NCBI RefSeq assembly: GCF_022701215.1
Contig: NZ_CP089976.1
Span: forward strand, 30,001-62,000
Length of the DNA stretch: 32,000 bases
Direction of reading: 5' to 3'
Origin: Moraxella nasovis
GTDB lineage: Bacteria > Pseudomonadota > Gammaproteobacteria > Pseudomonadales > Moraxellaceae
Part shown: positions 1 through 32,000 of the stretch, piece after piece
Numbering within the stretch: position 1 is the stretch's first letter
Layout of the letters: each line of letters starts with the position of its first letter
The notes under the pieces: model-generated
Database searches by the model: none
Told to the model about the DNA's origin: nothing
The model's input: the letters and a program-made list of their open reading frames with translations, nothing else
Program-made: the position numbers and the translations under genes

Positions 1-1619
1 AAACTAGCAAGAGAGGAGCCACCTATCTTATCAAGCAAAGACGATTTTTCTTCAGATTTCACCTTAAGATCGTTTATACCATCCTCTAAGGACCCTTTTC
101 TTTTGTTTAATTTATCAAGTTCATCTTGAGTGACAAGCTCATTAGCTGACCCCTCCAACACGTTTTCAGCGATGTTTGATCTCTCATCAATTTCAGCAGC
201 AACAGCATTGATCATACCGTTTTCATTAACACTATCTACCTCCACTGCATGTTTTGGCTTATATGAAAATTGGTATAAAGCATCTACATCTTCAATATTA
301 CAATTATGGACAGTAACTCTATTGACTCTTGAATGCTCGCCAATATCTGCACCAAACAATTTGTGAGTTACCTCATCTTTAACCATATCTTGGCTTTGCG
401 ATACATCGACAGACTCCCTAATATTAGCCAGACCCTCAACATCTTGATTTTTACTGATATCTTGGTAGGCTTTGGTGCTAAGTTTTGCACTCAAATTCTC
501 TTTTTTAGATGATTTTTGACCTAACTTTGAGGCAGCTTTTTTTACCAAATGCCCTACACCATAAAGCAAATAAACACCGAGTGGGAGCACTTCTTTTTTC
601 TCTTTATGCTCACCTTGCATGATGGGTCTTGTTTTGGGGGCAGGGGACATTAAATACACAGAACCTTCACCCTGCCTCTTATTATTCAACTTCTCATACA
701 ATTCATTTTTTCGCTCAGATATATGGTCAGTAAGAGGATTGTTTGCAACACCCAAATCTTTATCAGCAATAGCATCTCTTTCATCTCCCTGTAAGGACTG
801 CTCTGCCTTATTGTCATATTCCCTCATATTGGCTTGTTGCTCAATATTTTTTTCTTTATTAAAGGTCTTGCTAAAGGACATGGGGACCTCAAGCATATTG
901 CGTCCTTCCCCCTGTCTGATTGCCTCCTCCATCACGCCTGCAAGAGAATCATCTTCAAACCCATATCCGTAATCTTCCATGAAATGAGCTAGCCGAATCC
1001 CACTCTCTTGATTATCCCTTATATACACTTCAAGATTTTTATAAAACTTATCCGCTTCTTGTTTATCTTCATTTTGATCAGCAAAACCAAACCCTCGAAA
1101 ATGATTAAAGTCTTCCCATTTAATCCCTTTTTCACTAATGTGTAATTTACCATTTGAATCACATATGATAAAAGAGTTGATATGGTTTGTGTGTGAAGCC
1201 TCAAGCCAATGCTTGCCATGCTGTTTAAAATCATTTATCAAAGGATTCTTTGCCACTTCTCTTTTAAACTCATCGCGCAAATCATCTAAAAACGTTAACT
1301 TTTGTTCAGGATCCTCTATACTCCTATTAGATTCATACAGATTATGCTTTAAGATTGTATTTGTGATTTTTTTGACATCTTCATGCTTTACATAACCATT
1401 ATCTTGAACGTATTGATAATCAATACCCTGAATACCTTCGCCTTTTTTGCCTAAGGCAATCCAATTAGCAAATTCTATATTTTTTTGAATAAGGTCATAC
1501 TTATCTTGATATTTATCAAGATACTCTTGCTTTTTCCTATCTTTTATATCAAATAACAAATCACCAAAAATATCGGCACGCTCATCACCGTTTTTAAACT
1601 CATTTAAACTGTCTACCAT
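1..1619 (-). CDS. hypothetical protein, >=539 aa, 3' end beyond window start (absent from supplied ORF track)
   Basis: Hand translation of the minus strand from ATG 1619-1617 (MVDSLNEFKNGDERADIFGDLLFDIKDRKKQEYLDKYQ...) stays open to position 3. No tta/cta/tca triplet occurs in that phase (checked codon by codon for 1-660, and by translation of the reverse complement for the rest). A G6 run lies 3 nt upstream of the ATG and is SD-like. The gene starts 33 nt after the stop of 1652..4216 on the same strand. The + strand track ORFs at 130, 619 and 1138 all share one phase, typical of antisense shadows. No recognisable motif (no Walker A). Confidence 0.7.
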   Translation of the reverse strand, partial: MVDSLNEFKNGDERADIFGDLLFDIKDRKKQEYLDKYQDKYDLIQKNIEFANWIALGKKGEGIQGIDYQYVQDNGYVKHEDVKKITNTILKHNLYESNRSIEDPEQKLTFLDDLRDEFKREVAKNPLINDFKQHGKHWLEASHTNHINSFIICDSNGKLHISEKGIKWEDFNHFRGFGFADQNEDKQEADKFYKNLEVYIRDNQESGIRLAHFMEDYGYGFEDDSLAGVMEEAIRQGEGRNMLEVPMSFSKTFNKEKNIEQQANMREYDNKAEQSLQGDERDAIADKDLGVANNPLTDHISERKNELYEKLNNKRQGEGSVYLMSPAPKTRPIMQGEHKEKKEVLPLGVYLLYGVGHLVKKAASKLGQKSSKKENLSAKLSTKAYQDISKNQDVEGLANIRESVDVSQSQDMVKDEVTHKLFGADIGEHSRVNRVTVHNCNIEDVDALYQFSYKPKHAVEVDSVNENGMINAVAAEIDERSNIAENVLEGSANELVTQDELDKLNKRKGSLEDGINDLKVKSEEKSSLLDKIGGSSLAS

Positions 1620-1651
1620 ATACCCCCCAATCAATCAATTTTTCAAAAAGA

Positions 1652-4216
1652 CTAAAAACCCACACCCATATCCAAACTTGTCTCATGATGGGGCTTTTTT
1701 GAGATGGCTAAGTCCTCCCCCAACTTCATACCCAAATCTACATTGTCTACAGTTAAATCACCAAAAGACATACCAGACAAGTCTTCTGTACCTATATAAA
1801 AAAGGGATAAATCTTGCTCTTTATAAGAAAGGGCTAAATCTTGCTCTTTTTTTCTTTCGTACTCAATAATTTCAATATCAAAGCTCAAAAATGGCTTTGT
1901 ACCCAGTGATTCTTGAGGATTTTTAACAAATTGCTCAAATTGTTCAAAATTATTAGCATTTTGTTTATCACTCTTAGGGTCTGGTAGTACCGCTCTTAAA
2001 GAATCATGGGTAGGAAGTGTAATCTGCACTTCAAGGTTATTCTCGTGGGATTTTAAGGCCAACTGCTCATGCACAATCTTCATTTCTTGATCTGCTCGAC
2101 TTTGAATAATATTCTGAACAAGTCTAGAGGCAAATAAATCTACACGCTCACCATCTTTGTCATAGGTGATGGTTGTTGAATTGCCAAACCCTCCTTCTTT
2201 AAGCTGTATATCCGGGTAAATCATCTGGTCCCCCGTATCATAGACAACCACTAATTCAAGTGGTCCTGATGGGGGTGCCAAATTTGGCTTAACAAAGTTT
2301 TCGTGAAATTCCAATGCAAAATTCGCTTCTTTACTGTCTTGCAGTAAATCAACAGGCTTGATACTTGGTTTATCAGTTGGTCTTATCAAAATCTGTATGA
2401 CATTGCCTGGAGTGCCTAAACTCATCTGTGCTTCTTTATTCTCCAAACCTTGTTTTAAAAAATCATCAACCCGCTCATGTGTTTGAGCAATCTCAGGAAA
2501 GTCTTTTTTAAACTCATTGATATAAGCGCGAGACTCCTCCACACTCCAGCCCGTCTTAGCGGACAACCCACCTGCCCCTTGACCGTATAAAGAAGAAATA
2601 ATAAGCACCTTAGATTGCTTTCTTTTTTCCTCAATATCTTGCACAAGGGTGGGGTCGTGGGTATGGGGGTCGTCAAGAATATACCGTATTTCTTTTGCTT
2701 TTTGTTCATCACTAGCGTGCCGAGCAGATAATTCTTTTTTAGCTACCATACCAGAATAAATATCTACGTTTTTCTGTACCATTTGTTGAATGGTTTTTAT
2801 ACCCAAAACATCAGCAGCAGTTCTTACTTCAAGCTGCTGACCATCAAAATCCATTGCAACATAGCCATCTTTAGGAACAATACATTCTTTTGCATTAGCC
2901 GTTAAACCCTGAAAATTTATCTTAAAGGTATCTAAAGGAGTGTGTCTGCCAGTAATTGCTCCATAAGCATTGATAGGTATCGGTATTCCACCTTCATGTT
3001 CTTGAGCCAATGCTTTAAGCTTTACCAAGTTTTGCATGGGGTATGTATAAGCATTGTACGCACTTCTTAATTCAAGTAAGCTTTGAACATAAGACAGTCT
3101 GTTCTTTTCATATTCACTGGCATCATCAGCTAAAGTATATTGCTTTAAAAAGAGCGTTTCTTTTGATTTATGAGAGGTTAGTTTCTCAATATTAGCCGCT
3201 TGACCTGTTTTTTGAGTTAAATCATCAAACCACCTAGGATTAACCAAGGACTCCCCTTGACTGCCATAAGCAGCAAGCAAACTATCCTTAAAAGCTATAG
3301 GGTAGCTAATACTGATTAAATCAGGGTTATCTAGGATAAATTGAACGTTTGCATTAATTAACTTGTGATGATGATTTTTGGTGTGATTTTCAACCAGGGG
3401 ATCAGAACTTGATATTTTTTGAAAATTTAAATGTTTCTGCCTAAAATCTTGTTTTAAAGACAATTCTAAGTCTATAACCTTATCTTGATCCAAGTGCAAG
3501 CAGGGTTCATTGTGTTGCATTCTAGCTATTTGGTCAGAAATAAGACAAGCACGATGAAAAGCCTTGGTTCCAGGGTTATCGTTTTGATTGCCATAAGCAA
3601 AAGGTGCCTCAAAATGTTCCTTCAAAGACAAATAACCCATTGCTAAGATTTTGCCATCAGTATAATTTTTTTGAAATTCGCCAGGGGATACAGACTTTAA
3701 AAACTCATTATCTTTTTTAGTCCTTTCATTTAAAAAATCAACAACAATCTTTTTACCCTGTGTCTGTTCATCATTAAGTAGTTGCTTGACATCCATATCA
3801 TTTATAATAGACAATTCATGTTTTGTTTGAACACTTCTGTTTTTTGCCTCAATGAGTTTTCTTTTAAACAAACTATGTTCAGCAGACAACCTAGAGCCAT
3901 CTCTTGCTGCGAGGGTGGGTAGGTGGGTTGCCTTATATAAATCCTGGATATTTACAAATCTAACTGTCATGTCATCGGGTCTGACACCCAAATAATCTGC
4001 GATATCACCTGGGGTTACATCATCACTGTGCACTAAATGGGTTGCATCAAGTGGTTTGTTGGTAATATCAGCAGTTAAAAAAGACTTTAAAACTTCTATG
4101 TCTGGATCCGCCCTACGAACGGTATTTGTTTTGGAGTCCACAACCCAAAACTCAGGACTTTCATCTTTTAAATCCTGTGTGTTTTTTGGCCAAGATATAG
4201 TAACTACATTTGTCAT
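1652..4216 (-). CDS. divergent family-A (Pol I-like) DNA polymerase domain protein, 854 aa
   Basis: The C-terminal half carries the ordered family-A motifs. TGR: YGAITGRHTPLDTFKINFQGL (aa 418-437; compare TGRLSSSDPNLQNIP). Motif A: VAMDFDGQQLEVR (D458, E463, R465; compare DYSQIELR). Motif B: RKQSKVLIISSLYG (R532, K536, Y544-G545; compare RxxxKxxxFxxxYG). Motif C: LPTHDSL (H737-D738; compare HDE). The N-terminal ~415 aa has no motif I recognise, and no Exo I-III motifs were seen. Confidence 0.65.
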   Translation of the reverse strand: MTNVVTISWPKNTQDLKDESPEFWVVDSKTNTVRRADPDIEVLKSFLTADITNKPLDATHLVHSDDVTPGDIADYLGVRPDDMTVRFVNIQDLYKATHLPTLAARDGSRLSAEHSLFKRKLIEAKNRSVQTKHELSIINDMDVKQLLNDEQTQGKKIVVDFLNERTKKDNEFLKSVSPGEFQKNYTDGKILAMGYLSLKEHFEAPFAYGNQNDNPGTKAFHRACLISDQIARMQHNEPCLHLDQDKVIDLELSLKQDFRQKHLNFQKISSSDPLVENHTKNHHHKLINANVQFILDNPDLISISYPIAFKDSLLAAYGSQGESLVNPRWFDDLTQKTGQAANIEKLTSHKSKETLFLKQYTLADDASEYEKNRLSYVQSLLELRSAYNAYTYPMQNLVKLKALAQEHEGGIPIPINAYGAITGRHTPLDTFKINFQGLTANAKECIVPKDGYVAMDFDGQQLEVRTAADVLGIKTIQQMVQKNVDIYSGMVAKKELSARHASDEQKAKEIRYILDDPHTHDPTLVQDIEEKRKQSKVLIISSLYGQGAGGLSAKTGWSVEESRAYINEFKKDFPEIAQTHERVDDFLKQGLENKEAQMSLGTPGNVIQILIRPTDKPSIKPVDLLQDSKEANFALEFHENFVKPNLAPPSGPLELVVVYDTGDQMIYPDIQLKEGGFGNSTTITYDKDGERVDLFASRLVQNIIQSRADQEMKIVHEQLALKSHENNLEVQITLPTHDSLRAVLPDPKSDKQNANNFEQFEQFVKNPQESLGTKPFLSFDIEIIEYERKKEQDLALSYKEQDLSLFYIGTEDLSGMSFGDLTVDNVDLGMKLGEDLAISKKPHHETSLDMGVGF
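1801..1849 (-). repeat. in-frame 27-bp-period tandem duplication (22-bp core aaaggg[a/c]taaatcttgctcttt x2) in 3' end of polymerase-like gene
   Basis: Cores at 1801-1822 and 1828-1849 are 21/22 identical. They encode KEQDLALSY / KEQDLSLFY in the acidic C-terminal tail. Confidence 0.8.
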
Positions 4217-4345
4217 GATGATACCAGTTGTTGATTTTAGTTTATATTACAAATGTGGAGTGGAGGGGTTGATAGCACTAACAAGCCGTCTAGATTGCAA
4301 AAAGCAAACCCGTGCAGCACCATATAGGGGCTAGTGTACAACACG

Positions 4346-4367
4346 GCTTGCCAATCAGCTTGCCAAT
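4346..4367. promoter_or_regulatory. direct repeat GCTTGCCAAT x2 (12-bp period) in divergent intergenic region
   Basis: gcttgccaat ca gcttgccaat lies between the polymerase operon start (4216, -) and ORF 4528 (+). It is a possible protein-binding site; function unknown. Confidence 0.3.
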
Positions 4368-4512
4368 TACCTAAATTCAGTTTATACTATTAAATATAAC
4401 TTAACACTATTTTAAGTTAGTGTCAATTCTGAATAACCAGATTAAGGTATTGGATTCATGTCTAATTCCCCGGCTTTAAAAATCACTCATTTTTTTTCAT
4501 CAATATAGAAAA

Positions 4513-4557
4513 ATAATATTTTTAATATTGTTAATATTGTTAATATTGTTAATAATA
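4513..4557. repeat. 9-bp tandem repeat TTAATATTG (3 perfect copies at 4522-4548 plus degenerate flanking copies)
   Basis: The sequence reads directly as taatatttt ttaatattg ttaatattg ttaatattg ttaataata. It overlaps the annotated TTG start of ORF 4528. Confidence 0.85.
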
Positions 4558-5031
4558 TGTGTAATTTTTATAGCTTACCAACTGCTATCCGAACCAAAAC
4601 CTCGAACTTATAGCGACTATTTTGAAACAGCTGATGAGGTTATTCTGATTGAGGAGTCAGCCACAAAAATATCTGGCGCATATTCAGGTCTCGAACATCA
4701 AATGGGAACCGAAGCTTATGAAGCATTGGTATTAGGAATTCCTGTCAGTCCTGAAAGTGAATTTTACAAAACCCAGCAGCAAACGTTTGGGTCGGCTATC
4801 AACGAGGCAAAGCACGCAAGTAGTGTTGTTGCTGAACACGAAAGTCAAATTCAACAAAAGGGCGGGCTAGTTGATTTAAATGATCTGCAAAGTTTTGATA
4901 CAGGACGAGTTTTAGATCCTGAAACGAGAAAATCGATACTGAGTATGACAGGTGAGTCTACCAGCATCTCCGAAACCAAGGTTGAAACTGAGGAATCGGG
5001 TGAAAATAGAATTTTAGCCTCACAAGATTGA
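4528..5031 (+). CDS. hypothetical protein (possible N-terminal membrane anchor); start uncertain
   Basis: 167-aa ORF. The N-terminal hydrophobic stretch MLILLILLIICVIFIAYQLL is translated from the 9-bp AT-rich repeat, so it may be artefactual. The first in-frame ATG is at codon 59. No recognisable domain. Confidence 0.4.
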   Translation: MLILLILLIICVIFIAYQLLSEPKPRTYSDYFETADEVILIEESATKISGAYSGLEHQMGTEAYEALVLGIPVSPESEFYKTQQQTFGSAINEAKHASSVVAEHESQIQQKGGLVDLNDLQSFDTGRVLDPETRKSILSMTGESTSISETKVETEESGENRILASQD

Positions 5032-5195
5032 GTGGACTAATAATTGTAAAAAAAAATCCACCTAGCGGTGGTCGATAAGCTATGAGTGCGAAAACCATAG
5101 CAATGTTTGACAAATTTACAAAAAGCGGGGGGGGTTTTAGGAAGGGTTTGGGCAAACATCGGCTAACTCACGAGACGAGCTTACTAAAATTATTT

Positions 5196-5335
5196 GTCAT
5201 ATTTGATAGTAAAATTTGCGTCAATCCGTCATATTTTAGCGTCAATCTTTATTTAAATAAAAATAATAAAATATTCTTTTTTTTTATTTTAAAAAAATAA
5301 TTTAAAACAATTATTATTCTTTAATTAAGGGCCTT
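5196..5335. promoter_or_regulatory. oriV-like region: iteron-like direct repeats followed by an extreme AT-rich tract
   Basis: GTCATATTT occurs at 5196 and 5228. GCGTCAATC occurs at 5218 and 5239 (21-bp spacing). About 85 bp that is almost pure A/T follows (5248-5330), immediately upstream of the Rep_3-like gene. This is the layout typical of iteron-type theta origins. Confidence 0.4.
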
Positions 5336-5342
5336 TGTTTTC

Positions 5343-5373
5343 CTTGACAAGTCAAGATAGGCGGTGCGACAAT
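5343..5373 (+). promoter_or_regulatory. putative rep promoter with perfect palindrome CTTGAC-AA-GTCAAG overlapping the -35
   Basis: TTGACA at 5344-5349, an 18-nt spacer, then GACAAT at 5368-5373 (4/6 match). The palindrome at 5343-5356 is a plausible autorepression operator. The promoter overlaps the GTG at 5364, which argues for the ATG at 5409 as the start. Confidence 0.4.
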
Positions 5374-5408
5374 ATCACGCTCTTCCTATTTCTAACAACC
5401 GAAAGATC

Positions 5409-6638
5409 ATGACTATCCAAGACTTCCAACCAACCCCAGAAAGACTATCCAAGCTAGAAGAAAAGATGGCAGCTTATGATTCTTCTTCTGAACAGCAAAT
5501 AGATAGAAGATCTTACTTTGAACTTGCTATACAACAAATTATGGAAGAAGAAGAACAAAAAGTAGCTGCTAAACCTTCAGACCCCGTAGACATACTTTAC
5601 AATTCTTTGTTTTCAAAAAAAGAAAACAGCCCATCACCACTCCCCCCAAAAGAACAAATCAAAGAAGAAAACAACAATAATCCCATATTTCAATCACCAA
5701 CATCCTTTAAAAAAGAAAAATATGAGATTATTCTGATAAATAGATTTTTACATGCTTTGACTGGTTTATCCAGTATTCAAAGAAAATATATAACTTTTTT
5801 CGTTTCAGTTAATAAAGAATTTTTTAATAACAAAAAAGAATTATTATATTCTTTTAATATTAAAGCAGAGCAATTTATATTTTCTTGTCAAGAAAATATA
5901 AACGAAAGAAATGTTGAGCGGACTTACCAAGAGTTATCTGAAATAACCGAATCTCTTCTTCAAAGATATTTTCATCATAAAGAGTGTTTGCTTGAAGATC
6001 GACCAGTCACAGTAAGCACTTCATGGATTGTCAGCGCCTGTTTTTCAAAACAAGATCATTCTATAGTTATTACAATTTCTCATGAAGTGGCACAGCTACT
6101 AGACACTTTTAATAACTATTCATTTTTTAACAATGATCATAAAAATATATTATTTGATTTAACCGGGCACTCGGTGTTGTTGTTTGAGCTTGTTATAAGA
6201 AACTTAATACAAGGACACACACGAGTTAAGATGAGTATTGATTATTTAAGAGAGTTTTTCGATTGCACACATAGCTACTCTAATGTCTCAGATTTTAAAG
6301 CTTATGTGATTGATAAATCCATTAGTGAAATAAGCCAAAAAACATCACTTAGTATTACTTACACACAAGAAAGAACATCTCGAGTGGTGACGGATTTACT
6401 ATTTACCTTTCAAGATAGAAATGCCACAACCCAGCATCCCAATCAAAATACATCAATTGGGGTGTTAAAAACGCCTGAGGTTGGGTTTTCTATGACTGAA
6501 GATGATCTTTATCTATATTCTCAAAAAATTGCAGCAGCTTTAGATAAAACAGCTCAACAAGTAAGATTAGAACTATTAGACCCCCTTCAACAAAAACAGC
6601 ATATTCCTTTTTTAAAACTACTGGGATATAAATTCTAA
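5409..6638 (+). CDS. plasmid replication initiator, Rep_3 (RepB/iteron-binding) family-like
   Basis: Rep_3-like layout: INRFLHALTGLSSIQRKYITFFVS ... HSVLLFELVIRNLIQGHTRVKMSIDYLREFFDC..YSNVSDFKAYVIDKSISEISQKTSLSITYTQERTSRVVTDLLFTF (compare the conserved ...Y..f.dfk.rvl.pai.Ein..t.l.v.y...k.gr.v..l.F). It has a ~110-aa low-complexity N-terminal extension. The track ORF begins at GTG 5364; the ATG at 5409 is preferred. Confidence 0.65.
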   Translation: MTIQDFQPTPERLSKLEEKMAAYDSSSEQQIDRRSYFELAIQQIMEEEEQKVAAKPSDPVDILYNSLFSKKENSPSPLPPKEQIKEENNNNPIFQSPTSFKKEKYEIILINRFLHALTGLSSIQRKYITFFVSVNKEFFNNKKELLYSFNIKAEQFIFSCQENINERNVERTYQELSEITESLLQRYFHHKECLLEDRPVTVSTSWIVSACFSKQDHSIVITISHEVAQLLDTFNNYSFFNNDHKNILFDLTGHSVLLFELVIRNLIQGHTRVKMSIDYLREFFDCTHSYSNVSDFKAYVIDKSISEISQKTSLSITYTQERTSRVVTDLLFTFQDRNATTQHPNQNTSIGVLKTPEVGFSMTEDDLYLYSQKIAAALDKTAQQVRLELLDPLQQKQHIPFLKLLGYKF

Positions 6639-6655
6639 ATCATCTAAGCGTTAAA

Positions 6656-6692
6656 AACCCACTAATAGAAAAAAAATAGTGGGTTTTTTTTT
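6656..6692 (+). terminator. rho-independent terminator after rep
   Basis: Stem aacccacta (6656-6664) pairs with tagtgggtt (6677-6685), followed by a T-run. Confidence 0.7.
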
Positions 6693-6930
6693 ATTTTTAA
6701 AAAAAATTACAAAAGTTTACAAATATTTTTAATGAACGATTCTTCGCTATGACTGCTGATAATCGTTTACTATTGTTTAGTTTTTTCTAATTACACTATT
6801 GACAAAAACTTAATTATATTTTATTGTTAGTTTGTGTTGTAAGTATTGTTTACACAACTTTCAAAATAAGGTAGTGGGCTATACTCAACTCAACCAATCC
6901 TTAAATAAGGCCTATTTCAAGGTGTAGATT

Positions 6931-7347
6931 ATGAATGTAAAAAATAAATTAGAGCGTATGACACATGTTACCAATCATACCGTTACAAAGCTATGGGTAC
7001 TAGCGGCATTATTGCCTATGACTTTAGTTGCACGTGCCCAATCTTCAAATAAAAAAAATTATCTGGATCAACTTGCAGATGCAAATGGCGTCAATTTAAA
7101 TAAAAATGGCTCTATTACTAATTCTCTGAATGACTTTAAGACATTTGGTACATCCTTTTTTGAAATTGCAGCAATCGCTGCTCTATTAGGCGGGATTCTC
7201 TTTGCCATTATTAGCCTTGTTAATATCATCACAAAAGGCAAAAATGGTCAGCCTACCGGTCCTTATTGGTGGAGATTATTAGGTGCTATAGGTATGGTAT
7301 ATCTTGTCTATGTTAACTTTGTTAGCAAAGCAGCATCAGGTGGCTAA
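6931..7347 (+). CDS. small membrane protein: signal-peptide-like N-terminus plus two TM helices (VirB2/TrbC-pilin-like or holin-like topology)
   Basis: The N-terminus KLWVLAALLPMTLVARA|QSS contains an AxA motif. Hydrophobic segments are FFEIAAIAALLGGILFAIISLVNII and WWRLLGAIGMVYLVYVNFV, separated by the short loop KGKNGQPTGPY. The C-terminus is glycine-rich (ASGG). The call rests on topology only, with no sequence-level family match. Confidence 0.6.
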   Translation: MNVKNKLERMTHVTNHTVTKLWVLAALLPMTLVARAQSSNKKNYLDQLADANGVNLNKNGSITNSLNDFKTFGTSFFEIAAIAALLGGILFAIISLVNIITKGKNGQPTGPYWWRLLGAIGMVYLVYVNFVSKAASGG

Positions 7348-7374
7348 GTTTCAAACTAACACCAAGTTCAAAAG

Positions 7375-7509
7375 CTGTTCCTTAAAACCTAGCTAAACCT
7401 ACCTATAAGGTAGGTTTAGCGTTTAATTTACTTCAATGTTGTTTGCCTTATTTATTTAAACTTGGACTTAGCAACTCCATAGGCGTTTTTAATTGGGGAT
7501 AAAACTTAC
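7375..7509 (-). repeat. inverted repeat copy A (135 bp), solo IS-end (RE/omega-RNA-like) sequence
   Basis: It aligns to the reverse complement of 10739-10875 with 8 mismatches and one 2-nt indel (hand alignment). It contains a perfect 12-bp-stem hairpin, ctaaacctacct-ata-aggtaggtttag. Confidence 0.9.
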
Positions 7510-7559
7510 TAGCTGTTGATGATGGTATAGATTTTTCTGAATTTAAGGCAGGTTCTCCG

Positions 7560-8519
7560 ATGTTAAAATTGACAGAACAGTCACCAAAACACATCATTGA
7601 GACAATTGCCAATTCTAGATACGGCAATCCTACATGGGATCAGGCAAGAATGAGTTTAAATTCAAAAGGTTTGATGAGCGAATATCTCATGATGGATGCT
7701 CAAGAAAACTTCATCCGCCAACAAACAGCTATCGTACGACAAAGAATAGAGGCAGTATTGGCAGTCATTGGTAACGCTAATTTAGTTGAGTTTGGTAAAA
7801 AAATTCAGGCTATGCAGGTAACGGCGGAAGCTGGAAAAGTGCCGACTGTTATTGATTTACAGCTGGAGGCAGGTGGTGATGAGTATGTTGACTCAGGTTA
7901 TTGGTCGCAAGGTGGAGCTGGAGATGGTGCTGAATGCACACCAACTGCAAATGACGGTAAATCGACTTCAGTTGCTGTTAAAATGTCGGAAGCGATATTT
8001 ATGGGTGATAGCCTAGCAGAAGCTTATCGTGCCGATGCAAGATACGCAAAGCGAGGAAGAAATCCAAGCCAAGTATTGAGTTATCTTAAAAACGCAGGAG
8101 ATCTAAAAGGAAAAACAGTTGTAATTTCTACCGGATTAAGTAATAATATTAAAGACATTGCATCTGTTGAAAAACAAATGCAATATTTAAGTCAATCTGG
8201 TGCAAATGTGGTTGTACTTGGGATTGTTGATAATTTTAAAAATGACATACAGCTTGCAAGCAAAACCAATGCATTTTTATCACAACAAGCGTCAAAGTAT
8301 GGTTTTGGCTTCCAAAGGGTGGGAAATTGGCAGCGCGGTGATGAAGCTTATAAAGCTCACCCGAAAAATTTAACAGAAAGTCAGTTTGTTAGGGCGAGTT
8401 CTAACACGGGTGTATCCACTACATCTTGTGAAAATGTTTCGCATGAGAGTGCTCCGTACACATCAGGAGCGGCACCCAAAGGCTTTACGCCTGATAAAGC
8501 TGAGGTTATTAAAAAGTAG
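7560..8519 (+). CDS. hypothetical protein with GDSL/SGNH-hydrolase-like motif; probably the upstream part of a frameshifted gene continuing to 8941
   Basis: Contains FMGDSLAE (GDSL block I) and ISTGLSNN (a block resembling G-x-N). The frame is open upstream to 7503, abutting repeat A, so the gene may be 5'-truncated. It ends at TAG 8517-8519, right after an A5 run. Confidence 0.6.
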   Translation: MLKLTEQSPKHIIETIANSRYGNPTWDQARMSLNSKGLMSEYLMMDAQENFIRQQTAIVRQRIEAVLAVIGNANLVEFGKKIQAMQVTAEAGKVPTVIDLQLEAGGDEYVDSGYWSQGGAGDGAECTPTANDGKSTSVAVKMSEAIFMGDSLAEAYRADARYAKRGRNPSQVLSYLKNAGDLKGKTVVISTGLSNNIKDIASVEKQMQYLSQSGANVVVLGIVDNFKNDIQLASKTNAFLSQQASKYGFGFQRVGNWQRGDEAYKAHPKNLTESQFVRASSNTGVSTTSCENVSHESAPYTSGAAPKGFTPDKAEVIKK

Positions 8520-8941
8520 CCGCTAATATTGGGGCTAATCCTAACGATTTAGCAGCTGTGATTTCCTTTGAGACTGGAGGCACATTTTCTCCTTCTATAA
8601 GAAACCCAGGGTCGTCAGCTACAGGTTTAATCCAATTTATGAAAGGATCTGGAGGAACTAAAGGGCTTTATTATGGCATGACAAGAAATCAATTTGCGTC
8701 TTTGAGTTTTAATACTCAAATGATCTATGTAGAAAAATATTTTAAAGAAAGAGGTTTTAGAGCCAATAAACCACAGAACGTCGCAAACCTTTACACAACG
8801 GTCACTGGGTATGGTTACAAACGTGGCTTCAAAGCTTATGAAAAAAATAAAGTATGGGATAGTAACCGTGATGACTATATAGCTAAAGGTGAGATGGTAA
8901 GAAACGCTGCCTTTAGAGCACATCAGAAAAAATATTTTTAA
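8513..8941 (+). CDS. SLT/lytic-transglycosylase-like domain (track ORF starts GTG 8558; frame open from 8513)
   Basis: KVAANIGANPNDLAAVISFETGGTFSPSIRNPGSSATGLIQFM matches SLT hallmarks (catalytic E-[ST], then A-x-GL-x-Q). Conserved-looking residues lie upstream of the GTG. There is no SD and no ATG, and the frame is -1 relative to 7560..8519. Confidence 0.6.
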   Translation, partial: KVAANIGANPNDLAAVISFETGGTFSPSIRNPGSSATGLIQFMKGSGGTKGLYYGMTRNQFASLSFNTQMIYVEKYFKERGFRANKPQNVANLYTTVTGYGYKRGFKAYEKNKVWDSNRDDYIAKGEMVRNAAFRAHQKKYF

Positions 8942-8957
8942 AAAAAAGAGGTCTTTT

Positions 8958-9341
8958 ATGAAAGTTTTAGCATTGACATTGGCTTTAGCAACCATGGTGG
9001 GGATGTCTACATCTGCACAAGCACATGATGATCCACGAAAAACAAGTGAATGCTATCTGTTTAAAAAAGACAAAGTGCTCAGCAAGGGTCGTTGTACCGT
9101 AGATAGTGGTGCTGGAGCTGGTGGGTCTTGGACAACAATTTCCTTTCGTGGTAAAAAATACCATTTTGAATATATTGATGAAATAGAATCGCCAAATAAT
9201 CAAGAACAAACGTCTTATATACGGGACAGCAAAATCCTGAAAATCATCAAAAACCCGCAGAATATGACTGCAGAACAAGCCGATAATCTACTATTTTGTG
9301 ATATATCGGGTAGTCAGCATATATGTTACAAGTCAGCTTGA
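8958..9341 (+). CDS. secreted/periplasmic protein of unknown function, 127 aa, 4 Cys
   Basis: Sec signal peptide MKVLALTLALATMVGMSTSAQA|HD. SD agagg lies 6 nt upstream. The gene starts 16 nt after the SLT-like ORF. Confidence 0.65.
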   Translation: MKVLALTLALATMVGMSTSAQAHDDPRKTSECYLFKKDKVLSKGRCTVDSGAGAGGSWTTISFRGKKYHFEYIDEIESPNNQEQTSYIRDSKILKIIKNPQNMTAEQADNLLFCDISGSQHICYKSA

Positions 9342-9390
9342 CTTCACTAGGAAAAATATATGATATATATCTGCCGCACCCCCTAAAGTG

Positions 9391-9615
9391 AGGGGGTATC
9401 GAGTTGATGAAAAATTTACAACCCAAACTTGTTCGTGCTGTAGCACATCAGCAACAGCAGCCCCAAAGGTAGAACAGGTCTTAGAATAGGAGTATGGACT
9501 TGTGGTACTTGTAACACCACGCATGACAGAGATGTCAATGCAGCCAAGAACATACTCCGTCTGGGACGTTAGACGCTCGCTGGAGGAAGCTCCTTGCTTT
9601 AGGCAGGGGAGTACG
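9391..9615 (+). pseudogene. tnpB: tnpB (IS200/IS605-family OrfB) 3' remnant, frameshifted, plus adjacent right-end/omega-RNA-like hairpin
   Basis: Two frames read RGYRVDEKFTTQTCSCC / HISNSSPKGRTGLRIGVWTCGTCNTTHDRDVNAAKNILRLGR* (stop at 9570-9572). This gives the TSQTCS..C and C..C...DRDVNAA.NI zinc-finger/RuvC-III hallmarks. The downstream hairpin is ctccttgc-tttag-gcagggag. No N-terminal part and no tnpA are present. Confidence 0.75.
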
Positions 9616-9670
9616 TCAATTAATCTTAACATACTATTTAATATATTTAAAGTATCATCGGAGGGATGTT

Positions 9671-10336
9671 ATGAAGCAGGGTTTTGCAAAATTATCTTTG
9701 GTGGCTTTTGTGCTTGGTGCTGTTAGCACGCCTGCATTAGCTGCGGTGGATTGGACACCATATCTTTTGGGTATGACAGACAGCTGTAACCAGAGGCCTC
9801 TTTTTGAAGTATTTGAGAATCCACGCCAGTATAAAGCTGTCAAATCAAGTATTATAAAAAGAACTAAAAAATCCAATGCTGATTATCATGCTGATGTTTA
9901 TATATATCATTTAAAAAATGCCACTGCTTTTGGTATTCCTATTACAAAAATTGAAAAGTCAGACCATCATGAAGCAAACTATGTACGAGTTTATTTTGCC
10001 AATGATTCTATGAAAAAATTAAAAAATAAATTTGGGGTATTAGTTGGTGATAATATCAAACACATCGGAGAAGAAGGGATGTGGTTGGTGAAAGAAACTG
10101 GTGATGGAAGTTATTATACACCGCAAAAGTTTCCATATTCTTATGCTAAAAAATATGGGTTTGTAGGTGGTGGTGATGACGCTTGGGAAAAGCAAGCTAT
10201 GTTTTATGATGCCTATGGCGCGGGTGTTGTCTATGTTATTGATAAAAACAGTTATGATGTGAGCTATGCTGATTTTGGGGGTGGTGCTTATTTCACCTTT
10301 GACGAGAAAACCCGTAGCATCGAGTGCGCTCATTAA
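9671..10336 (+). CDS. secreted protein of unknown function, 221 aa
   Basis: Signal peptide MKQGFAKLSLVAFVLGAVSTPALA|AVD. A strong SD (ggaggg) lies 5 nt upstream. No recognisable domain. Confidence 0.65.
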   Translation: MKQGFAKLSLVAFVLGAVSTPALAAVDWTPYLLGMTDSCNQRPLFEVFENPRQYKAVKSSIIKRTKKSNADYHADVYIYHLKNATAFGIPITKIEKSDHHEANYVRVYFANDSMKKLKNKFGVLVGDNIKHIGEEGMWLVKETGDGSYYTPQKFPYSYAKKYGFVGGGDDAWEKQAMFYDAYGAGVVYVIDKNSYDVSYADFGGGAYFTFDEKTRSIECAH

Positions 10337-10615
10337 TAAATAATTTGTCATTTCTCTAGCCCGCTAAGATCCTTTTACTCCTATGTAGATGGTATCACAG
10401 TGGATCTTTTTGTTCGTGTACTACACCAATGCTGTATAGATGGTTGATGAGATTATCACTAGCGATAAGCTGGTGATCAGTTTTAGAGCAAATGGCAGCT
10501 ATGCTACACTGTTCTTTAGCACGCATTTGAATGGTCGGAGCTAAAAACTAATACTTGTAAACCTGTCTAAAACTATTTAAAATAATGCAAATGGTAAAAG
10601 AAACCCAATGATTAG

Positions 10616-10723
10616 AGGTCATGTTATCCGACTTGCCCCAACTGTCAAACACACCATGACCGTGATGTGAATGCCAGTATAAATATTTTAAATCAAGCAG
10701 ATAAGGTTTTAACTTTATCTTAA
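10616..10723 (+). pseudogene. tnpB: second, different tnpB 3' remnant (last ~35 codons only)
   Basis: Reads RSCYPTCPNCQTHHDRDVNASINILNQADKVLTLS* (stop at 10721-10723), matching the C..C...DRDVNAS.NIL motif. A stop lies immediately upstream at 10613, so only the tail survives. Confidence 0.65.
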
Positions 10724-10738
10724 TAAAAATCTTGGTGG

Positions 10739-10875
10739 GTAAGTTTTATCCTCAATTAAAAACGCCTATGGAGTTGCTAAGTCCAAGTTTAAATGAATAA
10801 GGCAACGAGCATTGAAGTAGGAATTAAACGCTAAACCTACCTTATAGGTCGGTTTAGATAGGTTTTAAGGGACAG
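10739..10875 (+). repeat. inverted repeat copy B (137 bp), right end of the decayed tnpB element
   Basis: It begins 15 nt after the tnpB-remnant stop, the position expected for an IS200/IS605 right end (omega-RNA scaffold). It is ~93% identical to the reverse complement of 7375-7509 and ends 8 nt before the LysR start codon. Confidence 0.85.
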
Positions 10876-10883
10876 TGTAAGAT

Positions 10884-11762
10884 ATGTTAGATAATTTACG
10901 CCGCATGATGATCTTTGTTAAGGTGGTAAACAATGGTTCTTTTGGTGCAACAGCTAAAGAATTAGGTACCTCGACAAGTGCGGTTAGCCAGCAAATTACT
11001 CTTTTAGAATCATATTTTGGTGTATCATTATTGCATCGTTCAACCCGCAAACTTAGCATGAGTGAAGCAGGAGAGATCCTTTATGAAACTGCCTTGCAAA
11101 TTATTAAAATTGCCGAACAAGGTCGAGATAGCATAAGCCAGCTCAAAGGCGGTCTTTCAGGAAATTTACGTATTGCCACATCTCCTGAAATCGCCAAAAC
11201 CTATCTTATTCCTGCATTGGATGCGTGGCTAAGAGAATATGAAGATTTGTCTTTAACTTTCATATTTCATGATGATCATCTTGATATGATTGAAGACCGT
11301 ATTGACTTGGCTTTAACTTTAGAAGAAGAGCCTTTGGGTAAGCCTTTGACGACTGTAAAACAACTGCTTTTAGCGTCTCCAGGCTATATTGATGGTCATG
11401 ACGTCATTAAAGAACCGCAGGATTTAGCATCACATGCTTTTATTGCTCATGGAGATAAACAAAAAGAACGTCTAGAATTTCAAAAAAATAATAATAAATT
11501 TAGTATTCGTATACCACCTCGTCTTGCAAGCAACGACCAATCTATTGTACTTAATTTAGCGGTGGCAGGACATGGTATTATTAAGACAAATGAAATTGAT
11601 GCTAAAGCATTTATAGAATCTGGAGAGCTGATCCATGTATTGCCTGATTATCAATTACCAAATCTCACACTTGGTGCATTAGCTAGTAACCAAGACAAAT
11701 CGTCTATTCGAGTAGAAAGATGCATTGAGCTTTTGAGAGAATTCTTTAGTGAAAAATCTTAG
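10884..11762 (+). CDS. LysR-family transcriptional regulator
   Basis: N-terminal wHTH FGATAKELGTSTSAVSQQITLLESYFGVSLLHRSTRKLSMSEAG, with a ~200-aa substrate-binding-type C-terminal domain. Confidence 0.85.
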   Translation: MLDNLRRMMIFVKVVNNGSFGATAKELGTSTSAVSQQITLLESYFGVSLLHRSTRKLSMSEAGEILYETALQIIKIAEQGRDSISQLKGGLSGNLRIATSPEIAKTYLIPALDAWLREYEDLSLTFIFHDDHLDMIEDRIDLALTLEEEPLGKPLTTVKQLLLASPGYIDGHDVIKEPQDLASHAFIAHGDKQKERLEFQKNNNKFSIRIPPRLASNDQSIVLNLAVAGHGIIKTNEIDAKAFIESGELIHVLPDYQLPNLTLGALASNQDKSSIRVERCIELLREFFSEKS

Positions 11763-12056
11763 TTTATTTTTTTTGAAGATTAGGTGCGGTAAACATTATT
11801 TAACATAATATACATTATGCGAAGTATAACTAACCAGTTTGGGCGGATAATTTCAAATCTGATTTTTGATGATTATTTCAAATAAATAAAGCTTTTATTA
11901 TAGATAGATTTGGCTAAGTATGGATTTTGGTTTGTTATTTATGGTTGCATGATTTAGCCTTGATAAATTTGATTTTTTTTTATAAGTTTGTATCGCTGTT
12001 CATGATAAACTTATAAAGACATAACGACTTTAACGATTTTGCTATATTTTACATAA

Positions 12057-12090
12057 TAAAAAAACCAAGGCGTTCACCTTGGTTTTTTAT
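12057..12090. terminator. bidirectional-looking rho-independent terminator (serves the minus-strand kinase gene)
   Basis: Stem aaccaagg (12063-12070) pairs with ccttggtt (12077-12084). It is flanked by an A-run and a T-run. Confidence 0.7.
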
Positions 12091-12158
12091 TTCACTAAAT
12101 GACAACTTACCAAAATAAGCCAGCACCAACAAAGCCACCCACATCAAATACCTGCTCG

Positions 12159-13430
12159 TTAGACAAGCTTAAGTAAATCTAGCCGCCTATCTTCAAACAG
12201 ATCCATCTGGGGAGCAAGTACCGTCATAAAGCGATCAAAATACAGCAGCTGCTTTAGCAGTAAGGCAAAATCTCGTGGGAAATGTATGCCGTGGCGTTTA
12301 CCAATCTCGCTAAGCTCTAGCATAAGCTTATTTAGACTGTCGGTATGAGTGGCTTTATCGGCTGATCCTGTATATACCTTGCCCAGCAGGCTACTAAGGT
12401 CAGTCGATAAGCGATGTACATCCACCTGAGCACTACCATGTGTCATGCCAATGTCAATCATTGCCTGTGCCATCTGATGGTAGTTATTTGCTTGCATGGC
12501 TTGAACAAGGATAAAACAAGCGTTTAGGCTTTTTGGGTCAATTTTCCCTACAAGCCCAAAATCTAAAAATCCCACACGCCCATCATGAGTGAGCATGACG
12601 TTACCAGCATGTAAATCGGCATGAAATTCACCTGTCATCATTAGCGATAAAAACCATGTATCTAGTACAGTAGACATCACTGTCTTTGGATCGGCAAGCC
12701 CATGCAAACCATCATCTATAAGAGAGATACCTTCTAGCAAAGACATGGTTAACACCCTTTTGGTGCTAAATTGTTCATAGACTTTGGGTGTAATGACAGT
12801 GTTATTTTGCGTCTGATGTAAAAAGTTAGCAAACCGCCTTAGGTTTTCGCTTTCTGCGATAAAGTCAGTCTCTGCCATCATGCGTGTACGAATCTCATCA
12901 ATGATAGGAGCAAGATTGGCAAGCTTCATTGATGGCACAAGCTTCTCTGCTGCCCAAAATGCACCATGAAGCACGCCAAGATCGGTGGCGATAACCGTGC
13001 CAACATTGGGCTTTTGAATTTTAATAGCGACCTTCTCGCCTGTGCGTAATACTGCCTGATGCACCTGTGCGATACTTGCCGATGCTAAAGGCTTAGGATT
13101 AATACTCTCAAAAATCGCACTCGTATCACCAAGCTCATCTGTTAGGACATCTTGGATAACGCTAAAGCTGACAGGCGTGGTCTGATCTAGACAGTCGGCA
13201 AATGCCATCACATATTCACGAGGGAATATAGAAGGCGTACTTGCGATAAATTGCCCAAGCTTAATGTAAGTAACGCCAAGCTTTTCAAAGGTCTGTTTAA
13301 GCAGCTCGGCATCTGCCTTTTCGCCCTTTGCCACACGCAGCATGGATAGCCCTGCTACGCTGACAGTTTTTTGGAGTCTTAGGGCAGAAGTTACGCCTGT
13401 TTTGGCAAGTTTTAAGGGATTTAATTTCAT
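12159..13430 (-). CDS. ABC1/AarF/UbiB-family atypical protein kinase
   Basis: Motifs LGQFIASTPSIFP, ASIAQVHQAVL..GEKVAIKIQKP, HADLHAGNVM and FLDFG. At 423 aa it is shorter than canonical UbiB. Confidence 0.8.
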   Translation of the reverse strand: MKLNPLKLAKTGVTSALRLQKTVSVAGLSMLRVAKGEKADAELLKQTFEKLGVTYIKLGQFIASTPSIFPREYVMAFADCLDQTTPVSFSVIQDVLTDELGDTSAIFESINPKPLASASIAQVHQAVLRTGEKVAIKIQKPNVGTVIATDLGVLHGAFWAAEKLVPSMKLANLAPIIDEIRTRMMAETDFIAESENLRRFANFLHQTQNNTVITPKVYEQFSTKRVLTMSLLEGISLIDDGLHGLADPKTVMSTVLDTWFLSLMMTGEFHADLHAGNVMLTHDGRVGFLDFGLVGKIDPKSLNACFILVQAMQANNYHQMAQAMIDIGMTHGSAQVDVHRLSTDLSSLLGKVYTGSADKATHTDSLNKLMLELSEIGKRHGIHFPRDFALLLKQLLYFDRFMTVLAPQMDLFEDRRLDLLKLV

Positions 13431-13443
13431 AAGAATGTCTTTA

Positions 13444-14217
13444 TTAGTAAGTGTTAGTTATGCTTTTACATACAGTGCAAGTGGGATTTTTGGCAAAAGT
13501 TGTGCGTCTTTGGGTGAGCGTTTCACCTTGCCATAAGATAAGCGTATTAGCAATGGGGTTTTTGCCCTTTCCCAAAAAACTTAATGCGACTTGAGCTTGT
13601 AGGCTTGCCATAACTGCGACAGTACTGGCTAGTACGCCAGAGTTGGTGCAGTTTTGTGCGTTATCATCTGTATCGTCGCCAAATATGCAGTGATAACAGC
13701 CTTGCTTGCTAAAGTCATTAAAAAACAACAGTTGTCCGACTTGTCCAATCGCTGAGGCAGATAATAATGGTGTGCTTAGTGCCACGCAAGTTCGGTTAAT
13801 TAGATCACGCACCATGAAGTTATCTGTACAGTCTAGTACTAAGTCTGCCCGACACGCCGCTAATACTGCCATAATATTATCATAGGTAAGCTTGATATCC
13901 TGATAGGTGATGGTTATAAGTTCATTTTGGGTGCATAACTGCTCGTAGGCGGTTTTGGCTTTTGATTGACCAATATCTGCTTTGGTAAAGAGAATTTGAC
14001 GCTGCAGATTACTTTCATCAATCATGTCATAATCCACCAAATGCACCGATCCAACGCCCGCTCTGACCAATGTTTGGGCGACAAAACAGCCTAAGCCGCC
14101 CAAGCCTATGATAAGAATGCGACTGTTTTTTAGGCAAGTTTGGGCGTCAATATCCCAATCATCTAACAGGATTTGGCGAGCATACCGCAATAGTTCATCA
14201 TCGGTGAGTGTCATCAT
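13444..14217 (-). CDS. moeB: HesA/MoeB/ThiF-family adenylyltransferase (MoeB-like)
   Basis: RYARQILL...IIGLGGLGC...VDYDMIDESNLQRQILF, plus CxxC pairs (CYHC, CTVC). A 4-nt ATGA overlap with prmC indicates coupling. The MoeB versus ThiF assignment is not resolvable by eye. Confidence 0.65.
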   Translation of the reverse strand: MMTLTDDELLRYARQILLDDWDIDAQTCLKNSRILIIGLGGLGCFVAQTLVRAGVGSVHLVDYDMIDESNLQRQILFTKADIGQSKAKTAYEQLCTQNELITITYQDIKLTYDNIMAVLAACRADLVLDCTDNFMVRDLINRTCVALSTPLLSASAIGQVGQLLFFNDFSKQGCYHCIFGDDTDDNAQNCTNSGVLASTVAVMASLQAQVALSFLGKGKNPIANTLILWQGETLTQRRTTFAKNPTCTVCKSITNTY

Positions 14218-15059
14218 GGATGCAAAACCCCTAAAGTTACACGGTCATTGCTGCCATAATCTTGTATTGTTCGCACTTGCTGATAGCCATTATTTTCAAA
14301 AATTTCACGCACACACGCCCCTTGATTATAGCCATGTTCAATCGCTAAAAGCCCACCTGTAAAAAGATGCTGTGCTGACTGCTGAGCAATTAGGCAAATA
14401 TCAGCAAGCCCATCATCATCAGCAACTAAGGCGGTGACAGGTTCAGCGGTCAAAGTATGTAGATGCGTATCTGTTTTACTGATATAAGGCGGGTTTGAGA
14501 CGATGACATCAAACTGTGATGATGGTAAAATCGCCCCAAACCAATCTGATTGCATAAACCGACAGTTATCTACCCCAAGCGTTTTGGCATTCATTTTAGC
14601 CACCATTAAAGCATTTTCACAAAAATCCACGCCAAGCAAGTCGGCATTTGGTAGCTCTTTGGCAATCGTGATGGCGATGCAGCCTGAGCCTGTGCCTAAG
14701 TCTAGGATTTTGGCACTATTAGCCCTTTTATTGTCTTTGATAAAATCAAGCACGCTTTGGACTAAGATCTCGGTATCTGGTCTTGGGATTAGAGTGTGCT
14801 GATTAACCAAGAAGTCTCGCCCAAAAAACGCCTGAACGCCCGTCAAATAAGCTAAGGGTATGCCGCTTAGCATCTGGTCAACGCCATCGTTAAACCGTCG
14901 CCATTCGTCATCGTTTAGCACATAATCGCCATCTGTGATAAGAAAGCTACTCGGCTGATTAATCACAGTGAGTAGCCATGATTGTAGCCAGTGATACGGC
15001 AAGCTTTCTGTGGCGATGGATCGGTAGTAGTGCTTAATAGAAGCGATAGATTTTGGCAT
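14214..15059 (-). CDS. prmC: peptide chain release factor N5-glutamine methyltransferase
   Basis: Motifs DLGTGSGCIA (SAM binding) and VSNPPYI (NPPY). Confidence 0.85.
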   Translation of the reverse strand: MPKSIASIKHYYRSIATESLPYHWLQSWLLTVINQPSSFLITDGDYVLNDDEWRRFNDGVDQMLSGIPLAYLTGVQAFFGRDFLVNQHTLIPRPDTEILVQSVLDFIKDNKRANSAKILDLGTGSGCIAITIAKELPNADLLGVDFCENALMVAKMNAKTLGVDNCRFMQSDWFGAILPSSQFDVIVSNPPYISKTDTHLHTLTAEPVTALVADDDGLADICLIAQQSAQHLFTGGLLAIEHGYNQGACVREIFENNGYQQVRTIQDYGSNDRVTLGVLHP

Positions 15060-15123
15060 AATTACTCAGATGGCTTGGTATTACTTCATATTATAGCAAA
15101 AAAATCAGTATTCATTAACCATA

Positions 15124-15158
15124 CAAAAAACCGAATAACATACGCTATTCGGTTTTAT
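15124..15158 (-). terminator. rho-independent terminator after sodA
   Basis: Stem aaccgaata (15129-15137) pairs with tattcggtt (15146-15154). A T6 run follows on the minus strand. Confidence 0.7.
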
Positions 15159-15217
15159 CAACCAATTGACTAGATAACACTGTGTGCATTAGCTAGTCTT
15201 TGGTGCGTAATGACTGA

Positions 15218-15832
15218 TTAAGCAGCATCAAAACGTCTTTGGGCTTCGTCCCAGTTTACCACGTTCCAAAACGCCTTGATGTAGTCTGGACGTTTGTTTT
15301 GGTATTTTAGGTAGTAAGCGTGTTCCCATACATCAAGACCGATGATTGGCGTGCCTTCGCAGCCTGCTACATCCTTACCCATCAGTGGGCTGTCTTGATT
15401 AGCGGTAGATACAACAGCAAGCTTATCGCCTTGCTTAACTAGCCACGCCCAACCTGAACCAAAGCGAGTTTGTGCAGCTTTCTCAAACTCTTCTTTAAAT
15501 GCTTCAACTGATCCAAAATCACGCTCAATAGCTTGTTTTAGCGAGCCTTTTAGTTCTGTGCCAGTTTTTAGGATAGTCCAAAATAAGCTGTGGTTGGCAT
15601 GACCACCTGCGTTATTGCGTAACGCACCTTGCTTGTCTTTTGGCAGCTTGTCAAGGTTTGCGATAACTTCTTCAACTGGCTTATCTGCCCACTCTGTGCC
15701 TTCTAGGGCGGCATTCGCATTATTTACATAAGCTTGGTGATGACGTGAGTGGTGAATTTCCATCGTTTCTTTATCAAAATGTGGCTCTAATGCGTCGTAT
15801 GCATAGCCTAATTCTGGTAATGTATATGCCAT
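15218..15832 (-). CDS. sodA: manganese superoxide dismutase
   Basis: [43 protein letters not shown]...[31 protein letters not shown] is near-collinear with E. coli SodA as I recall it. The start was moved to ATG 15832, which has SD aaggaag. The track start at 15874 would sit in the predicted promoter. Confidence 0.9.
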
Positions 15833-15876
15833 AATGACTTCCTTAAAATTAATGAATTGAGTGATACTCATCATCT

Positions 15877-15905
15877 ATTATGTGGGTAAAATATCGAATT
15901 TTCAA
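15877..15905 (-). promoter_or_regulatory. putative sigma70 promoter of sodA
   Basis: On the minus strand: TTGAAA, a 17-nt spacer, then CATAAT, ~45 nt upstream of ATG 15832. Confidence 0.4.
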
Positions 15906-16121
15906 GGGGAAATTTTAGTGATTACAGCTATTTTAATGCCAAGTGATTGTTTTTAATATTAATTCTTAGGTGGTATTGCTTAACTTATTTGATGTATTTT
16001 AAAATCAGTCAGCGATTAAATGAAAGTTAAATGGCGTGCTTTTTATAGTTTTTGGTTCGTCCTTAGGCTTGTTACAAAATGTCAAGCCATCATATTTTGA
16101 CGGCTTGACAATACCACGATG

Positions 16122-17033
16122 TTAGTTTAATGCTAATAGGTGCTTAATTACGCTTAGCAATAGTACAATTAAAAACACCAAACGCCCTACTAAGACGTTT
16201 TGCCTAAAGGCACTAAAGCACGCCATACGCTCACGAGTCTTAATAAGCTGATACTGCCGATAAAATAAAATACCAAGTAAAGCAGACAGTAAGCCTACCC
16301 CCACTAAAGCATAATCGGTGAAATAATGCCAAATAGCCAACGCCATCAGTAAGCTAAACACGGTATTTAACAGCATAATTACTGCCACATCATACTTACC
16401 AAATAAAATGGCGGTGGATTTTACGCCTATTTGCAAATCATCGTCTTTATCGCACATCGCATAAGCGGTATCATACGCTACTGTCCAGCACATATAGGCG
16501 ATGAACAGCACCCACCCCCATAATCCCACATATCCTTGTACTGCCACGAACGCCATCGGAATCGCCCAGCCAAATGCTGCTGCTAACACCACTTGGGGTA
16601 AGTGCGTATAACGCTTCATAAAGGGGTAAATGAACGCCAAGAACACCGCCCCAAGCGACCAATAAAACACGGCAATCGGCAAAAAAAACAGCAAGCACGC
16701 AGATAATAGCGATAAACCCAAAAAGGTCAAAACCGCTGTGCGTGGCCGTAGTCTACCATCAGCAAGTGGGCGATTTTTGGTGCGTTTGACATGCCCATCA
16801 ACTTTACGATCAGCAAAATCATTAATCGCACAGCCTGCTGCTCTCATCAGCACCGCCCCAAGCGTAAAAATCAGCACAAGCTGGATACTTGGCAGCTGAC
16901 CTGTCGCCCCAAACTGTGCAAGAAATACCGCCCATAATGTCGGATATAATAACAGCTCTGTCCCAACAGGTTTATCAAACCGAGTAAGCTGTATCCATGC
17001 AATGAGTTTATCTTGAAATTGGGTGTGTATCAT
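16122..17033 (-). CDS. ubiA: 4-hydroxybenzoate octaprenyltransferase
   Basis: [23 protein letters not shown] prenyltransferase motif in a polytopic membrane protein of ~300 aa. Confidence 0.85.
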
Positions 17034-17070
17034 ATGGATTATTAATAAGTTGTGTGGTCATTAGGCTTAT

Positions 17071-17946
17071 TTATTCATGCAGGCGGACGATGACAGTTGC
17101 CATACGCCCTGTCGCTTTTTTTTGGTGATGTGTCTGATGACGATAAGAATAAAACCGCTCATCTTGGTAGGTGCATGGCGTCGCTGCACCCATGATATTA
17201 ACATCTAGTGCAGCCAGCTGTAATTTGGTTAATGTCACAAGATCAATCAGGCATTTATCGTTACGGCTGTCTTTGATAATCACTTTTTTTAGTTGCACTG
17301 CTGACAGCTTGGTCAAGTTTTGATCGGTGCAGTCAGTGATGATTTTATTTGCCAGCACTTGGTCTACTTCATAACTTGATTGGTGAATGCACGCACCGAT
17401 GATAGCATGCAATTTGGCAGTCTGATCAAACTGTTTGGCAGTTTTGGCAATAATACCTGATGCTAGCCCTTGCCAGCCAGCATGGATACATGCCACCTGT
17501 TCTGCTTTAGGGGTAAAAAGCGTGATGGGCACGCAATCTGCCGTCATGATGGCAAGAGCCTTGCCCGCTGTTCGTGTGATCATCGCATCGGCGTTATCGG
17601 GCAAAAGCCTTAGGTCGGCTGTATCTACATCGATGACCATATCGCTATGAATCTGATTAAGCCAGACAATCTCATCAATCCCACCACCGCCAAGCTGATT
17701 AAGATTTATTAGTAAATCCATGCGGTTTTGTAGTACATGGCTTGGGCTATCTTTTACATGAAGTGCAAGATTATAGCTGCCATATAGATCGCTTGGACTT
17801 GTCTTATCAAACTTTTGTGCAGTCGTCTGCACGATAAGCACATACTGATCTTGGTATAATACGATAGGATTCTTAGCAGATGTCATGGCAATTATTTTAT
17901 CAAAATTAGGTTGGGCTTGGTGTGCCAGTTTAGTTATTAAACACAT
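17071..17946 (-). CDS. pgeF: peptidoglycan editing factor PgeF/YfiH (DUF152, laccase-domain protein)
   Basis: Motifs QIHSDMV, TADCVPI, HAGWQG and FYSYR. It lies immediately downstream of rluD, as in E. coli. The true start may be ATG 17886 (MTSAKN), which avoids the overlap with rluD. Confidence 0.75.
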   Translation of the reverse strand: MCLITKLAHQAQPNFDKIIAMTSAKNPIVLYQDQYVLIVQTTAQKFDKTSPSDLYGSYNLALHVKDSPSHVLQNRMDLLINLNQLGGGGIDEIVWLNQIHSDMVIDVDTADLRLLPDNADAMITRTAGKALAIMTADCVPITLFTPKAEQVACIHAGWQGLASGIIAKTAKQFDQTAKLHAIIGACIHQSSYEVDQVLANKIITDCTDQNLTKLSAVQLKKVIIKDSRNDKCLIDLVTLTKLQLAALDVNIMGAATPCTYQDERFYSYRHQTHHQKKATGRMATVIVRLHE

Positions 17947-18952
17947 GGATTAAGGCGACAATATCACTTGGCAAAGGAGCAAAAAACTCCACCGCATCGC
18001 CTGTTGCTGGATGGATAAATCCTAGCGTATGAGCGTGTAATGCCTGACGTGGGAAGTCTTGAATGGCTTGGCGTTGCTCTGTGGTGAGTGTGCCTTTTTT
18101 GGTTGGTGAGCCATAGACTTTATCACCCACTAAGGGAAAGCCTTTATGTGATAAATGCACACGAATCTGATGTGTTCGCCCTGTCTCAAGGCGAACATCA
18201 AGCAAGCTGTGCGTATCGCTAAGAGCAGTCGCCCGAACGATGTGCGTTACAGCAGGCTTGCCGCTGTCTTTTACAGCCATCTTCGTCCGCTGAGTGCTGT
18301 GCCTGCCAATCGGTGCATCAATTAACGCATGGCGTAAGATGTCAGCAGGCGTGCCTGACACAATACACTGATAATGACGATATACGGACTTATCTTTTAG
18401 TTGGTTGGTTAACTCAAGCTGTGCTGATTTGGTTTTTGCCACCACTAAAAGCCCTGTGGTGTCTTTATCAATGCGATGCACAAGCCCTGCTCGTGGCAGA
18501 TGGGCATTATCAGGGTAGTGGTATAACAAGGCATTGACCAGTGTTCCTGTGCGATTACCCGCTCCAGGATGGACGACCATACCCGCAGGCTTATTAATGA
18601 TAATGACATGATCATCTTCATATACTATATCAAGTGTGATATTCTCTGGCAGATCGTTTGAGTGATCTTCAAACGCTGCCAATAAACTTAACACATCGCC
18701 TTGCCTGACAGCATACTTTGGCTTTTGTGTGGCTTGATTTACAAGTAATGAGCCATCATTAATATAGCCTTGTAATTGCACTCGTGAAAAACCATCAAAG
18801 GCAAGGCTTGCCATCTTATCTAGGCGTGTACCGACGTCCTTATCTAAGACTTGGTAACTAAGCTCAATATGCTTTGTTGGTGAATCCACTTCTGCTTTGT
18901 CATATTCTGACCCGTTTGGCTCAGCTACGGTGTTATCGTCTTGTGTTATCAT
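17930..18952 (-). CDS. rluD: 23S rRNA pseudouridine synthase RluD
   Basis: S4-like N-terminal domain with the HRIDKDTTGLLVVAK catalytic motif, and divergent from bamD. Confidence 0.85.
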   Translation of the reverse strand: MITQDDNTVAEPNGSEYDKAEVDSPTKHIELSYQVLDKDVGTRLDKMASLAFDGFSRVQLQGYINDGSLLVNQATQKPKYAVRQGDVLSLLAAFEDHSNDLPENITLDIVYEDDHVIIINKPAGMVVHPGAGNRTGTLVNALLYHYPDNAHLPRAGLVHRIDKDTTGLLVVAKTKSAQLELTNQLKDKSVYRHYQCIVSGTPADILRHALIDAPIGRHSTQRTKMAVKDSGKPAVTHIVRATALSDTHSLLDVRLETGRTHQIRVHLSHKGFPLVGDKVYGSPTKKGTLTTEQRQAIQDFPRQALHAHTLGFIHPATGDAVEFFAPLPSDIVALIHVFNN

Positions 18953-19147
18953 AACTTTAAAATTTGTACTAAAATTGGGCTACTTTATCATATTTATTGG
19001 CAGTTTTCCTAAAATTTTATCCAAAAGTTAGGGTTCGTATAAATTGATGGTTTTTTAACTATAAATTGTGGTAAACTAAATGGCGTTTAGCTTTTGGATT
19101 TACCGACTTGTAAATGCCAAATCTTTAAATCATCAAGAGTAAAATAT

Positions 19148-20206
19148 ATGAAAACCAATCACTCTTTAAAAGTTTTATCTGTCGCCATGTTAGCTGGTAC
19201 TTTGGCTTTATCTGGCTGTTCAACCCTAAAAAGTATCGTTGGCAAAAAAGACAATAAAATCACCATCAGTGCCGAACAATCTGAACTTAGCTATTATGAG
19301 CAAGCCCAAGCCGCCCTAGAAAAAGGCAATTACCACGAAGCAATTAAGACGCTTGGCGATGCTCGCACTTTTTATCCCACAGGCACGCACGCTCAGCAAG
19401 CACTGCTTGATCTAATCTATGCACAATATCAAGCTGGTGACTATGAAGCGGTCAGTAACAGTACGGCAGAATTTCTTCGTCTATATCCGACCAGCCGACA
19501 CTTAGATTATGTGCTGTACGTCCAAGGTGTCACTCATATGGGCGGTTCACCAAAAGCATCTCGCTTATTTAAGCTTGATCAGTCGCAGCGTGATGTATCA
19601 TGGCTACAACTTGCTTTTAATAATTTTCAAGTATTGGTTAATAACTTTCCAAACAGCAACTATGCTCCTGATGCTGCTCAGCGTATGATAGCAATCTATA
19701 ATGATCTTGCCGAGCATGAAATGGTGGCGGCACGTTGGTATGTGAAACGTGATGCTTATGTGGCAGCAGTAAACCGTGCTAAATGGGTTTTTCAGTATTA
19801 TCCCCAATCTGAAAGCACCCCTGAAGCAATCGCTGTGTTGGCTTATAGCTATGATAAACTTGGCATGACTACAACCGCAGAACAGTATAAGACGCTATTA
19901 CAAATCAACTACCCAAGCTATCTAAATGCCGATGGCTCTGTCAAATTACCAAACCAAAAATCAACATCATTTACCAAGCGTCTCCTTAATACCGTGACTT
20001 TACACAAGTTTGACAAAAAAGCAGACACACAAGGCGTAGTTAGCTCATATAATGGTCAAACTCGCAATCAGGTTATTCATCAAGCAGGTGGACTACCACC
20101 ACTACCAAGTCAGCCAGCAGAAATGGATGATAGCAAAGAGCATATGAGTATGCCTATCCAAGAAAAGCGTAGGCATATTGGTCTAAGTCTGCCAGATCAG
20201 CAATAA
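19148..20206 (+). CDS. bamD: outer membrane protein assembly factor BamD (ComL/YfiO) with long C-terminal extension
   Basis: Lipoprotein signal MKTNHSLKVLSVAMLAGTLALSGC (lipobox LSGC). TPR-like body (YYEQAQAALEKGNYHEAI..., RLYPTSRHLDYVLY). Start moved to ATG 19148. Confidence 0.8.
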   Translation: MKTNHSLKVLSVAMLAGTLALSGCSTLKSIVGKKDNKITISAEQSELSYYEQAQAALEKGNYHEAIKTLGDARTFYPTGTHAQQALLDLIYAQYQAGDYEAVSNSTAEFLRLYPTSRHLDYVLYVQGVTHMGGSPKASRLFKLDQSQRDVSWLQLAFNNFQVLVNNFPNSNYAPDAAQRMIAIYNDLAEHEMVAARWYVKRDAYVAAVNRAKWVFQYYPQSESTPEAIAVLAYSYDKLGMTTTAEQYKTLLQINYPSYLNADGSVKLPNQKSTSFTKRLLNTVTLHKFDKKADTQGVVSSYNGQTRNQVIHQAGGLPPLPSQPAEMDDSKEHMSMPIQEKRRHIGLSLPDQQ

Positions 20207-20212
20207 TGCCAT

Positions 20213-20245
20213 AAAAAGACCGATCGTTGGTCGGTCTTTTTATTG
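20213..20245 (+). terminator. rho-independent terminator after bamD
   Basis: aaaaagaccga-tcgttgg-tcggtcttttt forms an 11-bp stem followed by a T-run. Confidence 0.75.
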
Positions 20246-20256
20246 AATGTATCGCT

Positions 20257-22320
20257 ATGCAGATTTCTGAATCCGTCATTGAGCAGCTCAACAGTCATGC
20301 CGATCTTGTCGGCATGATTAGAAAGCACACCGCCTTAAAGCCAGCTGGTAGAGAGCTTAAAGGCTGCTGCCCTTTTCATGGCGAAAAAACCCCTTCTTTT
20401 TTTGTAAATCCCCAAACCAATCTGTATTACTGCTTTGGGTGCGGTGCTAAAGGCAATCCAATTACCTTTTTAAGAGAATTGGAACGCATGACTTTTATCG
20501 AAGCGGTTAAGCATTTATCCGACCAAACAGGCATCGAACTTCCAAAGGATGATGAGTTTGCCAAAAAAATCAGCTACAAAAAGTCTGCCAAATCTAAACC
20601 TGTATTTCAATCATCTGCTAAGCCATCTATTAATCCACCAAATCAGCATTTAAACTCACAATCAACAACTGCACAGTCAAATAATATACAAAATAATAAC
20701 AACGTCATTACAAATGAACCATTTGATACTATTTTTACTGACGAAGATAAAATATCTGATGGTGCTTTTATCATTAATCAAGTCGAAGATGAACAAGGCG
20801 ACTTATACACCCTACTGGCAAATGTCTGTCGTTATTATCAATCTCAGCTGTGGAATACACCATTTGCGTTATCCTATTTTCAAAATCGTGGGCTAACACA
20901 AGAAACTATCCATACCTTTGAGCTTGGTTTTGCACCGCATGGTTGGCAAGTGCTAACCCAAGCATTCGCCCAAGATCTAGAAGGTCTAAAAATTTTAGGA
21001 CTGGTTCGCCAATCTCAAAAGACGGGAGAATATTACGATTTTTTTCGTGAACGAGTGATATTTCCTATTAAGGATAGACAAGGACGAGTAGTCGGCTTTG
21101 CGGGGCGTTCATTGGGTGACGACATGCCAAAATACATCAATTCATCTGAGTCACCCGTCTTTCAAAAACAGCATATCTTATATGGGCTTTATGAAGCTCG
21201 CCAAGCCAAGGCAAATGATTTTTTGATGGTCGAAGGCTACATGGATGTAATCGCATTGCACCAAGCAGGAATTTATGGAGCGGTCGCACCGATGGGTACA
21301 GCAGCTAATGAACGCCAAATCGCCCAGCTTCTTAAATATAACGACGTGCTGACCTTATGTTTTGATGGTGATAACGCAGGTCAAAGAGCAGCTTGGCGAA
21401 CACTCGAAGTAGCAGCTCCAGTACTGCCTGATGGCAAGCAGTTAAAATTTCTCACCCTGCCTAATCAGCATGATCCAGACACTTTTATTAAGCAACATGG
21501 TGCTGCTGCGATGGTAGAGCAGATTGCTCATGCGTCTAATCTATCAGATTACGTCTTTGGTGTCCTAGCACGTCGTTATGATTTAAAGCTGCCTGAAAAT
21601 AAAGCTGCCGCTATGGCAGAGCTTAAGGAGCTTGCTGCTAAACTGCCCAAAGGTTCTAGCTTTAGATGGTGGCTTAATAACGACATTTACCAAAAATTAA
21701 GCGGCAAAAATCTCCAAAAAACGCAGCTGCTTGATCAAGCAAACTACGACACGAATGTCAATCATAATATTCAGCTGTATTTGTGCTTATTATACGCTCC
21801 ACAAATTTTACTGACAGACCCACTAAGCGATATTTTAACGCAATCAGGTGCAGTCGATGTACATGCTGATTTTATTGATAAGTTAGAACAGCAGGAACTA
21901 CATCTACCAGAGTTACCGACTTGGAAGAGTATCGGCGATGAAGCCTTATCTTTGTTTGTTTCTACCATTAAAGAGTTGATAACACTAAGTCAAAGCATGG
22001 ACTTGGCAGGGTTTGATTTAACCGATACAGACCCAAAGAATCGAGCTTACTTTATTATTGCAAGCTTGCCAAACCCATCTTTACAAGACATGCTCGCCAG
22101 TCAGTGGCAAGATTTTTATCAGCAAATCAGTCAGCAAAGCGTCAATATCCAATTTTTATTCCAAGAGCTTCTTAGTCAAGCACTGCAAGAAACCTTGCAA
22201 AAACAACACAAAAATAGCAAAAATCTCATTTTATCAGAAATTCATAAACGCCGATTGCAAGCGGTAATTCATTGGGATAAGCATAATAAATCTAAGCTTG
22301 CAAAACTGTTGGATACTTAG
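20257..22320 (+). CDS. dnaG: DNA primase
   Basis: Zinc ribbon CCPFHGEKTPSFFV...YYCFGCGAKG, and TOPRIM motifs EGYMDVIAL and FDGDNAGQRAA. Start moved to ATG 20257 (MQISESVIEQL), downstream of the bamD terminator. Confidence 0.9.
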   Translation: MQISESVIEQLNSHADLVGMIRKHTALKPAGRELKGCCPFHGEKTPSFFVNPQTNLYYCFGCGAKGNPITFLRELERMTFIEAVKHLSDQTGIELPKDDEFAKKISYKKSAKSKPVFQSSAKPSINPPNQHLNSQSTTAQSNNIQNNNNVITNEPFDTIFTDEDKISDGAFIINQVEDEQGDLYTLLANVCRYYQSQLWNTPFALSYFQNRGLTQETIHTFELGFAPHGWQVLTQAFAQDLEGLKILGLVRQSQKTGEYYDFFRERVIFPIKDRQGRVVGFAGRSLGDDMPKYINSSESPVFQKQHILYGLYEARQAKANDFLMVEGYMDVIALHQAGIYGAVAPMGTAANERQIAQLLKYNDVLTLCFDGDNAGQRAAWRTLEVAAPVLPDGKQLKFLTLPNQHDPDTFIKQHGAAAMVEQIAHASNLSDYVFGVLARRYDLKLPENKAAAMAELKELAAKLPKGSSFRWWLNNDIYQKLSGKNLQKTQLLDQANYDTNVNHNIQLYLCLLYAPQILLTDPLSDILTQSGAVDVHADFIDKLEQQELHLPELPTWKSIGDEALSLFVSTIKELITLSQSMDLAGFDLTDTDPKNRAYFIIASLPNPSLQDMLASQWQDFYQQISQQSVNIQFLFQELLSQALQETLQKQHKNSKNLILSEIHKRRLQAVIHWDKHNKSKLAKLLDT

Positions 22321-22964
22321 CTATCTTTTAAGACCGCTCGCTGATAGGCTTCTCGGCTTTCACAGCGTTCTTGCCATTCTTTGATGCTTTGTGACTGCAT
22401 AGGTAGGCTGCTTGAGTTTTGCATGGCACTGATGGCAAAATGCACTTGGATATCTGCCGCACTAAACACATCACCTGAGACATAGTCTTGATTTTGTAAG
22501 GTCTGATCAAGCAGTGATAGGCTATTTGTGATATTATCGTTTAGATAAAGCTTTTCTATTTTTTGCTGAATTTGCTTGGTGATAGGACGCACAAAAAATG
22601 GCGATTGCGTGGTAATTTTATCAAACACAAGTCGCATGACAAGGTTTGGCATAAGCGACCCTTCGGTAAAATGCAACCAAAAGCAAAATTGCTCCCACGT
22701 CTGATCATCGCTAGGTTTTAGTTTGTGAGTTTTATCATAATGGCGAAGTAAATATTCTATGATAAATCCAGATTCTATCAGCGTCTTTTCACCATCGGTT
22801 AAAATGGGAGCTTTACCCATAAAGTGGGTTTTTTGCATCGCTTTTGGTGCAAGATAAGACTTGGTACGAGTATGCTTGACCAACGTATATGGTAAACCTA
22901 ACTCTTCTAGCAACCAAAGAATCCGAAAAGATCGTGAGTTATTTAAGTGGTGTAAAGTAATCAT
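22317..22964 (-). CDS. glutathione S-transferase family protein
   Basis: N-terminal thioredoxin-like GST fold signature MITLHHLNNSRSFRILWLLEELGLPY, ~215 aa. Confidence 0.7.
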   Translation of the reverse strand: MITLHHLNNSRSFRILWLLEELGLPYTLVKHTRTKSYLAPKAMQKTHFMGKAPILTDGEKTLIESGFIIEYLLRHYDKTHKLKPSDDQTWEQFCFWLHFTEGSLMPNLVMRLVFDKITTQSPFFVRPITKQIQQKIEKLYLNDNITNSLSLLDQTLQNQDYVSGDVFSAADIQVHFAISAMQNSSSLPMQSQSIKEWQERCESREAYQRAVLKDS

Positions 22965-23009
22965 TATTTATCGCCATTAAAACCAAGCATACACTTAGGT
23001 TAAGTGAGT

Positions 23010-25721
23010 TTATGTATCATCGCTGACTGTGGTGTCTAAGCTATCGCCACTTTCATCGATGATATCGGCAGTCTCCTCATCATCTTCATGCTCCACGCAC
23101 GCCACACCGACTAACACCTCATCATCAGCGATACGAATCAGACGCACACCTTGGGCAGTACGCCCTGTGCTTGCAATTTGGGCAACTGGTGTACGCACCA
23201 ATGTACCTTTATCTGAGATTAAGATAACATCTTCTTCATCGGTAACTGCAATCGCTTTAACCAGCTGACCATTACGTTCAGATGTCTTAATGGCGATATT
23301 GCCTTGTGAGCCACGATTGCTACGCAATGTAAATTCACTAATCGGCGTACGTTTACCAAAACCATTCTCGCAAGCACATAATATCTGCTTATCGCTGTCG
23401 GCTGTACATACCACCAGTGATACCACCCGACTGACTGCAAATGTACTACCCTCATCATCGCCGTCTACTTCGTCTGTCACATCGTCTTCTTCAAGATGGG
23501 TGTTAGCCAGTAGATTAACTCTCATGCCACGCACACCAGCAGACACACGTCCCATTGCTCTTACGACAGATTCTTTAAAGCGAATCGCCTTACCTTCATT
23601 GCTAAACAGCATGATTTCTTGGGAGCCATCAGTAATTGCCACACCTACAAGGCTATCACCTTCTGCTAGATTGATTGCTTTTAAGCCATTTGAGCGTAAG
23701 TTCGCAAACTGACTTAATGCCACACGCTTTACCGTACCGCTTGCCGTCGCAAAAAATACAAACTTATCATCATCTTGTAGAGTCTCCACTGGCAAGATTG
23801 CCGTCACACTTTCATCATGCTCTAGGTTAATCAGATTGACAAGCGGTCTGCCTTTAGAGCCACGAGATGCGATTGGCACCTCAAAGCCACGCAGCCCAAA
23901 AACACGACCTGTATTGGTAAAGCACATGATGGTGGCATGCGTACTGGTGACAAGCAAATGCTCGATAACATCGTCAGCTTTCATGGCTGTGGCGTTACGA
24001 CCTTTACCGCCACGCTTTTGGGCATGGTATTCACTGATTGGCTGAGTTTTGGCATAGCCTGTGGCAGATACTGTCAAAACGACAGTCTGCTCAGGAATGA
24101 GATCTTCACGACTAAAATCGCTGCGACTGTCTACGATATCAGTCTTACGTTCATCGCCAAACTGATCTCGGATTTCGGTAAGTTCATCTTTAATGACTGC
24201 CATCAGACGATCAAAGTCATTTAAGATTAATTGCAGACGCACAATTTCCGCTAAGATTTCTTGATATTCCTTAGATAGCTTGTCTTGCTCAAGTCCTGTC
24301 AAGCGGTGCAACTGCATATCTAAGATGGCATTAACTTGATCAAAAGATAGGCGGTATTTGGTGTTATTTTCAATCAAACCAAACGGAGCATTTAGGTCTT
24401 CGCCTTCAATAATTTCTGGACGAATAGATACAGCCCCTGCCGCCTCAAGCATTGCCACCACACCGCCAGACTGCCATACTCGCCCAAGCAAATTCTCACG
24501 AGCCACCGCTCGGTTCTCTGACTGCTTAATGGTGGTGATAATCTCATCGATATTTGCAAGAGCAATCGTTAGACCCTCTAACAGATGTCCACGTGCTTTA
24601 GCTTTATTAAGCTCAAAAATAGTACGACGAGTTACCACTTCTTGGCGATGTCGGATAAATGTTGAGATAAGATCTCTTAGAGTCATTAAGCGTGGCTGTC
24701 CATTATCAAGAGCAACCATGTTAATGCTAAAGCTAGACTCAAGCGGCGTGTTAATGAACAAATTATTAGCAATGACCTCACTGTTTTCTCCACGCTTAAG
24801 GTCAATAACGACACGCATTCCTTCTTTGTCCGATTCATCACGGATAGCACTGATGCCTTCTAGCTTTTTATCGTTTACAAGTGCAGCGATTTGCTCGATT
24901 AATTTGGCTTTATTGACCTGATAGGGAATTTCAGTAAATACAATGCGTTCACGATCTTTATTATTTCCATCCATAGATTCAATGTGGTATTTACCACGGA
25001 TGTGCAGTCGTCCTTTTCCTGTGCGATAAGCATCGATGATGCCACTGCGTCCATAAATCGTACCGCCTGTTGGAAAATCAGGTCCCAAGATATAGCCCAT
25101 TAGCTCATCGCCCGTTAGATGTGGGTTATCAGCATAAGCAAGACAAGCATTCACCACTTCAGTTAGGTTATGCGGTGCCATGTTTGTTGCCATACCCACC
25201 GCAATCCCTGTCGCTCCATTAATCAAAAGATTAGGCACACGAGCAGGTAATACAGATGGCATACGCTCTGAGCCATCATAGTTATCTTCCCAATCTACGG
25301 TATCTTTATCAAGATCGCCAAGCATTTGATGAGTAAGCTTTTGCATACGCACTTCGGTATAACGCATGGCAGCTGGTGGATCACCATCCACCGAACCAAA
25401 ATTACCCTGCCCATCGATCATCATATAACGCATACTAAAAGGCTGTGCCAAACGCACAATCGCATCATACACCGCAGTATCGCCATGTGGGTGGTATTTA
25501 CCGATGACATCGCCTACAACACGAGCAGACTTTTTGTAAGGTTTGTTATAGTCATTTGATAACTCGTACATTGCATACATGACACGGCGGTGTACTGGCT
25601 TTAGACCGTCTCGCACATCAGGTAAGGCACGAGAGACGATTACGCTCATAGCATAGTCAAGATAGGACTGCTTTAGCTCATCAACAATACCAACGGGGGT
25701 GACGCTATCGGTGGTAGACAT
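23010..25721 (-). CDS. gyrA: DNA gyrase subunit A
   Basis: Motifs [17 protein letters not shown] (active-site Tyr region) and a QRDR-like [15 protein letters not shown]-terminal beta-pinwheel repeats and an acidic tail. Confidence 0.95.
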
Positions 25722-25856
25722 GAGATATCCTTTTTATTTTTTGTTGTGTAAACGTTAAATATTATAGCATAGATGGTGAAATTTTTGGAGAAATAAAGCT
25801 TAAAAATACAGAGCTATTAACGTCAATAAAACACCTAAAATCCAAAACAGTCTAAG

Positions 25857-26555
25857 CTACTGTGATAGATTCTCAGTCATCGCCACCATGCGCTCATGTG
25901 TGATAATCTGCACTGCTTTTTTGTGCTTTTGGGTGTGACTTTGGTAAGCGATTAAAGAAATGGCGACAGCGACATGGCGTGGTGTGAGTGGTTGATGTTG
26001 CACCCTTAAAGCTAAACGTAAAACGTTTTTTACTATATTAATTGATGTATCGCTGATATTTTTGATAGAAAAACCAATCTTATCAAGCGTTAATTGACTT
26101 AGACGAAATAAGTATAAATTGTCAAACCCAAGTCGTTTAAGCTCGTTTTCCACCACAGATTTTATGGCGATATCATCATGACGTGTGGATTTATCCGCCC
26201 CTTTTTTTGATAGATAAAAAAACCGCTGCACGCCTTTGTCTTTGCACGCTTTGGCAAAAGCGACATTATAGCCCACATTTACTTGACGAAACTCATCTAA
26301 GCTTGCTGCATTAGCTTTGGTTAATCCAAGGCAGCTAAAGGCATCGGTATCGTTGCCGATGGCTATGGCTTGTACAGTATCAGCAAGCACACCAAAATCC
26401 TTCACAGAATAGATGTGCATATTTTCACTCATCAAGCGCGGCTGAGTGCGTGTGATAACGATGACCGTCTCATACAGTGCCGACAGTTCATGCACCAATG
26501 CCTGCCCTACACGCCCAGACGCACCGATAACAATGGCTTTTCGCTTCATGAACAC
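25857..26555 (-). CDS. NAD(P)-binding Rossmann-fold protein (atypical SDR, YraR/HTATIP2-like)
   Basis: N-terminal KAIVIGASGRVGQALVHEL (GxxGxxG). Confidence 0.6.
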   Translation of the reverse strand: MFMKRKAIVIGASGRVGQALVHELSALYETVIVITRTQPRLMSENMHIYSVKDFGVLADTVQAIAIGNDTDAFSCLGLTKANAASLDEFRQVNVGYNVAFAKACKDKGVQRFFYLSKKGADKSTRHDDIAIKSVVENELKRLGFDNLYLFRLSQLTLDKIGFSIKNISDTSINIVKNVLRLALRVQHQPLTPRHVAVAISLIAYQSHTQKHKKAVQIITHERMVAMTENLSQ

Positions 26556-26614
26556 CCTTGATTAATAAAACTGACTTATTTTAGCATACCTAAGAGAAAA
26601 ATTTAACGCCCTAC

Positions 26615-26643
26615 TTGTCAAATACCTTAAAAATGCGTAAAAT
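26615..26643 (+). promoter_or_regulatory. putative rpsT promoter 1
   Basis: TTGTCA, a 17-nt spacer, then TAAAAT. Confidence 0.5.
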
Positions 26644-26667
26644 AGCCTATCCTCAAGAACGCATCTA

Positions 26668-26696
26668 TTGAGAACACCTTAATTTTTTGGTACAAT
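26668..26696 (+). promoter_or_regulatory. putative rpsT promoter 2
   Basis: TTGAGA, a 17-nt spacer, then TACAAT. The tandem arrangement recalls the two promoters described for E. coli rpsT. Confidence 0.5.
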
Positions 26697-26812
26697 AGAC
26701 GTTTTAGTGTTGAGCAACGTGTCTATTGGCATTTGCCAAATTGATAATTCGCTGGCTGCTAGAATTATCCGCTCAATACCGCTTATTTTATTTCATTTTT
26801 AAGGATACACTT

Positions 26813-27082
26813 ATGGCAAACTCAGCCCAAGCTCGTAAACGTGCTCGTCAAAACGTAAAACGTCGCACGCAAAATGCTTCTCAACGCTCAATGGTTCGTA
26901 CTTATATCAAGCGTGTTACCGCAGCCATCGAAGCAAAATCATATGAATTAGCTACCGAAGCTTATCAAAAAGCAGTTCCTGTTATTGATCGTATGGCAGA
27001 CAAAGGCATTATCCATAAGAATAAAGCTGCTCGTCATAAGAGCCGCCTAAATAAAGCAGTTAGAGCTCTAAAAGACGCTTAA
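26813..27082 (+). CDS. rpsT: 30S ribosomal protein S20
   Basis: [35 protein letters not shown]; SD aagga. The track ORF start at 26726 is an upstream in-frame extension. Confidence 0.9.
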
Positions 27083-27097
27083 TTTTCTGCCTTTAAT

Positions 27098-27131
27098 AAA
27101 AAAAACCTTAATTTAATGTTAAGGTTTTTTT
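27098..27131. terminator. bidirectional rho-independent terminator between convergent rpsT and apaH
   Basis: Stem aaccttaa (27104-27111) pairs with ttaaggtt (27119-27126), flanked by an A-run and a T-run. Confidence 0.75.
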
Positions 27132-27154
27132 ATGGTTTAGATAATAGCTTTAGC

Positions 27155-28006
27155 TTAGCTAGACGTATCATTATCGTTGTTTACGCTAAATATCACCCCA
27201 TCTGCCAAGCGATACGCCACTAAGCTGCCACCCCAAACAAAGCCGCCATCAAGTGCTCGTACTCGTGGCGTGGCTATTTTAGCTTGCAATGCCGCCCAAT
27301 GCCCAAAATAAATCCGTCTTTTTCTTGGCACTTCCCATTCAAACCATGGGCGAAAGTCACTTGGCATCTCATCATCAAGCGACTGCTTAAAAGAAAACTC
27401 AAGCATTCCATCTGCTGTACAAAGTCGCATTCGGGTTAGATAATTGGCGATGGCTCTTAGTCTTTTTTTACCTCGAATATCATCGCTCCATACGTCAATT
27501 TTTTTATTATAGAGCTTTTTAAGCACACGATCGACTTTGTTTAAGTTACCGCTGAGTTTTTTTTGGAGTTTTTTGGCGTATTTTTCGGCTTGATCTATAC
27601 TCCAGTTTGGCGGGATACCAGCATGAGTTATGACGCTTTTATCATCTGGATATAGCAAAAACGGCTGTTTGCGTAACCATTCTAGCAATTCATCACAATC
27701 TTGTGCCAAAAAAATCTTAGAAGTACGATCTTTAGGATTGATGGGTAAAATATGTCGCCATGTAGCGATAAGCGTAATGTCATGATTGCCAAGCACAGTG
27801 GATAATGCACCTACATCAGCTAGTGCTTTTACCTTACGCAGTGTGGCAAGCGAATCCTCACCTCGTGCCACAATATCACCTGTTAGCCAAAGCTTATCTT
27901 GCGTTTCATCAAACTCAATCTTATCCAAAAGATTACAAAACGCCGCATAACAGCCTTGTAAATCACCGATAATATACTCATGGCGATAGCTTATATTATC
28001 ATTCAT
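27155..28006 (-). CDS. apaH: bis(5'-nucleosyl)-tetraphosphatase, symmetrical
   Basis: Metallophosphatase motifs [17 protein letters not shown] and GNHD. ATG 28006 overlaps the rsmA stop (ATGAATGA). The alternative start is 28024. Confidence 0.85.
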
Positions 28007-28865
28007 CAGCCACCCCCTGTTCATTACGCTTAGCCAAACTAATGTCTGCTAAATGCACAAAATCTGCTACGCTTAATGTCTCTGGACGAGCTTGGGGGTT
28101 AATACCTGCCTGCTCAAAATCAGTATCATCTAGCACAGGTAGTAGACTATTACTCTTAAAAATTGCTCTTAATGTCTTACGTCTGTGGTTAAAAGTCTCA
28201 CGAACAATAAGAGCAAATAAGGACTCATCTTTAGCTTTGATGGGTTTTTCGTGAAAAGGCGTCAGTCTAAAAACCGCACTCGTTACCTTAGGTGGCGGAT
28301 TAAACGCTCCTTTTGGCACAGTTAATAAATACTCTGTATTACAATAATACTGCATAATAACTGACAATCTGCCGTACGTCTTCGTATTAGGCGAAGCAGT
28401 AATGCGATCAACAACTTCTTTTTGGAGCATAAAATGCATATCAGTAATGACATCGCTAAAGTCAAGTAAACGAAATAAAATGGGCGTAGAAATATTATAA
28501 GGCAAATTCCCCACCACGCGAAACGACCCTTTGCCTATTTGCTCAGCAAGCTGTCGGTAATCAATATGCATGGCATTATCATTGATGATGGTAAAATCAT
28601 TATGGCTGTTTGCACCGATATTAATCTTTAACTGACCTGCTAAATCACGGTCAAGCTCTACCACTGTCATACCATAAACTTCAGCCAGTAGTGGCTCGGT
28701 TAATGCCCCCAGACCAGGACCAATCTCTAGTAAATTATCGTCTTTTTGGAGATGAATGCTATCAACGATTTGGCGTATCACACTTGTATCATGTAAAAAA
28801 TTTTGCCCAAAGCGTTTTCTTGGGGCGTGTTTTGCGTCTTGGGGTGTCTTTGGAATGATAGACAT
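27999..28865 (-). CDS. rsmA: 16S rRNA (adenine1518/1519-N6)-dimethyltransferase
   Basis: Motifs [19 protein letters not shown] and NLPYNIS. ATG 28865 is preferred over the TTG at 28880. Confidence 0.9.
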
Positions 28866-28935
28866 TGTTATTTTTCTCAAATAAAGTGAATGTAACTTGA
28901 ATGATTTGCCAGCTAAGCTAAGTTTGGCTATTTTA

Positions 28936-29523
28936 TCAGATATGCCCGCCTAACGTATGCGAATATAAAATTAAACTTGCGATCAATATTAGCATAGCAC
29001 CGCCTACAATCATTGCACTACGTCCAAACATCGCCAAGCGATTGCCTAAGTACAGCCCAATGGTCGCCATAATGGTTGTGGCAATACCAATAAGCAATGC
29101 TGCAAGCCAAATATTGACTACTATAAAAGCAAGCGACACACCAACAATCATCGAATCAATGCTGGTAGCTACCGCTGTTAAAATAAGCAGAACTGGACTA
29201 CTGGTTTTATTGTTTAAGTTGCCATCAATGTTATCTGTGCCATCGCTTTTCATGCCTTCATAGACAAACCTTAGCCCCAAAAATGTCAGCAAGACAAAAG
29301 CAATCCAATGATCAAGGCGTGCTATCCACTCGCTAGAGCTTGCAAGTTTGGCAATTAACCAGCCGATAACTGGAGTGATACCTTCTACCACGCCAAACAC
29401 AAGCCCCATCTTTAAAGCCTTAGTAAATCTTCGGTTGCTAACCACTGTGCCTTTGGCGATGGCGACAGCGAACGCATCCATCGACATACCGAACGCTAAG
29501 ATGACTAAAGGAATAAAGTTCAT
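28936..29523 (-). CDS. mntP: manganese efflux pump MntP (DUF204)
   Basis: [25 protein letters not shown] and an internally duplicated 6-TM architecture. Confidence 0.8.
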
Positions 29524-29541
29524 TATCGGCTACTAACGCTG

Positions 29542-30312
29542 CTAGCATTCATTCTTTAATTTACGCAAAGCAGTAAACACGCTGATACTATCTGTCTTTT
29601 TAAGCTCTATTTTGTCTTGTAGGCGGGTAATAAGCTCCTCATCGTCAGTCTGTAAGAATACATTGATTTGGTATTCATGCGACAGCAGTGTTGGTAGTGA
29701 GATTTGTCCCTGTTTAAGCTTTGATAGAGTATCGGCCAGTGCTTGTTCAATAGCAGGCTTAGCTTTATCGCTACATACCATAAGCCCAAAGCGTAAGTTA
29801 TCTGCAGTGTATTCGTGTGCTGGGTAAAATAACGTATCTTTTGGTAAACTTTTAAAGCGTGCTAAGCTGTCGTGTAGCTGCTGCATCGTGCCTGTAAACA
29901 CCCTGCCACAACCCCCGCTAAATAAGGTATCAGCACAAAATACATGGGTCTTATCACCTACGCAAAGTAGATAAGATAAGTGCGTATCGGTATGACCTGG
30001 CGTATGCCAAACATTAAAGCTAAGGTCGTCTATAACGACAGTATCGCCCTCATTTACATAGTCGGCATTCACGCCATGCTCGGCATGAGAAAAAGTCTGC
30101 ACACTTGGATAAACCTGCTGCAACTCTTTAACACCGCCTGTATGATCATCATGATGATGGGTGATGAGTATGGCAATAAGATTAAGACGATGATCTTTTA
30201 GATATTTTAGTACTGGAGCAGCCTCGCCTGGATCGACGATGATTGCTTGATTGCCTTTAACAATCGCCCAAATGTAATTATCATCAAGTGCTTTAATAGC
30301 ATCAATACGCAT
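29542..30312 (-). CDS. gloB: hydroxyacylglutathione hydrolase (glyoxalase II)
   Basis: THHHDDHTGG metallo-beta-lactamase motif. Start moved to ATG 30312 (MRIDAIKALDDNYIW), with SD aagga, 13 nt after the serC stop. Confidence 0.85.
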   Translation of the reverse strand: MRIDAIKALDDNYIWAIVKGNQAIIVDPGEAAPVLKYLKDHRLNLIAILITHHHDDHTGGVKELQQVYPSVQTFSHAEHGVNADYVNEGDTVVIDDLSFNVWHTPGHTDTHLSYLLCVGDKTHVFCADTLFSGGCGRVFTGTMQQLHDSLARFKSLPKDTLFYPAHEYTADNLRFGLMVCSDKAKPAIEQALADTLSKLKQGQISLPTLLSHEYQINVFLQTDDEELITRLQDKIELKKTDSISVFTALRKLKNEC

Positions 30313-30325
30313 GACAGTCCTTAAA

Positions 30326-31405
30326 TTAGCCGTGTTGTTTTTCAAAATCATTCATAAAATCTACTAATGCCAAAACTTGATCTAATGTGACGGCATTATA
30401 GATACTAGCACGCATACCCCCCACCGCACGATGACCTTTTAGGCTTAGCAATCCAGCTTTCTTACTTTCTTCTAAAAACAGCTTATCTAACTTACTATCT
30501 GCTAAGAAAAATGGCACATTCATGATAGAGCGGTGCTGTGGATTGACATCATTACGATAAAAGTCGCTATCATCAATCGCTTGATAAAGTGCTTGGGCTT
30601 TTTGGCGGTTGAGTTTGTTGATGGCTTCTACGCCGCCTTGTTCAAGCAGCCACTCAAAAACCAGCCCTGACAGATACCACGCATATGTGGCAGGCGTGTT
30701 TAGCATAGAATCACTATCAAGCTGATTTTGATAATTCATCACCGCAGGACACCATGGACTTGCCTTGCCTAATAAGTCCTTGCGTACGATGACAATGGTT
30801 ATGCCTGCAGGACCAATGTTTTTTTGAGCACCTGCATAAATCATGCCAAAGTCATTCACGTTGATTGGTTCAGATAAGATACAAGATGAAAAGTCCGCTA
30901 CAATCGGAGCGTCTACTTTTGGTGTATCAAATATTTGCACGCCATGAATCGTTTCGTTTGGACAGTAATGAAAGTAGTCTGCCTTATCACTAAGTTGCCA
31001 TGTATCTATGCTTGGTACGTCCTTGCCATCACCCTTGGCAACGACATTCACCTGACCCAAGCCAAGAGCTTCGTAACGCAAAGCTTCTTTGATGGCTTTA
31101 TTTGACCATGTACCAGTATCCAAATAATCTACCACGCCACCGCCTAGATTTAACGGAATGGCAGAAAATTGTAAAGAAGCACCGCCTTGTAAGAACAATA
31201 CAGCATAATCATCACTGATACCCATAAGCTTACGCAAATTGGCTTCAGCTTTTTGTGCTATCTCAATATAATCAGCACTTCGATGGCTAATCTCCATCAC
31301 ACTTGCTCCAAGCCCCTGCCAGTCTAACAGTTCAGCTTGGGCACGTTCAAGCACAGCGGTCGGCATACTTGCAGGACCTGCACAAAAATTTGCAAAACGA
31401 TTCAT
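30326..31405 (-). CDS. serC: phosphoserine aminotransferase
   Basis: NFCAGPA N-terminus; class-V aminotransferase of ~360 aa (GAQKNIGPAG). Confidence 0.9.
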   Translation of the reverse strand: MNRFANFCAGPASMPTAVLERAQAELLDWQGLGASVMEISHRSADYIEIAQKAEANLRKLMGISDDYAVLFLQGGASLQFSAIPLNLGGGVVDYLDTGTWSNKAIKEALRYEALGLGQVNVVAKGDGKDVPSIDTWQLSDKADYFHYCPNETIHGVQIFDTPKVDAPIVADFSSCILSEPINVNDFGMIYAGAQKNIGPAGITIVIVRKDLLGKASPWCPAVMNYQNQLDSDSMLNTPATYAWYLSGLVFEWLLEQGGVEAINKLNRQKAQALYQAIDDSDFYRNDVNPQHRSIMNVPFFLADSKLDKLFLEESKKAGLLSLKGHRAVGGMRASIYNAVTLDQVLALVDFMNDFEKQHG

Positions 31406-31521
31406 AATATATCCTTAAGCTCAAAAGTTTATTACATAGCTCTATTTTATCACAGACCTTCATACTCGGTAAAATTAGTTTCAGACTTGTTAAAGTTAGA
31501 TTGTCAGTACACAGCTTTTAA

Positions 31522-32000
31522 TCAGCCCAGCACACTTTCCCACACTGTACATACATAAGTTCGTAAGCATTGCCATGTATCATCGTGGACGATCATTTTT
31601 TGTTCAAGTAAGGCAAGCTCGTGGGTTTTTTGGCGTAGTTTCAGATAGGCTTGCGTCAAGCGATCGCATTGCTCAGGCGTCCAGATACCCGTCTTACTAA
31701 TCTCTTTAAAAATTCGTACATTATCAGGATAGATGGCAAGATTAGGGTATTTATGAGCGTAGCCTAGCACCATAAATTGTGCCAAAAACTCAATATCTAC
31801 AAGTCCGCCAAAGTCTTGTTTTAGATGAAATTCATGAGATTTTTGACTTCCTAAATGCGACTGCATTTTTTGACGCATGTCATTGACATCTTGCTTAACT
31901 TGGGCGATATCTCGCTTGGTAGTCAGCACCCTAATGCGACTGCTATCAAACTGAGCCAACACCGCTTTATCACCACAAATCCCCCTTGCCCGCACCAATG
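31522..32000 (-). CDS. glnE: glutamine synthetase adenylyltransferase, C-terminal fragment (5' end beyond window)
   Basis: FHLKQDFGGLVDIEFLAQFMVL is typical of the GlnE nucleotidyltransferase C-terminal region. The ORF runs off the window end. Confidence 0.75.
   Translation of the reverse strand, partial: LVRARGICGDKAVLAQFDSSRIRVLTTKRDIAQVKQDVNDMRQKMQSHLGSQKSHEFHLKQDFGGLVDIEFLAQFMVLGYAHKYPNLAIYPDNVRIFKEISKTGIWTPEQCDRLTQAYLKLRQKTHELALLEQKMIVHDDTWQCLRTYVCTVWESVLG

Follow-up and report, generated by a model that had tools for sequence, protein, structure and literature searches.

A foreign island in Moraxella nasovis carries a divergent family-A DNA polymerase that may belong to a conjugative plasmid backbone

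The DNA analysed here, referred to as the window, is a stretch of 32,000 nt from Moraxella nasovis (NZ_CP089976.1, positions 30,001-62,000, forward strand; assembly GCF_022701215.1). The window from position 1 to about 12,100 is foreign DNA, in which genes for a family-A DNA polymerase and a large acidic protein diverge from those for a small membrane protein, a Rep_3 replication initiator and a pilin-like protein, followed by a block bounded by relics of insertion sequences (IS) and a LysR-family regulator (Table 1). The first-pass annotation had described an AT-rich, accessory island, and both parts of this description were upheld. GC content in 1-kb windows was 0.362 ± 0.030 in the island and 0.422 ± 0.019 in the core (Mann-Whitney p = 4e-9), tetranucleotide distance to the core was 0.29-0.41 for the island and 0.10-0.14 for core segments, and GC3 of the genes was 0.23-0.31 as against 0.34-0.45. 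The genes flanking the island are all core genes (UbiB, ThiF, Sod, UbiA, RluD, BamD, DnaG and GyrA). Comparison with related genomes revealed that the island is missing beside PrmC-ThiF-UbiB at all of 28 Moraxellaceae loci, a set without M. nasovis and its close relatives. The polymerase is 100% identical to an NCBI entry, 'DNA polymerase [Moraxella nasovis]', on a 2.03-Mb contig.

Table 1. Features of the island and their positions in the window
Feature	Positions	Strand	Basis or remark
Large acidic fast-evolving protein, 5' part, at least 539 aa	3-1619	-	ORF runs off the window edge
Divergent family-A (Pol I-type) DNA polymerase, 854 aa	1652-4216	-	Pfam DNA_pol_A, phrog_17, NCBIfam Pol I
27-bp tandem duplication in the polymerase tail	1795-1849		Tandem Repeats Finder, 2.0 copies, 92% match
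Divergent intergenic region between polymerase and membrane-protein genes	4217-4527		12-bp doublet and promoter-like sites
9-bp tandem array TAATATTGT x 4.6	4514-4554		Runs into the 5' end of the membrane-protein ORF
Small single-pass membrane protein, 167 aa from a TTG start	4528-5031	+	Homology, model
Rep_3-family replication initiator	5364-6638	+	Rep3_C, RepM_Acin, RepE, phrog_4402
Pilin-like small membrane protein, 138 aa	6931-7347	+	Homology to an L029 ORF
Left arm of the 135-bp inverted repeat (IS-end-like)	7375-7509		Arms 94% complementary
319-aa protein	7560-8519	+	Plasmid homology, giant phage protein family
127-aa lysozyme/transglycosylase-like fragment	8558-8941	+	phrog_4928, phrog_196, phrog_21656
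Two small proteins, 127 aa and 221 aa	8958-10336	+	Translations; phrog_18806 matches the first
TnpB (IS200/IS605-type) C-terminal zinc-finger (TNB) relic	10616-10720	+	PF07282
Right arm of the 135-bp inverted repeat	10739-10875		Ends 8 nt before the LysR start codon
LysR-family regulator	10884-11762	+	Pfam HTH_1, LysR_substrate

The right end of the island had been placed at the IS repeat just before the LysR gene. The right arm does stop at that point, but it is not the compositional border, which lies at about 11.8-12.1 kb, between LysR and UbiB, since LysR with a GC3 of 0.249 groups with the island. For the same reason LysR is probably island cargo rather than a core gene; it is absent from beside UbiB in the 28 related loci, and its best plasmid match (43.7% identity) is on a 130-kb M. 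bovis plasmid. Neither an integrase nor a tRNA nor a direct repeat was found at the right end of the island. The left part of the element lies beyond the window edge.

The ORF that had been read as a family-A polymerase proved to be one, scoring 51.3 bits against Pfam DNA_pol_A (cut-off 34.3) and matching phrog_17 and the NCBIfam Pol I family; all six aligned members of its family exceeded the DNA_pol_A cut-off, the best with an E value of 4e-24. Its polymerase core, at about residues 370-760, is preceded by a degenerate domain that resembles an exonuclease and followed by an acidic, disordered C-terminal tail. Motifs A (D..LE.R), B (R...K.......YG) and C (HD) are kept across the six members, in which R424, D458, E463, R532, K536, Y544, G545, N702, Q705, H737 and D738 are invariant; we take their Klenow counterparts to be R668, D705, E710, R754, K758, Y766, N845, Q849, H881 and D882. 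Since motif C reads HDS, not HDE, in most family members, polymerase activity could be reduced. No 3'-5' exonuclease DxE motif was found in the first strand, and DNA_pol_A_exo1 was marginal in one member of the six only (E = 0.043). The ORF is intact, and its product has a complete set of catalytic residues and lacks proofreading motifs. The AlphaFold model had a mean pLDDT of 56, with 65-85 in the core and low confidence for the N-terminal domain and the tail; it matched the KlenTaq and Bst large fragments with a Foldseek probability of 1.00 and an E value of about 1e-6, and the predicted fold is Klenow-like. In the tail, the 27-bp duplication covers codons about 790-807 and doubles a short motif to EQDLALSY / EQDLSLFY, with QDLSLF at residue 801. 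A D/Q-L-x-L-F-like motif occurs in the tails of all lineages, the rest of the disordered tail being unconserved, and in our reading it resembles the beta-clamp-binding consensus QL[SD]LF.

The polymerase is rare. About five true relatives were present among 1.84 billion representative proteins, and eight lineages were found among about 15 billion predicted proteins; those other than the window are referred to below by locus numbers (L029 and so on). Identity between the polymerases of different lineages is 20-30%, as against 45-58% for the transfer proteins of the same lineages. A search of plasmid and phage databases had been suggested at first pass; tblastn detected no copy of the polymerase in PLSDB plasmids, and 50,697 phage records gave no DNA or protein match. 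A family-A polymerase of its own therefore makes this Rep_3 plasmid lineage unusual. Remote PolA genes are present on some Bacillus plasmids of about 60 kb. Co-conservation of the genes of the island, also raised at first pass, was found for the most part: polymerase, large protein and membrane protein recur together, with Rep_3 nearby in four lineages of six.

The large-protein gene follows the polymerase gene after 32 bp and runs past the left window edge. It had been listed as an unknown, and indeed no match above threshold was obtained with Pfam, PHROG and NCBIfam profiles; the encoded part has a net charge of -24 and no Walker A motif. An ORF of 590-820 aa occupies the same position in each lineage with continuing sequence (in L030 it is truncated by the contig end), and the pair of polymerase and large downstream ORF is kept in seven of eight lineages, the L038 contig stopping at the polymerase gene. 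Similarity of the window protein to the 628-aa protein of L029 is marginal (E about 1e-3) and collinear. The downstream large proteins share no conserved Walker A motif, a single pattern match occurring in that of L029 alone, and no helicase, primase or processivity gene was found near the polymerase in the window or the related loci. In the five lineages with long downstream sequence, a series of ORFs of about 450-570, 500, 190, 390 and 430 aa then follows. The gap between the polymerase and the next gene is 2-32 bp (L029, L031, L032, L035 and the window), and wherever sequence extends the polymerase heads a closely packed transfer operon.

Most operon proteins matched no recognisable family in profile scans, and the nature of the operon was read from its homologues. 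Operon proteins of L029, L031, L032 and L048 are 23-46% identical to those of M. osloensis pNP7-1, and the 440-aa operon protein is about 30% identical to proteins of Acinetobacter plasmids of about 130 kb. A DotA/TraY gene is part of the operons of pNP7-1 and of these Acinetobacter plasmids; among the latter, pF19-10-CH6 was examined and is recorded in PLSDB as conjugative, MOBP and MPF_I. The homologous operons, the PLSDB typing and weak VirB4/TraW-like matches together suggest an operon of the type IVB (MPF_I, DotA/TraY) kind. In L029, a TraG/TrwB coupling protein (TraG-D_C) and a 1076-aa ATPase with weak VirB4/TraC-like similarity are encoded beside the module; the window holds no homologue of either, and no relaxase or oriT was seen in the window or the related loci examined. 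Homology to MPF_I systems was thus found in the relatives, the window itself contributing the pilin-like gene only. This gene, described earlier as encoding a pilin- or holin-like membrane protein, stands as such. By eye, its product has what looks like a signal peptide at the N-terminus and two hydrophobic segments in the C-terminal part; it is 34% identical to a 134-aa ORF in the L029 block of VirB4-like ATPase and TraG coupling protein, and is probably a component of a type IV secretion system (T4SS).

The small membrane protein was also correctly recognised at first pass, its model showing a predicted transmembrane helix and, after it, long helices. Its identity to polymerase-adjacent ORFs of L029, L030, L031, L032, L034 and L048 is 28-48%, and the window copy is without the basic N-terminal segment of these homologues. 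A profile of the protein retrieved six clusters only from 5.8 billion proteins, each encoded beside such a polymerase, and nothing from 2.9 million viral contigs. Its gene adjoins the polymerase in 7/7 lineages with usable upstream flank; the membrane protein is a constant partner of the polymerase. The repeat arrays reported for the region between the two genes were present in part. The 9-bp array TAATATTGT and a 12-bp doublet, GCTTGCCAAT(C/T)A at 4346-4369, were recovered, but not classical iterons; the 9-bp array encodes the LILLILLI stretch of the membrane protein and is no iteron array.

The Rep_3 gene was confirmed by Rep3_C (57.3 bits, cut-off 21.1, 1.8e-15), RepM_Acin (2e-22), RepE (3e-9) and phrog_4402, the last three aligning over residues 131-392; Pfam Rep3_N was undetected in the window Rep and detected in those of L031 and L034. 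The GTG is overlapped by a promoter-like site (5344-5373), so that rep probably starts at the ATG at 5409; the gene has an apparent promoter and terminator of its own. Compared with Rep_3 proteins of Moraxella, Psychrobacter and Acinetobacter plasmids, the window Rep shows 27-28% identity. A dedicated scan of the window intergenic regions revealed no 16-mer family with at least three copies at up to three mismatches, and classical iterons are therefore absent from the window. Repeats do lie upstream of rep in L031 (22 bp, about six copies) and L034 (32 bp x 2.5 and 21 bp x 2).

Of the six lineages with upstream flank, four (the window, L031, L032 and L034/35) have Rep_3 at 0.9-8.5 kb from the polymerase, and in L032 this linkage is seen on five independent contigs; the pairing is therefore real. 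This proximity exceeds our chance expectation for plasmids of 50-240 kb, and some role in replication is possible. The fixed linkage and co-evolution of an obligate module were not found. Relative to the polymerase, Rep_3 has a different place and orientation in every lineage, with IS607, an adhesin gene and an OmpA gene between them in L034, and L029 has no Rep_3 within 10 kb of the polymerase. Reps of polymerase-less M. bovis plasmids and of 6.3-6.5-kb Psychrobacter plasmids share 52% identity with the L031 Rep, more than any other polymerase-linked Rep does (linked Reps are 24-43% identical); such initiators work without the polymerase. The polymerase has a closer link to the DNA-transfer genes than to the Rep_3 initiator.

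The block after the pilin-like gene spans 3.2 kb and is, as had been described, a cassette bounded by IS relics, with 135-bp inverted, IS-end-like repeats as its flanks and a TnpB relic inside. The left arm holds a perfect hairpin with a 13-bp stem (7392-7420). The TnpB relic is 35 aa long and matched PF07282 with E = 5.1e-7 (30.2 bits, cut-off 26.3); no intact transposase and no Rfam match were found in the block. Over its N-terminal 140 aa, the 319-aa protein shows about 40% identity to a stretch of a 678-aa M23 'peptidoglycan DD-metalloendopeptidase' of pNP7-1 and likewise to an ORF of a 130-kb M. bovis plasmid, and its centre matches a giant phage protein family and shows, by eye, a GDSL-like motif. 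The lysozyme-like fragment, which matches phrog_196 (the C-terminal part of a baseplate hub protein), is read in another frame than the 319-aa ORF and may be the C-terminal end, now separate, of a single cell-wall hydrolase gene. The 127-aa and 221-aa proteins that follow have apparent N-terminal signal peptides by eye.

We propose that the island is the right end of an integrated, partly decayed conjugative plasmid of a rare Moraxellaceae lineage and that its polymerase most likely serves conjugative DNA synthesis, a reading to which we give close to, though short of, an even chance. The backbone would consist of an ordinary, exchangeable Rep_3 initiator, with iterons in free relatives, a small membrane protein, and a divergent family-A polymerase without proofreading that heads a long MPF_I (DotA/TraY) transfer operon; we call the initiator exchangeable because of the likeness of the L031 Rep to those of polymerase-less plasmids. 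The side expected to hold the VirB4-like ATPase and coupling protein would, in the window copy, have been replaced or cut at the IS-relic-bounded block. Since this side is affected and iterons are absent, the window copy is probably neither self-replicating nor self-transmissible. The truncation is seen on the right side of the element, the part within the window. The polymerase would be catalytically active and dedicated to the conjugative DNA synthesis of the plasmid, extending RNA primers as Pol I does, either to turn the incoming single strand into duplex in the recipient or to make the replacement strand in the donor. It may be anchored to the host beta clamp by its tail motif and, by analogy, could be the polymerase equivalent of Sog and TraC1, plasmid primases that accompany the DNA. 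The adjacency of Rep_3 would reflect backbone layout and no obligate partnership. The link between polymerase and transfer, made through the shared operon, is suggestive only.

The first-pass annotation had instead put forward a candidate replication module. In such a module Rep_3 would melt the origin, and the polymerase of the plasmid, in place of host Pol III or Pol I, would replicate it, either close to initiation or completely. The proximity of the two genes in four lineages and the intact catalytic residues are in its favour, as is the lack of an annotated rep upstream of the operon in two polymerase-less plasmids, pNP7-1 (about 1 kb inspected) and pF19-10-CH6 (more than 45 kb); moreover, in the theta replicons ColE1, ColE2 and pAMbeta1, which depend on host Pol I, a Pol I-type enzyme acts at the plasmid origin. 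We nevertheless consider a module unlikely. The position of Rep varies everywhere, with cargo genes intervening in L034 and no Rep_3 near the polymerase in L029, and the linked Reps form no dedicated clade, that of L031 being nearer to those of 6-kb polymerase-less plasmids. The polymerase is fixed at the operon head and co-oriented with the transfer genes at a gap of 2-32 bp to the next gene, whereas the window rep has its own apparent promoter and terminator. A helicase, a primase and a processivity gene are all absent nearby, the polymerase has no proofreading domain, and the window copy has no iterons.

Still less probable, in our view, is that the polymerase is an accessory enzyme of repair, translesion synthesis, mutagenesis or anti-defence, like plasmid UmuDC/MucAB, with no role in replication or transfer. 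Its lack of proofreading motifs would fit such a role, and so would its divergence, which is fast relative to its neighbours as is typical of conflict-related genes; the Acinetobacter MPF_I plasmid also carries umuD, a Y-family polymerase, and strawberry-notch and LPD1 'polyvalent' proteins in or around the operon. Cargo, however, is usually patchy, and the polymerase has a fixed place and partner in every adequately flanked lineage. It also keeps the equivalents of the E710 steric gate, R668, N845 and Q849 for faithful template-directed synthesis, and we know of no family-A polymerase with a repair or anti-defence role on plasmids. A phage or phage-plasmid remnant, with the polymerase as the phage replicase, had been left as an option earlier, and the matches of the polymerase to PHROG polymerase families (phrog_17 among them), those of the block ORFs to phage families including the baseplate hub protein, and the Bacillus plasmids with remote PolA genes could be cited for it. 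Capsid, terminase, portal and tail genes are absent from the window and the scanned related loci, the phage records and viral contigs searched gave nothing, the neighbours are T4SS genes, and the PHROG matches of the block are to cell-wall hydrolase domains common to T4SS-associated proteins; this option is highly improbable.

To our knowledge, Gram-negative conjugative plasmids rely on host polymerases. What such plasmids are known to supply are primases, single-strand-binding proteins and error-prone Y-family polymerases. A family-A polymerase as a conserved backbone component would be an enzyme class new to plasmid 'establishment' or replication and would mark a very deep, almost unsampled branch of Pol I. 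It raises the question whether complementary-strand synthesis after conjugation is always a host function. We suggest, tentatively and at somewhat less than an even chance, a type IVB plasmid lineage with its own conjugation polymerase, produced in the donor, perhaps exported with the strand and copying it independently of the recipient machinery; in the alternative version, the plasmid would use its own family-A polymerase to replicate from a Rep_3 origin. A compact, exonuclease-free Klenow-like enzyme with an unusual insertion and tail could also interest enzymologists.

Among known systems, the only established role of a family-A enzyme in plasmid replication is that of host Pol I extending the first primer at the origin; ColE1, ColE2 and pAMbeta1 differ from the present lineage in that they use this host enzyme and do not use Rep_3, and no sign of an origin dependent on the plasmid-borne polymerase was seen here. 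Ordinary Rep_3 plasmids of Moraxella, Psychrobacter and Acinetobacter (6-42 kb) have the same initiator family, up to 52% identical to the L031 Rep, and resemble L031 and L034 in the iterons upstream of rep; they have no polymerase, whereas the window copy is chromosomal and without iterons. With the Klenow, KlenTaq and Bst large fragments the window polymerase shares the core of palm, fingers and thumb, motifs A, B and C and the TGR motif, and with Taq and Bst an exonuclease-like but inactive N-terminal domain. Identity in structural alignments is nevertheless below 15%, and the window polymerase differs from Pol I in having no 5'-nuclease domain, about 80 extra residues between motifs B and C, a disordered acidic tail of about 95 residues, a motif C that is mostly HDS in its family, and a gene on a mobile element and not in the core genome.

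A homologous operon core is present on the pF19-10-CH6-like A. baumannii plasmids (about 130 kb) and on pNP7-1 (272 kb), with proteins of 389, 440, about 500 and about 540 aa that are 23-46% identical, a DotA/TraY gene after the operon core, and M23-type hydrolases and TnpB elements nearby. Unlike the window lineage, they are without the polymerase and its membrane partner, and an HMM built from seven polymerases found nothing in the L044 locus. Their operon head is occupied by large hypothetical, strawberry-notch or LPD1 proteins, and no Rep_3 is annotated in the inspected stretches near it. The IncI1-type plasmids (R64, ColIb-P9 and pESBL) offer a parallel, with the gene order TraK-Nuc-SogL/S-TraL...TraQ (PMC4288162). 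The primases Sog and TraC1 enter the recipient together with the DNA and start replication there, Sog by priming synthesis of the complementary strand (PMC5512222). In both cases a DNA-synthesis enzyme lies in the transfer region directly before the tra block, and the transfer system is of the DotA/TraY type. Sog, however, is a Toprim primase exported with the DNA; the enzyme described here is a family-A polymerase with no detectable Sog homology, whose export is hypothetical, and its lineage carries Rep_3 in place of the RepZ/IncI replicon of IncI1.

The ORF of the window polymerase was identical to the NCBI entry 'DNA polymerase [Moraxella nasovis]' on a 2.03-Mb contig. The protein scored above the Pfam threshold for DNA_pol_A and also matched phage polymerase PHROGs and NCBIfam Pol I models, in local alignments only, while a PDB sequence search gave no match. 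Relatives were sought exhaustively with HMMER among 1.84 billion representative proteins; only 21 matches came back, and five of them (P0002-P0006, 817-949 aa) had the full architecture at 18-30% identity. When the window polymerase was used for a word-indexed search of 5.8 billion proteins, it retrieved nothing but itself, and when the same collection was searched with the family alignment, ordinary Pol I drowned out the signal; the family came to light only in the HMMER search. The alignment of six lineages was too divergent to serve as a scan seed; a narrower alignment gave one further lineage, L048, from the JGI metagenomes.

Residues invariant in the polymerase family alignment included R424, D458, E463, R532, K536, Y544, G545, N702, Q705, H737 and D738. 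By the known Klenow motifs, we take these to cover the primer-terminus Arg (TGR motif), the motif A Asp, the Glu steric gate, the motif B Arg/Lys/Tyr, the minor-groove Asn/Gln and the motif C His-Asp. Since the catalytic residues are invariant across the family, the window protein very probably has DNA-dependent DNA polymerase activity. The DxE exonuclease motif was not conserved in the family, where one member alone gave a marginal exonuclease-domain match, and no 5'-nuclease domain was present in the polymerase. An AlphaFold model from the alignment of six sequences was mediocre overall (pLDDT 56) with a reasonable core (65-85), and matched the KlenTaq and Bst large fragments. Residues ~770-854 were predicted to be disordered. 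The sole conserved feature of this otherwise unconserved acidic C-terminal tail was a short hydrophobic motif, found in every lineage (QDLSLF, DLLSLL, DLDMF, QLFSF, DFDFLL, DFDFSIL or DLLSVL) and doubled in the window protein (EQDLALSY / EQDLSLFY) by a 27-bp tandem repeat at 1795-1849 of the window. The motif presumably resembles the beta-clamp-binding consensus, and is possibly a clamp-binding site.

Genomic contexts were collected from the polymerase relatives, with two lineages added via the membrane protein and one from the JGI metagenomes. Eight lineages were thus compared: the window; L029, from the 240-kb contig JBHJHR010000004.1 of Moraxella sp. ZJ142; L030/L034-37, where L034 is a 55-kb contig; L038; L048; L031; L032/L039-43; and L033. 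A homologue of the membrane protein directly adjoined the polymerase in each of the seven lineages whose upstream flank was usable; the upstream ORF of L033 was cut by the contig end and barely alignable. This protein, predicted as a TM helix and long helices only, was the best conserved of the module (28-56% identity among lineages). A profile search of 5.8 billion proteins did not find it apart from beside these polymerases, and the profile had no matches in metagenome and viral contigs. Within 4480-4560 of the window, the ORF begins with a TTG that lies in a tandem array of a 9-bp unit (4.6 copies) encoding LILLILLI. It lacks a basic N-terminal segment of ~35 aa present in all homologues and is annotated by NCBI as 109 aa only (LU293_00255, a number that implies some 50 preceding genes); the gene may have been truncated at its 5' end or may be phase-variable. 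In four lineages the membrane-protein gene was followed by a gene for a 270-310-aa protein (28-41% identical), absent from the window, which gave weak staphylococcal-nuclease matches (E = 0.001-0.08).

Features of the window and of the related loci (positions in the window unless a locus is named)
Feature	Position	Strand	Remarks
Acidic protein, at least 539 aa	3-1619	minus	runs off window edge; 32 bp downstream of polymerase
Family-A polymerase, 854 aa	1652-4216	minus	
Single-pass membrane protein, 167 aa	4528-5031	plus	
Rep_3 initiator	5364 or 5409 to 6638	plus	
Pilin-like membrane protein, 138 aa	6931-7347	plus	
135-bp inverted repeats	7375-7509 and 10739-10875		94% complementary; flank 3.2-kb block
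TnpB zinc-finger domain relic, 35 aa	10616-10720		PF07282, E = 5e-7; right side of block
LysR regulator	10884-11762		starts 8 nt after right repeat
Chromosomal core genes	12,159 onward		UbiB, ThiF/MoeB, PrmC-like methyltransferase, superoxide dismutase, UbiA, YfiH, RluD, BamD, DnaG, GyrA
270-310-aa protein	L031 1895-2827; L034 10607-11416; L038 3321-4154; L048 3035-3865		

Wherever the sequence continued, the polymerase was followed by an ORF of 590-820 aa, at a gap of 2-32 bp where coordinates were read. These large ORFs showed little or no alignability between lineages and no conserved Walker A motif, and the window protein of at least 539 aa had no relative in the searched genome collection. 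Where long downstream sequence was available, in five lineages, there followed a series of proteins of ~450-570, 500, 190, 390 and 430 aa, 25-78% identical between lineages. Pfam, PHROG and NCBIfam scans of ~25 neighbouring proteins gave almost no matches. The series was found to be homologous to operons on the Moraxella osloensis megaplasmid pNP7-1 (the two most conserved proteins share ~39-46% identity) and on ~130-kb Acinetobacter plasmids (~30% for the 440-aa protein), both of which run on to a DotA/TraY gene. The Acinetobacter plasmid examined, pF19-10-CH6, is typed in PLSDB as conjugative, MOBP and MPF_I. On the other side of the module, L029 carries pilin-like genes, a weakly VirB4/TraC-like ATPase of 1076 aa and a TraG/TrwB coupling protein. 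From this operon homology and the T4SS neighbours of L029, the polymerase family belongs, on sequence grounds, to a lineage of type IVB-like conjugative plasmids. A gene for an HU-like DNA-binding protein was also seen inside the transfer operon (L032 14485-14775 and L048 16677-16949; copies 50% identical).

In pNP7-1 and the Acinetobacter relatives, in contrast, the position of the polymerase is taken by large hypothetical, strawberry-notch or LPD1 proteins, and an HMM from seven polymerases did not match the pNP7-1 region. In L045, a polymerase-less Acinetobacter relative, the homologous operon encodes a 1986-aa strawberry-notch protein and LPD1 'polyvalent' proteins, with umuD and a Y-family polymerase nearby (7882-13842, 21195-24929 and 38314-40109); these are other DNA-handling or anti-defence enzymes where the polymerase lineage has its family-A polymerase.

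The first-pass annotation had proposed that Rep_3 and the polymerase form a replication module. The two were indeed found together in four lineages, at distances of 1.1 kb (window), 1.7 kb (L031), 0.9 kb (L032 lineage) and 8.5 kb (L034/35), with genuine iterons upstream of rep in L031 and L034. Five contigs from independent assemblies of the L032 lineage (L039-L043) all ended ~145 bp upstream of rep, which suggests an iteron array breaking short-read assemblies. No Rep_3 gene was present within 10 kb in L029 or in the 4.5 kb of upstream sequence of L048; L030, L033 and L038 were too short for scoring. Co-occurrence therefore held, and the module proposal is partly supported, but an obligate functional pair is argued against, since the position and orientation of rep relative to the polymerase differed in every lineage and the linked Reps formed no dedicated group, being 24-43% identical to each other and no closer than to ordinary plasmid Reps (27-28% for the window Rep). 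The L031 Rep was 52% identical to Reps of 6.3-6.5 kb Psychrobacter and 24-42 kb M. bovis plasmids, none of which carries this polymerase. The window rep gene has its own predicted promoter and terminator, whereas the polymerase gene forms a tight head-to-tail array with the transfer genes. In L034/L035 the interval between polymerase module and Rep_3 (11512-17713) holds an IS607-like pair (TnpB and serine resolvase) and genes for a trimeric autotransporter adhesin of YadA type and for a BamE/OmpA-domain protein; an HNH gene also lies between polymerase and Rep_3. L048 likewise has an adhesin-like ORF in the corresponding region; these insertions are cargo in the same hub region. The polymerase is thus frequently but loosely near an ordinary Rep_3 replicon, and is the invariable partner of the membrane protein and the transfer operon.

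All elements listed by the first-pass annotation were found in the window, except that its 'repeat arrays' were not convincing: only the 9-bp array overlapping the membrane-protein ORF start and a 12-bp doublet were detected, and a dedicated scan and iteron searches revealed no iteron-like repeat family in any intergenic region of the window. The island was confirmed to be AT-rich (GC 0.362 ± 0.030 vs 0.422 ± 0.019 for the core in 1-kb windows; Mann-Whitney p = 4e-9), as also seen from GC3 per gene (0.23-0.31 vs 0.34-0.45) and tetranucleotide distance to the core (0.29-0.41 vs 0.10-0.14 for core segments). Its right end had been placed at the IS right-end repeat, but the LysR gene (GC3 0.249) groups with the island, which moves the compositional boundary to the interval between LysR and UbiB, ~1.2 kb further right. 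Two hairpins, at 11964-12032 and (terminator-like) 12059-12088, are located at this boundary. The best plasmid match of LysR was on a 130-kb M. bovis plasmid. PrmC-ThiF-UbiB was common to 28 Moraxellaceae loci, which diverged immediately beyond UbiB; the nearest was only 71% identical (UbiB), too distant for synteny to define att sites or the insertion site. Rfam and tRNA scans of the window gave no matches.

Each 135-bp IS-end-like copy contains a near-perfect 13-bp-stem hairpin (7392-7420 and 10830-10858), and the C-terminal TnpB relic lies just inside the right copy. Either a TnpB guide-RNA/right-end region or something MITE-derived would fit these copies, which had no Rfam match. Within the block, ORFs of 319 and 127 aa (7560-8941), in different frames and 38 bp apart, have cell-wall-hydrolase features; together they comprise an N-terminal domain also found in M23 endopeptidases of plasmids, a GDSL-like motif and a C-terminus resembling lysozyme, and are probably one split, pseudogenised T4SS-associated hydrolase. 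Residues 4-140 of the 319-aa ORF shared 40% identity both with a section of an M23 peptidoglycan endopeptidase (678 aa) of pNP7-1 and with an ORF on the M. bovis plasmid that has the best LysR match, and the block is therefore probably element DNA and not foreign cargo. Directly after the hydrolase-like ORFs, two small proteins with apparent signal peptides (127 aa, matching phrog_18806, and 221 aa; 8958-10336) could be immunity-like or lipoprotein partners. Whereas the pilin-like genes of L029 lead to small proteins, the VirB4-like ATPase and the coupling protein, that of the window leads to the IS-relic-bounded block and LysR, and no homologues of the L029 ATPase and coupling protein were present anywhere in the 32-kb window. 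From these absences, the position of the block and the lack of iterons, we interpret the island as an integrated plasmid whose right side has been truncated. Although the DNA is AT-rich, the polymerase ORF and the one downstream of it remain long and intact in this copy.

We tentatively propose that the polymerase serves conjugative DNA synthesis, where it would make the complementary strand in the recipient or the replacement strand in the donor by extending RNA primers, possibly clamp-bound through its tail. Replication coupled to Rep_3, to which the four shared lineages would point, is unlikely given the shifting position of rep and the ordinary nature of the linked Reps. A role in repair or anti-defence appears less likely still. 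The polymerase and the acidic downstream protein were 20-30% identical or unalignable where transfer proteins of the same lineages were ~50% identical, and such very fast divergence would be compatible with exposure to host-plasmid conflict.

A phage origin of the island, which the PHROG matches of the polymerase might recall, is very improbable; no virion genes were identified in the window or in the related loci whose families were scanned, and a phage-plasmid was rejected. Neither the island DNA nor the polymerase protein matched PLSDB plasmids or INPHARED phages, and the polymerase of a second lineage retrieved only remote Bacillus PolA genes. Neither the polymerase nor its membrane partner occurred in PLSDB plasmids, phage records or viral contigs. 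Pipolins and casposons use family-B polymerases and integrases; a self-synthesising element of this kind was rejected as neither is present, and so was a complete plasmid-encoded replisome, as helicase, primase and clamp genes are not present.

MPF_I conjugative plasmids that have a Rep_3 replicon are in themselves a known element type. We found no description in the literature of such a polymerase on conjugative plasmids, and a survey of proteins travelling with conjugative DNA included primases and no family-A polymerase. The closest precedents are the primases Sog of IncI1 and TraC1 of RP4, which accompany the transferred DNA and prime its replication in the recipient cell (PMC5512222). The sog gene of IncI1 plasmids sits immediately ahead of traL-traQ (PMC4288162), a placement similar in kind to that of the polymerase gene here. 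A nuclease gene (nuc) precedes sog in these plasmids, which recalls the gene for the 270-310-aa protein with weak nuclease matches.

Follow-up and report, generated by a model that had tools for sequence, protein, structure and literature searches.

The window, that is, the whole 32,000-nucleotide stretch of the Moraxella nasovis chromosome that was analysed (contig NZ_CP089976.1, positions 30,001 to 62,000), covers one edge of an AT-rich element that carries a Rep3 replicon and is integrated in the chromosome. The gene considered here is an intact 854-aa ORF on the minus strand of this element. The genes of the element, in coordinates of the window, are as follows.

1..1619, minus strand: large downstream ORF (>539 aa), truncated at the window edge and lying 32 nt after the polymerase gene; no signal peptide, no family match
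1652..4216, minus strand: complete gene of the 854-aa polymerase; the same protein as NCBI WP_242747812.1, 'DNA polymerase [Moraxella nasovis]'
4528..5031, plus strand: conserved one-TM protein (167 aa), always adjoining the polymerase; 40-48% identity to its counterparts in other loci
5364..6638, plus strand: Rep3-family replication initiator of the element, by family match
6931..7347, plus strand: small membrane protein, homologous to pilin-like proteins with 2-3 TM segments in related loci
8558..8941, plus strand: lytic transglycosylase of the element, matching 9udh_A (E 1.3e-15)

The GC content of the island is 36.2%, against 41.7% for the remaining window, which together with the Rep3 initiator agrees with the description of an AT-rich, plasmid-like island given in an earlier note made from the sequence alone. 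The close, large ORF of unknown nature that this note had placed next to the polymerase is also there, starting at 1619 and extending past the window edge. Of the conjugative context, only the genes for Rep3, the pilin-like protein and the lytic transglycosylase are visible in the window itself; because a coupling protein, a VirB4/TraU-type ATPase and a relaxase are all missing from the part of the element seen here, the M. nasovis copy may be a decayed remnant. A frameshift at a T8 tract apparently divides the N-terminus of the one-TM protein gene, an observation that counts against the main reading developed below, and a word-index search with the 167-aa protein retrieved only the protein itself. 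For the downstream ORF and the other operon proteins, neither Pfam nor NCBIfam nor PHROG gave an assignment and the PDB held nothing that matched credibly by sequence, and Rfam models matched no RNA element in the window. A 903-aa ORF at 23010-25721, considered as the host polA, is gyrA.

A divergent family A DNA polymerase

The 854-aa protein scores above the curated threshold of Pfam DNA_pol_A (PF00476; 51.3 bits against a cut-off of 34.3, E 1.2e-13), and it also matches PHROG 17 'DNA polymerase' (E 5.6e-15). When the profile of the polymerase family was compared with Pol A profiles by hhalign, probabilities of 99.7-99.9% and E-values down to 4e-31 were obtained, with an alignment (probability 99.7%, E 2.9e-26) that spans from about aa 220, where the polymerase domain starts, to about aa 790. 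As AF2 run on the single sequence gave a pLDDT of 32, the model used was the one built from the alignment, which has a pTM of 0.69 and is confident over aa 215-790. Foldseek with this model retrieved Aquifex Pol I, KlenTaq and Bst with E about 1e-12, as well as phage exonuclease-polymerase enzymes with E 5e-14; the TM-score normalised to target was 0.55 for 8jrb and KlenTaq (E 1e-12), as in a Klenow-like right-hand fold. The family-A profile match and the palm-domain structural match that the earlier note had proposed to look for were thus both obtained, and the motifs succeed one another in the order required for the family (TGR, motif A, motif B, motif C). Judged from sequence and predicted structure, the ORF is a genuine but extremely divergent family A DNA polymerase. 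Its parts are listed here from the N-terminus.

3542..4216, minus strand: N-terminal domain, aa 1-225, at the 3'-5' exonuclease position; no DxE, Nx3D or Yx3D; D92 is its sole invariant residue
1847..3541, minus strand: the family A polymerase domain in full, aa about 226-790, with palm base, enlarged thumb, fingers and palm, from hhalign, the AF2 model and Foldseek
2945..2953, minus strand: TGR motif, aa 422-424; R424 invariant across the family
2822..2851, minus strand: motif A DFDGQQLEVR, aa 456-465; D458 as metal ligand, E463 as steric gate
2582..2623, minus strand: motif B RKQSKVLIISSLYG, aa 532-545; I540 at the Klenow F762 (B3) position
2000..2008, minus strand: motif C HDS, aa 737-739; H737 and D738 invariant, third residue Ser in 5/7 lineages and Glu in 2/7
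1652..1846, minus strand: C-terminal tail, aa 791-854, acidic and modelled with low confidence, carrying a QDLSLF peptide and a short hydrophobic-acidic motif common to the family

The key residues of motif B are R532, K536, Y544 and G545 (RxxxKxxxxxxxYG). Across the seven lineages of the family, at 18-30% identity, D458, D738, E463, the O-helix residues R532, K536 and Y544, a QNxxQ motif and TGR are invariant. The A-to-B spacer comprises 74 aa, 25 more than the 49 of bacterial Pol I, and 201 aa separate the motif-B Lys from the motif-C Asp, about 78 more than the roughly 123 of bacterial Pol I. All these landmarks, together with HDS in place of HDE, Ile540 at the position of Klenow F762 and the two longer spacers, stand exactly where the earlier note had read them. 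The presence in five lineages of HDS, which may affect catalysis, is a point that counts against the main reading given below. Klenow, KlenTaq and Bst share the fold and the catalytic motifs, and in KlenTaq and Bst the exonuclease domain is likewise vestigial; compared with bacterial Pol I, the 854-aa protein has no 5'-nuclease, Ile instead of Phe at B3, and the longer spacers. It reaches 18.4 bits with the NCBIfam Pol I model (PRK05755) against a cut-off of 720, and is therefore no equivalog of bacterial Pol I; it matches neither PF01367 nor PF02739, the 5'-nuclease domain families searched.

The N-terminal domain lacks the carboxylates of PF01612 in Exo I (DxE), Exo II (Nx2-3(F/Y)D) and Exo III (Yx3D), and no pair of acidic residues is common to the family; at the place of Exo I the window protein has SWPKN, and the family SWPKN, SWGPN, FDEK, FEEI, HLADS or FDLNK. 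Comparison of aa 1-225 with exonuclease and Pol I N-terminal profiles by hhalign gave no significant match, and a profile search of the PDB returned nothing credible. Local phmmer matches of this domain to the Pol I 5'-nuclease region were weak and non-collinear, and were discarded as noise. The observation that Exo I-III motifs and a 5'-nuclease domain are missing thus withstood both motif inspection and the Pfam and profile searches, and the enzyme is predicted to be proofreading-less and exonuclease-dead. The N-terminal half of 415 aa that had been called unrecognisable has to be cut down: about 190 of its residues are ordinary palm base and thumb, as the hhalign alignment begins near aa 220, and the description holds for aa 1-225, which have no detectable homology.

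At the other end of the protein, all seven lineages possess an acidic disordered C-terminal tail that contains a short conserved motif and probably docks the polymerase to a partner. The QDLSLF peptide of the window protein resembles QAMSLF of E. coli delta. Its candidacy as a beta-clamp-binding motif was rejected: the family does not conserve the peptide, which lies within a lineage-specific 27-bp tandem duplication (1795-1849), and for this reason it is not relied on here.

Relatives of the polymerase and their operon

An exhaustive search of 1.84 billion representatives recovered no more than five further relatives of full length, with identities of 18-30%, all of them in the same operon and as a rule near a Rep3 initiator, in keeping with the earlier view of a very divergent clade that is tied to a mobile element and not to a polA locus. 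The family consists of seven lineages from Moraxella and metagenomes, with proteins of 817-949 aa. Word-index homology searches retrieved only the polymerase itself when it served as the query and only generic Pol I when the family alignment did, and a search of genome contigs for related loci with the polymerase sequence found none; the family alignment contains no segment conserved well enough to serve as a query for loci. In phage collections no viral contig matched, and the phage matches obtained were weak (22% identity over 21% of the length). A phage origin of the locus was rejected, as PHROG matches were confined to polymerases and no viral contig was found.

The best profile-profile score (E 4e-31) is to the KPP25-like and SPO2-like phage polymerases (clusters 12 and 3 of Czernecki et al. 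2023, PMC10201439), a comparison group whose member P0047 shares 33% identity with the polymerase of Pseudomonas phage KPP25 across 99% of its length. With these 'Leu-B3' enzymes (PMC10201439) the family shares an aliphatic B3 residue, an extended beta-rich B-C segment and the position of the N-terminal domain. However, the phage enzymes measure 600-650 aa and retain all exonuclease residues and HDE, whereas the family discussed here has 817-949 aa, a dead N-terminus and mostly HDS, in addition to a larger thumb, a K-to-D distance of 193-285 aa instead of 143-187, and the acidic tail. With its 854 aa, its lost exonuclease residues and its absence from phage collections, the window protein was not placed in this phage-encoded group. 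Among the departures from the norm listed in the earlier note, an aliphatic B3 and long spacers are already typical of the KPP25/SPO2-like relatives; what is peculiar to the family is confined to HDS in motif C and the dead domain at the N-terminus. The auxiliary bacterial Pol A enzymes APEX 1/2 (clusters 4 and 14, PMC10201439), compared by description only, share a Leu-type B3 and an exonuclease domain without DxE and do not replace the host Pol I, but they are chromosomal and actinobacterial, whereas the present family is element-borne in Moraxellaceae. TV-Pol, a minimal enzyme of 400-600 aa linked to a D5-like helicase/primase (Iyer et al. 2008), does not correspond either, given the full thumb, the Pfam Pol A match and the lack of a helicase neighbour in our case.

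In all relatives the polymerase heads an operon for secreted proteins of the TraW family (TraW-like), whose downstream genes encode signal peptides; the operon belongs to the pA297-3-like conjugation system. Synteny is kept in the seven lineages, which answers the survey of neighbourhood conservation that the earlier note had suggested. The large ORF next to the polymerase has a positional counterpart in every locus and is the fastest-evolving gene of the operon. The locus of Moraxella marmotae additionally encodes a TrbC_conju coupling protein of IncI type (E 8.8e-80), an IcmJ-like protein (E 6e-7) and a 1076-aa, TraU-sized Walker-A protein, and thereby belongs to a conjugative context like that of pA297-3 (IncI/MPF_I-type). 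The transfer region of pA297-3-type plasmids comprises traW, icmJ, traU, trbC and, downstream of traW, a primase gene whose disruption coincided with loss of transfer (PMC7885321).

The TraW-family proteins of the polymerase loci are 31-46% identical to those of the operons in pAC1633-1 and pMOXF1, and homologues are found in 176-183 plasmids of Acinetobacter and Moraxella, mostly Acinetobacter and some of them multidrug-resistant. The polymerase is absent from all of these approximately 180 related pA297-3-type plasmids with the same operon. There, the same slot is occupied by unrelated large cytoplasmic proteins, including one with a strawberry-notch C-terminal domain, and LPD1 is found nearby. 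The polymerase is a rare passenger in a DNA-transfer operon, in a place where related plasmids carry other DNA-processing genes.

A putative role in conjugative DNA transfer

With moderate confidence, we propose that the protein would be a catalytically competent, proofreading-deficient family A polymerase that acts as an accessory Dtr-type enzyme, providing DNA synthesis of the element in connection with conjugation. As a Dtr (DNA transfer and replication) accessory, the polymerase would be expressed together with the transfer genes; co-transcription with the tra genes is read from gene order and short gaps only. In the donor, it could perform strand-displacement replacement synthesis, and/or it could participate in establishment in the recipient by turning the transferred single strand into duplex; the choice between donor and recipient as the site of action is a matter of pure inference. 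Such a role would run parallel to that of the plasmid primases Sog and TraC and of the primase encoded beside traW in pA297-3-type plasmids. The family has in common with Sog (IncI1), TraC (IncP) and the pA297-3-type primase that a DNA-synthesis enzyme is encoded within a transfer region, here of an IncI-like (MPF_I) system, but fold and chemistry are unrelated and the operon position is another, and passage of the polymerase into the recipient is speculative.

Conjugative plasmids are thought to depend on host polymerases and to bring at most a primase of their own. A dedicated family A polymerase in a transfer operon would mean that the enzyme for elongation, too, comes with some elements, with a possible gain in host range or in the speed of establishment. 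The combination of a dead domain at the exonuclease position, Ile at the sugar-selectivity site, HDS, and enlarged thumb and fingers would make the family a natural experiment on the Pol A fold, of interest to polymerase engineering and as an addition to the 19-cluster classification of Pol A. Moreover, since the operon is common to some 180 plasmids and consists almost entirely of unannotated genes, its variable slot offers a handle on the establishment of clinically relevant plasmids.

A possible but unlikely alternative is vegetative replication, in which Rep3 would open the origin and the Pol A of the element, replacing the host Pol I, would extend the first primer. Pol I replicates plasmids of the ColE1, ColE2 and pAMbeta1 types, and a Rep3 gene lies within a few kb of the polymerase in four of the six loci with enough flank, at 1.1 kb in the window and about 1-2 kb in L001/L006 and L005. 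Against this, theta replicons of the iteron/Rep3 type classically do not need Pol I. In L003 a stretch of 8 kb with cargo genes separates Rep3 from the polymerase, and in M. marmotae no Rep3 gene is seen within 10 kb, yet the polymerase heads the tra operon in both; the related plasmids, about 180 with a Rep3-like gene and the same operon, manage without the polymerase. Host family A polymerases are nevertheless known as plasmid replicators, and provide a precedent (PMC10201439). The suggestion in the earlier note of a new clade dedicated to replicating a mobile element is thus upheld as regards a divergent, element-tied clade and appears unlikely as regards replication, since the gene tracks the head of the transfer operon and not Rep. 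This fixed position, together with a slot shared with unrelated large proteins, speaks for a part in transfer or establishment more than for one in vegetative replication.

Distinctly unlikely, in our estimation, is a Pol A-derived primase-polymerase like CcPol-MP of SCCmec, which with the aid of a partner would start de novo on the transferred strand, and which the tail might carry into the recipient. CcPol-MP/PolA-SSB of SCCmec-like elements resembles the present family in its divergence, its coding by a mobile element and its compromised exonuclease domain (PMC7581432, PMC10061031). The CcPol enzymes are 15-22% identical to other family A polymerases and serve the DNA synthesis of their own element, and de novo priming, aided by a small partner, is established for such enzymes whose exonuclease domain is reduced (PMC7581432, PMC10061031). 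The remodelled N-terminal domain and the acidic tail conserved in all seven lineages would suit this explanation, as would the primase reported in the same operon of pA297-3-type plasmids when none was detected in the Moraxella loci; as only part of each element is visible, a primase could sit elsewhere. However, CcPol belongs to an operon of polymerase, OB-fold protein and helicase genes beside serine recombinases in Bacillota, and no helicase, SSB or recombinase family was matched by any neighbour of the polymerase, nor was an OB-fold partner identified beside the gene, which sets the family apart from that group. The exonuclease domain of CcPol is truncated while the domain at this position is here of full length, and no translocation signal is recognisable by sequence. 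It would be more daring still, and quite improbable, to suppose that the polymerase leaves the donor through the IncI-like type IV system by means of its acidic tail and/or primes de novo like CcPol-MP, acting in the recipient to form duplex without host primase and Pol III. If so, it would be the first DNA polymerase known to be itself transferred in conjugation, and an enzyme based on Pol A would stand in for primases of the Sog/TraC type.

A repair, translesion or anti-defence accessory, that is, an error-prone, exonuclease-less polymerase employed for instance in gap filling after restriction or nicking, or in mutagenesis, appears very unlikely. Comparison can be made with auxiliary Pol A (APEX) or with plasmid polymerases of the mucAB type. 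The conflict-type large proteins in the corresponding slot of related plasmids are compatible with this possibility, and dead-exonuclease Pol A enzymes of the APEX type have been implicated in repair (PMC10201439). The polymerase and the next ORF evolve much faster than the structural genes, but this also fits co-evolution with a specific partner; no PADLOC defence model matched the polymerase or its eight neighbours, and neither a nuclease nor a ligase or sensor gene could be recognised in association with it.

Lastly, it is highly improbable that the protein is a non-catalytic relic, with HDS reflecting lost chemistry and the fold retained for DNA binding or as a scaffold: Ser replaces Glu as the third residue of motif C in most lineages and the frameshift is a sign of decay in the M. 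nasovis element, but two lineages keep HDE, single-subunit RNA polymerases such as T7 RNAP (D812-S813) are active with HDS, and, for all the low identity, no lineage departs from the others in its metal ligands, its steric gate or the Arg, Lys and Tyr of the O-helix. Selection points the same way, with a dN/dS within one lineage, where substitutions are few, of about 0.19, and of about 0.15 for the polymerase domain.

Catalytic core and flanking domains

The window protein is, by its sequence, a very divergent family A polymerase, an assignment that rests on the positions of its motifs and on its Pfam, PHROG, NCBIfam and PDB scores. It is 100% identical to the NCBI entry 'DNA polymerase [Moraxella nasovis]' (2.03-Mb contig), and its motifs all stand where the earlier note had placed them:

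1652-4216, minus strand: polymerase, single long ORF, 854 aa
aa 422-424: TGR
aa 456-465: motif A, DFDGQQLEVR
aa 532-545: motif B, RKQSKVLIISSLYG
aa 737-739: motif C, HDS

The Pfam search suggested with that proposal returned DNA_pol_A (E 1.2e-13; 51.3 bits against a curated cut-off of 34.3), and a DNA polymerase family tops the PHROG matches; the score against the NCBIfam Pol I equivalog is 18 bits, far under its cut-off of 720, and a single-sequence search of PDB sequences gives a marginal match at most. Across the family (the window protein and six related lineages from Moraxella and metagenomes), D92, R424, D458, E463, D485, Y487, R532, K536, Y544, G545, N702, Q705, H737 and D738 are invariant, and the alignment shows the Pol A catalytic apparatus to be complete and conserved in its residues. 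The invariant E463, which we take to be the steric-gate Glu from its counterpart Klenow E710, predicts by analogy a DNA polymerase that uses dNTPs. Within one lineage, dN/dS is ~0.19 (16 synonymous and 12 non-synonymous changes), with ~0.15 in the polymerase domain and a higher value in the tail.

The hhalign match between the family and Pol A alignments (probability 99.7%, E 2.9e-26) covers family columns ~220 to ~790 and opens at the helix with which the template's polymerase domain begins, so that aa ~220-415 correspond to the thumb and the palm base. The N-terminal 415 aa had been called unrecognisable, a description that fails for aa ~220-415 and holds for aa 1-225. An AF2 model, built on an input alignment of 24 sequences, has a pTM of 0.69 and is confident across aa 215-790; the structural check proposed earlier gave matches to the Aquifex Pol I, KlenTaq and Bst large fragments (E ~1e-12) and to phage exo+pol enzymes (E down to 5e-14).

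The first 225 aa stand in place of the 3′-5′ exonuclease domain. In a MAFFT alignment the family's first strand falls on the Exo I column and its 'VxSxxxxxxDFAxxLG' block on Exo II, with neither position carrying the catalytic carboxylates; the N-terminal region gave no hhalign match to exonuclease profiles and no credible match in a PDB profile search. The claimed lack of Exo I-III motifs is thereby borne out, as is that of a 5′-nuclease domain, none being detected in the polymerase by Pfam. From these comparisons we conclude that proofreading would be absent. That the region descends from an exonuclease domain is a plausible, unproven reading. One of the seven family members matches PF01612, weakly (E 0.015), and the AF2 model contains an alpha/beta unit at aa 38-100 (pLDDT 70-80), though its input alignment included exonuclease domains.

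The family also has an acidic tail of ~70 aa with a short hydrophobic-acidic motif in common. In the window protein, a 27-bp tandem duplication within the tail (window 1795-1849) yields KEQDLALSY/KEQDLSLFY; the likeness of the second copy to a beta-clamp-binding hexapeptide is not conserved in the family.

Placement and rarity of the family

Profile comparison by hhalign, made without APEX, CHEAP or CcPol reference sequences, places phage-type exo+pol enzymes closer to the family than bacterial Pol I, with E values of 4e-31 for a ~600-aa phage-type group, 8e-27 for a second phage exo+pol group and 3e-17 to 8e-21 for bacterial Pol I groups. P0047, a member of the 600-aa group, shares 33% identity with the polymerase of Pseudomonas phage KPP25 across 99% of its length, and the group is KPP25-like. 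In the 19-cluster classification of PMC10201439, KPP25-like and SPO2-like enzymes carry Leu at B3 (the motif-B position of Klenow F762), extra beta strands in the fingers and a 'broken thumb', and APEX enzymes have inactivated exonuclease domains. The spacers and B3 residues measured here agree with that description.

Spacers and motif residues of family A groups (Lys to Asp, motif-B Lys to motif-C Asp)
Bacterial Pol I: A to B 49 aa; Lys to Asp ~123 aa; B3 F; HDE
Phage-type relatives: A to B 49-68 aa; Lys to Asp 143-187 aa (Leu-B3 members); B3 mostly L, F in three; HDE
Polymerase family: A to B 74-95 aa (three members with motif A correctly located); Lys to Asp 193-285 aa; B3 I, I, I, N, L, L, I; HDS 5/7, HDE 2/7

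The departures from the norm listed in the earlier note are thus real, though two came down from a phage-type supercluster already known. KPP25/SPO2-like polymerases have HDE and shorter spacers, whereas the family has longer spacers and, in five of seven members, HDS. On sequence grounds, HDS, the dead N-terminal domain, the further growth of thumb and fingers and the acidic tail are particular to the family. The polymerase is best filed as a variant inside the phage-type Leu-B3 supercluster, on a pA297-3-like conjugative element.

It is a genuine family A enzyme, rare and highly divergent. An exhaustive phmmer search of 1.84 billion cluster representatives gave 21 matches, five of them full-length relatives (817-949 aa). 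Among 185,579 species genomes a polymerase lineage was found in M. marmotae only; a metagenome search found one locus, on a contig that supplies the seventh lineage. No viral contig carrying the polymerase was found, nor any homologue in PLSDB plasmids. Identity among the polymerases is 18-30% (closest pair 55%) against 45-81% for secreted proteins of the same loci, so that the polymerase evolves much faster.

The transfer operon and its variable slot

The neighbourhood survey called for earlier found the gene order kept in the six other lineages:

Rep3 gene, usually nearby
170-200-aa TM protein, always next to the polymerase, 31-57% identical between loci
polymerase
630-820-aa soluble ORF, hypervariable
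five signal-peptide proteins, three of them paralogues
295-364-aa protein
HU, in the four lineages with loci long enough to show it

The ORF after the polymerase is present in every locus (window 1-1619, minus strand; 12586-15054 in L003, whose Rep3 gene lies 8 kb off; 3944-6205 in the metagenome contig L011). Owing to its high variability it aligns between close lineages only: the closest pair is 31-44% identical, other pairs have no BLAST match, and no signal peptide, family or PDB match was found. The M. marmotae flank encodes an IncI-type TrbC coupling protein (NF041447, E 8.8e-80), an IcmJ/DotN-like protein and a 1076-aa Walker-A protein with weak TraC/VirB4 matches.

Past HU, the M. marmotae element (L010 13559-16356) and the metagenome contig (L011 13863-18022) have three genes in common (~160-180, 265-314 and 385-422 aa). 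L011, a 25-kb contig at 511x coverage, also carries an IS605-type TnpB gene (16172-17299) and a ~2.7-kb stretch (18434-21170) with no ORF above 63 aa and no Rfam match. Cargo between Rep3 and the polymerase operon of L003 (1928-7573) comprises an EcoRI-like methylase, a GmrSD/HNH protein, an OmpA/BamE-domain protein and a YadA-type adhesin.

The three secreted paralogues are homologous to the 'TraW' lipoprotein of pA297-3-type plasmids and have homologues in 176-183 PLSDB plasmids (~157 Acinetobacter, 2 M. osloensis). All five signal-peptide proteins (at the related loci L002 15472-21868, L003 15076-21304 and L014 14211-18271) are annotated as hypothetical in ~180 plasmids, mostly of Acinetobacter, NDM-1 and OXA-58 plasmids among them. 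The order in A. baumannii pAC1633-1 and M. osloensis pMOXF1 is:

Rep3-like gene (seen in pAC1633-1)
small TM protein (homologue detected in pMOXF1)
large cytoplasmic ORFs
TraW-family genes

The slot holds a 1973-aa protein with a strawberry-notch C-terminal domain in pAC1633-1 and proteins of 755, 906, 1498 and 881 aa in pMOXF1, all unrelated to the polymerase; the family HMM found no polymerase at either locus (E above 0.03). These giant slot proteins, and a 1245-aa LPD1-domain protein encoded 3′ of traW, lie at the related loci L014 (5545-11466 and 18378-22115) and L013 (8871-21295). The region appears to vary in its content of large cytoplasmic proteins, which are possibly transferred. The published account of pAC1633-1 equates its region with transfer region 1 (traW, traY, trbA, traJ, traI, traH, traM, traN, traO, icmJ, traU, trbC) of pA297-3, a conjugative plasmid for which it reports transfer at 7e-2 per donor (PMC7885321). 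Since the slot of related plasmids holds unrelated large ORFs and no polymerase, the polymerase is a lineage-specific occupant of the variable slot heading the traW operon of an IncI-like conjugation system.

The loci show the polymerase fixed at one position in the conjugative-transfer operon of a Rep3 element. We infer that its DNA synthesis would be element-specific and tied to transfer or establishment, either replacement-strand synthesis in the donor, starting at the nick, or complementary-strand synthesis on the incoming strand, a role comparable to that of plasmid primases; the acidic tail may be a docking peptide. Should it act in recipients or prime de novo, the finding would matter far more. 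There is a small but real chance that the enzyme serves Rep3-coupled vegetative replication. A primase-polymerase of the CcPol type, which might be exported to the recipient, has precedents (PMC7581432, PMC10061031) but is unlikely, as CcPol comes with an OB-fold partner and a helicase and neither was seen in the gene content of the polymerase loci. A repair or anti-defence accessory is distinctly improbable, a PADLOC search having given no match, and a non-catalytic relic is hardly credible.

The island in M. nasovis

The polymerase was said to sit in an AT-rich, plasmid-like island, and the composition agrees: its stretch (window 1 to ~10400) has 36.2% GC, compared with 41.7% for the remainder, which holds housekeeping genes (lysR, ubiB, thiF, prmC, sodA, ubiA, gyrA), and a Rep3 initiator lies within the island. 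The close large ORF reported after the polymerase is likewise present. Small secreted proteins are also encoded in the island.

1-1619, minus strand: large ORF 3′ of the polymerase, 32-nt gap, >539 aa, running off the window
4528-5031: one-TM protein
5364-6638: Rep3 initiator (Rep3_C E 1.8e-15; repM_Acin E 2e-22)
6931-7347: pilin-like membrane protein
8558-8941: lytic transglycosylase, GTG-started 127-aa ORF (9udh_A E 1.3e-15)

The lytic transglycosylase ORF has no Pfam match at E 0.01 and aligns to 9udh_A from chain residue 33 on; its true start may lie upstream of 8558.

With the element truncated by the window edge, its M. nasovis copy could be a decayed one, and the adjoining one-TM gene is seemingly frameshifted. 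In window 4458-4560, the ATG at 4458 opens a 16-codon ORF with a stop at 4506, and the homologous frame resumes in +1 after a T8 tract (4490-4497); with one T fewer, the frame would again encode a basic N-terminus and then the TM helix, as in homologues. The frameshift could be phase variation, sequencing error or decay, and the NCBI annotation holds a 109-aa product only. A 9-bp tandem repeat, TAATATTGT, of 4.6 copies at 4514-4554 was considered as an intergenic iteron and rejected, as it encodes the (L-L-I)n start of the one-TM protein's transmembrane helix.
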